From the NCBI GenBank assembly GCA_965204375.1, contig OZ241986.1, positions 576,001 through 640,000 of the forward strand: a stretch of 64,000 nt of DNA, written 5' to 3'. The DNA comes from Candidatus Latescibacterota bacterium. GTDB taxonomy: Bacteria; Latescibacterota; UBA2968. Below are positions 1 to 64,000 of this stretch, piece after piece. Made by a program: the position numbers and the translations under genes. Position 1 is the first letter of the stretch; every line of letters starts with the position of its first letter. Under the pieces are notes generated by a model. It saw only the letters and a list, made by a program, of their open reading frames with translations, was not told the origin of the DNA and did no database searches.

Positions 1-527
1 AAGGTGTTGGCAATGGTCGAGCGGTCTTTGCCCACATGCTCGGCAACTTCTTCCTGTGTGAGAAAACATTCCTCTATGAGCATGCGATAGGCTTTGGCTT
101 CTTCAATGGGGTTGAGATTTTCCCGCTGGATGTTTTCAATCAGCGAGAGTTCCATCATTTCCTGGTCTGTTCCCACATCCATAACAATCGCAGGTACGAC
201 CGCGAGTTCGGCCTGACGCGCGGCGCGGAAACGACGTTCGCCTGCGATCAGTTGGTAGCCCGATCCAAATCGGCGCACGGAAATAGGCTGTATGATGCCT
301 TTTTCGCGGATTGATTGCGCCAATTCGCCCACGGCTTTGGGATCGAATTCCGTGCGTGGCTGGTGGGGATTGGGTTCAATATCATCAATGGGTATTTCGA
401 TGATTTGCCGTTGGGTCTGTCCCGCAGGCGAAGGAGCAATTTCCGATGTGATTTTTTCGGCAGGGGTTGCATCGGCACCGGGAATCAGGGCGCCCAACCC
501 CTTGCCGAGGGCATTGCGTTTAGCCAT
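1..527 (-). CDS. parB: ParB/Spo0J partitioning protein (runs off the window's left edge)
   Basis: Manual translation: [15 protein letters not shown]...[10 protein letters not shown]...GIIQPISVR...[13 protein letters not shown]...[14 protein letters not shown]; overlaps the end of parA. Confidence 0.93.
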
Positions 528-1281
528 TGATGACCTCCCCGGCTAAGTTCATGTAATTTTGTGCACCAGAAGATATAATATCGTAGAGGATGATGGGTTT
601 GCCAAAACTGGGTGCTTCGCCGAGTTTGACGTTGCGCGTGATAATTGTATTATAGACGCGGTCGCCAAAATGCGATTTGGTTTCTTCGGCAACCTGGCGC
701 GCCAGATTGAGACGTCCGTCGTACATTGTGAGCAGTACGCCTTCAATGGCGAGGTGGGGGTTGAGGTGTTGCTGCACGAGGCGGAGGGTGTTGAGCAATT
801 TGCTCAGGCCCTCGAGCGCGTAGTATTCGCATTGTATGGGGATGAGCACGGAGTCGGCTGCCGTCAGCGCGTTGAGCGTGAGCAATCCCAATGAGGGGGG
901 ACAGTCGATGATGATAAAGTCGTAGGTTTCGCGCGCTTGCAAGAGGGCATTTTTGAGGCGTTGTTCGCGCGAAATGATGGAGACCATTTCCACTTCGGCA
1001 CCGGTGAGGCGAATGTGAGAGGGCGCAATGCTGAGAAAGGGCAGATCGCTCTGGTAGATGACTTCCATTAGCGGTACGTCTTCGAGGAGTACTTCGTACA
1101 CACAGGGCGTTTGTTCATCTATCTCAATACCACATCCGCTGGACGCGTTGGCCTGTGGGTCTATGTCGAGCAGCAGGGTTTTCTTTTCTGCAGTGGCCAG
1201 ACACGCAGATAGGTTGACTGCGGTGGTGGTTTTGCCCACGCCGCCTTTTTGATTGGCTATGGCAATGACCCGTGCAGACAT
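520..1281 (-). CDS. parA: ParA/Soj ATPase
   Basis: [11 protein letters not shown] deviant Walker [24 protein letters not shown]. Confidence 0.96.
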
Positions 1282-1406
1282 CTCAAATCCCGAAAATTCA
1301 AGTATAAATAGCGATATTCAAGTCCGTAGAATATAGTGTACGCACAGGGGAAAATCAAGCACGGGCATTTATCAATAAGTTGTGCTGTGGGGTGGAAAGG
1401 CGAGGG

Positions 1407-2975
1407 TTATGGTGCTTTTTGTAATGGCTTAGAGTACTGCATAAAATCGTTAAAGAGCACAAATTGAGATTCATCGGTATCAGATTGCGGCCTGTATTTC
1501 GCGAGATGCTGGTCTTTGTGAAGTATTTCTGCCAGTACGATCAAATCTAACCGCTTGAGTATATCGGCTGTAATTGGTCGTTTTGCATCCCAAAAAATGA
1601 AAGCATGCAAAAATTCTCGCGCGGCTTTTGAGTTGAGAAGGTCAGCAAATAAAATCGCTTCATCTCGATTTGTGCATGGGAGAAAATAACAGGTATCGTC
1701 AACCATTGCGGGTTTTCCATCCAGAGGAGGTATGATTGAGAATTGAATTTTTTTGTATAACCCGGAAATCGCTACCTTCCACTGGGCAAAGGAATAATCG
1801 CCGACGCCGAAGATAGAAAAACGCGGTTTGTTTTTATAAATAGAGCTTTTTCGCCGATCCAATTTGTCCGCATGGTTTGTGAGATAAGCCCATGTCCTGG
1901 GTGCCTTCTCTCGAATGATACGGGTTTCATCTCCGACTTTTCGCTGTGGTATGAGAACCCATCGCTCGGGCGTTTCAGTTTTGCATTTGACGACATGCGA
2001 ACTTTTGTAAAGAGGGAACACAAACGTATCTTCTATATCGACAGCTTCGCCCAGGCCATTCACAAAAGTGCCATTTTCGCGTGTAAATTCCATTATTCTG
2101 GCGCAGTCGTGCTTTACGCCCGACCGCCATTTGAAAGGAACATGACCATCGAGTTGAGACCATTTTTCATACTTTTTCAAATCGGCTAAAATTTCAGTAT
2201 TGTGCATTCCTATCTCAGAGATTTTACATTTATCTGAAATGCCCTGAAAAACACCGCAGGATTTTATTTCAGAGGGCGCGCCCGTCTTACATACCAATAA
2301 GCAGGCGGAGACAGAGACATTGAAATGCGTCTTAGAATCTATGATATACAAATGGGATTCTGAGACGTGAAAATCGCGGTTCCATACGTATTTTAGAACT
2401 TTTCTCGCTACTGTGGTTTTGCAAAGCATTGCCAATACTGCGTTTTTGTTCTGCAATTTATCCAGTAGATGGATGAGCATCCACTCGGATATATCGAAGT
2501 TGGATTTTCCCGTTATTGCGTCGAATCCTTTGTGACCTTGAAAATTGCTCTTAGCAGGTAAATTCGATCCGCGAATGCGCCCCAAGCTCGAATTGGTTAC
2601 CCAGGGTGGGTTGCCAAGCAATAGAATGGGTTGTGGTAGGCGAGACAAAATATCTTCCCAATCGAGCTGAAAAAAATCTTCATTTTTGAGTTCGATCCGA
2701 GTATGGTCTATTTTCCTCAGTTTTCGTTCAAGTTCCAGTAAATATTCTCTGTTGATTTCGTTGCCCAAAAATTTTCGCGCTTGCTGAAAAGTGTCCATAG
2801 CACTCACTATAAACCCACCTGTACCGCACGTTGGTTCGACGATGCTCTCTGGTCGTACGCCTGTAGAATGCAGGAAATGACATATTTCATCTGTGAGTTC
2901 AGACGGCGTTTGAAAGTCACCAAATTCCACTGTCCGTCTGTGAGTGTGGTTTTTTACTTTCAATTGCTTTTCCAT
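1407..2975 (-). CDS. N6-adenine DNA methyltransferase (gamma class, NspV-type-like); start codon uncertain
   Basis: FGDFQTP (motif X), EPTCGTGGF (SAM-binding motif I), GNPPW (catalytic motif IV). Confidence 0.87.
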   Translation of the reverse strand: MEKQLKVKNHTHRRTVEFGDFQTPSELTDEICHFLHSTGVRPESIVEPTCGTGGFIVSAMDTFQQARKFLGNEINREYLLELERKLRKIDHTRIELKNEDFFQLDWEDILSRLPQPILLLGNPPWVTNSSLGRIRGSNLPAKSNFQGHKGFDAITGKSNFDISEWMLIHLLDKLQNKNAVLAMLCKTTVARKVLKYVWNRDFHVSESHLYIIDSKTHFNVSVSACLLVCKTGAPSEIKSCGVFQGISDKCKISEIGMHNTEILADLKKYEKWSQLDGHVPFKWRSGVKHDCARIMEFTRENGTFVNGLGEAVDIEDTFVFPLYKSSHVVKCKTETPERWVLIPQRKVGDETRIIREKAPRTWAYLTNHADKLDRRKSSIYKNKPRFSIFGVGDYSFAQWKVAISGLYKKIQFSIIPPLDGKPAMVDDTCYFLPCTNRDEAILFADLLNSKAAREFLHAFIFWDAKRPITADILKRLDLIVLAEILHKDQHLAKYRPQSDTDESQFVLFNDFMQYSKPLQKAP

Positions 2976-3075
2976 CTGTGACGCCAAACAAACTGGCATG
3001 CTCGCGAGAAGACTCGATACGTGCAAATTGGTGCGCCTCTTCACAAGGCAAACTGATTGTCAATTCGGGTTTCAT
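2917..3075 (-). pseudogene. N-terminal stub of a type II restriction endonuclease
   Basis: RBS AGGA then MKPELTISLPCEEAHQFARIESSREHASLFGVTDGKAI, followed by out-of-frame MTase sequence and a stop. LxGVTDGKA resembles the N-terminus of REases that pair with this MTase type (recognition from memory). Confidence 0.6.
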
Positions 3076-3249
3076 TTTGGCTTTCCTACGTGAAATATAT
3101 GGATTACTTGAAGATAGTCATTTTTCGGCGTTTTTCAAGTCTCATCAACTATCTTGGGCAATCTCGGACATATTTCATTTAAGATGCTGGGGTTTTGGGC
3201 AAATTTTGAGCGGCTGGTTTTCAAGTGAGGACCAATTTGTGGGATAAAA

Positions 3250-3376
3250 CAAGTGCCTGCCTCCTCAATGGAACAGGCACTTTTGTTTTTTTCCTATCCA
3301 AAAAAATAGGAGGTTACTCTGCCAGCGCAGCGTGGGCGGTTGCGAGGCGGCGATGGGTACGCGGCAGGGTGAGCAA
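3250..3376 (-). repeat. Degenerate copy of the ppdK 3' end plus its terminator (partner at 5124..5247)
   Basis: caagtgcctgcctcctcaatggaacaggcacttttg...ttactctgccagcgcagcgtgggcggttgcgaggcggcgatgggtacgcggcagggtgagca aligns to 5124..5247 with substitutions and small indels. Confidence 0.88.
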
Positions 3377-3522
3377 GACCGGCATAAGCCTATTTGGTCA
3401 TGAAATGGGTTGAGGAACGAGTGGTAGTCGGTTATATTTGTCGTAGCGATAAGCGGTGGACCTATATTACGCGCTGCAATTGAAACCTGTACACAAAGAT
3501 TTATAGAGAGGATCATTGATTC

Positions 3523-5097
3523 ATGCGCTTTTTCAATACGAGCGGTCCGGTGGTGGCAGCAGACCATTACTGCATTCCTCCTCTGGAAAGGCTGAACCTC
3601 GCCGATGTGCGCAGGCTCATCCGCGACAAACGCTACTTCGTGCTGCACGCGCCACGGCAGACGGGCAAGACTTCGGCATTGTTGGCTCTGCGCGACTTGC
3701 TCAATGCCGAAGACGCCTATCGCTGTGTGTACGTCAACATCGAAGGCGGGCAGGCCGCGCGCGAAGATGTGGAACAGGTGATACGTACCATTTTGGGCGA
3801 GTTGGCATCTCGGGCGCGTTCAGTGGGCGACGCATTTCTGGACGAGGTCTGGTTTGACATCCTGGCGAAATACGGGCCCCATGTTGCTTTGCGCGAGGCG
3901 TTGACGCGCTGGGCCGAGTCGGCCCCGAAGCCGTTGGTGCTGCTCATTGATGAGATCGATGCTCTGATTGGCGATTCTCTGCTGTCCGTGTTGCGGCAGT
4001 TGCGGGCAGGCTACGATTTGCGCCCAGCGGGGTTTCCGCAGAGTGTGGTACTGTGTGGCGTGCGCGATGTGCGCGATTATCGCATCCAATCAACCGCAGA
4101 GAACGCGCTTATCGCCGGAGGCAGTGCGTTCAATATCAAAGCGCGATCCCTGCGCCTGGGTGACTTTTCGCGGGACGAGGTGATCGCCCTGATCAATCAG
4201 CATGCCGAGGAGACGGAGCAGGCGTTCACCCCTGACGCGCTGGACACGATCTGGACGCAGACCCAAGGGCAGCCCTGGCTGGTGAACGCGCTGGCGGATG
4301 AGACCTGTTTCCACGACGGGGATACAGCAGACCGACTTCGTCCGATCACCGAAGATGACATCCGCAACGCGCAAGAGCAACTCATTCTGCGCCGAGAGAC
4401 ACATTTGGATCAGTTGGCGGACAAACTCAAGGAGAAGCGCGTGCAGCGTGTGATTGAACCGCTCTTGAGTGGTGGCGAGGAACGCCGTTTCATTGACCGC
4501 GACCTGGAGTACATCCGCGATCTCGGCCTCCTGGCTCAAGATCGGCCCTTGCGTATTGCCAATCCCATCTACGCCGAGGTCGTCCCGCGTGAGTTGACGT
4601 GGGTGATCCAAGAGGAGTTTGAGCAGGAAACCGCATGGTACGTCAATGTCGATGGCAGCCTGGACGTAGTCAAGCTAATGACCGAGTTTCAGACATTTTT
4701 TCGCGAGCACTCAGAACATTGGGTGACGCGGTTTCAATATCAGGAGGCCGGTCCGCAGTTACTGTTGCAGGCGTTTTTGCAACGCATTGTGAACAGTGGC
4801 GGGCGCATTGAACGGGAATATGGCCTGGGCAGAATGCGTACAGATCTGCTGATTGTCTGGCCGCAGGGCGATCAGACGCGCAAGGTTGTGATTGAGTGCA
4901 AATTGCTCCACAAGAGTCTGGAGCAGACCATTGCCGAGGGTCTGGAACAGACGGCGGAGTACATGGATCGTTGCGACGCAGAGGTGGGTCATCTGGTGAT
5001 TTTTGACCGTCGTGCAGGCAGGCGTTGGGAGGACAAGGTGTTCCACTTCCGCCGGGCATCGGAAAGCGGGGTAGAGATTGACGTATGGGGCATGTGA
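3523..5097 (+). CDS. AAA-like ATPase with C-terminal PD-(D/E)XK nuclease domain
   Basis: HAPRQTGKTS Walker A, VLLIDEID Walker B, C-terminal EREYGLGRMRTDLLI...VIECK. Confidence 0.88.
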   Translation: MRFFNTSGPVVAADHYCIPPLERLNLADVRRLIRDKRYFVLHAPRQTGKTSALLALRDLLNAEDAYRCVYVNIEGGQAAREDVEQVIRTILGELASRARSVGDAFLDEVWFDILAKYGPHVALREALTRWAESAPKPLVLLIDEIDALIGDSLLSVLRQLRAGYDLRPAGFPQSVVLCGVRDVRDYRIQSTAENALIAGGSAFNIKARSLRLGDFSRDEVIALINQHAEETEQAFTPDALDTIWTQTQGQPWLVNALADETCFHDGDTADRLRPITEDDIRNAQEQLILRRETHLDQLADKLKEKRVQRVIEPLLSGGEERRFIDRDLEYIRDLGLLAQDRPLRIANPIYAEVVPRELTWVIQEEFEQETAWYVNVDGSLDVVKLMTEFQTFFREHSEHWVTRFQYQEAGPQLLLQAFLQRIVNSGGRIEREYGLGRMRTDLLIVWPQGDQTRKVVIECKLLHKSLEQTIAEGLEQTAEYMDRCDAEVGHLVIFDRRAGRRWEDKVFHFRRASESGVEIDVWGM

Positions 5098-5124
5098 TAG
5101 CGTCTCGGGAGACATACAAAAAGC

Positions 5125-5160
5125 AAGTGCCCGCCTTCTCAATGGAAGCGGGCACTTTTG
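5125..5160. terminator. Bidirectional Rho-independent terminator between convergent genes
   Basis: aagtgcccgc...gcgggcactt stem with A and T tracts. Confidence 0.7.
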
Positions 5161-5182
5161 TGTTTATTCCAGAAATAGAAGA

Positions 5183-7828
5183 TTACTCTTCCAGTGCAGC
5201 GTGGGCGGCTGCGAGGCGGGCGATGGGTACGCGGAAGGGTGAGCAGGAGACGTAGTCCATGCCGATGTTGTGGCAGAAGTGTACAGAGGATGGATCGCCT
5301 CCGTGTTCGCCGCAGATGCCCACTTTGAGGTCGCCTCGGGCGCCGCGTCCGTTTCTGGTGCCGAGTTCGACGAGTTGCCCCACGCCGGTCTGGTCGAGGG
5401 TCTGGAAGGGATCGTTTTCGAGGATGCCCTTTTCGACGTATTCGCCCAGGAATTTGCCGGCGTCGTCGCGGGAGTAACCATAGGTCATTTGCGTGAGGTC
5501 GTTGGTGCCAAACGAGAAAAATTCAGCGTGTTCGGCAATTTCGGCGGCGGTAAGAGCAGCGCGGGGAATTTCGATCATGGTGCCGACGAGATACGCGACG
5601 CGCTTGCCGGTTTCGCTTTCGACTTCGCGAGCCACGCGGTCTGTCATGATTTTGAGTTCGGTAAATTCTTTGACTGCGCCGACGAGTGGAATCATGATTT
5701 CGGGAACCGCTTTGGATCCCACATTGGCGGCGGCTTCGAGGATGGCGCGCACCTGCATTTCGTAAATTTCTGGATAGGTGATGCCCAGCCGACAGCCGCG
5801 ATGCCCGAGCATGGGATTAAATTCGTTGAGGGATTCGACCTTGTCCTGAATCACGCGCAACGAGGTATTGAGCCGCCTTGCCATTTCCTCTTGCTGGTCG
5901 CTCTCGTGTGGGAGAAACTCGTGCAGAGGGGGGTCGAGCAGGCGAATGGTCACGGGCAGTCCGGCCATGGCATTGAATATGCCTTCAAAGTCGCCGCGCT
6001 GGATGGGCAATAGCTTTTCGAGGGCACCACGACGGCCTTCTTCATCATCGGCGAGAATCATTTCGCGCACGATATTGATGCGGTCGCCTTCAAAGAACAT
6101 GTGTTCTGTGCGGCACAGGCCAATGCCTTCGGCGCCAAAGTCGCGCGCGACAGCCGAATCGTGTGGCGTATCCGCATTGGTGCGTACATTGAGTGTGCGA
6201 ATCCCATCTGCCCAACTCATCAAGGTGGCAAAATCGCCCGAGAATTCAGGCTCCTGTGTGGGAACCTGGCCGAGCATGACTTCACCTGTAGAGCCGTCAA
6301 TGGAGACCCAGTCGCCGCCTTTGACAACCGTATCGCCAACAGAGAATTGATTCGCTGTGTAGTCGATGACCAGATCGCCACAACCGGCCACACAGCATTT
6401 GCCCATACCGCGAGCAACCACAGCAGCGTGTGAGGTCATGCCCCCGCGTGCGGTGAGAATGCCCTGTGCGGCGTCCATACCACCGATGTCTTCGGGCGAG
6501 GTTTCAAGGCGCACCAGCAGAACCTGCTCGCCCTGCTCGGCGGCTTCTTCGGCTTCTTCGGCGAGAAAGACGACTTTTCCCGACGCAGCGCCCGGTGAAG
6601 CGGGCAATCCCGTAGCCAGTACATTGCGTTCAATTGTGGGATCGAAGGTGGGGTGCAGGAGTTGGTCGAGTTGTTCGGGTTCCACGCTCTGCACGGCTTC
6701 GGTCTTGGTGATCAGGCCTTCGTTGACCATGTCAACGGCAATTTTGACAGCGGCAGCGGCTGTGCGTTTGCCACTGCGGGTTTGCAGCATCCAGAGTTTG
6801 CCCTGTTGCACGGTAAATTCGATGTCCTGCATGTCCCGATAGTGATTTTCGAGTGTTTGATAGATGCCTTCGAGTGTTTGGTAGGCTTCGGGCTGTCTGC
6901 TCTTCAGGCGTTCTACAGGCTCGGGCGTGCGCACGCCTGCGACCACGTCTTCGCCCTGTGCATTGGTGAGAAATTCGCCGTAAAATGTGTTTTCACCCGT
7001 TGAAGGATCGCGCGTAAATGCAACGCCTGTGGCGCAGTCATCGCCCATGTTGCCATAGACCATGGATTGTACGTTGACCGCTGTTCCCCAGTCTCCGGGG
7101 ATATTTTCCAGACGCCGATAGGTGATGGCGCGATCCGCCTGCCATGAGCCAAATACCGCGCCAATACCACCCCAGAGTTGCTCGATGGGGTCGGTGGGGA
7201 AATTTTGTCCCGTGCGTTTTTTGACGATGTCTTTGAACATATCGACGAGGGTTTTGAGGTCCTCTACGGTCATGTCGAGGTCGTCCTCGATGCCGCGCTT
7301 TTCTTTTACTTCGTCGATGGCGGCTTCAAAGGGATCTATTTCGAGGCCCTCGGGTGTCACGCCCATTACCACATCGCCATAGGTCTGGATGAAGCGGCGA
7401 TAAGAGTCCCATCCAAAACGCGGGTTGTTGCTTCTGGCAATAAGACCTTCTGTGATTTCATCGTTGAGGCCGAGGTTGAGTACGGTTTCCATCATGCCGG
7501 GCATAGAGACGCGCGCACCCGAGCGCACGGAGAGAAGCAATGGGTTTGTCGCATCGCCGAATTTGCCACCCATAACATTTTCGAGTTTGGCAACGTTGTC
7601 CATCACCTGTTTTTCAAGGGCTTCGGGATATTGTTTGTCGTTATCGTAATAATACGTGCAAACCTCGGTGGTGATGGTAAATCCAGCGGGCACGGGTATG
7701 CCAAGGCCCGACATTTCTGCGAGATTCGCACCTTTACCACCGAGCAAGTTGCGCATTTCTGCAGAGCCTTCGGCTTTGCCATCGCCAAAGAAATAGACAT
7801 ATTTTTCTTCTTGTTTTGCTGTTGCCAT
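5183..7828 (-). CDS. ppdK: Pyruvate, phosphate dikinase
   Basis: LGGKGANLAEM, GGMTSHAAVVARG (phospho-His), GIGLCRTEHMF, FSFGTNDLTQ, GICGEHGG; GGAGG upstream of ATG 7828. Confidence 0.98.
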   Translation of the reverse strand: MATAKQEEKYVYFFGDGKAEGSAEMRNLLGGKGANLAEMSGLGIPVPAGFTITTEVCTYYYDNDKQYPEALEKQVMDNVAKLENVMGGKFGDATNPLLLSVRSGARVSMPGMMETVLNLGLNDEITEGLIARSNNPRFGWDSYRRFIQTYGDVVMGVTPEGLEIDPFEAAIDEVKEKRGIEDDLDMTVEDLKTLVDMFKDIVKKRTGQNFPTDPIEQLWGGIGAVFGSWQADRAITYRRLENIPGDWGTAVNVQSMVYGNMGDDCATGVAFTRDPSTGENTFYGEFLTNAQGEDVVAGVRTPEPVERLKSRQPEAYQTLEGIYQTLENHYRDMQDIEFTVQQGKLWMLQTRSGKRTAAAAVKIAVDMVNEGLITKTEAVQSVEPEQLDQLLHPTFDPTIERNVLATGLPASPGAASGKVVFLAEEAEEAAEQGEQVLLVRLETSPEDIGGMDAAQGILTARGGMTSHAAVVARGMGKCCVAGCGDLVIDYTANQFSVGDTVVKGGDWVSIDGSTGEVMLGQVPTQEPEFSGDFATLMSWADGIRTLNVRTNADTPHDSAVARDFGAEGIGLCRTEHMFFEGDRINIVREMILADDEEGRRGALEKLLPIQRGDFEGIFNAMAGLPVTIRLLDPPLHEFLPHESDQQEEMARRLNTSLRVIQDKVESLNEFNPMLGHRGCRLGITYPEIYEMQVRAILEAAANVGSKAVPEIMIPLVGAVKEFTELKIMTDRVAREVESETGKRVAYLVGTMIEIPRAALTAAEIAEHAEFFSFGTNDLTQMTYGYSRDDAGKFLGEYVEKGILENDPFQTLDQTGVGQLVELGTRNGRGARGDLKVGICGEHGGDPSSVHFCHNIGMDYVSCSPFRVPIARLAAAHAALEE

Positions 7829-7974
7829 TGCGTCCTCCAAAGGGATTCAAATCAGGGCATAAAAATGTGCCCGGGTTATATTTTAGCAAGGAAAAATATA
7901 ATAGGGCAAAAAAACGAGCAAGGATTTTGTTGGAATTGAAAAAAAAAGCAGGGCTGGGGATCGAGGTGGGCTGA

Positions 7975-9237
7975 CTACTCATTACTGGTGGTATCGGGCT
8001 GTGAGGTATTGATGGTATCGGGCCGTGGCGTATTGATAGTGTCAGATTGCGAGATATTGATAGTATCGGGTTGTGGCGTATTAATGGTATCAGGCTGTGG
8101 CGTATTGATAGTGTCGGGCTGTAGGGTTTGAAGTAAATCAGTCAATGATTTTATCTGATTGAACTGGACATTGCTTTCCCAACCGAGGATGGTTTGCAAA
8201 ATGCTTCGCCGCCCCACATAGATACGCAAATCAGCGGTAGATCCAAAGCTCAGGGCAATGGGGGTTTGTTTGACGGCGACTTCCAGGCCAAAGGTGCGAA
8301 CATTGCCTTCAATGACGGCATATCCGTGGACTTCTGATACTTCTCCATGACCGATAAACCCCTCGCGGTCGGTAAAGAGATTGCTCAATATTTCAACGGG
8401 CTGACCGGGGCGTACCTTCCACGCACTGGTTTCGGCCATCCAGGCACCGATGACTGTACCTTCGCCTTCTCCTGCGATGATCATGACAACGGCACCCTGA
8501 CTGGCCTGCATGCCCGGATAGAGATCCTGGCGGGCCACCACACCATTGACTGGCGCGCGCAGGGTTGCGCGTTCGAGGGCTTCGTGCGCGGCTTCGAGAT
8601 TGTGTTTTGCCTTGTCCAGAGATGCCTGGGTTTGGCGCATTGCCGCTTCGGCCTGTTGGATTTCAGCGGGCAGGGGACCGCGTCTTACCAGGTTGAGATT
8701 TTCGAGTTCGACTTTTAAGCTGGCCTCAGCGAGGTCGTAATTGGTTTTGGCGCGTTCGTAGTCTTCCTGACTGAAGAGCCGCTGGCCTTCATAGAGAGCC
8801 TGGGCGCGTTTGAGGTCCTGTTGCCGAGCTGTGAGGTTGATGCGTGCTTGCTCAACGCGCGATTCGGCTATTTTGATTTCTTCGGGGGTTGGCTGTGCGC
8901 GCAGCAGGGCAAGTCGCGCCTGTGCAGCTTCGAGGTTGGCCATTTCCCGTTTGATCTCTTGTTCGGCGGTTGCTGCAGCTGCTCTCAAATCGCCGTCGTA
9001 GAGCCGCGCGACGGGTTGACCGGCTATGACGGAGTCGCCGGGTTCTGCGAGGATTTCGTGGATGTCCTGGCTCATGGGCGAATTGATATATATTTTGTCT
9101 CCTGGTTCTACAATGCCTTGAGCCATCACGATATCGTCAATCTGGATCAGTGCAAGGGCGAGTGCAATGGCCCCAATTACACCGAAGACCCAGAGTAGCC
9201 ATTTGACTATTCTGCCTTTTCGGCGACGACGCATCAT
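7975..9237 (-). CDS. HlyD-family periplasmic adaptor (membrane fusion protein) with repetitive C-terminal tail
   Basis: Basic N-terminus plus TM helix, lipoyl half-motifs (EPGDSVIAGQPV; LRAPVNGVV), long coiled coil. Confidence 0.88.
   Translation of the reverse strand: MMRRRRKGRIVKWLLWVFGVIGAIALALALIQIDDIVMAQGIVEPGDKIYINSPMSQDIHEILAEPGDSVIAGQPVARLYDGDLRAAAATAEQEIKREMANLEAAQARLALLRAQPTPEEIKIAESRVEQARINLTARQQDLKRAQALYEGQRLFSQEDYERAKTNYDLAEASLKVELENLNLVRRGPLPAEIQQAEAAMRQTQASLDKAKHNLEAAHEALERATLRAPVNGVVARQDLYPGMQASQGAVVMIIAGEGEGTVIGAWMAETSAWKVRPGQPVEILSNLFTDREGFIGHGEVSEVHGYAVIEGNVRTFGLEVAVKQTPIALSFGSTADLRIYVGRRSILQTILGWESNVQFNQIKSLTDLLQTLQPDTINTPQPDTINTPQPDTINISQSDTINTPRPDTINTSQPDTTSNE
7991..8122 (-). 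repeat. 24-bp coding tandem repeat, ~5.5 units (QPDTINTP-like)
   Basis: Units start at 7991, 8015, 8039, 8063, 8087 and 8111. Confidence 0.9.
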
Positions 9238-9259
9238 GGGATTATTTTTTTCCTTTTGC

Positions 9260-9287
9260 TTGACAGATTTTGGCAGAATGGTATATT
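9260..9287 (+). promoter_or_regulatory. Sigma70-type promoter of the tRNA
   Basis: TTGACA-16 nt-TATATT with extended TG. Confidence 0.65.
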
Positions 9288-9314
9288 TTACAATTCTATA
9301 CCAAAATCCTGGAT

Positions 9315-9387
9315 GGGCGCGTAGCTCAGGCGGTAGAGCAACGGCCTTTTAAGCCGTGGGTCGCAGGTTCGAATCCTGCCGCGCTCA
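9315..9387 (+). tRNA. tRNA-Lys(TTT); CCA not encoded
   Basis: Acceptor stem GGGCGCG/CGCGCTC, anticodon arm ACGGC-CTTTTAA-GCCGT, T-loop GGTTCGAATCC. Confidence 0.96.
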
Positions 9388-9399
9388 CTATTACAAAAC

Positions 9400-9432
9400 G
9401 GCCCTGAATCACAATGATTTCAGGGCTTTTTT
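9400..9432 (+). terminator. Terminator after the tRNA
   Basis: gccctgaa...ttcagggc followed by a T tract. Confidence 0.75.
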
Positions 9433-9542
9433 CGCGCCCCTTGCGAGTAAATATAGTAAATAAATCTATTATATTGTTTTGCAAAGGTCAAGAAAGTTAT
9501 AAATAAAAATTATGATTTGGGACCGCTATATGGCGAGGTAAC

Positions 9543-9571
9543 TTGACATCACAACGGGTATTAAATATATT
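9543..9571 (+). promoter_or_regulatory. Sigma70-type promoter of cysH
   Basis: TTGACA-17 nt-TATATT; AGGAG RBS before ATG 9599. Confidence 0.7.
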
Positions 9572-9598
9572 GTGGATCAACGAACTCAAGAATAGGAG

Positions 9599-10345
9599 AT
9601 GTTTGTGCTTACCCGAGAAAAATTAAACGCGCAGTCCCTGGCTTTTGAAACGGCAGCTCTGGAAGATATTTTGATCTGGGCATGGGAGACGTTGGGGTCT
9701 CGCGTGGCGTTTGGTACTGCTTTTGGTGCCAGCGGCATGGTTTTGCTCGACGTGATGCAAAAGGTTGCGCCGCAAATTCCCGTATTTACAATTGACACGG
9801 GTTTTCTGTTTCCCGAAACTCTGAGTTTGATCGACCGCGTGGAGGCACGATATGGGATTGAGACTGAGCGGGTGCATTCCCGTTTGAGTGTTGAAGAGCA
9901 AGCGCGTGATTACGGTGATGAACTCTACAAGCGGGATGCCGACCGCTGTTGCTGGTTGCGAAAAGTCGAGCCTTTGCAACGCAAGTTGTCCCGGTTGAAT
10001 GGCTGGATTAATAGCCGCCGGCGAGATCAGGGCGATACCCGCAGCCAAATTTCCATTCTGGAATATTATGAGACAGATGGTCGCGCGTTGCTCAAATTGA
10101 ATCCCATGGCACCGTGGACGCGCAAACAGGTCTGGGATTATATTACTGAACACGATGTGCCCTATAATCCCTTGATGGATCAGGGCTTTGCCACGATAGG
10201 GTGCTGGCCCTGCACCAAAGCTGTGGATGCAGATGTAGATGAACGCGCCGGTCGCTGGGCGGGTTCAGATAAGACAGAGTGCGGTATTCACACTTTTTTG
10301 CAGCCGATTGATGCGGCGGTTAATCCCGTGCCTGTTGAATCTTGA
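9599..10345 (+). CDS. cysH: APS/PAPS reductase (Fe-S APS-reductase type)
   Basis: IDTGFLFPET, CCWLRKVEPL, GCWPCT, ECGIH. Confidence 0.95.
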   Translation: MFVLTREKLNAQSLAFETAALEDILIWAWETLGSRVAFGTAFGASGMVLLDVMQKVAPQIPVFTIDTGFLFPETLSLIDRVEARYGIETERVHSRLSVEEQARDYGDELYKRDADRCCWLRKVEPLQRKLSRLNGWINSRRRDQGDTRSQISILEYYETDGRALLKLNPMAPWTRKQVWDYITEHDVPYNPLMDQGFATIGCWPCTKAVDADVDERAGRWAGSDKTECGIHTFLQPIDAAVNPVPVES

Positions 10346-10450
10346 CTTAGAAGGTCAAGAATAGTATTATTTTTTAATCGCGGCCCTCTCGTGGGGTCGT
10401 TTTTCGTATATGGAAGTACGTGGGGGAATACTCTGAGAGAAAGAATTACT

Positions 10451-10476
10451 ATGTCCAGCATCATGTCCGAAATCGT
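10451..10476 (+). repeat. Imperfect duplicate of the first ~9 codons of the hicB-like gene (11493..11518)
   Basis: atgtccagcatcatgtccgaaatcgt vs atgtccacgattatgtctgaaatcat (MSSIMSEIV vs MSTIMSEII). Confidence 0.6.
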
Positions 10477-10490
10477 ACAGGAGGCACGTC

Positions 10491-10976
10491 ATGGTGTCTA
10501 ATAGCGAGCGCAAGTATTATGACCGTTTTCTTCAAAACAATTTGCTGAGTCAGCGTTACCGCATCAAATTAAGCGATGGAGAAACGCTGGTAGGTGTTCC
10601 AAAAGCATATAGTGTCGTTAACCTTGAAAATCCAACGTTTTTTATTAACGGTTCAGAGTTTTCTTTACGCGACGTTGTAGAGGCGAAAGAGATATCTGAT
10701 ATTACAATTTACGCGACCAAACAACTGGATGGCTATACTTGTGGACTTGACCCCAGGAGCAAAGCAGCCATAAGAGCTCAAATTCCCCAAGAGTCGGTCC
10801 CGGTTACAAGCGTGTTTATTTCTTGTGATACCAAATCGGATTTTGAGAGTCTTCATGGTTCAGTTTGGAAACATATTGCAGAGCTTTTAACGAGCCTTTC
10901 AGAAGAAAAATTGCAAGAACTTGGCAAGGTCGTATTTGTAGATTCAAAGACGATGAAAGTATTATTTGAGCTTTGA
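10491..10976 (+). CDS. Hypothetical protein
   Basis: 161-aa ORF with strong AGGAGG RBS; no recognised motif. Confidence 0.7.
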   Translation: MVSNSERKYYDRFLQNNLLSQRYRIKLSDGETLVGVPKAYSVVNLENPTFFINGSEFSLRDVVEAKEISDITIYATKQLDGYTCGLDPRSKAAIRAQIPQESVPVTSVFISCDTKSDFESLHGSVWKHIAELLTSLSEEKLQELGKVVFVDSKTMKVLFEL

Positions 10977-10983
10977 GAGCGAC

Positions 10984-11475
10984 ATGTCTAAAAGAGCCAA
11001 TCTTTATACGGGTAGAGCAGGTCATCTTGCGGTTATGGCCGAACTTCTTCTTCGCGGGTGGAACACAGCCATTCCAGAAGTAGATGTGGGTGACGACATT
11101 TTTGTAGTACGCGATAGCGATGGGAACCTGCAACGCGTACAGGTAAAGACTGCTGTAGCAAAACCGTTGAAGTCTGGAGCACATAATGCACTATTCAATC
11201 TTTCGCTCTCGCAACTTAGTACGCCAGTAAATCCAGAAGTAATTTACGTTTTTGCAGTTCGACTTCACAGTCATTGGGATGCTTTTGTGGTGATTGACAG
11301 GGAAACTTTAAGAGAAACTTTAGCTGAGGAACTCAGTGGGTCTCACATTCAGATCAGAAGCGCCGACAGGCTCTTATTGCGGTTGCGTTTCACGGGCACA
11401 GGTGTCACTTGTGGGCAAAGCGACTTATCGCAATACAGAAATAACTGGACGCGCTTTCCCATCGTTGAGCACTGA
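10984..11475 (+). CDS. Small PD-(D/E)XK-fold endonuclease-like protein
   Basis: GRAGHLAVMAELLLRGW...DVGDDIFV...RVQVKT. Confidence 0.7.
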   Translation: MSKRANLYTGRAGHLAVMAELLLRGWNTAIPEVDVGDDIFVVRDSDGNLQRVQVKTAVAKPLKSGAHNALFNLSLSQLSTPVNPEVIYVFAVRLHSHWDAFVVIDRETLRETLAEELSGSHIQIRSADRLLLRLRFTGTGVTCGQSDLSQYRNNWTRFPIVEH

Positions 11476-11492
11476 GGCTACAAAAAAATACC

Positions 11493-11717
11493 ATGTCCAC
11501 GATTATGTCTGAAATCATCTTTGAAGTCAGCGAGGATGAAGTTGATGGCGGATACTCCGCCAATGCACTGGGATATGGCATCCACACTGAGGGCGAAACG
11601 CTTGAGGAACTCCGGCAGAATGTCAAAGAAGCTGTCGAATGCTACTTTGATGAAACGATGAAACGCCCTGGATTGATTCGTCTGCACTTCGTTCATGATG
11701 AAGTCCTTGCGCTATGA
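11493..11717 (+). CDS. HicB-like (UPF0150) antitoxin
   Basis: EDEVDGGYSANALGYGIHTEGETLEELRQNVKEAVECYF. Confidence 0.82.
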   Translation: MSTIMSEIIFEVSEDEVDGGYSANALGYGIHTEGETLEELRQNVKEAVECYFDETMKRPGLIRLHFVHDEVLAL

Positions 11718-12295
11718 AATTATCTCCAAGAAGCTTTCCCATAGAGGGAGGGCTGCGAGTAATGTTCAACTGCGATAGCAGTTCAACCTTCCCCAGAGAA
11801 AATTGAACCATGATACAGTATTACTATAAGCAGTACGGCGCGAACAGGGTTAAGCTCATGTCGGAATCACTTGACGATGCAATGGAGAGATCACCAAGCC
11901 ACTTGATCCTGTGCATACATGCGAAGAACCAGTTGGGTCGGGCAAACACTATTACCAATGCCTTGCCGAATAACTTAGTAAAGGCCCTATAGAAAAATAA
12001 TAGGGGTATCTATCGGCAGCGGAATATGCATCTCTTGACAAATAGAATAACTCCATCTGTGCAGGGAGGCGTAGCAATTGCGCCATTTATCAATCTCGAT
12101 TTCCTTCCTCGTATAGAATACTGTGCCCCTGGTGCAATTATCTATATTCCTTGGGGGAAAAATGATCTTTCTGCATACCAGGCTCAGACAAATGCCGAAG
12201 AAATATAAAAAGAGAAACGTCCCTCTCAATTGATTACAAAAATAGCGCGTCATTTGCGCTATCTCATTTTTACATATCAGGACATGAGGTACAAG

Positions 12296-14374
12296 ATGGA
12301 TTACAAAGAACTCAAAATGCATCAGACGGTTTTGTTGGATCTCTATAAATCCTTAGATAATGCCCTTGAGAAAGAGAGCGATGAAATTCCGGAAGACGTA
12401 AAGCAGAGTCAAGAGAATATCGCGGCGGAAAAATTTCTACTTGCCATCGTTGGGGAAGTAAAGGCGGGTAAATCAACCTTTATCAATGCAATTCTTGGAG
12501 AGGCAATATTACCTTATGACACCTTACAAGCTACCTCTGAAATAGTTGAAATATACCACTCTGAAAAAAAGGAAGTTCAAGTAACCTTTGCCAATGGTAA
12601 AACGCAAGCTGTTGAGGATGACCCACAAACACCCGAAAATGAAGCGGTACCATTTCTTAAAAAGATTGCTTCTGTCAATGAGGAATACCGTGGCATTCCA
12701 ATCGTTCAGGTCAATAGATTCTTGATTGATCATTATAGCGAATCAGAGGGAAAAGCTGTATTTGAAAAGTCGGAATTAGAGGATTTCATTTTTGACCCTG
12801 GGCTTGAAAATATATACAAATTGGAGACAGAGGTATTTGGAGACAAAATTCGCAAATATATTGCGAAGCATATTTCCTGTGATGAGATTTCCGAAAGGGT
12901 TACTCTCGGTTATCCACATGACTTTTCTGAGTTCAAGCATTTCAGGATTGTAGATACGCCGGGGATCAATGCAATTGGCGGTATAGAGAATCAAACGAAG
13001 GAGTTCATCAAACAAGCCGATGCGGTTATATATCTCCATAATGCAAATCAATTAGAAAGTAAAGCACTTCGCAATGCTTTGGAGAATGAACTTCCTAACA
13101 GGGTTAAAGATCGTCTGATACTCGTCCTGACCCATAGAAGCGAAAAATATTATCCTGGTGAAGATGAACATGAGAGAATATTGGAGGAGATCAAAAGGCT
13201 TTATCCTGAAATCGGATCAGGTGACATCTTTTTTGTGGATAGCTTGACTGAACTATATTTGAAAGCGTTCTATGGGAAATCAATGGATGAAATCAATGCT
13301 ATGCGGAGACAAGACGCGCAACTAAGAAGGCTAACTTCTGATTGTGTTGAGGTGGCTGATGGTAATGCCTATGGTCTTCTTGAGCTATTAGAAGAGCAGT
13401 CCAATTTCAAGGAGATTCGCAAAAGAATCGAAAGAGATGCACAAAATTCCGCTTCTATACAAATGAAGGATTTTGCCAGTGACATACAAGAGCAATATGA
13501 AGTTCTTGACAATAAAATTAGCGGACGGATAGAACCTCTCAAAGTGAAATATCAAGCCCCTCAGTCTTTTGCATCGGAGATACAGAAGCAGAAACATGAA
13601 ATGGATACAATGAGAAGTGATTACAATAATTTTACATCTGAGCTGATTGCAGAATTCTCTTCTCGCGATATGAACAGCAGGTATTATCAAAAAATAGAGC
13701 AAATAGTAAATAAATATCGCAATGAGATTAACCAAAAAAAATTCAATCCAGACCATCACAAACAAAAAACCGTTGAGGCTTATGTGGAGACATTGAGAGA
13801 TAATTATGGTGATGAAATGACTAAGTTCGTTGATTCACTAAAGGCAGACTTCAAAAAAAGAATAGCGGATAGAGATTTTGAAGTACAAAGTGATTACTCA
13901 ATAACCGTGCCAAAGATATCAGTAGGTAGTGTATGGGAGAAAGCATTAAATACAGCTAACAAAAAAATAAAAAAGCAAGTAGATAAAGTGGACAGCGATC
14001 AAGGTCTTTTAAGTACCCTTTTCCACTTTTTGACGCTGTTTATATTTGATGAGAGTGATGAAAAAAAAGAAAAAATAAGGAAAAAATTTCCACAGCAGCT
14101 TTGGAAAGAGATGCAATCGCCGTTTGTAAAACAATTAGACACACATCTGACACGAATGCAGGAAAATATTGATCAGTTAATAAATGATTTTTGTAAACAT
14201 TATCAGTCTAAATTCAATGGAGAACTTCTGGAACGAAAACGGTATGTGGAAAAACTTGAGAACGAGAAAAAAACAAGTGAGGAATTAGAAAAAGAGATTT
14301 CAACCTTAGAGACGCAAAAAAAAACGATCGAGGACAATATCGAGATGTGTATAAAAATCAGAGGGGAGTTGTGA
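12296..14374 (+). CDS. Bacterial dynamin-like GTPase
   Basis: G1 GEVKAGKST, G3 DTPG, variant G4 THRSE, long helical trunk, hydrophobic segment GLLSTLFHFLTLFIF, C-terminal coiled coil. Confidence 0.88.
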   Translation: MDYKELKMHQTVLLDLYKSLDNALEKESDEIPEDVKQSQENIAAEKFLLAIVGEVKAGKSTFINAILGEAILPYDTLQATSEIVEIYHSEKKEVQVTFANGKTQAVEDDPQTPENEAVPFLKKIASVNEEYRGIPIVQVNRFLIDHYSESEGKAVFEKSELEDFIFDPGLENIYKLETEVFGDKIRKYIAKHISCDEISERVTLGYPHDFSEFKHFRIVDTPGINAIGGIENQTKEFIKQADAVIYLHNANQLESKALRNALENELPNRVKDRLILVLTHRSEKYYPGEDEHERILEEIKRLYPEIGSGDIFFVDSLTELYLKAFYGKSMDEINAMRRQDAQLRRLTSDCVEVADGNAYGLLELLEEQSNFKEIRKRIERDAQNSASIQMKDFASDIQEQYEVLDNKISGRIEPLKVKYQAPQSFASEIQKQKHEMDTMRSDYNNFTSELIAEFSSRDMNSRYYQKIEQIVNKYRNEINQKKFNPDHHKQKTVEAYVETLRDNYGDEMTKFVDSLKADFKKRIADRDFEVQSDYSITVPKISVGSVWEKALNTANKKIKKQVDKVDSDQGLLSTLFHFLTLFIFDESDEKKEKIRKKFPQQLWKEMQSPFVKQLDTHLTRMQENIDQLINDFCKHYQSKFNGELLERKRYVEKLENEKKTSEELEKEISTLETQKKTIEDNIEMCIKIRGEL

Positions 14375-14994
14375 TGGAACTCATCTACACTGAGCACATA
14401 TTCGCTGATATAGAATCTCTGGTACAAAAAATTGAAACGTATTTCAATGATCTTGACTCAGAGAAGATCGAAAGCGAAGTATTTGCATCGAGAATCGCTA
14501 ATGAGTTGGCTACCCGTCTCGAAAATATCAATGGCGTAATCCAGACAACACTGCTGACATATCTGGACAAAGATGCGCGAAAAGAGATTTCAGACTGGGG
14601 GCCAGCGGATCAGAATCGGTACTATGATAAGGGAATCCGCGAAAAGGTCTCATCACAAATTTGTGAGACAGATTCCTTTTCTCCTAAAGTTTGGCCCAAG
14701 AAATACATCAAAATTGCTTCTGGTGTTGTTGCTGCCGGAGGACTCTATCGCGCCTTTTCATCTCCTGTTTCCTTATCTTCTGGGATGTTTATTTCTGGGA
14801 TGTTTATTGTCGTTGTGGCAGCAGGTATGTTTTTTTTAATTCCTCGTGTCGTGGATAAGCACAATAAGAGTAAGACTTTAGAGGAATTGGGTGCTTATCT
14901 TGATGCTGTCGAAAAAAGATACAAAGACCAGGCCCAAGAAGTTATTGATGAGTATGTCTCTCTATTCAACGAAATAATACCTAAAAAGGAATAA
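14374..14994 (+). CDS. Hypothetical membrane protein (helical, with hydrophobic hairpin)
   Basis: TGATG overlap with the dynamin stop; hydrophobic IASGVVAAGGLY and GMFISGMFIVVVAAGMFFLI. Confidence 0.8.
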   Translation: MELIYTEHIFADIESLVQKIETYFNDLDSEKIESEVFASRIANELATRLENINGVIQTTLLTYLDKDARKEISDWGPADQNRYYDKGIREKVSSQICETDSFSPKVWPKKYIKIASGVVAAGGLYRAFSSPVSLSSGMFISGMFIVVVAAGMFFLIPRVVDKHNKSKTLEELGAYLDAVEKRYKDQAQEVIDEYVSLFNEIIPKKE

Positions 14995-14999
14995 GGACA

Positions 15000-17900
15000 G
15001 TGGCAAATCTGAACGATAAATCATTAGCCCTTGAAAGACCAAAGGTTCTATCCCAAGAAGATGGTGCCAAAGAACTTGAAGAAATTTTCTCAGAACTTCT
15101 TCCTTGGGCTATCGAAGCAAAAGATGATGCTGCACTTTTAAGAGAGAATACCATACAAAGTCGAGATGACATTGAAACATTTCTCGGTTCCATTTATTTG
15201 TTCCATGTTGGAGAAATTTCTATTTCCACAGAAACCCAGGATGCAGCTGACTTGATCTATAAAAGACACCAGGCCGCAATTATTGCCGCCTATCAGTCAG
15301 GCTATACACTTACGACGATCATTGCGGGAAATGGTGGTACTGTTGATATTTTTCTCGGAGTATGTAGTGAAGAGGATCGGGATGTGAAAGATGTGTTCAG
15401 TGAGCAATTGCAGGGAATTTATCCCGGAAAAGGCATTAAATTTGTGGATGAATCTATAAAGGATAGGCTGGAAAAAAAGAAATATGAACATGGCGGAGTT
15501 CTTACAGGTATCCCGACACAGAAAATAGACGAAGAAAAGCAGACATTCGATCTATCTTCGGTGATAAGAAGCATGAATGGTCAGGAATTTCTTCTTGCGA
15601 TTGTTTTCCGCCCCATTGAAAAAAAGCATGAAGCTACAGAACAACTTCTCAAATTAATGGAGTTAAAAGATCTGTGCCATGCATTGGCAAACAGGAGAAT
15701 CAGTGTCGATGAGAATGTAAGTGAAAGTGGGAGTCAATCTGACAGTAAAGGTAAAAGTGGGGGGCAGTCGAAATCACCAAACATTTTCAAATCATTTGTA
15801 CAAAGTCTTTGGTCTGGGCTGCAAACAGATACCGAAGGCTGGTCTAAAACGACAATAAATACTGAAGGCTGGTCAAAAAGTAGCGGGCGAAGTTTTTCTC
15901 TTGAACAGCCAGACACTTTTGCGATGGAGTTGGAAAATATCGCGGATAAGTTGATCACCCGATTGCGCAATGGTCTAAACATCGGACTTTGGGAAAGTTT
16001 TATCACCTACGCGACCACATCCTCCACGGCTGCGCAGATTTTATCTGGCACTTTGGCAGGAGAACTGATCAAGGCTGATCCTGAAGCACTGCCTATGCGA
16101 AATGTTGCCGGTCAACTATCTCCTGCCGTTCCGCTCTATATTCCCAGAAAGCGGGATGGAAAATCTCTTATCGAAGGTAATAAATTGTTGTCGTTCGTGT
16201 CGAGCGATGAAGCAGCACTGCTCATGGCTCCTCCGCTTTCTTCTGTCCCTGGCTATGATATCCGCGTCAAGCCCGCATTGAGTCTGACAGACACTACAGA
16301 CCATAGGGGGCATCCAATTGGGCGTATTTCTGAACATGGAAGGGAAGTGCAAGACTCTGAGTTTAAAATATCAAAAGAGGATGTCCGAAAGCATATCTTT
16401 GTTTCTGGTCTTACTGGCTCGGGTAAGACGACGACGGTTAAGCACATTCTAAATTGTATTGATGATACGTCCTTTCTGGTGATTGAATCCGCCAAGAGAG
16501 AATACCGCAGATTATTGAGAGAGGAGAAATACGATGAAAGACTCGACGTCTATACCGTTGGAGATGCAAATATTTCACCGATACGCCACAATCCTTTTAT
16601 GGTGCTTCCTGGGGTGTCACTCATCATCCATATTGACAATCTCAAATCCATTTTTTACGCGAGTTTTTCACTCTATGGGCCTATGCCCTATATCCTCGAA
16701 AAATGTATTTACAACATCTACGAGGACCGTGGATGGAATCTGACTACGGGCAAACACCAGCGCGTCACAATAGAAACTTTTGAGGATTGCAATAATCACC
16801 GCTTTATCTATCCTACGATTAGAGACTTGATTGATGAAGTGAACCGATATGTGGAGGATGAATTGGAATATGACGGGGAACTTAAGGACAATATCCGCAG
16901 TGCGATTGTCGCCCGTCTTGAATCCCTGGCCGTTGGCGCAAAAGGGTTTCTCTTTAACACACATGAGGCGATTGACATAAAGGATTTTCTAAATAGAAAC
17001 GTTGTGCTTGAACTCGAGTCTCTTTCCGATGATGACGATAAAGCATTCTTTGTCGGTTTGATACTTGCTTTGGTAAGCGAATATCGACAATCTAATGCCC
17101 GTCAAAGCGAGAGCGTTCAGGATACCAGGGATGCCAGGGATGATCTACGGCATGTGTTGGTTATTGAAGAAGCGCACAGGTTGCTTAAAAACGTACAGAC
17201 TGAGCGCACCCATGAAATGCTGGGCAATCCCAAAGGGAAGGCCGTGGAGTCTTTCTGCAATCTCATTGCCGAGATGCGGTCTTATGGTCAGGGTGTGATT
17301 GTTGCAGAGCAAATCCCCACCAAAATAGCCCCTGATGTGATCAAGAATACCAATACCAAAATTATTCACAGGCTCGTTTCTCTGGATGACCAGATTGCCG
17401 TAGGTACGGGATTGGGGTTGGATGAACACGAATGTCGATATCTAAACCAGCTTTCTGCGGGCACGGCACTCGCGCATAAAGAAGGGATGTCAAAACCTGT
17501 TGAAATCTCCGTCTTCAACGAACTGCGGAATGATCCGATGGGAGACATACGAATCAAACGTTTTGGTAGTGAACGCACCCCAAATTTGCCATCGGAATTG
17601 GCACTACACGAAAGCGGACTGCTGGAGAGCCAGCATCTGAGAGCGATTGCTCTCAGATTGGTCAATTCGTTTTTTATGTCAGATATTGAACTCAACAACC
17701 TATTGTCTGATGCAATAACGACAGTCAAAAAAGGAGAGCAACTTACGTATGTAAAGGATGAAACTATAGAACATGCTTTGAAGGAACGGTTTTATCGAAT
17801 TTTATTTTCAGCAACTTTGGGTTTTGTAAATGAAAAAGCGATTGATGAAGAGATTTTAAAGATTTTTAATCGGCTTTGGCAGGATCGTGATCGTTTTGAT

Positions 17901-18104
17901 CGCGGGCGATTCATAGACTCATTTGACGAGTGGTTGGGTGATTGCAGCCGCAATCGCATCAAGGAGAATATGGCGAATGATGCCATTCTCGAGAGCCGAG
18001 CAAAAAAAATGGAAATTGAAAAAATCGTTGATAAGATGCAGCTCGCCGAGGACTTAGCAGCCAAACGCGAGGTCATGGACGCGATAAGCAAGAGGGTAAT
18101 GTAA
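15000..18104 (+). CDS. HerA/FtsK-superfamily (DUF87-like) ATPase, 1034 aa
   Basis: KHIFVSGLTGSGKTT Walker A, LVIEEAHRLL Walker B, EMRSYG arginine finger, IVAEQIP, NTNTKIIHRL. Confidence 0.9.
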   Translation: MANLNDKSLALERPKVLSQEDGAKELEEIFSELLPWAIEAKDDAALLRENTIQSRDDIETFLGSIYLFHVGEISISTETQDAADLIYKRHQAAIIAAYQSGYTLTTIIAGNGGTVDIFLGVCSEEDRDVKDVFSEQLQGIYPGKGIKFVDESIKDRLEKKKYEHGGVLTGIPTQKIDEEKQTFDLSSVIRSMNGQEFLLAIVFRPIEKKHEATEQLLKLMELKDLCHALANRRISVDENVSESGSQSDSKGKSGGQSKSPNIFKSFVQSLWSGLQTDTEGWSKTTINTEGWSKSSGRSFSLEQPDTFAMELENIADKLITRLRNGLNIGLWESFITYATTSSTAAQILSGTLAGELIKADPEALPMRNVAGQLSPAVPLYIPRKRDGKSLIEGNKLLSFVSSDEAALLMAPPLSSVPGYDIRVKPALSLTDTTDHRGHPIGRISEHGREVQDSEFKISKEDVRKHIFVSGLTGSGKTTTVKHILNCIDDTSFLVIESAKREYRRLLREEKYDERLDVYTVGDANISPIRHNPFMVLPGVSLIIHIDNLKSIFYASFSLYGPMPYILEKCIYNIYEDRGWNLTTGKHQRVTIETFEDCNNHRFIYPTIRDLIDEVNRYVEDELEYDGELKDNIRSAIVARLESLAVGAKGFLFNTHEAIDIKDFLNRNVVLELESLSDDDDKAFFVGLILALVSEYRQSNARQSESVQDTRDARDDLRHVLVIEEAHRLLKNVQTERTHEMLGNPKGKAVESFCNLIAEMRSYGQGVIVAEQIPTKIAPDVIKNTNTKIIHRLVSLDDQIAVGTGLGLDEHECRYLNQLSAGTALAHKEGMSKPVEISVFNELRNDPMGDIRIKRFGSERTPNLPSELALHESGLLESQHLRAIALRLVNSFFMSDIELNNLLSDAITTVKKGEQLTYVKDETIEHALKERFYRILFSATLGFVNEKAIDEEILKIFNRLWQDRDRFDRGRFIDSFDEWLGDCSRNRIKENMANDAILESRAKKMEIEKIVDKMQLAEDLAAKREVMDAISKRVM

Positions 18105-18739
18105 TGGCAGTTGAAACCGCAGTTGCGGCTATAGCAGCAGAAGGCGTGGCGGAAGTGGCGGTTGCCGAAATGGCGTCTGAGGTCATTGCCGAATCTTCAA
18201 TCAGCGGGGCAGCCGAATTGGACGGAATCCTTTCTGCCATTGAGAAAGAGGTCCCGCGAGAAATCGTCAACAAACAGGTTGACGCGGTACTTCAAGATAC
18301 GGCATTACGCAGTGAACTCGTCCCGCAAATCGAAACCAAGAACCAGCATTTGGAAGGGACGCTACACCCTGAAACGGATGTTCCCTTTGAATCCAAATGG
18401 GTCGAAACTCGTGAAGGCTACAAAGAAGGCGTGTTTCCTGATTTTTCTGCATCTTATGAGACTCAGCTTCCCGAGAATTTACATGAAGCAAGTGATTATG
18501 AGCAGGCCACGTATTGTAACGAACAATTGGGTCAAGCTTCTGAGAATGGCAATCTCAATACAGAGCAATTCACAGACAGGCAATTGGAACAGATTCGCAA
18601 TGGAGATAAGCCCGAGGGATATACTTGGCACCACCATGAGGACCTGGGACGCATGCAGTTAGTGCCTTCAGATATTCACGAAAAAACAGGGCATACAGGT
18701 GGTCGCAGCTTATGGGGTGGTGGGAGTGAAGCTCGATAA
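18104..18739 (+). CDS. WHH-family HNH/EndoVII nuclease toxin
   Basis: NQHLEGTLHPETDVPF...FPDF...GYTWHHHEDLGRMQLVPSDIHEKTGHTGGRSLWG; TAATG overlap with the ATPase. Confidence 0.9.
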   Translation: MAVETAVAAIAAEGVAEVAVAEMASEVIAESSISGAAELDGILSAIEKEVPREIVNKQVDAVLQDTALRSELVPQIETKNQHLEGTLHPETDVPFESKWVETREGYKEGVFPDFSASYETQLPENLHEASDYEQATYCNEQLGQASENGNLNTEQFTDRQLEQIRNGDKPEGYTWHHHEDLGRMQLVPSDIHEKTGHTGGRSLWGGGSEAR

Positions 18740-18754
18740 AAAAGAGAGCATACT

Positions 18755-19153
18755 ATGAATTTGAAATGGAAATACGTTGAGCCATTGGATGAGAGCCAAT
18801 TGTCTAAAATTGAGGATCATTTTGGCCTGAGCTTGCCGGATGATTACAAGAAATCACTCTCGGAATGCAATCAGGGAAAACCCACCTTAGAACGTTTTGA
18901 TACAGAATTTAAAAAGGAGTGTGTTCTCGATTATATGATTGATCTCTCGGATATGGTTTCCCTCGCCAAAACTATGTCTGCCGATTACGACATTGAGAAT
19001 TTGATACCCATATCACGCGACCCATTTGGAAATCTGATTGCCTTTCGGATAGCAGGACGGCAGGTGGATGGAGTGGTGTTTTGGGATCATGAAACAAATA
19101 AAATTTCCAAAATTTCAGGTAGTTTTACAGAATTTATCGAAAAGCTATACTGA
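18755..19153 (+). CDS. SMI1/KNR4 (SUKH) immunity protein
   Basis: KIEDHFGLSLPDDYK...LIPISRDPFGNLIAF...VVFWDHE...SFTEFIEKLY. Confidence 0.92.
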   Translation: MNLKWKYVEPLDESQLSKIEDHFGLSLPDDYKKSLSECNQGKPTLERFDTEFKKECVLDYMIDLSDMVSLAKTMSADYDIENLIPISRDPFGNLIAFRIAGRQVDGVVFWDHETNKISKISGSFTEFIEKLY

Positions 19154-19197
19154 CCGATTTATCGGAGGGGTGTGCACAAATCAAAAATTACACTTCA

Positions 19198-19935
19198 ATG
19201 AGTGAATTGAGAACGATTATGAACACCATCCATACCATAGAAGACCTGATACAACTCCTGGACGAAAATCCCCAGTGGACCGAAGCCATGCGTGCCCGGC
19301 TATTGACGCGCGAACTGATTGAACTGCCCGAAAAGTTCACACAGTTTGCCGTCGAGATGAATAGCTTTGTTGCAGAGGTAAAGAGCTTCATCGAGGCCAC
19401 GAACCGGCGTTTTGAAAGCCTTGAACAGTACCTTGACCAGTCCATTGAGGCCACGAATCGGCGTTTTGATACACTCGAAAATAGAGTGAAGTCCATCCAG
19501 GATGATGTAGGGATACTCAAAGGTGCCCACGCCCGCAGTGCCGCGCTTAGAGAGGCCACCTCCATTGCCAGGGACATCGGCCTTCAGCGGACGAAAAACC
19601 TCACTCAGGACGATCTGTGGGCACTGACCGACCTCGCCGATACATCGGGTATTCCCGTAAACGAACTGAGGAGTTTCCGCCGCGCCGATCTGATCATGGA
19701 GGCCACCGATCTGAATGGCGAAACTTGCTACATCGCCGTGGAAATTTCCTTTACCGCCAATGGCCGGGACACCACTCGCGCCCTCCGAAACGCCGATTTT
19801 TTGACGAGGTTCACGAGTAAGCAATCCTATGCCGCTGTGGCTGGTCTGTACCGAGATGACCGCATACAGGACGAAATCGAATCTGGAGAAGTATTCTGGT
19901 ATCAACTGGATCCGGAAGTCTTGGAAGCAGAGTAA
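19198..19935 (+). CDS. Coiled-coil protein with degenerate PD-(D/E)XK-like C-terminus
   Basis: Internal repeat IEATNRRF twice; ADLIM...YIAVEIS...DTTRA. Confidence 0.7.
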   Translation: MSELRTIMNTIHTIEDLIQLLDENPQWTEAMRARLLTRELIELPEKFTQFAVEMNSFVAEVKSFIEATNRRFESLEQYLDQSIEATNRRFDTLENRVKSIQDDVGILKGAHARSAALREATSIARDIGLQRTKNLTQDDLWALTDLADTSGIPVNELRSFRRADLIMEATDLNGETCYIAVEISFTANGRDTTRALRNADFLTRFTSKQSYAAVAGLYRDDRIQDEIESGEVFWYQLDPEVLEAE

Positions 19936-19985
19936 CAACCCATGCCCTTTCTTCCCTACACAATAACAACGGCTAAAGGCCATTT

Positions 19986-20930
19986 ATGCGTCACAAAAAG
20001 CTATCAAAGCGTTCTCGCATCCGACACTCGATTCTCGGTGCAATAGGCAATACGCCGCTGTTGCGTATCCGGGACCTGGGAGACAAGATCAATCCCGAGG
20101 TTGAAATCTGGGCGAAGTTGGAGATGTTTAACCCGGGCGGATCGGTCAAGGATCGCCCCGCTTTGCAGATGATTGAAGATGCCGAAAAAGCAGGGGTGCT
20201 CACGCCGGAGAAAGTGATTTTGGATTCGACTTCGGGCAATACGGGTATTGCGTATGCCATGATCGGCGCAGCAAAGGGATACCGCGTCGAGTTGGTTATG
20301 CCCGAGAGCGTGAGTATTGAGCGGCGATACGTCATTCAGTCTTATGGATCTGATCTGGTGTTGAGCGACCCTCTTGAAGGTTCAGATGGTGCGATTTTGA
20401 AATGTCGAGAAATGCTGGCTGCAAATCCCGATTTGTATTACAAACCCGATCAGTACAATAATCCATCCAATTCCAGGGCACATTATTTGCATACGGCACC
20501 GGAAATCTGGTCGCAGACACAGGGGAGGGTGACGCATTTTGTGGCGACGTTGGGCACGAGCGGTACTGTAATGGGGACTGGCAGAGGTCTGAGGGCATTT
20601 AATCCCGATGTGCAGATTATTGCCGTTGAACCACCCGAATTTCACGGGATTGAGGGCCTGAAAAATATGGATGTGTCTATTGTGCCAGGTATTTACGATC
20701 CATCGGTGTGGGACCAGAAGATTCGGATTGAAACAGAAGATGCGTATGACATTGCGCGATGGTTGACGCGAGATATGGGTTTGCTGGTGGGGCAGTCTTG
20801 CGGTGCGGCGATGGCCGCTGCTCTAAAAGTTGCCGAGACTCTGGATGAAGGGGTCATCGTCACTTTGTTTCCCGATAGTGGTGAAAAGTATATGAGTACG
20901 CCTCTGTGGCGGCTCGATCCCGAGAGGTAG
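19986..20930 (+). CDS. cysM: PLP-dependent cysteine synthase, probably the CysO-dependent CysM type
   Basis: NPGGSVKDR, STSGNTG, GTSGT; adjacent to mec and cysO. Confidence 0.85.
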   Translation: MRHKKLSKRSRIRHSILGAIGNTPLLRIRDLGDKINPEVEIWAKLEMFNPGGSVKDRPALQMIEDAEKAGVLTPEKVILDSTSGNTGIAYAMIGAAKGYRVELVMPESVSIERRYVIQSYGSDLVLSDPLEGSDGAILKCREMLAANPDLYYKPDQYNNPSNSRAHYLHTAPEIWSQTQGRVTHFVATLGTSGTVMGTGRGLRAFNPDVQIIAVEPPEFHGIEGLKNMDVSIVPGIYDPSVWDQKIRIETEDAYDIARWLTRDMGLLVGQSCGAAMAAALKVAETLDEGVIVTLFPDSGEKYMSTPLWRLDPER

Positions 20931-20932
20931 AG

Positions 20933-21388
20933 ATGTTTGACAAAGCGATTTGGGACGCCATGTTTGTCCATGCACAGCGGGAATACCCGGCTGAGTGTTG
21001 CGGTATTGTGACCGAAGATGCTTCGGGGGGGCAGGTGATTCATCCGTGTGAGAATATCCAGGATAAATTGCACGCTGCCGATCCCGAAACCCATCCGCGC
21101 ACTTCCCGGACAGCCTATCGCATGAACGATATGCAGGTGATGAAAATTCAATCGGAGACGGAGCAAGCGGGTGGGCGGATTGTCGCGATCTATCATTCGC
21201 ATATCGATGTAGATGCTTATTTTTCTCAAGAGGATCAAGATGCGGCGACATTTTTTGGTGAGCCAACCTATCCGGGCGTGGTTTATCCCATCATTCCAGT
21301 AAAAAATGCCCGGGTGGATATCGGCGGGGAAAAAGTTTTTCAATGGCGTGATTCGTCGTCAAAATTTGAGGAAGTGGAAATTCGGTGA
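20933..21388 (+). CDS. JAB/Mov34 metallopeptidase (Mec-like)
   Basis: YPAECCG; JAMM motif IYHSHIDVDAYFSQED. Confidence 0.88.
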   Translation: MFDKAIWDAMFVHAQREYPAECCGIVTEDASGGQVIHPCENIQDKLHAADPETHPRTSRTAYRMNDMQVMKIQSETEQAGGRIVAIYHSHIDVDAYFSQEDQDAATFFGEPTYPGVVYPIIPVKNARVDIGGEKVFQWRDSSSKFEEVEIR

Positions 21389-21410
21389 AATGTAAAAAAG
21401 GAGGTAACAA

Positions 21411-21686
21411 ATGGCTGTCACAGTTCGGATTCCAACGCCGTTGCGCAAATTTACAGGTGATCAATCCGATGTAGAAGTGCAGGGCGCGACGGTTGGGGAA
21501 GCTATCGACAATCTCGAAGCACAGCATGCGGGCATTAAGGAACACATGGTCGATGAGTCGGGTGCTATTCGACGCTTTGTCAATGTGTATGTCAACGAAG
21601 AGGATATTCGCTTTCTGGATGGACCCGATACGGATCTCAAAGACGGCGACCAGGTGACTATTGTGCCTGCGATTGCCGGTGGGTAA
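21411..21686 (+). CDS. Ubiquitin-like sulfur carrier (CysO/MoaD/ThiS family)
   Basis: VRIPTPLR...RRFVNVYVNEEDIRF...PAIAGG C-terminus. Confidence 0.92.
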   Translation: MAVTVRIPTPLRKFTGDQSDVEVQGATVGEAIDNLEAQHAGIKEHMVDESGAIRRFVNVYVNEEDIRFLDGPDTDLKDGDQVTIVPAIAGG

Positions 21687-21752
21687 AAAACGGTCAGATA
21701 TCAATCCTCGCCGTTTTTATGTGCTGTGCGGGGAATAACCACTAACCACTTC

Positions 21753-21780
21753 GTAAGGGCGGGTTTCAAACCCGTCCCTA
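21753..21780. repeat. REP-like palindrome, degenerate copy
   Basis: gtaagggcgggtttcaaacccgtcccta; same core as 33398..33426. Confidence 0.7.
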
Positions 21781-21789
21781 ACTAATCTT

Positions 21790-22221
21790 ATGATGCACAT
21801 TTCCGCTAAAGGTGACTATGGTTTGCGCGCGGTCTTAGACCTGTGTCTGCACGATGGGAAAGGGCCAATTTTGCGTACCGATATCGCTGCGCGGCAACAC
21901 ATCCCCGAAGCGTATCTGGTGCAACTGCTCAATCTTTTGCGAAAAGCCGGTTTGGTACACAGCATTCGCGGTCCCAAAGGCGGACATGTGTTGTTGAAAC
22001 GTCCAGATGAACTGACCGTGGAAGAGGTGTTGGCTGCTCTGGAGGGGCCTGTCAATTTGGTGGATAAGCGCGAAAAGGCTGAGGATGCGGGAACAGATGT
22101 GCTCAATGACGTGTGGGAAGCTGTGGGGACCGCTGTACACGATGTCCTGTCATCGGTGACATTTGCCGATTTGTGCCGAAAGTACCGGGCGCGTCAGATG
22201 CCTGTCACATTCCGGATTTGA
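21790..22221 (+). CDS. Rrf2-family regulator (CymR-like)
   Basis: KGDYGLRA...IPEAYLVQLL...SIRGPKGG; next to cysK; lacks the IscR cysteine triad. Confidence 0.9.
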   Translation: MMHISAKGDYGLRAVLDLCLHDGKGPILRTDIAARQHIPEAYLVQLLNLLRKAGLVHSIRGPKGGHVLLKRPDELTVEEVLAALEGPVNLVDKREKAEDAGTDVLNDVWEAVGTAVHDVLSSVTFADLCRKYRARQMPVTFRI

Positions 22222-22223
22222 TT

Positions 22224-23144
22224 ATGGATGGCGCGAAAACTGGACATACGGTGTTGGACCTCGTGGGCAACACGCCCATGGTACAACTGAACTCGGTGGG
22301 ACCTGAAAATGGTGCTCAGCTTTGGGCGAAATTGGAATTTTTTAACCCGGCGGGCAGCGTAAAAGATCGCACGGCTCTCGCTATGGTTGAGGCCGCAGAA
22401 GAAAATGGGCAACTCAAACCCGGTATGACCATTGTGGAACCGACCAGTGGCAATACGGGTATTGGCCTTGCCATGGTGGCTGCGATTAAAAATTATCGGC
22501 TGATCATTACCATGCCCGAAGGCGTCAGCGACGAGCGCACCCGATTGCTCAAAGCTTATGGTGCCGAGGTTGTGCTAACACCCGTCCGCGAGGGGATGCG
22601 GGGGGCAATTGAAAAAGCGTGGACGCTTAAGGACAAAAATTGTTTTATTCCGATGCAGTTTGAAAATCCCGCCAATCCCGAGATTCATCGGCAGACCACT
22701 GCCAGCGAGATGATTTCACAACTCGAGGGCGTTCCCGATGCTTTTGTCGCAGGTGTGGGAACGGGGGGGACCGTGACCGGTGTGGGCGAGGTTTTTAAGC
22801 AGGTGCGATCAGATGTCGTGGTCGTCGGCGTAGAGCCAAGGGATTCTGCGGTGTTATCGGGTGGAGAACCCGGTCCCACTGAGATCGATGGTCTGGGCGC
22901 AGGCATGATTCCAGATGTGCTGAATACGGAAATACTGGATCGCGTGATTGCCGTATCCAATTCGGATGCGCGCAAGATGTCAAAGCGATTGGCGCGCGAA
23001 GAGGGCTTGCTGGTGGGGATTTCGTCGGGTGCAGCAGCACACGCCGCCGCTGTTGTCGCTTCTGGTATGAGACCTCAACAGACGGTCGCAACGGTATTGT
23101 GCGATACCGGTGAACGGTATTTGGGCACGTTTTTATTTGGGTGA
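22224..23144 (+). CDS. cysK: Cysteine synthase A
   Basis: NPAGSVKDR, PTSGNTG, QFENPAN, GVGTGGT. Confidence 0.92.
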   Translation: MDGAKTGHTVLDLVGNTPMVQLNSVGPENGAQLWAKLEFFNPAGSVKDRTALAMVEAAEENGQLKPGMTIVEPTSGNTGIGLAMVAAIKNYRLIITMPEGVSDERTRLLKAYGAEVVLTPVREGMRGAIEKAWTLKDKNCFIPMQFENPANPEIHRQTTASEMISQLEGVPDAFVAGVGTGGTVTGVGEVFKQVRSDVVVVGVEPRDSAVLSGGEPGPTEIDGLGAGMIPDVLNTEILDRVIAVSNSDARKMSKRLAREEGLLVGISSGAAAHAAAVVASGMRPQQTVATVLCDTGERYLGTFLFG

Positions 23145-23160
23145 TGCACGCGATTGTGAC

Positions 23161-23200
23161 AAAAAAACCCGGCATCTTTTTGAGATTGCCGGGGTTTTTT
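23161..23200. terminator. Bidirectional terminator between cysK and rpsT
   Basis: aaaaaaacccggca...tgccggggtttttt. Confidence 0.8.
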
Positions 23201-23215
23201 GTTTTTGCAGATATT

Positions 23216-23473
23216 TTACGATTCAAGGTCAGCGACGTGGCGCCGTACTCTCGATTTGTAGCGGGCGGCCGCATTGCGGTGGATAACGCCTTTTTGGGCT
23301 GTTTTATCAATTATGGACTGCGTGCGATTGATCAGTGCTTCTGCTTCTTCTTTGCTATTTGTCGCCAGTATTTTTTTAAGAGAAGTACGCAAGGCCGAAC
23401 GCGTACCCCTGTTGCGGAGCCTGGCTTTTTCAGCCTGGCGCATGCGTTTTTTTGAAGATGCCAATGTGGGCAA
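23216..23473 (-). CDS. rpsT: 30S ribosomal protein S20 (TTG start)
   Basis: SSKKRMRQAEKARLRN...KGVIHRNAAARYKSR; GGAGGTGA RBS. Confidence 0.95.
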   Translation of the reverse strand: MPTLASSKKRMRQAEKARLRNRGTRSALRTSLKKILATNSKEEAEALINRTQSIIDKTAQKGVIHRNAAARYKSRVRRHVADLES

Positions 23474-23631
23474 GGGATTCACCTCCTTAGAGAGTTTTCC
23501 AAAATTCAGAATACAAAATCTAACCATTTAGAGGTATTTGCACAACCCATTTTTCATTTTCTTGTTTTTTTCTGTTTCTGTCTTATTTTACCGCGCAGGT
23601 ATTTAATCAAAACTATTCAGGAGGAATTACA

Positions 23632-24582
23632 ATGGCATCAACTATTTATGTTGGCACAATCGGTCAGGGCGTCTGGCGAAGTGAAGATGGTGGCGACTCC
23701 TGGCGGCGCACGAGCAGCGGTATGTTCTCGGAATCGGATATTCGCGCCATTGCCGTGCATCCGGATGATGCGTCAATTCTCTTTGCGGGAACAGAGGCCG
23801 GTATTTATCGCTCGCAAAACGGGGGGGACAACTGGGAAAAATTGGATTCTCCAATGAACGGTATGCAAATCTGGTCCATTGCGATTCACCCCAGAAGTCC
23901 AAATACGGTTTATGCTGGCACATGTCCTTCTGCACTATTTCGGTCGGATGATGGCGGTGAGACGTGGAAGCAACTTTCCGTGGAACTCGTCGAGGATTGC
24001 GGTGCTATTATTCCGCGCGTCACGACTATTATCACAGATCCGACAGATGATCAGACCGTCTATGCGGGTATTGAAATCGACGGCATGCGGATTAGCAGAG
24101 ACGGCGGCGAGACATGGACATCTGGTAATGAGGGGCTTTCGAGTCTCGACATTCACGGCCTCGCGCTTGTTCCCGGAAGTCCAAAAACACTTGTGGCTGG
24201 CACAAATAATGATGTGTGCATCACAACCGATATGATGAATTGGACACGGCTCAATGTGAAAGCAGAGTTTCCCTGGCCCTATTGCAGGGGGGTGCTCTAT
24301 ATGTCAAATGGTCGGGTGTATGTCGGCGCGGGAAATGGTCCACCAGGCAATGAGGGGGGGCTGTTCTACACTTCTGATCTGGGACATTCGTGGGAGCGTG
24401 CCGATCTGAATGGCAATACCAACAGCACGGTCTGGGCGATTGCCCACAATCCCGCTGTGCCGAATTTGATGATAGCGTATAGTATTGCCGGACAAATTTT
24501 TAGCAGTACCGACAATGGCGATTCCTGGACGAAGATCACCCGCGAGTTCGGCGAAGTTCGCGCGGTAGCTATTGCGCCGTGA
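23632..24582 (+). CDS. BNR/Asp-box beta-propeller protein
   Basis: Repeated SxDGGxxW motifs. Confidence 0.85.
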   Translation: MASTIYVGTIGQGVWRSEDGGDSWRRTSSGMFSESDIRAIAVHPDDASILFAGTEAGIYRSQNGGDNWEKLDSPMNGMQIWSIAIHPRSPNTVYAGTCPSALFRSDDGGETWKQLSVELVEDCGAIIPRVTTIITDPTDDQTVYAGIEIDGMRISRDGGETWTSGNEGLSSLDIHGLALVPGSPKTLVAGTNNDVCITTDMMNWTRLNVKAEFPWPYCRGVLYMSNGRVYVGAGNGPPGNEGGLFYTSDLGHSWERADLNGNTNSTVWAIAHNPAVPNLMIAYSIAGQIFSSTDNGDSWTKITREFGEVRAVAIAP

Positions 24583-24601
24583 TACAGGTGATGGATAGTG
24601 G

Positions 24602-26254
24602 CTAAACGAGTTTTTCCTCTGCAGCTGACCACGTTCCGCATCTGATTTCCAGCATGTGATCCACGGGCGTCGTAAATGTCATCAATACGCGGAAGGCTGT
24701 GGGGGCGGACTCGCTGCCCCGCAACGCCCAGAAGCGGTGGGCATACGCGCCCGGTCCGACGGAAATGGCGTCGTTGCCCGTGTGGTAGGTCGCATATCCA
24801 GATTTGAGAAATGCTACTTCTGCGGCCTGACCACGCACGATGCCGCTGTCAAAATCCAGTTCGCCACCGGGTACAAAATCGCACGCGATTTGAAATGGTA
24901 CGCGGTCATAGCCCTCTGATTTTACGCGCAGATTAAATCCGCTATCTACTTCTTCAATTTCCAATACTGTCGTTAGTGGCGGCAGAGCGTACACATCTCT
25001 TTCTTTTCGCAAATTGTAAAATTCCTCAAAGGCGACTTCGCGTCCCAATGGCAGGTCATAACCGGGTCTGCCGCCATCTGAACTGCGGCTTATGTGCGCC
25101 ATTCTGATTTTGCCATCTACTTCTTCAAAGGTCTCACCTGAAAATTGCGCGATAGAAAAATAACTCGCGCACAGGTTCACCGAGGCCAATTCTACGTCTC
25201 CATGCTTGACGCCAAATGGCGATGTTATACCTGTACCTGCTGTGGCACTCGTTTTTTTGCGCCGCACGCGCCACAATTGAGCGGTTGGATAAACCTTTGC
25301 GTACGATTCGGGCAAAGGCTCGCGTTTGAGGTTATCCACTCGCCATTCGGGATGGGTTAAAAACGGTTCCAGTGCCCACGGCAAACCGCCCGGGGATATG
25401 GAGTATAACCAATCTGCGATTGCTGCATAAAATCCATTGCCATCTCGTCGCGCCATGTTGTAATAACTATCGACCATATTGACCAGTACCACGCGCGTGC
25501 CGTGGTCCTGTCTGCGGGAAAAACTCGTTACAACGGTTCCGTCTGCATGTAACATGTGATAGGACAAATCCAGATTTCGGCGCACGGGTTCCAGAAGTTG
25601 GGGGCGATTGAGGGCGTCGGCAGCCAGTCTCAGCGCGCGATTGCAGACAACATTATACGTGCCTGCGCTGCGCTCGATGTATTCGCCATCGGCATTGTTG
25701 TCTATTGTTTCGGCGAGATAGCTTTCAATGGTGTCCCTTCCGTCCAGATTGGGGAATAATTCCAGCGCCTGGGAAAGCGCGGCGACCAATACCCAGCGGT
25801 GATTCGGCGTGTGGAATCCGCCCGCGATCATGCCCGGTACAGCCGTTTGAATGATTTCACCGAGTACTTCGGCAATCTGTTCTGCGCCGTCATCTCTTGC
25901 TTTGCGAGCCGCGCGAACTACCGGCGCGAGTCCCTCGACCAGAAATCCCGTGTCTGGCGATGAGTCAAAATTAGTTGTAATAAGATCAAAGCATCCACTC
26001 TCCCGGCGAATCTTTCGCGCGAAGGCCGCGCCAGCGAGAATGCGTGCCAGAATTTCTTCGCTTTGATAATATCGACTTCCCTCCAGAAGATAGGCATAGC
26101 CCAGGGTGGATACCGCGCTCACATTTGTGGCACCCGCGATCCCGTCGCTAATAAACCCACCGTAATCTTCCCGTTCCACATCCATCACCTGACGAGGTAA
26201 AATGGCTTCTATCTGTTCATTCAGTTTTTCCAACAGTGCTTCGTATTTTAGCAT
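24602..26254 (-). CDS. Hypothetical protein, possibly a lyase-like helical toroid
   Basis: 550-aa ORF with GFHTPNHRWV and DGEYIERS motifs. Confidence 0.7.
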   Translation of the reverse strand: MLKYEALLEKLNEQIEAILPRQVMDVEREDYGGFISDGIAGATNVSAVSTLGYAYLLEGSRYYQSEEILARILAGAAFARKIRRESGCFDLITTNFDSSPDTGFLVEGLAPVVRAARKARDDGAEQIAEVLGEIIQTAVPGMIAGGFHTPNHRWVLVAALSQALELFPNLDGRDTIESYLAETIDNNADGEYIERSAGTYNVVCNRALRLAADALNRPQLLEPVRRNLDLSYHMLHADGTVVTSFSRRQDHGTRVVLVNMVDSYYNMARRDGNGFYAAIADWLYSISPGGLPWALEPFLTHPEWRVDNLKREPLPESYAKVYPTAQLWRVRRKKTSATAGTGITSPFGVKHGDVELASVNLCASYFSIAQFSGETFEEVDGKIRMAHISRSSDGGRPGYDLPLGREVAFEEFYNLRKERDVYALPPLTTVLEIEEVDSGFNLRVKSEGYDRVPFQIACDFVPGGELDFDSGIVRGQAAEVAFLKSGYATYHTGNDAISVGPGAYAHRFWALRGSESAPTAFRVLMTFTTPVDHMLEIRCGTWSAAEEKLV

Positions 26255-26359
26255 GCATAACCCCTATGAGTAAACGACTACCGGCAAACCGAAGACCTGC
26301 CCAATATATCCCCAATTTGCCCGTATTTCAAGAGAAGTCGTTTCCCACAGGGGCCTTGT

Positions 26360-27004
26360 TCAATGCAAACTGAAACGGATGGGAATGGTCATACGTACCG
26401 CAATTGCTCTGTCATTTTGCATGGCTGGCTCGAACAGAAATTGCCTGACCGCCTCTATGGCTGCAGCGCGGAAAATCTCGGGGCCTTTTAAGACTCGCGG
26501 TTCGGTCACACGCCCTTCACGAGTCACTATAAACGCCACAATCACCTGGCCCTGCAGACCCGCTCTGCGAGCCATCTCTGGATAAACTGGATTTACGAAC
26601 TTGATCAACTCGGGTTTTTGTTCCACGACCCAAAATTCCAGAATTTCTTCCTCTACTTCCACATCGTTTTTCCGCAGCGGGGGTGGGATATCGACGACAG
26701 GTGCATCAAGATCCAGTTCTGTATCGGCAATGGTCACATCATCGGGCACGTCTTCGTCTTCTGTTTCAATGGGTACGGAGGGTCTTGGCAGAGGCGGCAA
26801 TCGCTTCTTCTGATGTGTCTCGGGAATATCTTCAACCTTAAGGACCTCAATAACTTTTTTGGTCGATTTAGAATCGATCTTCATATCTGGAAACAAAATG
26901 GCCAATCCGACCATCAGAAACAGCGTCAATGAAGTAGAATGTCTCATGACCTTTGGATAAATTGCTTTCAAATCGGCATCTGCATGTTTTTTGCGAATCA
27001 TCAT
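26360..27004 (-). CDS. tonB: TonB energy transducer
   Basis: N-terminal TM helix, Pro-rich linker, PVYPEMARRAGLQGQVIV, FEPAMQ. Confidence 0.9.
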   Translation of the reverse strand: MMIRKKHADADLKAIYPKVMRHSTSLTLFLMVGLAILFPDMKIDSKSTKKVIEVLKVEDIPETHQKKRLPPLPRPSVPIETEDEDVPDDVTIADTELDLDAPVVDIPPPLRKNDVEVEEEILEFWVVEQKPELIKFVNPVYPEMARRAGLQGQVIVAFIVTREGRVTEPRVLKGPEIFRAAAIEAVRQFLFEPAMQNDRAIAVRMTIPIRFSLH

Positions 27005-27020
27005 TTCCTCCTTCTTAAAG

Positions 27021-27036
27021 TATTAAAATTTTAATA
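27021..27036. promoter_or_regulatory. Palindromic operator candidate upstream of tonB
   Basis: Perfect palindrome TATTAAAATTTTAATA; near-identical copies upstream of blaI. Confidence 0.6.
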
Positions 27037-27070
27037 GTTCATTTCAAAAAAATATCTGACTCAGCCTGAT

Positions 27071-29098
27071 CTATCCCCCCTTTCGCAGGCCTTCAAGACT
27101 AAAGGTGTGAGCCAGCACATCGAGCTGTCGCATCTGAAGTGCCTTTGTGCGGTTAGGTGCATAAATCCCCATATTGATTAAAAAGAAACGATTCTGAGCG
27201 ACATCAAAGAGTGCATAACTCTTAAACGGTCCACCTTGCCACGCGCGTGTATTTTCCCACAGTCCTTCCAGGCAGACGGCCAATTTACCCAGAAATTCCG
27301 TCTGGTAAATATTTACCTCCCCAGATGATGTTTGATCGCCGCCATAAAAACGGCTCGATACTTCGTCCCACTTTTGCAAACACCAATCCGGTGTCAATTG
27401 ATCGGGATGTACACCGTCTTCCCAATATACCCACAACCACAATTGTCGCCGATCTACCTGACGCGCCAGTGCCACAAAGTTCTCACTTGCATACTCATCC
27501 ATCACTTCATATCCTACCGGCACCCGCATGCGCCAGCCAAATTGCCGTGATAGGGCTTCAGAATGCTCAATGTTTTCTCCAGCGTGATACAGAATGGTTT
27601 CGAGCCATTTTGCCATAGATGCCTCAATCGCCGATACAATGCGGTCGCCGTTGAGCGCGACTTGTTCAGCCACACTTTGATCATCTGCGGCGTGGACGGC
27701 TACAACTATCTGATCTGATGCCCACACATTGCGGTGAATCACTGTCTCATTTTTGGATCGTCCGGTAAACAGCGGCTGCAAGTCCGTCGCCAGAATACCA
27801 TTTGCAGATGAAACAAGGATCAAATTGCGGTAAGCCCGAAAATCCCGAAACGCTTCAGGAGAAACATATACGAGATCAAACACATACTCGGGTTGCGGCG
27901 TCAACACCGGATCTAATAGTAAATCTTCCAATACTGGTTTTAACTCTTCTCGGGTGGCTCCATCGGCCACAACCACAATTTTACTGGTTAGCCCAATGCC
28001 CCGGGGTAGTGGATTGCCGATAAGCACATCTGCCAGAGGTTTGCTCCACCGGGCAATTTTCAAATGGGCTTCGGCTCGACCGGGCACATCAATGAGAGGA
28101 CCGATTTTTATAGCAATGACACAGGCAAATAGGAATATCGCGAGCCAGATGGCACTGTGCGACAGCGATGGGCGGCGCTGACTGAGCAGATATTCAAAGC
28201 GCTTTACCAGATTCGGATGGCGATTTATAATGCCCAATCCTATTGGGCGCACCCTGCCAATCATCTCTGTCAGGCGCGTCAGACAGATCGCATAATCACG
28301 TGCATTGTGACTGTAATGCACGGCGTAATCATCGCAGGCCATTTCTCGCGTTAGTGACAGTTGCCGACTCAGCCACCAGATGCCCGGATTGCACCATAAA
28401 AAAACTTCTGCGAGGCGCTGCACCAGAATGCCGAGAGCATCTCGGCGTTGAACATGCGCAATTTCATGCTTGAGAATTTGCTCCAGTTCGGGTGCTGACA
28501 GTTGCGGTATGAGATATTGCGGTATGAGTACGACCTGGCGAAAAATACCCAGTACTGCGGGGCTGGCAACAGCATCTGAAATTCGCAAACCAACATCCAC
28601 TGAGCCAATCCATCTGCGTTTGTACCGCTCAAACAGAGCCTGAAGATCTTTTCCCGCCCACTTTCCAGATCGCTTCAACCGCAGCATCTGGCAATATCCC
28701 CGTGCTATGCGCCCGAGCATTGCACTGGCAACGGCCAGCCATAAAATCCAGACGACAATCGGCCAGGAAGATGTGCCGTGGCTCGACCGGGGTTTCACAG
28801 GCGTTGCAATTTGTGGTTGTGATGCCTCACTGGCGAGATTGGTATCCGGGACTCTATTTGGGGGAATCATTGCATTCGGTTTATCTGCGGCCTCGTATGG
28901 TGCAGGTGTGACGAGAAACAGAGGCATAACCACCACACCAATCACGGCGACCCATAACAGGCGGTGCAACAAAGACGCAGGCACGCGCAAACGCGAGAGC
29001 ACTGCCACGATCATTGCAGCCAAAAATCCCATCCAGATCCCATTCAGCAGGTAAAACACGCTGAGCCGGGCAATGGTATCAATCCATTCGCCCATCAT
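27071..29098 (-). CDS. BlaR1/M56 peptidase fused to a DUF4837-like domain
   Basis: TM helices, HEIAHVQRRD, REMACD; C-terminal EGLWE..GGPF..YAP..MRQLD. Confidence 0.85.
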   Translation of the reverse strand: MMGEWIDTIARLSVFYLLNGIWMGFLAAMIVAVLSRLRVPASLLHRLLWVAVIGVVVMPLFLVTPAPYEAADKPNAMIPPNRVPDTNLASEASQPQIATPVKPRSSHGTSSWPIVVWILWLAVASAMLGRIARGYCQMLRLKRSGKWAGKDLQALFERYKRRWIGSVDVGLRISDAVASPAVLGIFRQVVLIPQYLIPQLSAPELEQILKHEIAHVQRRDALGILVQRLAEVFLWCNPGIWWLSRQLSLTREMACDDYAVHYSHNARDYAICLTRLTEMIGRVRPIGLGIINRHPNLVKRFEYLLSQRRPSLSHSAIWLAIFLFACVIAIKIGPLIDVPGRAEAHLKIARWSKPLADVLIGNPLPRGIGLTSKIVVVADGATREELKPVLEDLLLDPVLTPQPEYVFDLVYVSPEAFRDFRAYRNLILVSSANGILATDLQPLFTGRSKNETVIHRNVWASDQIVVAVHAADDQSVAEQVALNGDRIVSAIEASMAKWLETILYHAGENIEHSEALSRQFGWRMRVPVGYEVMDEYASENFVALARQVDRRQLWLWVYWEDGVHPDQLTPDWCLQKWDEVSSRFYGGDQTSSGEVNIYQTEFLGKLAVCLEGLWENTRAWQGGPFKSYALFDVAQNRFFLINMGIYAPNRTKALQMRQLDVLAHTFSLEGLRKGG

Positions 29099-29484
29099 GT
29101 TTCATCCTCCTCTGCCTTCTGAATCATTTTGTGAATGCGGGCGAGGTCTTGTGCATCGAGTTCTTCATTTTCCACCAGATTGAGTACCAGCGTTTCTGGC
29201 GAATTGTCGAAAAAACGACTCATCATATACTGAATGGCGCTTCGTTGTGCATCCTCTCGCCCCACGATTGGATAATACACAAATGCCCTGCCTTCTTTTT
29301 CATGTCGCAAATACCCTTTCTGTTCCAGAATGCGCAATATTGTCAATACCGTGCTATACGCCGGAGCTTCACGTCCAGCGAGTGTATTGACAACCTCGCT
29401 CACTGTAGCCGAGCCGCGATCCCAAATCACCTGCATCAATCTCAGTTCGGCATCTGTCAGAGTAGGGGATCTTCGTCTGCCCAT
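29095..29484 (-). CDS. BlaI/MecI/CopY repressor
   Basis: LTDAELRLMQVIW...AYSTVLTILRILEQKGYL...GRAFVY. Confidence 0.94.
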   Translation of the reverse strand: MGRRRSPTLTDAELRLMQVIWDRGSATVSEVVNTLAGREAPAYSTVLTILRILEQKGYLRHEKEGRAFVYYPIVGREDAQRSAIQYMMSRFFDNSPETLVLNLVENEELDAQDLARIHKMIQKAEEDET

Positions 29485-29495
29485 ATAGCCCTCAC

Positions 29496-29565
29496 TATTA
29501 AAAATTTAATACTTCGAAAATAAATATGGACAAAAAGAAAGAGAGTGTCAATTAAAAAATTAATA
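29496..29565 (-). promoter_or_regulatory. blaI promoter flanked by two operator-like palindromes
   Basis: TATTAAAAATTTAATA at 29496..29511 and AATTAAAAAATTAATA at 29550..29565; TTGACA on the minus strand at 29546..29551. Confidence 0.6.
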
Positions 29566-29776
29566 GTTCAACGTAAAAAGAGATAGACTGGAAGTAGCAA
29601 GCCTTGAGATCGATCAAAATGCCCGTGCGTTGCACACAAACAGAGACGCCCCCAGTCTCCGCCTTTAATCCGTGTCATCCTTTAATCCGTATCATCCGCG
29701 ATCCGCCTTTCATCTGGTTCATCTGCGAAAAACGCTCAAATTACTCGCGTTTTTTTCTGCGGATGCTTTTTGCCTC

Positions 29777-30757
29777 TCACTTGAACTTCAAGGGCTTGCC
29801 TTCGCGGGCGGATTGATAGACCGCTTCGAGGAGTGCTACTGTGCGGCGGCCTTCGCGTCCATCTACGGATAGGGGCGTTCCTCTGGTTACGGCATTTACC
29901 ACATCTTCGACAATGCTGTGGACGTTATTTTCGACGCTGTCGAGTTTTTCCTGAAGCCCTGTGCCGTAAACCGTCATTTCGCCATTTAAAACATCGTGTA
30001 GCAATATGCCGCCTTCTGTTCCGTGTACCTCGGCACTGAAATACACACTCTGGGGAAAGGTCGTGGTGCCCAGAATTGTGCCTTTTGCCCCGTTCTCAAA
30101 ATTCAGGATTGCCAGCCCGATGTCTTCGGTTTCAATCTCGTGATTTACTATGTCGATTTCACCGTACACGGAAACCGGGTCGCCCATAAACCAGCTCAAT
30201 ACGTCGAGCAGATGCGCGCCCTGGTTGGCCAATGAGCCACCGCCATCCATAGCCCACGTTCCGCGCCAACCATCGTCGTGCAAAAAATAGTCGTCAGATC
30301 GATACCACTTAAAACGCACTTCACCCAATATCATCTCGCCAAGCCAGCCTTCCCGAATCGCGGTTGCCACCTTGACATTGCCATCCACGTATCGGCTTTG
30401 ATAATCCACACCGCACAACACGCCGGCATCTTCACAAGCTGCAATGAGCCGATCACACGCTTCGGTGCTCACATCCATGGGCTTGGTGGTAATCACATGC
30501 TTGCCCGCTTTTGCCGCTTCAATTCCAACCTGGGCATGTTTGCCGCTTGGCGTCATCACCATCACGACATCCACATCATCTCGCGCAAACACATGTTCCA
30601 TATTTACAACACAATCTGTCTCCAATTCCTGTGCCACTTCCTCGGCCAGATCGCCGTGCAGATCGCACACGACCTTTAAATCTGCACCAGTAGTATCTTT
30701 AATCAGCCGCGCTCTGTTGCGCCCCATGCCCAGGCCAATAACGCCAAAACCAACCAT
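29777..30757 (-). CDS. Gfo/Idh/MocA oxidoreductase
   Basis: GVIGLG, TTKPM, DGGGSLANQGAH. Confidence 0.92.
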   Translation of the reverse strand: MVGFGVIGLGMGRNRARLIKDTTGADLKVVCDLHGDLAEEVAQELETDCVVNMEHVFARDDVDVVMVMTPSGKHAQVGIEAAKAGKHVITTKPMDVSTEACDRLIAACEDAGVLCGVDYQSRYVDGNVKVATAIREGWLGEMILGEVRFKWYRSDDYFLHDDGWRGTWAMDGGGSLANQGAHLLDVLSWFMGDPVSVYGEIDIVNHEIETEDIGLAILNFENGAKGTILGTTTFPQSVYFSAEVHGTEGGILLHDVLNGEMTVYGTGLQEKLDSVENNVHSIVEDVVNAVTRGTPLSVDGREGRRTVALLEAVYQSAREGKPLKFK

Positions 30758-30775
30758 ATTATCCTCCTATACTCT

Positions 30776-31783
30776 TTATGCACAATCGGGATGGCCTTCC
30801 GTCCACCGCCCGAAGGGAACATCGGTCTGTCCGGCCTGATTGATTTTCGACATTGCCTTTCGAGTGTCTAACCACATTTGGGTCCACACTTTTGCATCTC
30901 TCAATTCGCGCTCTGGATGTTTGCGGCTGCGCGCGACAAAGCCCGGAAATGCCTCGCGGCCAGTCGTCTGACCGATGGGGTTATAACGCAGATCAAAGCT
31001 CCAGCGGATGTTATCGCTCACATTGGGTAGCGATCCGTGTACTGTGCATTTGGGAAGAAAAATGACATCTCCCCGTTTGACCGGTAGCGGTATCATGCGT
31101 TCGGATTCAAATAGCGTTTCGGGTATTTGCCGTCCGCCCGCTGTTTTGGGTCCATTCCCAAAATACGATGGGCAATGTGTCAAAAGCCCGTTTTTGTGGC
31201 TGCCGGGCACGACTTTTAGAGGACCTTGTTCAATATCGACGTCTTCGAGTGCAAACCACACGGTCAACATATTTGTCTCATCTGCTTCTGGTACAACCAC
31301 GCCCTGATCCTGGTGCCAGATCGTTTCTCCCAAAATCGGATTTCCAAACTGGTTTTTGGGCAAAATATGCTCGGGCGGTTTAATCCGCACATGTTGAACG
31401 GGATTCGAGTATATTTCTGGACCGATGAGCGATTCCACACAATCGAGTAGGGATTCAGCCGTGAAGGCATTGAGAACAGCTTGTCCCGCCCAGAAAGGTG
31501 TGTCGGGCTTTACATTTTGAAATGGCAGCGAAAAATCGAAATACTGTTTGTGTACATCGCCTGTTTCAATACAGACTGCGATGAACCGCTCGGCAAAATC
31601 GAGGTCTTCGAACAAGGAAGAAATTTCTTCTCGTTCGTAAAGATCGCGCACTAAGGTGTCGAGTACATCTGTGTACTCTTCAATCACGGGATCCAACACG
31701 GTTTTTGGATCCAACACGCCCTCCACCACCAGATAGCCTTCTTCTTCAAACTGGGCGGTCTGCTCGGCAGTTAGGCAACCCAT
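30776..31783 (-). CDS. Phytanoyl-CoA dioxygenase (PhyH) family
   Basis: FEEEGYLVVEGVL, WHQD, VVPGSH, VHGSLPN, terminal Arg. Confidence 0.92.
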   Translation of the reverse strand: MGCLTAEQTAQFEEEGYLVVEGVLDPKTVLDPVIEEYTDVLDTLVRDLYEREEISSLFEDLDFAERFIAVCIETGDVHKQYFDFSLPFQNVKPDTPFWAGQAVLNAFTAESLLDCVESLIGPEIYSNPVQHVRIKPPEHILPKNQFGNPILGETIWHQDQGVVVPEADETNMLTVWFALEDVDIEQGPLKVVPGSHKNGLLTHCPSYFGNGPKTAGGRQIPETLFESERMIPLPVKRGDVIFLPKCTVHGSLPNVSDNIRWSFDLRYNPIGQTTGREAFPGFVARSRKHPERELRDAKVWTQMWLDTRKAMSKINQAGQTDVPFGRWTEGHPDCA

Positions 31784-31823
31784 GGTATTTCCTCCTTTTT
31801 GTGGGATGTTTAGCGATCAGTTT

Positions 31824-32759
31824 TTACTGTAAATCTATTTCGGAGCCCCAGGCGCTATTGTTCTGCTGTGAATTTTTCGGCAAAATCAGCGTTAGCGCAC
31901 TGGGCATAATTTCAAATACCAGTTCTTTTGGCCCTTTTTCAACTTCGCCATCAAATTGAAACCAATCGCTTTTCTCGCGCGTGATATGGACTTTTTGGGC
32001 TCGGAATATCTCGACGCCGGGCATTCGATCAAAAGTGCCATTAAAAAGTCGATAGGTATTCAACACCAGGCGGATCCACCCCGGATGCGTAAACACGCAT
32101 ATATCGAGAAGCCCATCATCTGGCATCGCTTGAGGGGCTATGGTTGCGCCGCCTCCAAAGTCCGGCATGTTAGCTATGACAACGAACAACGGCGTGCGCT
32201 CAATTTCACTGTCAGAATCCAATCTCAACCGCAATGTTTGAGGGCGATATGAGAGAAGCGACAGCGCAGTGAGCACCAGATAGGGCAAGAATCCGCGGCG
32301 TCCCGTCCGATTTGCATACCGATGGGCAACCACTGCATCTAAGCCAATGCCCGCCGTAGAAAAAAACAGGGCATTGCCCACGCGCCCCACATCGAGTTTT
32401 CTAATCTCTGGCTGAATAAAAGCGCGACAGGCTTTTGCCGGGTCAAAAGATAAATTTAACGCGCGCGCAAACGCATTGCCCGATCCAGCGGGCACCACTC
32501 CCAGGGGTATCTCTGTGCCGAGTAGCGCGCGTCCGACTTCGTTAATGGTGCCATCACCTCCAATGGCAACTACCAGGTCGAACCCCATTTCGGATGCGCT
32601 TGCCGCCAATTCTGTAGCGTGCCCCGCGTGCTGCGTTACTTCAAGGGTAAAATCCATTCCCGCTTTCTCACACTCGGCAATCACGCGAGATCGAATATTG
32701 CGTTTCACACCTGCATGCGGATTCGCAATGAAGAGTACGCGGGAAAATTGCACACTCAT
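31824..32759 (-). CDS. Diacylglycerol/lipid kinase family
   Basis: NPHAG, GGDGTINEV, PAGSGNAFA, DDGLLD, DGE. Confidence 0.93.
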   Translation of the reverse strand: MSVQFSRVLFIANPHAGVKRNIRSRVIAECEKAGMDFTLEVTQHAGHATELAASASEMGFDLVVAIGGDGTINEVGRALLGTEIPLGVVPAGSGNAFARALNLSFDPAKACRAFIQPEIRKLDVGRVGNALFFSTAGIGLDAVVAHRYANRTGRRGFLPYLVLTALSLLSYRPQTLRLRLDSDSEIERTPLFVVIANMPDFGGGATIAPQAMPDDGLLDICVFTHPGWIRLVLNTYRLFNGTFDRMPGVEIFRAQKVHITREKSDWFQFDGEVEKGPKELVFEIMPSALTLILPKNSQQNNSAWGSEIDLQ

Positions 32760-33343
32760 GTATGTAAAAAATCGACCAGGGTCTGACCGATATCCCTCAA
32801 AATTTTTGGCGAAGGCTGTGATACATCGATTTGTTGCACGATTTCTTTGGGATAATGCTCCAATACAGCAATTGTTTGGCGGTCGTACACATCGAATCTT
32901 TTGCGAATAATTTGTTCATTTGCGTCATCAATGCGGTATGCGACGAGCGCGCGTCCAAAGAGGCGTTTGATCAGTACATTGCGGTCTGGGCAATCCAATA
33001 CCATGATCAATTTTACGTTTAGGTCCTCATCGGCCATCTGAGCCTGGGCCAGTGTGCGCGGTAGGCCATCTAAAATCAATGTTTGTTCATCGGGCTTAAA
33101 GTCTTCAAAATCAGCCAGGCGCTGCATGCGTTCTCGCCACAGGGCTACGACAAATTCATCGGGCACCAGTTCGCCTTTGCGAATGCTCGTCAGAGCCATT
33201 TCCCCGGGCTGGCTATTGACGTCCAATGCCCTGAGCATATCGCCACTTGAAAAATGGTATAAACCTGGTATTTGTTTTAACACACTTCCCCAGGTGCCCT
33301 TGCCGGCACCGGGGGGGCCAAATAATAAGACAGTATCATACAT
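32756..33343 (-). CDS. Adenylate/nucleoside-monophosphate kinase, short LID
   Basis: GPPGAGKGT, SSGDMLR, GELVPD, LDGLPRT. Confidence 0.9.
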   Translation of the reverse strand: MYDTVLLFGPPGAGKGTWGSVLKQIPGLYHFSSGDMLRALDVNSQPGEMALTSIRKGELVPDEFVVALWRERMQRLADFEDFKPDEQTLILDGLPRTLAQAQMADEDLNVKLIMVLDCPDRNVLIKRLFGRALVAYRIDDANEQIIRKRFDVYDRQTIAVLEHYPKEIVQQIDVSQPSPKILRDIGQTLVDFLHT

Positions 33344-33397
33344 CGGTGCAACTCCCGTGATTGTTTTTTGACAGAATGGAAATGTGAATGTATTTTA

Positions 33398-33426
33398 GTA
33401 GGAGCGGGTTTCAAACCCGCTCCTAC
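33398..33426. repeat. GTAG-type REP-like palindrome
   Basis: GTAGGAGCGGGTTTCAAACCCGCTCCTAC. Confidence 0.78.
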
Positions 33427-33454
33427 GGATCACCGAACCTTATAGGAGAATATT

Positions 33455-34084
33455 ATGAACCTCGATCCCGCTGCCGTCTCGCTGAAAAAAAACGGCGATA
33501 AAATCGAAGCTCTTATCCACGGAGAGACCACATTCGTCGATCGTCTTGCCCGCGCGTTTCCCCACAGTAATCCCGATCAATTTGTCAGCTTGATGGATGA
33601 ATTGGGACACGAAATTGGCATTATTGAAAATCCAAAAAAACTCGACAATGCTTCGCGCAATTTGCTCGAAGCCGAACTCAAAGCCATCTACTTTGTCCCG
33701 ACTATCAGCGCTATAACTTCCGTCGTATCCAAAGGTACGGGCAGTCAGTGGACTGTTGATACCGATGATGGCGAATATACTTTCCGCATTTTGGGCCGAG
33801 ACGCACTCAAGGGCAATGAACCGCCTACAGTTGAAATTACGGATGAACACGGCAAGCGATACAGAATTGACAATTACTGGGATCTCGATGCCGAAAGCCG
33901 AGATCTGACCTCTGACCTGTTGCCCGATAAAGTTGTCAAGGCGCGCTATTACACCCGATCGATCTCGAGTAGTGGAAGAGGCAGAGGCAGAGGTTCGAGC
34001 AGTCGCGGGAGTAGTAGCGGTGGCGGTGGTGGCAGTGGTAGCGGTGGTGGCAGTGGCATGGGCGGATCGATTGGCATACGGTGA
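33455..34084 (+). CDS. DUF1854-like protein with Gly/Ser/Arg-rich tail
   Basis: RAFP...EIGII...YFVPTI...WTVDTDDG...ITDEHGKRYRI. Confidence 0.75.
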   Translation: MNLDPAAVSLKKNGDKIEALIHGETTFVDRLARAFPHSNPDQFVSLMDELGHEIGIIENPKKLDNASRNLLEAELKAIYFVPTISAITSVVSKGTGSQWTVDTDDGEYTFRILGRDALKGNEPPTVEITDEHGKRYRIDNYWDLDAESRDLTSDLLPDKVVKARYYTRSISSSGRGRGRGSSSRGSSSGGGGGSGSGGGSGMGGSIGIR

Positions 34085-34088
34085 TCCG

Positions 34089-35258
34089 CTACCGCACTCC
34101 CAGCATCAATTCGGCCAGCAACTGATCCAGGCGCTCATAGCCCAATCCAATGCGCCCCATTGCATCGATGTCAAATTGCACTTGTTTGAGTGCCAGCGAT
34201 TTTTCCGGGCTGTATTTGCCCAGATGCTGTTCGTATTCGGGGTTCTGGTTTCCAATTTCTTGTAAAATTCCCTGAATTTCGGCGTCTGCTTCAAATTGAG
34301 CCGCTTTTTCCCTTAAGATATTGTACGTACGCATACACCCTGCGGCAAAATCCCATACCCCTTCTTCGTCTTCTGTGCGAAATGCGTGTGCGTCGAAGTG
34401 TCTCGGTCCCGTATAACCGTTGTTTTCGAGCAAGCGCACGAGCAAAAAGGCACTTTTGTAATCCTCTGAGCCAAATCGAAAGTCCTGATCATAGCGACCA
34501 AAACGCTGGTCGTTTAAGTCGATATGGAAGAGTTTGCCCGCCTCGAATGCTTGCGCCACGCCGTGGTGGAAATTTAACCCCGCCATGTGTTCGTGTGCAA
34601 CTTCCGGGTTGACGCCCACCATCTCGGGGTAATCCAGCGTTTCGATAAACGCCAGATAATGCCCGGTTGTGGGAAAGTACATATCGGCACGCGGTTCATT
34701 GGGTTTGGCTTCGAGTGCGAAATTCAAATCGTATTTCTGGTCGCGCACGTAATCGCACAAATAATTTAAGCCATCTCGATAGCGTTTGAGAGCGTCGATG
34801 GGATCTTTAGCCACGTTGCATTCGGCGCCTTCGCGTCCGCCCCAAAATACATAGGTTTTTGCACCCAATTCGACGCCTAAATCAATGGCTTGCATAATTT
34901 TTTGCAAGCCATAAGCGCGAATTTTGGGATCGTTGGACGTAAAACCCCCATCCTTGAATACGGGATGAGAAAATGTGTTGGTGGTTGCCATGGGTACGAC
35001 CATGCCATAATCTTTTAGTGCGTTTTTGAAGTCGCTTACAATTTTATCGCGCTGTTGTGATGTGGCATCAATCGGCACGAGATCGTTATCGTGCAGGTTA
35101 ATGCCCCACGCGCCCAGTTCGCTCAAGCGTTGCACAATCCGCTCGGGCGCAAGCGGTTGGCGTGTTGGGTCGCCAAAGGGATCGCGTCCGGGATTTCCCA
35201 CTGTCCACAAACCAAATGAAAATTTATCTTCTTTTTTGGGCATGTATGCATCGGCCAT
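34089..35258 (-). CDS. xylA: Xylose isomerase (class I, short type)
   Basis: [40 protein letters not shown]. Confidence 0.96.
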
Positions 35259-35396
35259 TGGATCTCCTCAAATACATTGAAATGTGATAAGGTTATATAG
35301 CCCGTTGAGGGCGAGGCTGTAAATATCCGGTGTGCAAAATATCATGGTGCAGTCTGACTGTCAATGGACATTTCCACAACTCATCGGGAGCACAAA

Positions 35397-36632
35397 ATGA
35401 TTATTCGCGATCCCGTTCACGGCGATATGTCGTTTAATGAATCCGAACGCCGGGTTATGGATACGCGGCAAATGCAACGCCTGCGCGGCGTGCGCCAAAC
35501 AGGATCGGCATATCTGGTCTATCCGGGCTGTGTACACACGCGTTTTGAACACTCGCTGGGGACAACGGCGATGTCGCGGTGCGTGCTCGATGTCTTGAGA
35601 CGCGGTGGCGCGCAAATCGAACCCGAACAAGCCGATGCGGTCGCATTGGCCGCGCTGGTTCACGATATTTCGCACTTGCCTTTTGGACATACGTTTGAAG
35701 ATGAACGCAAGCTCTTTCCCCGCCACGACACAGCCGCCCGCATGAAATATTTCTTATCGGAAACAGAAATCGCGCAAGCACTCGATGCTTCGGGCCTGCG
35801 CGATACAGTGGTTTCTCTGCTTACGGACAAATCGTTTTCACCGGCGTGGATGCAGCAGATCGTGTCCAGCACCATCGATGCCGACTTGCTCGATTATTTG
35901 CGTCGCGATGCGTATTTTGCAGGCCTGCGCCAGGATTATGATGACCGAATTTTTAGCACCTTTATGCTTGCTGATGAAAATCTTGCGATTGATGTGACCC
36001 GTCTCAGTACGCGCACCGAGTTGCTGCATTTGCTGCGGTTGCGCTATTTTCTCACCGAGCGCGTTTATTATCACCACGCCAAAGTATCATCGGGGGCTAT
36101 GATTGCCAAAGCCGTCGAGATCGCCACGGAACACGGTCTTGTTGAGACCGATCTCTATACCCTGACGGATGACGCTCTGTTTCGCCATTTGCTCGGCTAT
36201 GAAGACCCGCGTATTGACCGTTTGATCAATGGCGTTTGCGAACGGCGTTTGCTCAAACGCGCCTATATGATTTCGACTGCCGAAGTGGGGCGTCGAGGGC
36301 GCGATGAGTTGATCGCCACTTACAATCGATCTGTCGAGAGTAGGCAGCAGATTGAGCGACAAATCGCCGATGCTGTGACCATCAACCCCGATCAGGTTAT
36401 TCTCTATTGTCCAGATATCTCGGCTATTAAAGAAGCGCGCGTGCGCGTTGTTACGCGCAATGGCTTGAGCCGCCTGAACGATCCGCCAGACAATCCGCCT
36501 TTTGATGTAAAGGTCGTGGAAGATCAGTATGAACGGCTCTGGAAATTCTACATTTTTGCTCCCGAAGGTTATAGAGAGCGCGTTGGAAAAGTTTGTGAGC
36601 GCGTATTTGGCGAATCAAATGCGCTGGTATAA
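35397..36632 (+). CDS. HD-domain phosphohydrolase (dNTP triphosphohydrolase-like)
   Basis: IRDPVHG, QRLR..Q, HTRFEHSLG, HDISH, DADLLDYLRRD. Confidence 0.9.
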   Translation: MIIRDPVHGDMSFNESERRVMDTRQMQRLRGVRQTGSAYLVYPGCVHTRFEHSLGTTAMSRCVLDVLRRGGAQIEPEQADAVALAALVHDISHLPFGHTFEDERKLFPRHDTAARMKYFLSETEIAQALDASGLRDTVVSLLTDKSFSPAWMQQIVSSTIDADLLDYLRRDAYFAGLRQDYDDRIFSTFMLADENLAIDVTRLSTRTELLHLLRLRYFLTERVYYHHAKVSSGAMIAKAVEIATEHGLVETDLYTLTDDALFRHLLGYEDPRIDRLINGVCERRLLKRAYMISTAEVGRRGRDELIATYNRSVESRQQIERQIADAVTINPDQVILYCPDISAIKEARVRVVTRNGLSRLNDPPDNPPFDVKVVEDQYERLWKFYIFAPEGYRERVGKVCERVFGESNALV

Positions 36633-36638
36633 AGATCT

Positions 36639-37145
36639 TTATTGGGGCCGTTGTGATCGGTGTTTGACGCGGTCAAATAACGGCATATCTGCTCGTCCTG
36701 CGCCCTCCATCTTCTTGTGACATGAAGGGCACAGGCTGATTAGATTGCTCAGTTGGTTGGCCTCTTTTGGCGAGTCGAAGAGCCGGTACGGTATTTTGTG
36801 GTGTACATCCATCTGCCGTCCGAGTGCGTCTTCTGTAATCCCGCAAGAGGCGCAACAAAATCCATCGCGTGCGCGCGCCTTGTCTGCCTGAATTTTCCAA
36901 TTTCCCCCGCGATACTCTGGGCGACCTTCCAGTACGAGTTCAAAATCCTCTTCAGATTCCCAATGGGTTCTGCACTCGTTGCTGCAAAATTGGGAGCGGA
37001 TGCCCTTTTCAATATACCAGCGCGGCTGGGCAAATCGCTTGTCGCATTGCATACATCGCACGGTGATATTGTCTTCGCGCCGAACTTTTTGTTCTTCCTC
37101 AAACGACAGACGCATTTGCTGCGATGTTAAATGCTTTTTGTTCAT
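36639..37145 (-). CDS. HNH endonuclease with N-terminal Zn finger
   Basis: CMQC...FCSNEC; RDGFCCASCG...DVHHK...NLISLCPSCH. Confidence 0.85.
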   Translation of the reverse strand: MNKKHLTSQQMRLSFEEEQKVRREDNITVRCMQCDKRFAQPRWYIEKGIRSQFCSNECRTHWESEEDFELVLEGRPEYRGGNWKIQADKARARDGFCCASCGITEDALGRQMDVHHKIPYRLFDSPKEANQLSNLISLCPSCHKKMEGAGRADMPLFDRVKHRSQRPQ

Positions 37146-37315
37146 CGTTTTAAACCTCACACATCAATAGCGCACTCACAACCCAAATATAGGTTGGAAT
37201 AAATTACAAGTCCATAGAATGTTGTGTAGAGGTATTGTGCTTCAACGTAAAGATTGGATATTGTATCTGAAATTTATTATAATTATCCGCACTTATACCT
37301 GAATAGGAGAACCCC

Positions 37316-37381
37316 ATGTTTAAGAATTATTTCAAAATCGCGGTCCGCAATTTTAATGAGGATAAACAATGGAATCCCTGA
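37316..37381 (+). pseudogene. N-terminal stub of a MacB/FtsX-like ABC permease
   Basis: AGGAG RBS then MFKNYFKIAVRNF; sequence diverges afterwards and stops at codon 22. Confidence 0.55.
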
Positions 37382-38145
37382 CTTTGCTTTCGGGCCATTC
37401 AATGCCTGTTGTTGGCCTGGGTACCTGGCCGATGAGAGGCGATCAATGCAAAGAGGTTATCAAACAGGCTCTTGAATTGGGCTATACGCATTTCGACACT
37501 GCTTGGATATACCAGAATCAGCGCGAAATCGGCGAAGCCCTCCGAGAGGTAGGTGCTGACCGTTCGCAACTTTTCATTACTTCTAAAGTCGGCAGAGATT
37601 ATCTGCAATATGACGTCGCGATAGAACAAGCCGACGAGATTCTCCAGCTTCTCCAGATGGACTACGTGGATCTGCTGCTCGTCCACTGGCCCAATGAGGC
37701 CGTGCCTATGGAAGGCTACATTCGCGCCTTCAACGAGTTTTTCGATGCGGGAAAAGCGAGAAGTATTGGGGTTAGCAACTTTTCGGTCGAGCAAATGGAA
37801 CGCGCCCGTTCTCTCTCGACTGCACCTATCAGTGTCAATCAGATCAAATACCATCCTGGTTATGAACAACGAGATGTTCTGCAATGGTGCCTGGAAAACG
37901 ATGTGGTGGTGACTGCGTATTCCCCTCTGGGAAAGAAGGATGTTCTTCGGGACCCCGTCCTGCTGGATATTGCCCGCGTCCACGATAAGACCTCTGCACA
38001 CGTCGCTCTCAAGTGGTTGATGCAAAAAGGCATGATCGTTATTCCCAAAGCGAGTTCCAGAGAACATCTCCAGGCGAATCTCGATGTTTTTGACTGGTCC
38101 CTATCTGAAAGCGAGATGCATTCCATTGACCTCATAGCGGGGTAA
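37369..38145 (+). CDS. Aldo/keto reductase
   Basis: GLGTW, DTAWIY, LVHWP, IGVSNF, AYSPLG, IPK. Confidence 0.95.
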   Translation: MESLTLLSGHSMPVVGLGTWPMRGDQCKEVIKQALELGYTHFDTAWIYQNQREIGEALREVGADRSQLFITSKVGRDYLQYDVAIEQADEILQLLQMDYVDLLLVHWPNEAVPMEGYIRAFNEFFDAGKARSIGVSNFSVEQMERARSLSTAPISVNQIKYHPGYEQRDVLQWCLENDVVVTAYSPLGKKDVLRDPVLLDIARVHDKTSAHVALKWLMQKGMIVIPKASSREHLQANLDVFDWSLSESEMHSIDLIAG

Positions 38146-38150
38146 ACGAA

Positions 38151-39785
38151 ATGAATGAGAAAAGCAGGCCCAATGTCGTTCTTATCATTACGGACGATCA
38201 GGGGTACGGAACTGTGGGGGTACACGGGAATGACCAGGTCAGGACGCCATATATGGATCGTTTGGCCAATGAAGGGGTGGCGTTTGACCGGTTCTACGGG
38301 CATCCGCTTTGTTCGCCTTCTCGAGCCGCATTGATGACCGGGCGGTATTTCTATCGAACCGGAATTCTACATACGTCCCGAGGGGGTGCATTAATGTCGG
38401 GCGATGAGATCACTGCCGCCGAGCTGTTTCGAGATGCCGGGTACCGCACCGGGATTTTTGGGAAGTGGCATCTCGGTGACAATTACCCAATGAGGCCCAT
38501 GGACCAGGGATTTGAGAAAGCCGTGTGGCACAAAGGTGGAGGGATCGGGCAGCCCCCCGTAAGGCCAAACAGCTACTTTAACGCACTTCTGTGGCGAGAA
38601 GGGGAAGAATTCCAGGCGAAAGGGTACTGCACGGATGTCTTCTTTGACGAGGCTCTCGCGTTTATCGAGGAAAATCAAAGCGAGCCTTTTTTCATCTATA
38701 TTCCGACGAACGCGCCGCACAATCCTCTCGAGATCAGTGACGACTATGCGGATCCCTATCGCGAGATGGGTCTGGATGACAGCGTCGCACGAATCTATGG
38801 GATGGTCGAGAATATCGATGACAATATTGGGCGACTCCTGGAACTACTGGAACGCCTCGGTCTGGATGAGGATACAATAATCATCTTTACGTCCGACCAC
38901 GGCCCCGCGGGCGGCAGGTACAATGCCGGACTCAGATCTACAAAAGGAGACGTGTATGAAGGCGGGATTCGAGTTCCGTATTTCATGAGGTGGCCGAAAG
39001 GGATGCCGGCTGGTTTCAAAACCGATAAGATTGCCTCACATATCGATGTTCTGCCCACTTTGTTGTCGCTTTGTAACGTGGATTCTCCCTCTGATCTCAG
39101 GGTGGATGGCGTGGATCTGACGCCCCTGATTCGAGGTCAGGGAGTGGAATGGCTCGATCGCACACTTTTCATTCAGACACACCGGGGGAGCCGCCCGCGA
39201 CAGTACCACAACTGTGCGGCGATCACCCAACGCTACAAGTGGTTAGGTTATCCCAGTACTGGCGGACAATGGGATTTTGAGACTTCTTCGACAGACCCTG
39301 TGATGGAGCTGTACGATCTCGAAGACGACCCTGGCGAAGAGAAAGAGATAGGTGGGCAGATGCCCGATCTCATAGCGCAGATGAAGAGAGACTACGACGT
39401 CTGGTTCGACGATGTGGCTTCGGATTGGCAGGCGGGGGTCATTCACATTGGGAATTCGGCCGAGAATCCTCTCACGTTGTGTCGCTATCAGGATTCAGAA
39501 TACATGTCCGAACTGCCACACGGCTGGCGTGTGAAGATCGAACAGAGCGGAACCTATGAGTTTCGAATCAACCGTGAGTCGCTAAATGGCACGGGTGCCC
39601 TCGGGGTTCAGTGGCAGGGGAATACTCAGAGAAACCCACTGGCTGCGGGAGAGAATACAGGACGATTCGAGCTTGAAGCGGGGGACGGCAAACTGGAGAT
39701 TTGGTTCGAGCTTGAAGACATAGGCCGCGTGACGTTTTCAAGCAATTTGACGATTGGGGATGTGGAGGTGGATTACCTGGGGTAG
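38151..39785 (+). CDS. Arylsulfatase-family sulfatase
   Basis: TDDQG, CSPSRAALMTGR, GKWHLG. Confidence 0.95.
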   Translation: MNEKSRPNVVLIITDDQGYGTVGVHGNDQVRTPYMDRLANEGVAFDRFYGHPLCSPSRAALMTGRYFYRTGILHTSRGGALMSGDEITAAELFRDAGYRTGIFGKWHLGDNYPMRPMDQGFEKAVWHKGGGIGQPPVRPNSYFNALLWREGEEFQAKGYCTDVFFDEALAFIEENQSEPFFIYIPTNAPHNPLEISDDYADPYREMGLDDSVARIYGMVENIDDNIGRLLELLERLGLDEDTIIIFTSDHGPAGGRYNAGLRSTKGDVYEGGIRVPYFMRWPKGMPAGFKTDKIASHIDVLPTLLSLCNVDSPSDLRVDGVDLTPLIRGQGVEWLDRTLFIQTHRGSRPRQYHNCAAITQRYKWLGYPSTGGQWDFETSSTDPVMELYDLEDDPGEEKEIGGQMPDLIAQMKRDYDVWFDDVASDWQAGVIHIGNSAENPLTLCRYQDSEYMSELPHGWRVKIEQSGTYEFRINRESLNGTGALGVQWQGNTQRNPLAAGENTGRFELEAGDGKLEIWFELEDIGRVTFSSNLTIGDVEVDYLG

Positions 39786-39880
39786 AGGCAAAACAGTGCG
39801 GAGTTGGCTGCCATCGAATCACGGTGAAATAAGGTACGGGAGATGTGTTGGGATTAACATTGAGGAAGGAGGATGGAGAG

Positions 39881-40801
39881 ATGCAAAAAATTTATACGAC
39901 TGAGCCATTTGTTATTAATAAAAACCTCGGTGCTGCGGTGCGCGTTCGAGGCGAAGATTTGACCTCGACCAATGCGGATGGTGAGCCTGTTGTGCAGTTG
40001 ACTCAGAAACAAAAATACGATTTTGATCGCAATGGCTGGTTGCTAATTCCCGGTGTTTTGAACGGGGATGAATTGGAGGAGATGCGAGATTACGCCGAGC
40101 AGTTGCATCGCAATCCCGAAGCACTTGCCGAACATAAGCGATCTACACTGGCAGGTCCTTTGCAAAAACTGATGGACCATCCGGTTGTAGTGGGCTTTTT
40201 AAATGAGTTTTTAGCGTATCCTCCTCTTGCGAGTAAAGACAGTTATGGTTTTCGGTTGGAGACATCGCATTTGACGTTTCGTTCGGCGCGTGAAAATCAG
40301 CAGCGTAAGTTTAACCCGCACAATGGCAATGGGCTGTTTCGACCGCCTTGGGATTCACATTATTATCGCTGTGTGCCCGGCAAGTCATGGAGTGGATTGA
40401 CCCGGGTGGTGTGGGAGTTGAACCCTGTGAAATATCGCGAGGGTGGCACATTGTTTATATCAGGAAGCCATAAGTCGGCGTATCCTGCGCCTGATTCTGC
40501 TTTTGCCGAAGATTCGCCCATTTGGAAGACCTACGAGTGCCCTGCAGGTTCGGTTCTCTTTTTTACGGAGGCACTTTCCCACAGTGCTTCGACATGGACA
40601 AATGAGGATAATGACAGACTGGCGATTTTTAATCTTTACAATACGATTTCTACACGCTGGCAATCGTGGTTGCCACATCCTGATTTATTAGCAGAGATGC
40701 ATCCCAAGCGGCAGTCTTTGTTTCGAGAAGTCAAGGTCGGTGGCCGCAATGTAGAGAATCCAATACCGCGAAATGGAGACAATCCATATCTGCAAGGATA
40801 A
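39881..40801 (+). CDS. PhyH-like Fe/2OG oxygenase (HxG variant)
   Basis: FDRNGWLLIPGVL, PHNG, FISGSHK, GSVLFFTEALSH. Confidence 0.82.
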   Translation: MQKIYTTEPFVINKNLGAAVRVRGEDLTSTNADGEPVVQLTQKQKYDFDRNGWLLIPGVLNGDELEEMRDYAEQLHRNPEALAEHKRSTLAGPLQKLMDHPVVVGFLNEFLAYPPLASKDSYGFRLETSHLTFRSARENQQRKFNPHNGNGLFRPPWDSHYYRCVPGKSWSGLTRVVWELNPVKYREGGTLFISGSHKSAYPAPDSAFAEDSPIWKTYECPAGSVLFFTEALSHSASTWTNEDNDRLAIFNLYNTISTRWQSWLPHPDLLAEMHPKRQSLFREVKVGGRNVENPIPRNGDNPYLQG

Positions 40802-40822
40802 GGACGAGATTTTTGAAATAGG

Positions 40823-41770
40823 ATGGCTGACAGGAGAATGATTATGGATGCAAATGGACACGTACAACCGTATATCATCAACAAAAATATGGGCAAACCC
40901 ATGGCTGACTTTGCGCCGGAATTGCCCAAAAAAAATGCCGATGGGGTGCCAATTGTTGAACCGACAGATGAGCAGAAGTATATGTTTGACGCCGATGGGT
41001 GGTTGCTGATTCCGAATGTGCTGAGTGAGGGTGAAGTTGAGGAGATGCGCGAGTGGGTAAAAAGACTGCATTTTGAGCCCGAGTCATTGCCCGATCATGA
41101 GCGCACTATTTTGGCAGGCCCGACGCAGCGTTTGATTGATCATCCAGTTGTGATGGGGATGCTCAACGAATTTACGGCCAATCCCGCGCTGTCGAGCCAG
41201 GAATGCTATGGGTTTAGTCTGGGCACATGTGGTTACTGGTATCGCACCGCGCCGAATAGACGCACTGAAGGACTCAAAGAAGCACGTGCGTTTAAACCGC
41301 ACAATGGCAATGGACTATATCGCCTTCCCGGTGATGTTCATTTTTACAATTCTTTTCCAGGAAAGAGTTTTTGCCCGCACATGCGTGTGGTGTGGGAATT
41401 GAATCCGGTCAAGTACAAACAGGGTGGTACTTTGTTGGTGTCGGGCAGTCACAAGGCTGTTTACACTGCGCCCGATGAAATTCAAGATCCCGATTCGGAT
41501 GTGTGGACAACCTATGAATGTGAACCTGGATCTCTGCTGTTTTTTGCTGAAGCGACAACCCACAGTGCGCATCCGTGGACAAATGAAGAAAACGATCGGG
41601 TTGCTGTTCCGACACTTTACAATCAGGTAGATGGGGGATTTGCTGAAGCGCTGAAGCCCGATGAAAAACTTCTGGAATCTATGCCACCTTTGCGTCGGAC
41701 GTTATTTCGAGACCGATATGTTGCAAACAATGTTGTTGGTGCGGACTTTAAGCGTTTGTGGCGAGTTTGA
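40823..41770 (+). CDS. PhyH-like Fe/2OG oxygenase (HxG variant), paralogue of the preceding gene
   Basis: FDADGWLLIPNVL, PHNG, VSGSHK, GSLLFFAEATTH. Confidence 0.82.
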   Translation: MADRRMIMDANGHVQPYIINKNMGKPMADFAPELPKKNADGVPIVEPTDEQKYMFDADGWLLIPNVLSEGEVEEMREWVKRLHFEPESLPDHERTILAGPTQRLIDHPVVMGMLNEFTANPALSSQECYGFSLGTCGYWYRTAPNRRTEGLKEARAFKPHNGNGLYRLPGDVHFYNSFPGKSFCPHMRVVWELNPVKYKQGGTLLVSGSHKAVYTAPDEIQDPDSDVWTTYECEPGSLLFFAEATTHSAHPWTNEENDRVAVPTLYNQVDGGFAEALKPDEKLLESMPPLRRTLFRDRYVANNVVGADFKRLWRV

Positions 41771-41951
41771 ATAATGAAGGGATTTACATGAAAGTTGCCT
41801 TGGTTTGATGTGACAATGATTCACGTGGATCGGTTTTTGCAACGAACTTTGAAAATTGTGCCTGATGATCCGGGAATTGGCGTGGAATTCGACTGGCCCA
41901 AACTCGAATCTTATTGCGTCTCCGATTTGGCATTTGGCGAATAAGGTAATC

Positions 41952-43064
41952 TCATGGTGAAATTCGCAATTTGCCAAAATGAATATGAGTACGCGGCGTA
42001 TCTGGTGTGCCGCTGTCCCACACGCAACGGAAGTCATCCGGTGCAATTTCAATAAGTGTGGGATAAGAGTTCTTAATCCCGGCATCGTAGAAGGTTTTTT
42101 CTTCGCTCCAGGCGTCTCCGGGGTTTTTTGTTTTGTACCGCAGAGAAGTCCGGCCTCCGTTTGGAAATCCCGGTGCTTTTACTCTTTGGGGAGGACCATC
42201 GCTGTACACATAGATATGCGTGCCATTCGAGGATCGGCCAAAGAAAGCCTTTGATTTGGCGTTGTGCAGGTCGGGTTCGGGTTTGGCGACACGCCAGGTA
42301 CGGCCACCGTCACGGCTTACGCTCGAATAGGCTCTGGGAGGGTCCGTCGTGTGATCGGTTTCGTCGTAATCGGCAGTTCGCATGACAATCCATAGTTCCT
42401 CCGGTGTTTCTCCCGGCGCAATATTTCCCTCATGGAGGAAAACACGAGCATTGGTGGGTTGGGGAATATATGCTTCGAGTTTCCACTCCAGCAAGCTGGT
42501 ACTGCTGAGAACGAAGTGGTCACGCGAACCACGGGGGTCTTCCTGTAGCGTGTTGCGGTGGGCTGGCAGCAGAAATTTGCGTGTCGAGTCGGTCTCCGTG
42601 GTTACGATGGTTGAGCATGTAATCAGCGGCCCTGCATAGTGCATCGCCATTTCCACCTGTGTCCAGGAATAACCGCCATCTGCAGTGAACGCACCGACCA
42701 GTTGAGATTCTTCGCTGTTCTTCTGAGCTATCGGGCAGCGCATTGCAAAGCACCAGATGACATCCTGTCCGGGAGCGCGGTAAAGGATTGGATTCGCGTA
42801 GGCAAACTGTACCATGCCCTGACGCTGACGATGATCAAAGATCATCACTGGTTCCTCCCAGGTGTCTCCATCGTCGGTTGAGAGCGTCGCAAGAATGTCT
42901 CCCATGTCTTTCTTGCCGTTGACCATCGCTCCAAAGGCCACAATGAGATGCCTCTTCTTCTGCCCCGGAATAATGACCGGTTGCCACACGCGCCAGGCCT
43001 GTGGCTGCTGCTCAACCCGACGAACTACGCGAAGGTCTGTAATATCTCCTCGATAATCCAGCAT
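41952..43064 (-). CDS. Sialidase-like BNR-repeat protein
   Basis: STDDGDTW, TADGGYSW, SRDGGRTW, SYP. Confidence 0.82.
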   Translation of the reverse strand: MLDYRGDITDLRVVRRVEQQPQAWRVWQPVIIPGQKKRHLIVAFGAMVNGKKDMGDILATLSTDDGDTWEEPVMIFDHRQRQGMVQFAYANPILYRAPGQDVIWCFAMRCPIAQKNSEESQLVGAFTADGGYSWTQVEMAMHYAGPLITCSTIVTTETDSTRKFLLPAHRNTLQEDPRGSRDHFVLSSTSLLEWKLEAYIPQPTNARVFLHEGNIAPGETPEELWIVMRTADYDETDHTTDPPRAYSSVSRDGGRTWRVAKPEPDLHNAKSKAFFGRSSNGTHIYVYSDGPPQRVKAPGFPNGGRTSLRYKTKNPGDAWSEEKTFYDAGIKNSYPTLIEIAPDDFRCVWDSGTPDTPRTHIHFGKLRISP

Positions 43065-43117
43065 TATCTATCTCCTCGATTTGTGTTTAAATTTTGCGCG
43101 AGGGAAGGCATCCCTCC

Positions 43118-43164
43118 TTGACAGAGTAAGATAAATAGTATAGATTTCTGACATCAGTGTCAAG
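43118..43164 (+). promoter_or_regulatory. abiE promoter with downstream inverted repeat
   Basis: TTGACA-17 nt-TAGATT, then tgaca-tcag-tgtca. Confidence 0.55.
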
Positions 43165-43193
43165 AGATGTCTGAACGCGAGGGATGTAGTCCA

Positions 43194-43817
43194 ATGACCG
43201 GAATCGCCGACAAAATTATGCAGAGGGTGTCCGTCCACGATAGCGGAAGGTGGGTATGCACGCCGAAGGATTTCCTGGACCTCGGCAGCCGCGAGGGCGT
43301 CGATCAGGCACTGTCGCGTCTCGTCAAGGCGGGACTGATGCGCCGGGTGGGCCATGGTCTGTACGACAGGCCGAGGATCAGCAATGTGCTGAATCGACCC
43401 GCGCCCGTCGATTTGGATGCGGTCATCGCAGCGTTGGCACGGCGGGATGGCGTGCGGATCATGCCGGATGGATTGGTGGCCGCGAATCAGCTGGGTCTCA
43501 CCAACGCCGTGCCCGCAAAGGTCAGCTACGTGACGGATGGCCACTCCAGAACTCTCAAGATCGACGGAAGAACCATCCGGTTCCGGCACGCGGGTCCGAG
43601 CGTCATGCGGTGGGCAGGAAGACCCGCAGCACCAGTGGTTCTGGCGTTGCGGTGGCTGGGCCCCCGCGCAGCAGCAGACGGAGAGATCGTCTCGGTGCTG
43701 AGTCGCCATCTTCCCGACGATGTGAAGCTCGATTTGTTGCACCACAGCCGCGATCTTCCCGGCTGGGCGTTGCCGCTGGCGCGCAGCATCGCGAGCGACC
43801 AGGACGTTGCCGTATGA
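43194..43817 (+). CDS. AbiEi-like (DUF6088) antitoxin/regulator
   Basis: DFLDLGSREGVDQALSRL...GHGLY...AANQLGLTNAVP. Confidence 0.85.
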   Translation: MTGIADKIMQRVSVHDSGRWVCTPKDFLDLGSREGVDQALSRLVKAGLMRRVGHGLYDRPRISNVLNRPAPVDLDAVIAALARRDGVRIMPDGLVAANQLGLTNAVPAKVSYVTDGHSRTLKIDGRTIRFRHAGPSVMRWAGRPAAPVVLALRWLGPRAAADGEIVSVLSRHLPDDVKLDLLHHSRDLPGWALPLARSIASDQDVAV

Positions 43818-44857
43818 CCAAGGGCTTTGAATCATACCTCGCCCTGCCGGAGCAGGACAGGCGGGATGTTCTTGAAGCGGCGGCAGCCCGCCTCGATACG
43901 TTGCCGAACTATGTGGAGAAGGACTTCTGGGTTTGCCTGGTTCTCGATGCTCTGTTCAATCGACGTCCTGAGGGGCATCCGAGGCTGCTTTTCAAGGGGG
44001 GGACGTCGCTGTCCAAGGCCTTCGGACTCATTGAGCGATTTTCCGAGGATATCGATCTCGTGGTGTTCCGCGATGGCCTTGGCTTCGAAGAGGAGCGCGA
44101 CCCGACCGTAGCTGGCCAGCTATCAAACAAGAAACGGACCGCGCTGTTCAAGGAACTCAGGGCGGCGTGCAGTGGATACATTCGTGGGGCTTTGCGGACC
44201 GCTTTGGCGAGTCGAATCGACGAGCTTTCAACTGGCTGTCAGGTCGTTCCGGATGAGGGCGATGTCGACGGCCAGACGCTCTTCATCGAGTATCCAACCC
44301 TCTTTTCAAGCGGAGACGTCACCTATGTGGCCCCGCGCGTGAAGATTGAGGCGGGAGCGAGGTCGGCGCTTGATCCCAGCCAGCACTGCACAGTCACCCC
44401 CTATATCGCGAATGAACTCCCTGACTGGTCGTTCACAGTGGCGGGCATTCGCGTGATCGCGCCCGAGCGAACCTATTGGGAGAAGTTGCTGATCTTGCAT
44501 GGCGCACATTGCGGATACCGGGACGTCGGGCGCCTGCCGGCTGACAAGGATCGCATTTCGCGTCACTACTACGATGTCGCAGTGATCACGGCGACGGAAG
44601 TCGGGAGATCGGCTTTGGTCGATACCGACCTGCTGGACGCGGTTCGGAACCACAACCTCGTCGCGTTCCGGCAGGCCTGGAAGCGGTTCGAAGAAGCGGT
44701 TCCAGGATCGGTGAGACTGGTTCCTCAAGCGGAACTGCGCAAGGTGATCGAACAAGATTACCGAGCCATGCAAGGCATGATTCTCGGTGAGGCCCCGGAC
44801 TTCGGGTGGGTCACGGATCAGCTTCGACAGGCCGAAGTAGCGATAAACGGAACTTGA
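43814..44857 (+). CDS. AbiEii nucleotidyltransferase toxin (type IV TA)
   Basis: VEKDFWV, FKGGTSLSK, RFSEDIDL, EK, RHYYD; ATGA overlap with the antitoxin. Confidence 0.92.
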   Translation: MTKGFESYLALPEQDRRDVLEAAAARLDTLPNYVEKDFWVCLVLDALFNRRPEGHPRLLFKGGTSLSKAFGLIERFSEDIDLVVFRDGLGFEEERDPTVAGQLSNKKRTALFKELRAACSGYIRGALRTALASRIDELSTGCQVVPDEGDVDGQTLFIEYPTLFSSGDVTYVAPRVKIEAGARSALDPSQHCTVTPYIANELPDWSFTVAGIRVIAPERTYWEKLLILHGAHCGYRDVGRLPADKDRISRHYYDVAVITATEVGRSALVDTDLLDAVRNHNLVAFRQAWKRFEEAVPGSVRLVPQAELRKVIEQDYRAMQGMILGEAPDFGWVTDQLRQAEVAINGT

Positions 44858-44938
44858 ACATGGCCACAGCCAGAGAAACTGGAAGCGGTCGTGAAGCATG
44901 TTCAATGGAAGAAGAAGCGGGTTTACAAGGAGAACAAT

Positions 44939-45958
44939 ATGACACCCATCAGGCTTGGTGTTGTTGGTCTTGGTCTTGGTCGATGGATGGTAGAAACTGT
45001 AAAGAAAATCGAGGGTGCCCACGTTGTGGCAGCTGCTGAGAATATGCCTGCTCGATTGGATGGTATGGGCGGTTATAGAGCCTATGAGAAGAAAAATGAT
45101 CTCAAACTTTACGAAGATGCAGACCAGATGATGGATGACGAATCGTTGGACGCGGTCGCACTTGCGGTGACGCCCAAACATCGCAGGGCGCTGATCGAAT
45201 CGGCTGGCAACAGGGGCATCCCAATGCTGATCGAGAAGCCCTGGGCAGGGACTGTCAAAAGTGGAAGAGAGTTGGTTGAATTGTGCAACAGTTTTGATTT
45301 GCCCTGTCAGGTCGAATTTCCGATTCGTTGTATGCCTGCAATGGTGCGGTTGCGAGAACTCCTGAAAGGCTCTCTCGGAAAAGGGTGGATGGCGAATGCC
45401 AATCTGATGATGGGTTGGTGTCCGCCTCCAGAATCAAAAAAACACTGGGATCCAGAAAACCACAATGGGCTTCTCAACGAGTGCTATGTACATCTTTTCG
45501 ATACGCTGGCATTTTTACTGGGCAAGCCCAAATCAGTATTCTCATTTGGGGGATCCTTCAGAGGCCGCCCAATGCCGGATGCGGCCGCAGCAGTCATTGA
45601 GTTTGAATCTGGGGCCTCCGCTTCGCTGACTTGTGGTGGCATTGGTGCTGCTTGTGCTGATGGCGGACATCTTTTGGATATCTGGACAGAGAACGGACTG
45701 GCACGCATAACTGGCACGCAATGGCTACCAGATACGCTGGAATGGGCCTTAAGGGAGGCCAACGAATCTACAGTCGAGACGTTTCATGCGCCTGAGCGAA
45801 TGACCCTGATGGAGTACAATATGCGTGCATTTTTCAACGCGGTCCGAAGTGGTGCCCCTGTAGCTGCAACACCAGAAGACGGATTGATTGCAACAGCCAT
45901 CGCTATGGCTATTCAGGAATCTATTGTTACGGGGAATCGCGTTGTGGTAGAATGTTAG
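44939..45958 (+). CDS. Gfo/Idh/MocA oxidoreductase
   Basis: GVVGLG, IEKP, HLFD; AGGAG RBS. Confidence 0.9.
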   Translation: MTPIRLGVVGLGLGRWMVETVKKIEGAHVVAAAENMPARLDGMGGYRAYEKKNDLKLYEDADQMMDDESLDAVALAVTPKHRRALIESAGNRGIPMLIEKPWAGTVKSGRELVELCNSFDLPCQVEFPIRCMPAMVRLRELLKGSLGKGWMANANLMMGWCPPPESKKHWDPENHNGLLNECYVHLFDTLAFLLGKPKSVFSFGGSFRGRPMPDAAAAVIEFESGASASLTCGGIGAACADGGHLLDIWTENGLARITGTQWLPDTLEWALREANESTVETFHAPERMTLMEYNMRAFFNAVRSGAPVAATPEDGLIATAIAMAIQESIVTGNRVVVEC

Positions 45959-45998
45959 GCAAACAGGCAAATCGGAAAGGGGTACCGATCAGTCCGCT

Positions 45999-46886
45999 CT
46001 AACCCAGATCCGGTATCCGCCAGTTGGCATACCAGCGGGAGTCTTCTGGGGGTGCTTCGTCTCCACTCTGCATAGAAGCAAAATTTTTCATCCGGGGGCG
46101 GATCTCCTCTTCCCAGATACGCTCAATCTGCCCGTAGGTCAGCGGGGTGTGGTCGGGTTTTAACTGCTCGTATTCCGTTAGAAGTTCTTTTGCTTTTTCC
46201 GAGATATGTGCCGCTGTATCAGCCACCATTTCTTCTCCCGCTCGCCGGCTGGATGTATCCACGTAATCGCCCTGGGCGAAATGAGGGCCCGGCTCGTCCG
46301 GTCCGGGAAGGCGGGAGAGATCTACGCAGTCTGGAGCCACAGCCCACAGCAGCGATGTTTCGCCTCTTCCCGCGTGGCCTCCCATGCCCCGGTCGTCTTT
46401 GAACCGGGATTCCCCTGTGCCCATACTCATAACAGAATAGAGTCGGACGGAGACGTGCTGCTGGAGGATTTCCAGTACAACGGGTACGTCCAGGCGGTGT
46501 GGTCCCGAATGTCCCGAGAAGAGCACGGCTACGTGGAATCCCAGGGCATCGACGGCACGGATGTGATAGCAGAGATTTTTCAAAAAGATCCACGGAGGTA
46601 CCGCTGTAAGCCAGGGGCGAACATTACCCACTCGTTCGTGTGCCCAGGTCCCGTAGCCTCCGGATTCGTGGCAGTGCCAGTATTCAGGAGGTGCTACAAT
46701 GCCACCGAAGGACCGGGCGGCCTGGCACACCACCCCGTGTGCCCGCAGCGCGTCCAGGCCCAAGGCGTTCACCGGCCCGTGGGGTTCACACAGGCCATAG
46801 GGCAAATACACCACGGGACAATCCTCAAAAGCGGCTTCCAATTCATCGGGAAACATGCGTTCCCAGCGGACTTCTTTGCGTTCCAT
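45999..46886 (-). CDS. Creatininase-family amidohydrolase
   Basis: GLCEPHG...GLD, SGHSG, HAGRGETS. Confidence 0.88.
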   Translation of the reverse strand: MERKEVRWERMFPDELEAAFEDCPVVYLPYGLCEPHGPVNALGLDALRAHGVVCQAARSFGGIVAPPEYWHCHESGGYGTWAHERVGNVRPWLTAVPPWIFLKNLCYHIRAVDALGFHVAVLFSGHSGPHRLDVPVVLEILQQHVSVRLYSVMSMGTGESRFKDDRGMGGHAGRGETSLLWAVAPDCVDLSRLPGPDEPGPHFAQGDYVDTSSRRAGEEMVADTAAHISEKAKELLTEYEQLKPDHTPLTYGQIERIWEEEIRPRMKNFASMQSGDEAPPEDSRWYANWRIPDLG

Positions 46887-47073
46887 GGTTCAGGCTCCTT
46901 ATCAGATAGCCCGTAAAACCCATCGGCTTTAGCGATGGGATAAAAGGGCTTACGAATCCCTGCTTTCGCAGGGACATGCTTATGGGGTAGTGCTTTAGCG
47001 TTGGGGCACAATCATCAAGGGATTGTGGGCGGTGAGTCATTGTGATTCGTCCGATAGTTCCACGAAAAATGGG

Positions 47074-47102
47074 TTGACAAAATATGCTCATAAATGTATA
47101 TT
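47074..47102 (+). promoter_or_regulatory. tnpB promoter
   Basis: TTGACA-17 nt-TATATT, 6 nt before the ATG. Confidence 0.7.
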
Positions 47103-47108
47103 TTTATT

Positions 47109-48227
47109 ATGTTTAAGTCCTTCAAATACAGATTGCGCCCGACGAAAAAACAGGAGAAAATCCTGACGGCGCATAGTGAAGAATGTCGCTTGCTGTACAA
47201 CCAGCTTCTTTGTGTGAGAGTACAAGCATGGCAGCAAAAGCATCAGTCTTTGTCCTGCTATGACCAGATAAAAACTATTCCATTGATGAAGAAACAACGA
47301 CCTGAATTTACGCAAGTGTATAGTCAGGTCTTGCAACAGGTCGCGGTACGGGTTGATCTTGCATTCAAGGCGTTCTTTCGTCGTGTCAAAGAGCGGGCAA
47401 AGACGGGTGAGAAAGCTGGCTTTCCCAGATACAAAGGTCAGAATCGTTATGATTCTATCACCTATCCTCAGTTTTCCAACGGATGCCGATTGGACGATAA
47501 GGGCTTGCGATTAGGCAAAATAGGCTGTATTCGGATTGTCCAGCACAGACCCCTTGAGGGTATGCCTAAGTCTTGCACGCTCAGGCGCACTGCTACTGGC
47601 AAGTGGTTTGTTACTATCTCTTGTGATATAGGCGACGCCCCTGAAAAAATAGACGATGGCCCCGCCGTTGGCATTGACGTGGGACTTGATAATTTTGCTA
47701 TGTTTTCTGATAGAGAAAAGATCGCTAATCCTCGCTTTTTTCGTAAAGAGGAAAAGGCACTTGCAAAAGCACAGCGCAAGTGGGACAAAGTAAAAAAAGC
47801 GTCGCCAAAGAAACGAGAGAAAGCACGTAAGACTGTTGCCAGAGTGCACGAGCGTATCCGTAATAGACGACATAATTTTGTGCATCAAGAAGCTCGAAAA
47901 GTCGTCAATAAGTATGGCTTTGTTGCAACAGAAAAGTTAGACGCCAAAAAGATGCAAAAGAATCGTCGCTTGTCAAAAAGCATCTCAGACGCAGCGTGGT
48001 TCCTGTTTCGGCATTGTCTCGAATACAAAGCGGAGGAAGCTGGTATTGGATTCAAGCCTGTTGATCCTGAATACACGTCACAAGATTGCTCTTCTTGTGG
48101 ACATAGACAGAAGAAAGCCCTCTCTGATCGTGTGCATCATTGCAAAAAGTGTGGCTATACCACTGACAGAGACCACAATGCTGCGATAAACATATTGACT
48201 TTGGGATTACAAAGTCAGGTGGTTTGA
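47109..48227 (+). CDS. tnpB: TnpB RNA-guided endonuclease
   Basis: FKYRLRPT HTH, RuvC GIDVG / EKL / DRDHNAA, Zn finger CSSC...CKKC. Confidence 0.95.
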   Translation: MFKSFKYRLRPTKKQEKILTAHSEECRLLYNQLLCVRVQAWQQKHQSLSCYDQIKTIPLMKKQRPEFTQVYSQVLQQVAVRVDLAFKAFFRRVKERAKTGEKAGFPRYKGQNRYDSITYPQFSNGCRLDDKGLRLGKIGCIRIVQHRPLEGMPKSCTLRRTATGKWFVTISCDIGDAPEKIDDGPAVGIDVGLDNFAMFSDREKIANPRFFRKEEKALAKAQRKWDKVKKASPKKREKARKTVARVHERIRNRRHNFVHQEARKVVNKYGFVATEKLDAKKMQKNRRLSKSISDAAWFLFRHCLEYKAEEAGIGFKPVDPEYTSQDCSSCGHRQKKALSDRVHHCKKCGYTTDRDHNAAINILTLGLQSQVV

Positions 48228-48349
48228 CCGCCAAGAAGCCCAACTGCTCTATCGTTGGGAGTAATCACGTTGATCGCATTGTGCGATATTTCAAAAATCT
48301 CCGAATTATCTCATACCTGCTCTAAATAGCTCGTTCCTGGATGACCGAT

Positions 48350-48664
48350 CTATTGTGATACGAGCATTTTGGCAAGTTCGGATTTGGTGACCCCAAGCGC
48401 GAAGAGGGATCGAATTAATAGATCTACAGAAACAGAGGGATCGCCCGCTTCGATTTTGGCAACACGAGATTGACTGGATTTGAGGGATTCGGCCAGTTGT
48501 GTTTGGGTCAAATTTTCTCGCTCACGGCATTGACGCACTTTCTTGCTCAACGTGATTTTGAGGTCAATGTAAGCGGCTTCTTCGTCGGTCAGGCCCAGAA
48601 AATCGTCTGTTGAACCCACACGCCATCCGGCAGCCTCGAGAAGTTTTTTCTTTTTTGTATTCAT
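48350..48664 (-). CDS. XRE/HTH antitoxin (HigA-like)
   Basis: AGWRVGSTDDFLGL...LTQTQLA...SSQSRVAKIEAGDPSVS. Confidence 0.87.
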   Translation of the reverse strand: MNTKKKKLLEAAGWRVGSTDDFLGLTDEEAAYIDLKITLSKKVRQCRERENLTQTQLAESLKSSQSRVAKIEAGDPSVSVDLLIRSLFALGVTKSELAKMLVSQ

Positions 48665-48672
48665 GAGTCATC

Positions 48673-48750
48673 CTATCTCGCCGATGGAGAAAATGGAGGT
48701 GTCTTGATTTGTCCGTGAAGCCATACCAGAGGTTTGTCAGAAGGACTCAT
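48673..48750 (-). pseudogene. Stub of a RelE/HigB-type toxin
   Basis: MSPSDKPLVWLHGQIKTPPFSPSAR*, directly upstream of the antitoxin; palindrome tatgtcaaatatgacata in its promoter. Confidence 0.65.
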
Positions 48751-48900
48751 ATAAAAAATATATGTCAAATATGACATATATCAAAGGCTATTATCTTGAA
48801 GGGGACTTGACCCGATTTGATATATAACATTTCAATCCCACCTTTTATGGACGCTGATAAACTGCTATCGTTTATACCTCTGCTCGCTTCGAGTATAAAC

Positions 48901-48940
48901 AAAAGCCCGTCAACCACCACCGATTGACGGGCTTTCTTTT
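48901..48940. terminator. Bidirectional terminator-like hairpin
   Basis: aaagcccgtcaa...ttgacgggcttt followed by a T tract. Confidence 0.8.
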
Positions 48941-49002
48941 ACAATGAAACAGAAGATGCGTTCTCCCCTTTTGGTTCTGGATCGCGGCTAAATTTAATCG
49001 CA

Positions 49003-49899
49003 TTACTCATCTAACAGATCCCGAAATGCCTCCAGGCTGGGTACCTGGACCGCCGCGCGATGCAACTGTTTGAGGCGTTGCAAATCGTCAATAGCGTCAA
49101 TGCGAGCAGACAAGGGGTCAGTCTCGTGGAGATCAAATCGAATCTCTAACACTTCGAGGATATTTTCGAATGTGCTTTTTCTTTCTCCCTGCTCAAAACT
49201 TTCCTCTCTGCTTTGTTGGGTAAGGGATTGAAAAAGTGATGATTCGCGGATCAGATCCATGATACCCTCCTTAAAAATAATATTAGAAATCGTTTCAGAT
49301 TCATATACCAACTCGCTCAATGCCACCATGCCAGCCAGATAATCCGCCCTATATGATCGAGCGATAGGGCGCGTCCGAGCCGTGTGAATACACTGTTGCA
49401 ACCACACATCCGAGGTCATCCCTTCAGGTGGCTTCATCAAAGGTGTGAAGGGAATCAGACCCGATTGCTCCGATTCGAGGACGCGCTCGCCTTCTATCTC
49501 AATCAGTCTGATCATCCTATAATGAATCGCTATTGGGTAGCCGAGACGCTCCTGGATATAGTACCCAGGATCGCGCTGCCCAGCATTGGGGCGCAGGTAG
49601 ATCACATTGGAAAAGATCGGCAGGCCGTGTTGCCGAATAGCATGTCCAATATAGCCTGCCATGCGGCGCGGCATAGGCGGATTGGTGCTGTCAGTCGTTT
49701 GAAACTCGTTGTGAACCAATACTTCTTCTTCATCGATACGCACGCGAATCAGGCTATCGGTTTGGTGTGCTTCAACTGTGAGTTGCTCTGTGTCAATAAC
49801 TGCAAGAACTTCAACGTCCTCGCGTCCGAGTGTAAAGCCGGCAAAGTCGTTGGGATATTTCTGAATGAGGTGTTTAGAAATCGTATCAAATTCTGCCAT
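49003..49899 (-). CDS. Rpn-like (recombination-promoting nuclease/putative transposase) protein
   Basis: TDSLI...VHNEFQT...MPRRMAGY...VIYL; DLIRESSLFQ; LEVLEIRF...DDLQRLKQL tail. Confidence 0.82.
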   Translation of the reverse strand: MAEFDTISKHLIQKYPNDFAGFTLGREDVEVLAVIDTEQLTVEAHQTDSLIRVRIDEEEVLVHNEFQTTDSTNPPMPRRMAGYIGHAIRQHGLPIFSNVIYLRPNAGQRDPGYYIQERLGYPIAIHYRMIRLIEIEGERVLESEQSGLIPFTPLMKPPEGMTSDVWLQQCIHTARTRPIARSYRADYLAGMVALSELVYESETISNIIFKEGIMDLIRESSLFQSLTQQSREESFEQGERKSTFENILEVLEIRFDLHETDPLSARIDAIDDLQRLKQLHRAAVQVPSLEAFRDLLDE

Positions 49900-50211
49900 G
49901 TAAGATGCCTGGTCTGAGAGTTGGTCATATTTTGGACAAACGCAACAGTCAGAACTCAAGCAAATATCAGGCCAATATCACAAAATTGAGCGATAAAAGG
50001 GGCTTGTCAGAAACTCAGATATCTCATTATGCCTTTAATATGCTGTATTGTGTTCTTGTTCACAAATTGAATTTGTGGATTGTCTGTTGAAGCGGAGATG
50101 GAGGAGGACAAGCATTGGCGGCAATAGTGTATATTTTGATTGATGGATGAGCTGTATTGTGAAAAAGTTGATCGCTTTTTTTAAAAAACAAAAGGCCGTA
50201 AGTGTTGCTCT

Positions 50212-50790
50212 GTGGGAGCAAAAACTCAAGACCTTGAGGAATTATATAATGAAGCCACACCAGAGGAACGGAAAGATCAGTTAAGACTGCATATCAACCA
50301 CCTGATCTATACCCCTGATGGGATTCAACTCGCCTTATTTGATCCCGGTAACGAAGCAAATAGGACCAAAGTTCAGCGAGACGGCACATCTGGCTCCCCA
50401 ACAGTTCCACCCACTGAACTTTTTACTGTACGGGATCACTTTCCCATCCATCATATCCGCAGGAATAAGAAGCCCATTATCGCAATTGGACATAAGCCCC
50501 AAGAAAAATTGGTTACTCAAAAGCTGCAACATCCCAATTATCTCAAAAAAGCCCTGTATTATCACGAGCTTCTTGAAAAGGGACATGTCCAATCTCAGAC
50601 CGCACTTGCCAGATAGGTGGGCATTTCGAGAACCAAAACCCGATTGATTCTAAAGTTGCTCAAACTAGATAAAGAAATTAAAGATTTTATCTTGAGAATA
50701 GATGACTCAGACCCCAAACTGGATTTTCTATCTGTCTATCGGTTGCAGCCGTTACTTCAGGTTAAAAGCAAGGAGAGGCAAAGATCTGTA
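50212..50790 (+). pseudogene. Relic of an integrative-element end: recombinase-like C-terminal fragment plus an interrupted HTH gene
   Basis: ATPEERKDQLRLHINHLIY; KALYYHELLEKG..SQTALAR*(V)GISRTKTRLILKLLKL with in-frame TAG at 50614. Confidence 0.5.
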
Positions 50791-50864
50791 AGCCCTGTGT
50801 TTAGTTACACCGAGACAGAATTCGGAATTCGGCAACAGCATCCAAAACGGGTCAAGTCCAGAGG

Positions 50865-51425
50865 CTATAGAAGTGCAAGGAAACCGAATAGAAGTGCGAA
50901 TAGAAGCGCGAGAAAGCCAATAAAGCTCAATACGAAGCCTCTATCCGAGGGCTTTCTTTTTTTCAAACGAAATCTACGGTAATAGTTCTCGGTTTTTCTC
51001 CGAAGTTCGCCTAACTGGTTCTGTGTCTTTTTCCATTCTTCTTCGCATTGTTTAGCTAAGTCTTTAACATGAGACTGCATATATCCATCAGCTATGAGTG
51101 CCAAAATTGATACCCCCACACAGACTCCGAGACAAATAGCGTATCCATTCCACTTTTTTAGCCCAAAGTCTCCTTTTAGGACACCTCGTAAATATTCCGA
51201 AGGAGTTTTATTTTCTTTAAAGTCAAGAGAAGCAACCTTTGAAATCCCAGTAAGTGCCTTCTTGCCTAAAGCCTCTCCGATCTGTTCATTGGGAAGATGG
51301 ACCAACTGTTCATCTCCACCCTGCTGAGTAAGCTGATCAAGGCTATTCTGAAAAAGTTGATCAAATCTCTGTTTAAGGTCTTGAATATTACCTATAATTT
51401 CGTTCTTTTGCATTTTGACTGTCAA
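50865..51425 (-). CDS. Hypothetical membrane protein
   Basis: 186-aa ORF with two hydrophobic segments. Confidence 0.55.
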   Translation of the reverse strand: MTVKMQKNEIIGNIQDLKQRFDQLFQNSLDQLTQQGGDEQLVHLPNEQIGEALGKKALTGISKVASLDFKENKTPSEYLRGVLKGDFGLKKWNGYAICLGVCVGVSILALIADGYMQSHVKDLAKQCEEEWKKTQNQLGELRRKTENYYRRFRLKKRKPSDRGFVLSFIGFLALLFALLFGFLALL

Positions 51426-51557
51426 TTGTACAACATCATCAAAGTCATCAGGCGACCGCCTCCCAAAAAGCGCATAAAGAAAATTCTTGATTTTAAATTG
51501 TCCTGCAACGAGATATTGTCAAATGTTGTGGATGGGTTTAGAACGCATCCTTTATGA

Positions 51558-52796
51558 TTATGCAGCGATTTTGCGTTCACCATCTACGAATTTCACCCCG
51601 TCAATGACGAGGGGTATGAGCTTGTAACCGCGTAATCTGACCCATGTTTTTTCAGCTTCAAGAGCCAGTTTATACACCATCGCCATTGTGGCTTTGACCG
51701 ATCCGCAGCCTTTTGTCTGCCTCGTGCGATGCCTGACGGTAGCAAAAGTCGATTCAATCGGGTTGGTGGTGCGTAAATGGATCCAGTGTTTGGCAGGAAA
51801 ATCATAAAAGGTGAAGAGCACCTCAAAATCTTTGGTGAGGCAGTCACAGGCTTTTTCATAGCGATCCTGATACAGACTCAAGAAGTGGTCATAGACCTTG
51901 TGCGCGGCCTCTTTTGTCGGCGACTGATACATATCTTGAAGGAGTCTCTTGGCATCCGGCTGCACAGATTTGGGTAGCTTATCCAACACATTAGCACTCT
52001 TATGCACCCAGCAGCGCTGATGTTTCGTGGCAGGGAATGTCTCTTCCAATGCGTGCCAGAAGCCCATTGCGCCATCGCCTATGGCAAGCGCAGGGGCTTG
52101 GCTCAACCCGCGTGCTTTGACATCCTGTAAGAGGGTCTGCCAAGATAAGGTGCTCTCACGCTGTCCCTGCTCTATGGCAAGGACTTCCTTTTTACCTTCT
52201 GCTGTGGCACCAATGAGCACGAGAACACAGGGACGGTCATCAGATAGGCGTACGTTAAAATAGATACCGTCTGCCCAGATATAGACATAGGCTTTATCGT
52301 GCAAGTCGCGCTTTTGCCATTGTTTATACTCATCTTCCCAAATACGCTTTAAGCGCGTGATATTGGCCGGAGAAAGCCCTGGTGCGCCTTTGCCTAAGAT
52401 CGCTTCGAGTGCCTGGGGAAAGGCTGAGGTAGAGACCCCTTTCAGATACAGTGTGGGGATCAATGTATCAATGCTCGGACTGCGACGGGCATATTTAGGC
52501 AGGATCGCACTGGTGAAGTGCTCCCCGTCTCGACGATCGTGAACGCGGGGTTGTTTGACGGGTATTTTACCAATACCAGTGGTGACTTCTCGGGCAGGAT
52601 GATACCCATTTTTGACCACCTCACGATGACCCTTTTCATCCACCTGATCAGCAAATCGGGCTATGTATTCATTCACTTCATACCGCAAGGCGGCACATAA
52701 CATCTTACGCGCACCATTTCTTATGACTTCTTCGAGGCTCTCGGCCAGTGTATCTTGCACTATGCTTTCCACTTCAAATGGGGTATATTCTTTCAC
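51558..52796 (-). CDS. IS256-family (mutator) transposase
   Basis: KNGY, LYLKGVST, WADG, IGDG, QRCWVHK, TTNPIES. Confidence 0.96.
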   Translation of the reverse strand: MKEYTPFEVESIVQDTLAESLEEVIRNGARKMLCAALRYEVNEYIARFADQVDEKGHREVVKNGYHPAREVTTGIGKIPVKQPRVHDRRDGEHFTSAILPKYARRSPSIDTLIPTLYLKGVSTSAFPQALEAILGKGAPGLSPANITRLKRIWEDEYKQWQKRDLHDKAYVYIWADGIYFNVRLSDDRPCVLVLIGATAEGKKEVLAIEQGQRESTLSWQTLLQDVKARGLSQAPALAIGDGAMGFWHALEETFPATKHQRCWVHKSANVLDKLPKSVQPDAKRLLQDMYQSPTKEAAHKVYDHFLSLYQDRYEKACDCLTKDFEVLFTFYDFPAKHWIHLRTTNPIESTFATVRHRTRQTKGCGSVKATMAMVYKLALEAEKTWVRLRGYKLIPLVIDGVKFVDGERKIAA

Positions 52797-52884
52797 GAGC
52801 GTGTCCTTTCTCCCTCCTGGAGGGATTTTAGGTTTTTGTGATACTATAGGATACGCTCTTTTCTTTTACTCATCCACAACTTTT

Positions 52885-54724
52885 GACGGGTCGGCAAAAA
52901 GTCAGAGATTGCCCCGATAGTTTTGGTAAGCTATATTTCGTTTATGCTTACTTTACGAGACCACGATAGGGCAGCCCCACCGGATTTCTGGATACAGCTT
53001 GGGGCTAAACGCAAGCAACTTCTTGATCGTTCCTGGGCTGGTGTTTTCCGAGAGTATCTGCTTTTGGAACTGCCCGTTGAGGCACTGGCCCCCCATTTTA
53101 GCAAAAATTTTGGGCGTCCCAGCAAAGACCTCCACGTTGTGCTCGGCGCACTGGTGCTGCAACAACTGCATGATTTGACCGATGCACAGACAGTGGAGGC
53201 CATTGCATTCAACATCGCTTGGCAGTATGCCCTTGATGTGCGCAGTGAAGCCGACTGTTATTTTTGCGAGCGAACGCTTCGCACCTATCGTCGTTTGGTG
53301 ATTCAGCATCACCTGGATGAGGTGCTCTTCCAAAGTCTGACCGACAAGCTCATTCATTCGGTAGGGGTTCATACCCGCAAGCAGCGGATTGACTCGACGG
53401 GTGTCCAAAGCTTTATGCGCAACCTGACACGCTTGGGCATTCTGGTCGAGTCCATGAGTAAATTCTTGCGCCAGTTGCGTCGAACCTGCCCAGAGTTGTA
53501 TCAGGAACTGGACTGTGACTTGTGGCGCAAGTATGTTGCCCGCACAGGCGATGGGTGTTTCGCTTTAACCACACCGAGCCAGTCAAAGTGTCGATTGTTA
53601 GAAGCCGCCGCCGATATAGATGCATTGCTAAAGCTGTTTTGTCCAACCGAAGCGGCGCAGTTGGACAGCTACCATCTGTTGGCAGGTGTTTTTGAAGAAC
53701 AGTGCCAACGCATACAAGGCGCATCTGGTCAAAGCAGCATCCAGATGCGGGATCCCCATGCGATACCGTGTGATAATACGCTTAATCCGGCCGATCCTGA
53801 CGCCAGCTATAATAAGCATCGTGGGGTGGGCTACCTCATACAGGTCATGGAGACCTTCTGTGATGATACCGACAAAGACGATGAGGCACAGGACGCCACA
53901 TCAGGCGTGTCTAAAGTTGCCCTGCCAGACCTGATCACGCATATCGCCGTTGGCAAGATGACAGTCCATGACAGTAAAGCCCTCTTACCTGCCATACAGG
54001 ATACACAAGCCCGTGGCGTGATGCCCAAGCATCTGCTGGCCGATACGCACTACGGTTCGACAAAATGTATCGCGCAGGCCAAAGATAGAGGTGTCACGTT
54101 GTTGGCTCCGTCGATGCCCCCCAAGGGCAAAGGTCAGGGTAAATTGACGTTGGAGGACTTTGAAGTAGATGCATCTGGGCACATCCAGCGATGTCCAGCC
54201 GGCCATGCACCCCTTGAGATGTCTGTGAGCAAGAAACGCCTTCAGGTTCGATTTGCCCCAGATTTATGTGACCAATGCCCCTTGCAAGAGCACTGTCCAA
54301 TCCCAGGGAAAGCGCGTCTCCAATATACCCACGAGCGTGTCAAGCAACGTGCCCGGCGTCTGTTTGAACAGTCTGATGTCTTCCGTGACCAATACCGCTG
54401 GCGTGCTGGCATCGAAGCGACCATATCGCGTCTAAAGCATCAAATGGGACTGGCTCACCTGCGGGTGCGTGGGCAAGGTGCGGTAAAATATCGGGTCTTG
54501 CTCAGCGCATTGGGTCTCAATATCCATCGTGTCGCTGTCTATAGGGGGTCCTTTTACCCTCAAAAGCTTTTTGGTAGGCTTTTGAGTGCCTTGCAAGGTC
54601 ATCAGCGGGTTATTGGGCCTTACAAACCTATATCAGGGCGTATGAACAGACGATTTGAAGTACCCACGACAAGGGGTTACAGGGGGCTTTCTCCCTTGAT
54701 TTTAAGACTTTTTGCCGACCCGTC
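52885..54724 (+). mobile_element. IS1182-like element
   Basis: Perfect 19-bp IR GACGGGTCGGCAAAAAGTC; 7-bp direct repeat AACTTTT at 52878..52884 and 54725..54731. Confidence 0.9.
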
Positions 54725-55853
54725 AACTTTTGAATATACCTCTAAACGCCTTGAGTCAGGTAAAAAATGTGATTGCGTTTGCATAGGGTGTGGTGAATCG
54801 CTTATCCTGAAACGTGGAGATAAAAAACAGTGGCATTTTGCTCATTGTGCAAAAACTTCCTGTGGTGGAGAGACTTATATCCACAAAGTAGTTAAAACGT
54901 GGATTGCTGAGAAATTGATAGGCCAAATCCTTTCTTTACCAGTACATCCAGAATTAGATAGCCCTAAAAAATTTTTAGTTGAAAGTGGCGAGATAGAAAA
55001 ATATAACAGTGCTATAAAACGGCAATATGACGTTGTGCTTAAGGGAATTTTTTCGTACGGTGAAACAGATCAAGTAAATCATGGTGAATTGATATTTGAG
55101 GTGCATTATAGTAACCCCAAAGATGATTGTTTTAAGTTGCAAGTGCAAGAATGGAAACTTTACGTTCTTGAGGTCGATGCTAAAACATTCTATGGTGATG
55201 GACGAGAAAAATTTACGATAGAAACACTTTCAGAAAACAGCGAGTGGACATGGCTTACGGACAACCAAAAACTTTGGGCTGAATATGGCTTGAAAAATAG
55301 TGTACGAGATATTATAGCAAACTGGATTACGGAAGAAACATGGATAGACGAAGAAGTAGAAATTCGACACGGTCCCTCAAAATTTATACGTACAGGTTAT
55401 GGACGTTTTAGCGTTGAACGACAAGTTGAAACAAAAATAATAAAGAAGGGGCCCTTTTATCGGCTGTTTGGAGTTGTCGATAGATTTGATAATGACGGAC
55501 CTTTGAGAGATTACGGATTTTATATTTGGGATTTTTTGGAGAGGCACAACACAACGCCATACTATTTTCATGCAGATAAGTGTTGGAAAAATAGAAAAAG
55601 CGATATAACTGGCAAAATTTACGATATTGTTTTTCAAGGAGATTTTGTAGGTCGGAGTAACAATGCACGTAAAAAGTCCTGTTTGGTATTCCAGTTAGTA
55701 GATAGTCTTGGTGAATATGATGACGATTTTAAGCAAGAAATACGAAAAGCTAAATTCTGTATTCTTGAGGTTGATATACATGGATTTTTTGCTGACGGAC
55801 TTGAACCTCCCACGCATAAGAGATTTAAGGAAAATACACAGTGGGTATGGTGA
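52944..55853 (+). CDS. IS1182-like DDE transposase read through in frame into a 5'-truncated CoiA-like Zn-finger/nuclease gene
   Basis: GRPS, IDST, DPDA, ADTHY, YRWRAGIEAT; past the IR: CDCVCIGCG...KRG...WHFAH...ETYIHK...YDV...IFEVHYS. Confidence 0.8.
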   Translation: MLTLRDHDRAAPPDFWIQLGAKRKQLLDRSWAGVFREYLLLELPVEALAPHFSKNFGRPSKDLHVVLGALVLQQLHDLTDAQTVEAIAFNIAWQYALDVRSEADCYFCERTLRTYRRLVIQHHLDEVLFQSLTDKLIHSVGVHTRKQRIDSTGVQSFMRNLTRLGILVESMSKFLRQLRRTCPELYQELDCDLWRKYVARTGDGCFALTTPSQSKCRLLEAAADIDALLKLFCPTEAAQLDSYHLLAGVFEEQCQRIQGASGQSSIQMRDPHAIPCDNTLNPADPDASYNKHRGVGYLIQVMETFCDDTDKDDEAQDATSGVSKVALPDLITHIAVGKMTVHDSKALLPAIQDTQARGVMPKHLLADTHYGSTKCIAQAKDRGVTLLAPSMPPKGKGQGKLTLEDFEVDASGHIQRCPAGHAPLEMSVSKKRLQVRFAPDLCDQCPLQEHCPIPGKARLQYTHERVKQRARRLFEQSDVFRDQYRWRAGIEATISRLKHQMGLAHLRVRGQGAVKYRVLLSALGLNIHRVAVYRGSFYPQKLFGRLLSALQGHQRVIGPYKPISGRMNRRFEVPTTRGYRGLSPLILRLFADPSTFEYTSKRLESGKKCDCVCIGCGESLILKRGDKKQWHFAHCAKTSCGGETYIHKVVKTWIAEKLIGQILSLPVHPELDSPKKFLVESGEIEKYNSAIKRQYDVVLKGIFSYGETDQVNHGELIFEVHYSNPKDDCFKLQVQEWKLYVLEVDAKTFYGDGREKFTIETLSENSEWTWLTDNQKLWAEYGLKNSVRDIIANWITEETWIDEEVEIRHGPSKFIRTGYGRFSVERQVETKIIKKGPFYRLFGVVDRFDNDGPLRDYGFYIWDFLERHNTTPYYFHADKCWKNRKSDITGKIYDIVFQGDFVGRSNNARKKSCLVFQLVDSLGEYDDDFKQEIRKAKFCILEVDIHGFFADGLEPPTHKRFKENTQWVW

Positions 55854-56160
55854 TAGACGAAGTAAAATTGAATATAATCCCCAGTTAAAGAAGCAGGAGA
55901 TAATATGAACATTGAAACTTTAATGAAGGTACATTTTTCTGAGGAGGGCACCCAAAAACCGATATGGAAAACGCCACAGAAATTGCTGACAACCTCGCAT
56001 TGGTGAAGCTGGCTCTACACCGGTATTGCAGTGTTGCCAAAGCGGCCATTCGCAAGTACGACAAAAACACTTGACAACGACTGCCGCAAACGCCTTCTTA
56101 CCAGCGATCTATGCGCAAGAAATGGCCCTTGTAGTTTCTACACGTAGAGGAGATTAGACG

Positions 56161-57201
56161 ATGGACAATGCGATGCGTGACACATTCGCACGACAAGGCT
56201 ATGTCGTCGTGCCCAACGTGCTCAATCAACAGCAACTGGACGAACTCAATCAAGTCTATGATCAGCATATCCACGAGCGGGAGGAGACGCAGTCCACGGA
56301 CGGCACCGACGCACGGAAGCGCAAAAGCATCCGGGGGCGCGACACACGCCAGACAACGGATCGGCACGGCAATACCTACGTAGGGAGAAGGCTCTGGAGC
56401 AAGGCCTACCGGGACCTGATCGACAACGAGACCATGCTGCCCATCCTTGAAGAGCTTCTCGGCGACCCGTCGTGGGGCCATGCTCCAGCACATATGCCGG
56501 AAGAGCTTCGCCCCTCGTTCCGGTTAGATCACGACAATATACACTACAAACCTGGCCGGAAACCGACAGACGGCGCGGACATAGGCGGGACGCTCCACGG
56601 CGGCCCAGGCGCCTTTCATATCACATGTGTGTATGAACTCAAGACAGTCGGACCAGATGACGGGGGCTTCGGGTGTGTTATTGGCACACACAAGCCAGCC
56701 AATGAGCAGAAACTGCTGGACATTGACGGCGACTGGCGGCGGAACTGGTGCGACACGAAATGGACGTCGCAACTGCCGAACTGGGATGACGATGTGCCGG
56801 TGCACCGCGTCGAGGCTAAGGCTGGGGACTGCATTTTGTTCAGTGAGAAGCTCAAACACGGTACGATTCCGTGGGCAGGGAGTGGCGAGCGCCGCACCCT
56901 CTTTTATAAGTACGTTCCTTTTGGCATGCACCACGTCGACGTTGCGTACGACACCAACGACCCCGAACTCACTGAGCGACAGAAACGGATCCTGGAATTT
57001 TCACCGTGCTGGTTTAACGATCCCCGGGAGGACAAAGACTACTCTGCAAATCCAGCGCTGACAGCGCTCCATCCGCTGGCGTGTGTGGAGAGCGACCCGA
57101 GTGTGTTGCTGCCGGGCATGTCGCCGCCGCACATCCGGCTGACGGACGAGACCAGGGCAATGCTGAGTGCCAATGGCGCGAGTGCAAGCCCAACGTTGTA
57201 A
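56161..57201 (+). CDS. PhyH-like Fe/2OG oxygenase, copy 1
   Basis: FARQGYVVVPNVL, LHGG, GTHK, AGDCILFSEKLKHGT, RR. Confidence 0.85.
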   Translation: MDNAMRDTFARQGYVVVPNVLNQQQLDELNQVYDQHIHEREETQSTDGTDARKRKSIRGRDTRQTTDRHGNTYVGRRLWSKAYRDLIDNETMLPILEELLGDPSWGHAPAHMPEELRPSFRLDHDNIHYKPGRKPTDGADIGGTLHGGPGAFHITCVYELKTVGPDDGGFGCVIGTHKPANEQKLLDIDGDWRRNWCDTKWTSQLPNWDDDVPVHRVEAKAGDCILFSEKLKHGTIPWAGSGERRTLFYKYVPFGMHHVDVAYDTNDPELTERQKRILEFSPCWFNDPREDKDYSANPALTALHPLACVESDPSVLLPGMSPPHIRLTDETRAMLSANGASASPTL

Positions 57202-57294
57202 TGTTCGAGGTATTTTACTAATTGAGAAAAAATAAAGAAGGCTGCGATCCATTTCGCAGCCTTCTTTTACTTCGATCGTGGGCCTCACCAATAC

Positions 57295-57543
57295 TTGTAT
57301 AACCCGGAGACAGGAGCAGCGACAGAATTTGTGGATCCCGAAGACGAAGAGACCAGGGATGCCGAGAATGTTCAGTACATTTTTCAGTGGACTGTTTCTG
57401 ACTACCTGATGGCGATGATTGATGCTGGATTTGAGATCCTTCACGTTTGGGAAGAGCCGACCAAAAATCATGATCGATGGCGTCAGAATTGTTTTCATGC
57501 TCTGCCCAACGGATTCCGTATGGTCTGTAAGAAGAAGCAATAG
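57295..57543 (+). pseudogene. C-terminal fragment resembling a class I SAM methyltransferase
   Basis: FQWTVSDYLMAMIDAGFEILHVWEEP...LP..F.MVCKK; no N-terminus. Confidence 0.5.
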
Positions 57544-57707
57544 CTTTATCCTCTCGTTTGTGAGAGGGCGACACGGTCTATAACTCACCGTAAGCGATGT
57601 GTGAACGGCAAAAACACTTGACAACGACTGCCGAAAACGCCTTCTTACCAGCAATCCATGCGCAAGAAATGTCCCTTGTAGTTCCTACACATAGAGGAGA
57701 TTAGAAG

Positions 57708-58751
57708 ATGGACAATGCGATGCGTGACACGTTCGCACGACAAGGCTATATCGTCGTGCCCAATGTGCTCAATCAACAGCAGTTGGACGAGCTCAACCAA
57801 GTCTATGATCAGCATATCTTTGAGCGGGAGGAGACGCTGTCCACGGCCCGCACCGACAAACAGAACCGCTTCTACATCGGCGCGCGCGACAAGCACATGA
57901 CAACTGACCGGCACGGCAACACCTACATGGGGAGAAGGCTCTGGAGCAAGGCCTACCGGGACCTGATCGACAACGAGACCATGCTGCCCATCCTTGAAGA
58001 GTTTCTCGGCGATCCGTCGTGGGGTCATGCCCCAGCACACATGCCGGAAGAGCTTCGCCCCTCGTTCCGGCTGGATCATGACAATATACACTACAAGCCT
58101 GGCCGGAAACCGACAGACGGCGCAGACATAGGCGGGACGCTCCACGGCAGCCCGAGCAGCTTTCATATCACATGTGTGTATGAACTCAAGACAGTCGGAC
58201 CAGATGACGGGGGCTTCGGGTGTGTTATTGGCACACACAAGCCAGCCAATGAGCAGAAACTGCTGGACATCGCCGGTGACTGGCGGCGGAACTGGTGCGA
58301 CACGAAATGGACGTCGCAGCTGCCGAACTGGGATGACGATGTGCCGGTACACCGCGTCGAGGCTAAGGCTGGGGACTGCATTTTGTTCAGTGAGAAGCTC
58401 AAACACGGTACGATTCCGTGGGCAGGGAGCGGCGAGCGCCGCACCCTCTTCTACAAGTATGTTCCTTTCGGCATGCACCACGGCGACGCCGCGTACGACA
58501 CCAACGACCCCGAACTCACTGAGCGGCAGAAACGGATCCTGGAATTTTCACCGTGCTGGTTTAACGATCCCCGGGAGGACAAAGACTACTCCGCGAACCC
58601 GGCGCTCACAAAGCTCCATCCGCTGGCGTGTGTGGAGAGCGATCCGAGTGTGTTGCTGCCGGGTATGTCGCCGCCGCACATCCGGCTGATGGACGAGACC
58701 AGGGCGATGCTGCTGGGTGCCGGTGGCGCGCGTGCAAACGCGAAGTTGTAA
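57708..58751 (+). CDS. PhyH-like Fe/2OG oxygenase, copy 2
   Basis: Near-identical to copy 1; LHGS. Confidence 0.85.
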   Translation: MDNAMRDTFARQGYIVVPNVLNQQQLDELNQVYDQHIFEREETLSTARTDKQNRFYIGARDKHMTTDRHGNTYMGRRLWSKAYRDLIDNETMLPILEEFLGDPSWGHAPAHMPEELRPSFRLDHDNIHYKPGRKPTDGADIGGTLHGSPSSFHITCVYELKTVGPDDGGFGCVIGTHKPANEQKLLDIAGDWRRNWCDTKWTSQLPNWDDDVPVHRVEAKAGDCILFSEKLKHGTIPWAGSGERRTLFYKYVPFGMHHGDAAYDTNDPELTERQKRILEFSPCWFNDPREDKDYSANPALTKLHPLACVESDPSVLLPGMSPPHIRLMDETRAMLLGAGGARANAKL

Positions 58752-59001
58752 TGTTCGAGGTATTGTCTGGCCGACCAAACGTTACTATAACTTTTTGGCC
58801 AAATGATAGCGAAAATAGAAAATGCCGTGAGATTTTTTCCACGGCGTTTTCTTATTTGTGCTTGTTTTTCTTTCTATTTGCCAAAAAATAACTATAATTC
58901 TCATTCAGCTAACTGGCGCGAGTCTTTCGAGGAGGAAAATGTGCAACCTTCGGAGTCTAAAGACAGACCATCTGCGATGAATCACCATACGAGGCCACAG
59001 A

Positions 59002-59850
59002 ATGACACCTAACTTTCTGCACATCGGCGCATCGAAATGCAAATCATCCTGGCTGTATCGGGTCTGTCTTGAACACCCGGACATCTATGTACCAGGCGAT
59101 GGGTATGATAACGTGAATTTTTTCGTGAACACCTACCACCGCGGTATGGACTGGTATGAGGAAACCTTTTTTGATGGGTGGAACGGTGAATCGGCCATCG
59201 GGGAGTTCAGCAATTCCTACATGCCCTTTGAACCGGCACTGGAGAGGATCTCGAGAACACTACCAGATGTGAAGCTGACCATGACCTTGATGAACCCCGT
59301 TCACCGGGTGTTCTACCAATGGGCTCACCGCAATGTGAAGCCGAAATGCACAGTCACGTTATTTGGCGAGCGGCGGCGGGTCAGTCCGCTCGACGTCCAG
59401 GCATTGCTGAATCGATGCGGAATGGACCCTGGGCGCGGGCTATTTGAGATGCCTGACCGTCTCTTGCATCACCATGGACACGGCCTGTTTCGCCAACTTG
59501 CAGAAGGTTGTTTCTATGCCTTTTGCCTGAAGCGGGTCTACCGATACTTTGATCAGAGCCATGTGCTCGTTTTGCTCTACGATGACTTGCTTTTGGATCA
59601 GGATGCGTTCCTGGGCCGCTTCTATGACCACATCGGTGTCCCGCACCGTTCGAGTATGTTGAAACCAGAGGCTGTGAATCCGGACCCACCGCTCACGGAG
59701 CATGAGAATTGGTTCCCATTCGCGTTGCGGCGGGAGTTGACAGATGCTTTCCGAGACGACATCGAAGACCTGCAAGAGATGCTTGGCCGCGATCTGAGTG
59801 CCTGGCTGGATCCGAAGCATCTGCCCGAGTATGCGACCCGAGAACGCTAA
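59002..59850 (+). CDS. Sulfotransferase-family protein
   Basis: PNFLHIGASKCKSSWL (5'-PSB loop), GEFSNSY, NPVHR..QW (3'-PB), LYDDL. Confidence 0.85.
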   Translation: MTPNFLHIGASKCKSSWLYRVCLEHPDIYVPGDGYDNVNFFVNTYHRGMDWYEETFFDGWNGESAIGEFSNSYMPFEPALERISRTLPDVKLTMTLMNPVHRVFYQWAHRNVKPKCTVTLFGERRRVSPLDVQALLNRCGMDPGRGLFEMPDRLLHHHGHGLFRQLAEGCFYAFCLKRVYRYFDQSHVLVLLYDDLLLDQDAFLGRFYDHIGVPHRSSMLKPEAVNPDPPLTEHENWFPFALRRELTDAFRDDIEDLQEMLGRDLSAWLDPKHLPEYATRER

Positions 59851-59891
59851 GTCGAATCGCTAGAGACCGCAGTCCCTTGACGGTATCTATA

Positions 59892-61253
59892 TCAATTCCC
59901 ACCGGTTGGTAGGGGTAAGAAGTCGCGTTCCAGAATCATCCACTCGGTTAGGCGGGCAATAAGATCAGCTTGGACGTCTGCCAAACCTGGATCATCAATC
60001 AGGTTGGTCAGTTCATAAGGATCGTTCTGTAGATCAAACAATTCAAACATTGGCCGGGTGGGGGTGAAGTACAGTCTTTCATGCAGTTCGGACAATTCAC
60101 CGCGTTTGCAACGTTCCATAAGGTCTATCCATACAGGTTTGCTATAAAAATCTACGGGCGTAAAAGGCACCTGCCAGTAGGCATTGTAAATCAAATGGTA
60201 ACGCTCTGTTCGAATTGCACGTGAAAGATCAAAAGCCGCTGAGGATACTGGAAGATCTTGACCGTGTGCACCACGCTGGGTGAATACTTCGGTTCGAGAT
60301 TTGTGCTCGCCGCCAGTCATCAGCTCACAAAAACTGTTGCCCGTGATTTGCTCCAGCGCATCAAGGCCTGTGGCTTCTAACACCGTTGCGGCAATATCTT
60401 CACCACTGATCAACTCGTCTGAAACAGTTCCCGGCGCGATCTTTCCAGGCCATTGTGCTATCAACGGCACATGACAACTCGGCTCATACAAAGTGCCTTT
60501 TCCCCGAAGCAGCGCTGCACCATTATCTCCCATAAACATCACAAGCGTGTTTTCACGCACCCCACGCTTGTCCAGCACATCCATCGCCTGTGCAAATTCC
60601 TGATCCATGCGGTGCAGAACACCGTAATAATCTGCCAAATCTTCGCGCAATGTTGGCGTATCGGGAAAATGCGGTGGCAATACGAGCGAGGCCGGATCAG
60701 GTCGGTATTCATCGGGTCGCAATGTCCAAGCCCGGTGTGGATCGTTAAAACCGAGATACATAAAAAAGGGTGTATCTTTGGGGCATTGGTCCAAAAATTC
60801 ACTCAAAACCCTCGGAGTTTCTCCCTTTAATTCCTTATCGGTACAGACATTGAGATAGTCTACACGATCTTTTGCTGTGCGCAGATTGTATTTTTCTTGC
60901 ACATGTCCATCCACGCCTTTTGGGTTTGCACGTCCGTCCAGATGGTGCCACCGCCTACCCAGACCGGTAAAATATCCGGCATCTCGCAACGCATCCAGAA
61001 TGGTGGGCACCTCACGTGGGAGGGGGGCTGTAAACCGTGTCATCGAAATGGCAACCGGTGACCGGCCCGTAAACATCGACGCTCGAGAGGGCATACATTG
61101 TGGCGATGTTGTATATGCGCGGTCAAAGCGCATCCCTTGTGCTGCAAACGCATCGATATTAGGCGTGTTGGCATGTGGGTCGCCATAACACCCCAGATGC
61201 GGTGCGCTGTGATCATCTGAAAGAATCAACAGAATATTTGGACGCCCTGCCAT
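59892..61253 (-). CDS. Sulfatase (N-sulfoglucosamine sulfohydrolase-like)
   Basis: SDDH, CMPSRASMFTGR, DPHR, GDNG, ELFDLQNDPYE. Confidence 0.92.
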   Translation of the reverse strand: MAGRPNILLILSDDHSAPHLGCYGDPHANTPNIDAFAAQGMRFDRAYTTSPQCMPSRASMFTGRSPVAISMTRFTAPLPREVPTILDALRDAGYFTGLGRRWHHLDGRANPKGVDGHVQEKYNLRTAKDRVDYLNVCTDKELKGETPRVLSEFLDQCPKDTPFFMYLGFNDPHRAWTLRPDEYRPDPASLVLPPHFPDTPTLREDLADYYGVLHRMDQEFAQAMDVLDKRGVRENTLVMFMGDNGAALLRGKGTLYEPSCHVPLIAQWPGKIAPGTVSDELISGEDIAATVLEATGLDALEQITGNSFCELMTGGEHKSRTEVFTQRGAHGQDLPVSSAAFDLSRAIRTERYHLIYNAYWQVPFTPVDFYSKPVWIDLMERCKRGELSELHERLYFTPTRPMFELFDLQNDPYELTNLIDDPGLADVQADLIARLTEWMILERDFLPLPTGGN

Positions 61254-61468
61254 GCACCAACTCCTTTCATAAAGATTCAAAAGACCATGTAGTCGGCCTC
61301 AAAATACACAATCAAAAGTCTTCCCACAATGTCCAAGTGGCTTCATGTCCCTTTCGCAAAGTATTAAGACCTTTTGAGACATTGTGTATTGGTGTCTGGC
61401 TGGATATCATAAATAACAGAATGGAAAGCTCTTGAACATCAACCCTTAAAAAATGGGGGGTAATCGTT

Positions 61469-62806
61469 ATGACCGGTGGTTTTGGATCAGGATCGAATCA
61501 AGTCGAAGCCAGTGATCAGCCAAATTTTATTATTCTTTACGCTGACGATCTCGGTTGGCCAGGATTATCAGTATTAATGGATGAACGCGTGCCTGATTCT
61601 AAAAGTGACTACTATCAGACACCAAACCTCGAACAACTGGCAAAACAGGGCGTGGTTTTTAGCAATGGTTATGCGGGTTCTCCGGTTTGTTCTGCCTCAC
61701 GCGCAAGTTTGCTAACCGGAATGACTACCGCAAAGCATGGGCTGACTGCATTGGTTGGTTGGAAGGGGCAGAACCGTGATGACAGTGTACTGATGGGAAC
61801 ACCTAATAAAACAAACGATATTCAGCCTTATACGACACTACCTGAGCAGCTTAAAAAGATTGATTCAAGTTATGTGACTGCTCACTTTGGTAAATGGCAC
61901 CTTCAGTCTGGAGGGCCCGGTTCTAACGGTTTTGATGAAAGTGATGGTCCCACTGGCAATAGAGAGGGTAATACTGAAGATGGAGGGGATGACCCCAAGC
62001 AAACCTTCAGTATCTCCAGAAGAGGAATTGAATTTATGAAACAGTCGGTTAGCGAAAACCGGCCCTTTTACTTGCAACTTTCATACTATGCCGTCCATCT
62101 GCAAATGATAGCACTGCAAAAAACCCATGAAAAATACAAGGCCTTGCCCAAGGGTACTAAACACGACCATCCACTGTATGCTGCCATGACAGAAGATCTT
62201 GATACTGGCGTCGGAATGGTTCTAAGTGCCGTAAGAGAATTGGGAATCACAGAAAACACATACATTGTATTCACTTCGGATAATGGCCCTTATGTCAATC
62301 GTAGAGAGGGAGAGATAAGCAGTGCGTTACCTTTAAAGGAAGGTAAATTCTTTGTTTATGAAGGAGGCATTCGTGTTCCCTTTATTATTTCTGGTCCTAA
62401 TATTAAGCCAGGAGAAATATCTCATGTTACGGTGACACAGTATGATCTGTTTCCGACTGTCTGTGATTTGGCTGGTGGACATTGGCCTGAGGAAGTAGAT
62501 GGCGGAAGTCTGCGGCATACTTTGCATAACGACATCCAAGGAAAGGTGAAACGTCCAAGCGATTATCTTGTTTGGCACTATCCTCATTTCAATCGTCAAG
62601 CCAATCCTCATTCTGCCGTTATTTTTGAAAATTATAAATTGCTGCGTTTTTGGGAAGACGAGACCCTTGAACTTTTCGACTTAGAAAAGGATCCATTTGA
62701 ACTGAAGAATATTGTTAATGAGAAACCAGAATTAGCACAAAAATTACTTTCAGAAATGGATCAATATATCGCTAAAGTTGATGCATTAGTCCCGAGAAGA
62801 AAATGA
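61469..62806 (+). CDS. Sulfatase
   Basis: ADDLG, CSASRASLLTG, GKWHL, SDNG, YEGGIRVP. Confidence 0.93.
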   Translation: MTGGFGSGSNQVEASDQPNFIILYADDLGWPGLSVLMDERVPDSKSDYYQTPNLEQLAKQGVVFSNGYAGSPVCSASRASLLTGMTTAKHGLTALVGWKGQNRDDSVLMGTPNKTNDIQPYTTLPEQLKKIDSSYVTAHFGKWHLQSGGPGSNGFDESDGPTGNREGNTEDGGDDPKQTFSISRRGIEFMKQSVSENRPFYLQLSYYAVHLQMIALQKTHEKYKALPKGTKHDHPLYAAMTEDLDTGVGMVLSAVRELGITENTYIVFTSDNGPYVNRREGEISSALPLKEGKFFVYEGGIRVPFIISGPNIKPGEISHVTVTQYDLFPTVCDLAGGHWPEEVDGGSLRHTLHNDIQGKVKRPSDYLVWHYPHFNRQANPHSAVIFENYKLLRFWEDETLELFDLEKDPFELKNIVNEKPELAQKLLSEMDQYIAKVDALVPRRK

Positions 62807-63128
62807 AACGAGAGAGTGCCATTGGCCTATCATGCAAACGCTTCTCGTTCCAGTTGTTAATGATAGTGACTGCGATGAGCTGTACAATTTCTGATCAACA
62901 TAAAAGTAGGTGATGGTATAAAATAGAAGTCAGGTTCTTGGCGATGCACGAAAGTGGGAAGACATTCCAAACCCAGACGAATATATGTTAGACAGGCTGG
63001 ATCAGTAGCTTTTTAGCGGGTTGGGGAAATCTCTGACTAATCAAACATTCTCCTACAATATGATAAATATCGATAATGTTTTAGCTTCTTGCATGTCTTG
63101 AGAATAGTTTCATATCCGTGGAAAGGCA

Positions 63129-64000
63129 ATGACAACCGTGAAGAAAGGAACTGTATCGATGAAGGATCAGACCCCGGAAGCCATCCTGGGCGAATTTGAA
63201 AAGCGGGTGGATGCCATGTTTCGCGCTGAGGCAGGAGAGCCGTTGGTGCGCGCCAAGAAGCAGAAACCACTCGGCCCGGAACGCGGTAACTACGTCCGCG
63301 CCTACTCCTATTCCATCATGGCGTTTGCCGCGCGCTGTCTGTATCTAGGCGAGATGCTGGATGAGGCAAATGCCGCGCTGATCGAGAATGCACAGCACTA
63401 CCTTGACAATCCGCGGGACATCAACGACCGCGACAGTTTCCACTGGCATGCGGAAATCGTCATGCGGCTGATCGAGATGTACGGCACCAACGGGACGGAG
63501 CATCCTGGCCGCATCACCAAAGAAACCGAGGTCCTCGCGCTCAAACCGATCTGGCTCTATGCGAAAATGTGCTCGTGGCTAAGCAAGGCGGAGGTCGTGG
63601 ACTCGCAGACCTGGCACATTTACGGGTCCGAGAACCATCATGCCATGGACTTCACGGTGAATTGGCACTTCTCCAAGCTCGCCAGGGACCTGCCCGAATA
63701 TAGGAACCTCAAGTTTGATGACGGTGCCACGGCCGAGGATCACTACCGCGCCTGGAACGAGTACTTCATCGCTTACTGCCGGGAACGGGCCCGCAAGAGC
63801 CTGTGTATCGAAATGATGAGCGATGGATATAACGCCACGCTGATCAGGGGATTCTATAACTTCTACGACTTCGGTGATCCACCAGTACAGCGCTCGGCCG
63901 GGATGTTCCTCGATCTCTACTTTGCTTACTGGGCGCAAGAGCAGATTGGTGGGCATATGGGTGGCGGCGGGTCGCGCAGAAAGGGGGAGAAAGCGTTCTA
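63129..64000 (+). CDS. Hypothetical protein (runs off the window's right edge)
   Basis: Manual translation, open to the window end: MTTVKKGTVSMKDQTPE...DRDSFHW...GSENHHAM... Confidence 0.7.
   Translation, partial: MTTVKKGTVSMKDQTPEAILGEFEKRVDAMFRAEAGEPLVRAKKQKPLGPERGNYVRAYSYSIMAFAARCLYLGEMLDEANAALIENAQHYLDNPRDINDRDSFHWHAEIVMRLIEMYGTNGTEHPGRITKETEVLALKPIWLYAKMCSWLSKAEVVDSQTWHIYGSENHHAMDFTVNWHFSKLARDLPEYRNLKFDDGATAEDHYRAWNEYFIAYCRERARKSLCIEMMSDGYNATLIRGFYNFYDFGDPPVQRSAGMFLDLYFAYWAQEQIGGHMGGGGSRRKGEKAF

Follow-up and report, generated by a model that had tools for sequence, protein, structure and literature searches.

We studied a locus of five genes (D-T-A-X-Y, positions 12296-19153) in a 64,000-nucleotide stretch of the genome of a Candidatus Latescibacterota bacterium, referred to below as the window (Table 1). 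Reading the junctions directly, we found a TGATG overlap between D and T (14372-14376), a 5-nt gap between T and A (14995-14999), a TAATG overlap between A and X (18102-18106) and a 15-nt gap between X and Y (18740-18754). The ATG that starts D is preceded by a GAGG-type ribosome-binding site, and an alternative GTG start at 14347 gives a longer ORF for T. The GC content was 0.37-0.41 at 12-16 kb and 0.45-0.46 at 16-19 kb, compared with about 0.5 in most of the window. ORFs, junctions and composition confirmed what a sequence-only reading of this DNA had described as five co-oriented, tightly coupled genes in AT-richer DNA.

Table 1 Positions of the five genes and of their domains in the window
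Feature	Position	Strand	Details
D, dynamin-like GTPase	12296..14374	+	692 aa, no TM segment
T, two-helix membrane hairpin protein	14374..14994	+	206 aa
A, ATPase	15000..18104	+	1034 aa, GTG start
A, N-terminal domain, VirB4-NTD-like fold	15000..16289	+	aa 1-430
A, P-loop ATPase domain	16281..17549	+	aa 428-850; Walker A 470-479, Walker B 720-726
A, extra helical domain at the C-terminus, where the X N-module is predicted to dock	17550..18104	+	aa 851-1034
X, WHH nuclease	18104..18739	+	
X, conserved N-terminal module	18104..18301	+	aa 1-66
X, WHH / colicin-DNase-type nuclease domain	18419..18739	+	Pfam
Y, SUKH (SMI1/KNR4) immunity protein	18755..19153	+	132 aa

Judged from its sequence, D is a bacterial dynamin-like protein (DLP), a kind marked by a GTPase domain and a long helical stalk, with a Dynamin_N domain (Pfam, 9e-20; 71.8 bits vs a cut-off of 27) whose G1 (GEVKAGKST) and G3 (DTPG) motifs were at least 90% conserved among 42 D sequences. 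It also matched the PADLOC LeoBC model, which carries no cut-off, over aa 15-673 (3.9e-21, 73.8 bits), and its sole PDB sequence match was the Nostoc BDLP 2j68 (5.5e-10). LeoA gave no match at E <= 0.01 in the PADLOC scan, and the genome held just one other DLP-like match, weak and far from the cassette. T presented a helical N-terminal part, a hydrophobic hairpin of about 45 aa and a short helical C-terminal part; one hydrophobic stretch of about 33 aa lay at aa 139-171 of the longer GTG-start ORF, and nearly all of its orthologues had such a stretch. The window copy of T matched no Pfam family and no PADLOC model, the Atlas gave weak leads only, and hhalign showed no kinship between T and D, while the T orthologue of one locus (L016) matched positions 355-528 of LeoBC (E 1.8e-5).

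A is a VirB4-family ATPase in both of its domains, within the HerA/FtsK superfamily, and not a typical HerA or FtsK; the earlier label of HerA/FtsK ATPase holds for the superfamily, and VirB4-like replaces it at the level of the family. By sequence the match was to Pfam DUF87/HerA (3e-6). Modelled alone with AF2 (pLDDT 79.3, pTM 0.78), the N-terminal domain, which includes a disordered Ser/Thr/Gly-rich loop (aa 235-303, 15702-15908), found TrwK/VirB4 in every Foldseek match among those listed at E <= 1e-3 (12 counted), and TrwK/VirB4 again in the wide VIA search (Z 15.2, rmsd 3.8, 253 aligned; next Z 7.9). For the ATPase domain the best VIA match was DndH-C (Z 23.9, rmsd 3.9, 318 aligned), followed by the VirB4 CTD (Z 23.1), T4CP and HerA (Z 17-18) and, at about Z 9, FtsK and EssC. 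Among 40 sequences, the Walker A (G470-T479) and Walker B (E723, E724) motifs did not vary. A contains just one P-loop domain and lacks TM segments, and its C-terminal domain, all-helical in the AF2 model, was the least conserved stretch of the protein.

The product of the fourth gene, X, matched Pfam Colicin-DNase (1.8e-31, aa 106-199) and WHH (1e-18, aa 167-206). Its WHH motif was present, and all three sets of motifs (G1/G3, Walker A/B and WHH) are intact, as the sequence-only reading had held. Neither a hydrophobic segment nor a known trafficking domain (Pfam) was found in X. Its N-terminal module of about 60 aa has no Pfam family match and is common to gene-4 proteins with five different C-terminal domain classes; a profile of the module, run against 1.84 billion proteins, found 41 representatives, in nearly all of which it begins at residue 1. 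The domains swapped on X include WHH, LHH, Endonuclease_NS_2 and one without a Pfam match, and a Pfam scan of 34 N-module proteins gave WHH/Colicin-DNase in 8, LHH in 8, NS_2 in 2, HNH in 1 and pyocin DNase in 1. All the effector domains that could be named were nucleases, and the X2 class gave Tox-REase leads. Toxins of the X type measure about 160-280 aa, and each of the 6 genomes searched contained exactly one N-module ORF.

The predicted complex placed the N-module of X on the C-terminal domain of A with scores of 0.83, 0.82 and 0.83, the best of three controls scoring 0.00; of 80 solved complexes 58 reach this docking score mark, as do 2 of 110 mismatched pairs. Contacts agreed in at least 92% between runs, with a partner pLDDT of at least 68, and linked A 878-1033 with X residues 33-66. 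In these models, a helix in the N-module docks on the extra helical domain of A, and the shared module together with this predicted docking suggests that X is functionally tied to A. Whatever the function of the cassette, the short docking module and the predicted ATPase site could become a portable tag-and-dock pair.

Y matched Pfam SUKH_6 (1.5e-18) and SMI1_KNR4 (3.9e-18). Its class tracked that of X in all 44 class-assigned loci with zero cross-pairing: X1 (WHH) with Y1 (SUKH_6) in 18 loci, X2 with Y2 in 14 and X3 (LHH) with Y3 (SUKH_5) in 12. Placed on a quick tree of A, the effector classes needed 10 changes vs a minimum of 4. Each locus had one X-Y pair, and the loci and 6 genomes yielded no orphan arrays of toxin or immunity cassettes.

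Comparison with 52 related loci from many phyla (47 evaluable for D and T, 50 for X) showed that the five-gene unit is a horizontally mobile cassette found in many bacterial phyla. Dozens of loci from other phyla have the five genes in the same order, and D, T, A, X and Y are the only genes common to loci across phyla. The most constant part is A followed by X, then the matching Y, with D and T usually placed before A; X was present in 47 of 50 loci, D in 43 of 47 and T in 37 of 47. The ATPase homologues, whose neighbourhoods the sequence-only reading had proposed to tabulate, thus revealed a modular system with interchangeable toxin-immunity pairs whose genes co-occur in other genomes. The expected trio of dynamin, TM protein and ATPase did recur, and the TM protein was not always kept (absent in 10 of 47): in four loci (L004, L005, L008 and L012) T was missing next to intact D, A, X and Y, and three of these four were sister to T-bearing loci on the quick A tree. 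The cultured hosts were all diderms, and no outer-membrane or periplasm-spanning component was conserved across the loci. Among 104 flanking proteins WYL was the commonest family (7 proteins, with WCX in 5; raw counts), a WYL-family gene lying 217-942 nt upstream of D in L016, L013, L017 and L039. The same 104 proteins included matches to Type III and Type II methyltransferases, ResIII, NERD+UvrD, PDC-S18, Cas1 and Cas3-like proteins. In one locus (L046), an A-X pair that lacks D, T and Y has a type I restriction-modification system on one side and a Piwi/pAgo gene on the other.

No PADLOC-DB v2 model covered the system, the partial matches being to LeoBC, HerA and mad8, and no description of it was found in the literature searched, in agreement with the earlier view that no named system fully matches. 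The cassette joins a bacterial dynamin, a VirB4-type motor outside type IV secretion, and colicin-like nucleases with their immunity proteins, a combination unreported in that literature. It resembles polymorphic toxin systems in its conserved N-terminal module with exchangeable C-terminal WHH/LHH/NS_2 nuclease domains, and in the cognate SUKH immunity gene that lies directly downstream and co-varies with the toxin. WHH/LHH with SUKH, and a conserved N-terminus with a variable C-terminal toxin and cognate immunity, are the hallmarks of the secreted polymorphic toxins in the corresponding passages of Zhang 2011 and Zhang 2012, and these passages name no dynamin. The cassette differs from such systems in having one small toxin per genome, nucleases only and no orphan cassettes.

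Type IV secretion systems share with the cassette both VirB4 domains of A. T, with its hairpin, sits where a VirB3-like small membrane partner of VirB4 might be expected. In the bacteria-killing X-T4SS of Xanthomonas/Stenotrophomonas, toxic effectors are paired with immunity proteins (passages of PMC6759196). However, the Pfam matches of the shared genes included no conserved VirB6, VirB8, VirB9, VirB10, coupling protein or relaxase, and the predicted docking domain and Ser-rich loop of A are not covered by the matched VirB4 chains. [quoted passage not shown] In contrast, A matched EccC/EssC at about Z 9 (VirB4 Z 23) and lacks the multi-domain build and the TM segments of EssC/EccC-type FtsK ATPases, no WXG100/LXG Pfam match was found on X or on the 34 N-module proteins, and the cassette hosts are diderm.

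Among defence systems, Eleos (LeoA + LeoBC) and DynA share a dynamin-like GTPase and a defence-like setting, and D resembles the LeoBC profile. Eleos consists of two dynamin-like proteins and has neither ATPase nor nuclease, whereas most cassettes combine a single full-size DLP (L043 has two) with a nuclease, its immunity protein and a VirB4-like ATPase. The HerA-effector complexes (SIR2-HerA and DUF4297-HerA) and HerA-NurA have a ring ATPase of the same superfamily (Z 14-18 to the ATPase domain of A) as carrier or activator of a nuclease or NADase. A differs from them in scoring 36.2 bits for NCBIfam HerA_antiphage vs a cut-off of 800, in matching PADLOC HerA models at aa ~460-850 only and in its VirB4-like N-terminal domain, and the cassette in its effectors, which are WHH/LHH/NS_2/X2 and not SIR2/DUF4297, come with an immunity protein and are joined, as predicted, to the C-terminal domain through a short N-module. 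Finally, the link to DndFGH is DndH-C, the top structural match of the ATPase domain; scanning the five genes against Pfam, PADLOC and NCBIfam brought up no Dnd family, and the N-terminal domain, partners and effector are all unlike.

Given the choice set out by the sequence-only reading, a delivery machine or abortive infection, the evidence leans towards the defence branch. The reading that we favour, with about an even chance of being right, is that the cassette acts inside the cell as a defence against phages or plasmids. Bound by Y in an X:Y complex, X would be harmless when made and would be stored at the cytoplasmic tip of the ring that A forms, and D with T would position or switch the machine at the cytoplasmic membrane, at a foreign-DNA entry site or where infection has disturbed the membrane. 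On a trigger, ATP hydrolysis by A might pull the free N-terminus of X, stripping off Y, or feed DNA to the docked nuclease; cutting of the DNA would destroy the invader directly or kill the infected cell. Both the trigger and the route of Y removal are purely conjectural. If the cassette does serve defence, it would represent a new way of arming and disarming a lethal nuclease, with the immunity protein as safety catch and the ring ATPase as holder and trigger, and bacterial dynamins would gain a defined molecular partner in immunity.

Defence is favoured by the WYL regulators and the restriction-modification, Cas and pAgo neighbours, by the single effector per genome and the nuclease nature of all named effectors, by the repeated loss of T and the lack of a conserved outer-membrane part although the cultured hosts are diderm, and by the presence of DndH-C, from a defence translocase, among the best structural matches and the resemblance of D to the Eleos LeoBC profile. 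Against it, we know of no defence system that employs a SUKH immunity protein, VirB4 ATPases serve secretion, and the gene directly upstream of A encodes a small membrane protein. In the window's own lineage the cassette neighbours are sulfur-assimilation genes and not defence genes, and searches for Y1 and Y2 homologues in phages found none. The WHH/LHH-SUKH pairing and the module layout also count against defence as published hallmarks of secreted toxins, and the finding of nucleases only carries less weight than it seems to, because WHH, LHH, HNH and colicin DNase form one superfamily (passages of Zhang 2011).

A possible but rather unlikely explanation is that the cassette is an export or delivery apparatus for polymorphic nuclease toxins, which would reach neighbouring cells while Y protects the producer and its kin. 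A would recognise the N-module, strip the immunity protein and drive X over the cytoplasmic membrane, through or alongside a ring of T hairpins, and D would remodel membranes by vesicle formation or fusion, bringing the toxin to the neighbours. The gene-level layout is that of polymorphic toxins, both A domains are VirB4-like, the N-module docks on A in the predicted complex, the extreme N-terminus of X is conserved from residue 1, as an export signal would be, and Y outlasts the remainder of the cassette in two relatives (G086 and G092). The passages cited add that known secreted systems use the same toxin and immunity families (Zhang 2011, 2012), that dynamin-like proteins are linked to vesicle secretion (PMC10240201) and that T7SSb exports a nuclease bound to its immunity protein. 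Yet no outer-membrane or periplasmic component is conserved in these diderm hosts, and T, the sole membrane protein, is lost repeatedly with A, X and Y intact. Likewise, there is a single effector per genome without orphan arrays, only nuclease effectors were found, and the neighbours are WYL, restriction-modification, Cas and pAgo genes. In addition, a dynamin in the cytoplasm would be badly placed to fuse the membranes of two cells. A little less likely still is the specific proposal of a minimal, previously unrecognised protein-export route, in which a ~60-aa N-terminal signal is read by the VirB4-like ATPase and the nuclease toxin is sent out; A would strip the immunity protein, and dynamin and hairpin protein would supply the membrane step, by vesicle release or a transient pore. 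If export were true, this would be a new secretion route, and a new type of secretion system for warfare among diderm bacteria, without a known outer-membrane component.

That the cassette is a selfish addiction or stabilisation module, with X-Y as a toxin-antitoxin pair stabilising a mobile island, or a DNA-handling machine of other purpose, in which D, T and A would serve, e.g., DNA uptake or export or the exclusion of incoming conjugative DNA, seems improbable. It would agree with the patchy distribution (13 of 168 genomes in the phylum), with the conflict between the quick A tree and taxonomy and with G086, which has lost D, T and A from this site but retains X-Y there; NCBIfam gave weak matches to CedD and to an ICE VirB4, and a distant relative sits in an MPF_T conjugation cluster of a Planktothrix plasmid. 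However, the N-module and its predicted docking tie X to A, neither an integrase nor att repeats were found in the flanks of the window cassette, and no cassette was found on PLSDB plasmids, where the best matches had at most 40% identity and none covered 80% of the query. A chance adjacency or decaying remnant, without joint function of the five genes in this genome, is very improbable: deletions and fragments do occur at this site in same-genus relatives, but the five ORFs are all intact with overlapping or near-abutting junctions, and the same gene order is met again in other phyla.

The five genes at 12296-19153 of the window encode, in order, a dynamin-like GTPase (D), a two-helix membrane hairpin protein (T), a 1034-aa ATPase (A), a WHH nuclease (X, gene 4) and a SUKH immunity protein (Y, gene 5). 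Comparison of related loci established that they form a conserved modular cassette, with an ATPase akin to VirB4, an N-terminal module (N-module) at the start of the nuclease and co-variation of toxin and immunity classes. The sequence-only reading had described five co-oriented, coupled genes, and direct reading of the ORFs and their junctions bore this out: D and T overlap at TGATG, 5 nt separate T from A, A and X overlap at TAATG, and 15 nt lie between X and Y. The GC content was 0.37-0.41 at 12-16 kb and 0.45-0.46 at 16-19 kb, the rest of the window being at about 0.5; a second GC-poor stretch (GC 0.367, GC skew 0.24) occupies 55001-56000. A hydrophobic stretch like that of T was absent from D, A, X and Y, and promoter and terminator scans of the cassette gave a signal no higher than in shuffled sequences.

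Genes of the cassette and the sulfur genes flanking it in the window.
Feature	Position	Strand	Match or character
D	12296-14374	+	Pfam Dynamin_N 9e-20
T	14374-14994	+	no Pfam match; one long hydrophobic stretch
A	15000-18104	+	Pfam DUF87/HerA 3e-6
X	18104-18739	+	Pfam Colicin-DNase 2e-31, WHH 1e-18
Y	18755-19153	+	Pfam SUKH_6 and SMI1_KNR4, about 1e-18
Sulfur-gene flanks	9599-10345 and 19986-23144		

The A family proved large (1333 proteins with E <= 0.001, 7999 candidates scored). A locus scan using one genome per species gave 149 pattern matches, of which 53 could be confirmed, and yielded 52 loci. They were distributed among Latescibacterota (the phylum of the window), Pseudomonadota (Advenella, Halopseudomonas, Thiofilum, Pseudomonas, Vibrio metschnikovii and a Legionella MAG, among others), Bacteroidota (Tenacibaculum and others), Binatia, Cloacimonadota, Ignavibacteriota, Calditrichota, Planctomycetota and WOR-3; three further locus-bearing MAGs were Clostridia or archaea by label only. 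A profile search of stop-to-stop frames in the 52 loci found D in 43 and T in 37 of the 47 with enough upstream DNA (T was missing in 10), and the gene-4 nuclease in 47 of the 50 with enough downstream DNA. The immunity gene of one locus, L022, is no orphan, since the stop-to-stop scan located the X gene that goes with it. Another, L043, has two full-length D genes (7588-9603 and 14487-16592) on either side of A, and its gene-4 frame stops early. When the ORFs of all loci were clustered all against all, D, T, A, X and Y were the only genes common to loci of different phyla, all other shared neighbours corresponding to lineage-specific synteny. E. coli genomes gave no DNA match to the cassette, PLSDB plasmids contained only distant relatives of A (<=40% identity, none over 80% of the query), and among phage records A matched two unannotated fragments and the immunity classes Y1 and Y2 matched nothing. 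A distant relative of A (28% identity over aa 101-869) is carried by the Photobacterium damselae plasmid NZ_CP076735.1, preceded by a gene for a 1247-aa DUF2357 protein and followed by a 213-aa hypothetical gene that overlaps it by 1 nt; this cluster, close to csm6, is a candidate second system using the ATPase family of A.

Gene 4 showed five classes of C-terminal domain: WHH, LHH, a class named X2, Endonuclea_NS_2 (at one locus, L035) and one unknown (at L027). The X2 class had no Pfam match and presented invariant D, E, T and K positions; its Atlas leads, to Tox-REase, stayed below threshold, and its profile found no match below E 0.29 among PDB sequences. Each main class had its own partner in gene 5, namely SUKH_6 for WHH (18 loci), a ~106-aa protein that weakly matches DUF7832 for X2 (14 loci) and SUKH_5 for LHH (12 loci), and no cross-pairing was seen (0/44 loci with both classes assignable). 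The first ~60 residues, the N-module, were common to every gene-4 class. Searched against 1.84 billion proteins, its profile retrieved 41 cluster representatives, most of them 186-282 aa long and nearly all matching from residue 1. Pfam domains in 34 such proteins were WHH/Colicin-DNase (8), LHH (8), NS_2 (2), HNH (1) and pyocin DNase (1), with no Pfam domain in the remainder; a FliH match in 1 of the 34 was taken as spurious. Exactly one N-module ORF was present in each of the six genomes searched. The quick IQ-TREE tree of A, with 42 rows, required 10 changes of effector class, the minimum being 4, and near relatives on it carried unlike classes, e.g., WHH in Tenacibaculum versus LHH in Tenacibaculum and Aquimarina. 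The tree was at odds with taxonomy, which indicates horizontal transfer.

The model of full-length A had a pLDDT of 75.7, and that of its N-terminal 430 residues folded alone a pLDDT of 79.3 and a pTM of 0.78. The ATPase domain (aa 428-850), whose Walker-A lysine is Lys476, matched DndH-C (Z 23.9, rmsd 3.9, 318 aligned residues) and the VirB4 C-domain (Z 23.1, rmsd 4.2, 326 aligned), followed by coupling proteins and HerA (Z 17-18) and by FtsK and EssC/EccC (about Z 9). For the N-domain, Foldseek gave 12 matches with E <= 1e-3, TrwK/VirB4 throughout among the matches listed, and in an all-against-representatives search TrwK/VirB4 came first (Z 15.2, rmsd 3.8, 253 aligned residues), the runner-up chain reaching Z 7.9. 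Taken together, the structural matches of both domains make A a VirB4-family protein with two additions. Its earlier designation as a HerA/FtsK ATPase stands as regards the superfamily and falls as regards the family, both domains being VirB4-like in fold. The first addition is a disordered Ser/Thr/Gly-rich loop (aa 235-303, window 15702-15908) inside the VirB4-like N-domain, with a tandem TEGWSK repeat (tandem copy at window 15824-15879); it was kept, with varying length, in 40/40 aligned homologues. The NCBIfam model ser_rich_anae_1 matched A at aa 391-809 (3e-27). The second addition is an all-helical C-terminal domain (aa 851-1034), the least conserved part of A. Complex predictions of A 428-1034 with the 66-aa N-module of X scored 0.83, 0.82 and 0.83, whereas none of three controls rose above 0.00; the score of the pair was reached by 58/80 solved complexes and 2/110 mismatched pairs. 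The runs shared at least 92% of contacts, with a partner pLDDT of at least 68, and placed X residues 33-66 on A 878-1033, with a predicted interface made up of A 881-885, 933-941 and 993-996 and X 39-59. Judging from these models, A appears to dock the N-module of the nuclease on its extra C-terminal domain.

In coupling an effector module of toxin and immunity protein to a ring ATPase, the cassette follows a known kind of arrangement; new with respect to the searchable literature are the combination of a dynamin with a VirB4-like ATPase as partner set and the docking module. No described system combining these parts had been known to the sequence-only reading, and we likewise found none: T, X and Y are without a model in PADLOC-DB v2 (2023), which matched D and A partially, and no paper in the searchable literature (main texts) joins a dynamin with VirB4/HerA/DUF87 and a toxin-immunity pair. 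Neither the two Zhang papers (2011 and 2012) nor Kaur 2020 uses the word 'dynamin', and 'dynamin', 'VirB4', 'GTPase' and 'SUKH' are all absent from a 2024 Dnd paper. The cassette lacks defining features of T4SS, T7SS, Eleos (the anti-phage system of LeoA and LeoBC) and HerA-effector systems. Judged on its genes, it falls within the definition of polymorphic toxin systems, apart from spare cassettes and demonstrated export.

We consider the chances about even that the cassette is an intracellular defence system, of which we infer the trigger and the outcome. The A ring would hold the X:Y complex ready, D and T would provide a membrane link, and ATP-driven release or the feeding of DNA would free the nuclease to act. 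The classic polymorphic-toxin hallmarks at the gene level and an ATPase of secretion type speak instead for a machine exporting polymorphic toxins, which we regard as rather unlikely: no outer-membrane part was found, though the hosts are diderm, every nameable effector domain is a nuclease, each genome has one effector, and the sole membrane protein was lost repeatedly. In four loci (L004, L005, L008 and L012) A directly follows D, and three of them have T-bearing sisters in the quick A tree; T was therefore lost at least three times with D, A, X and Y intact. The position of T ahead of a VirB4-like gene hints that it may have a VirB3-like role. Its leads in the Atlas were weak (Fzo_mitofusin 0.80, LeoA helical 0.78), the orthologue in L016, from Halopseudomonas xiamenensis, matched LeoBC positions 355-528 (E 1.8e-5), and a hhalign probability of 0.8% against D indicates that T is no detectable fragment of D. 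D itself has conserved G1 and G3 motifs, the G1 lysine being Lys59, and matched the PADLOC LeoBC profile over its whole length (3.9e-21), Nostoc BDLP being its sole match among PDB sequences. A broken T in two Latescibacterota loci, L006 and L014, was ruled out: both have a complete T, and an insert of about 1.9 kb between it and A (L006 8005-9904; L014 7810-9699) holds two extra ORFs of ~254 and ~290 aa with no Pfam family.

Neighbours of defence type also argue against export. Outside the phylum, we inspected 104 of the 157 nearest flanking proteins, from 24 loci, leaving out the most distant loci and those Binatia and Tenacibaculum flanks that were near-duplicates. WYL was the commonest family (7 proteins), followed by WCX (5); also present were Type III and Type II methyltransferases, ResIII, NERD+UvrD, PDC-S18, Cas1 and Cas3-like proteins, together with integrases and an IS66 transposase. 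Regulators of the WYL family commonly govern defence systems, and four loci have a gene of this family 217-942 nt upstream of D. In a Gelidibacter MAG (L046, 4150-19221) the order is HsdR/HsdM/HsdS type I restriction-modification, an A-like ATPase, a WHH nuclease opening with the N-module motif, a Piwi-domain (pAgo-like) protein and a 1084-aa protein; this A-X pair has no D, T or immunity ORF. A role in addiction or some other handling of DNA, in place of defence or export, seems to us quite improbable.

The cassette of the window is inserted between a PAPS reductase gene and a cysteine-synthase/JAB/ThiS-like cluster. The N-domain of A occurred patchily, in 13/168 genomes of the phylum (that of the window included) and in 5/20 other genomes of its genus. 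Three congeners constitute a decay series at this same site: G086 has lost D, T and A and kept X (61% identity) and Y (90%), G092 retains A fragments, X fragments and Y, and G088 bears only a deletion scar fusing D aa 1-74 to Y aa 35-132. In G086 the place of D-T-A is taken by two ORFs, one HicB-like and one with Sel1 repeats. Latescibacterota cassettes (the window, L005, L006, L014, L034 and L052) have cysH on one side and a cysM/JAB/ThiS-like sulfur-carrier cluster on the other. The cassette of L034 belongs to another clade (X2 type, nearest to Binatia) and precedes the same cysM-JAB pair, suggesting that the insertion site was reused. No direct or inverted flanking repeats (att sites) were found around the cassette; a tRNA-Lys (TTT) gene lies at 9315-9388, just upstream of cysH, and its 3' end was not found repeated farther along. 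Between cysH and the cassette (10491-11475) there are two overlapping ORFs of 161 and 169 aa, the second with a weak PDDEXK_5 match; both recur at 98-99% identity in G086, where D-T-A is missing, and so lie outside the cassette. Between Y and cysM (19198-19983), overlapping ORFs of 245 aa (+) and 227 aa (-) with no Pfam family span a 37-nt near-repeat (19389-19479), and the 245-aa ORF gave a weak match to JetA (4.5e-4).
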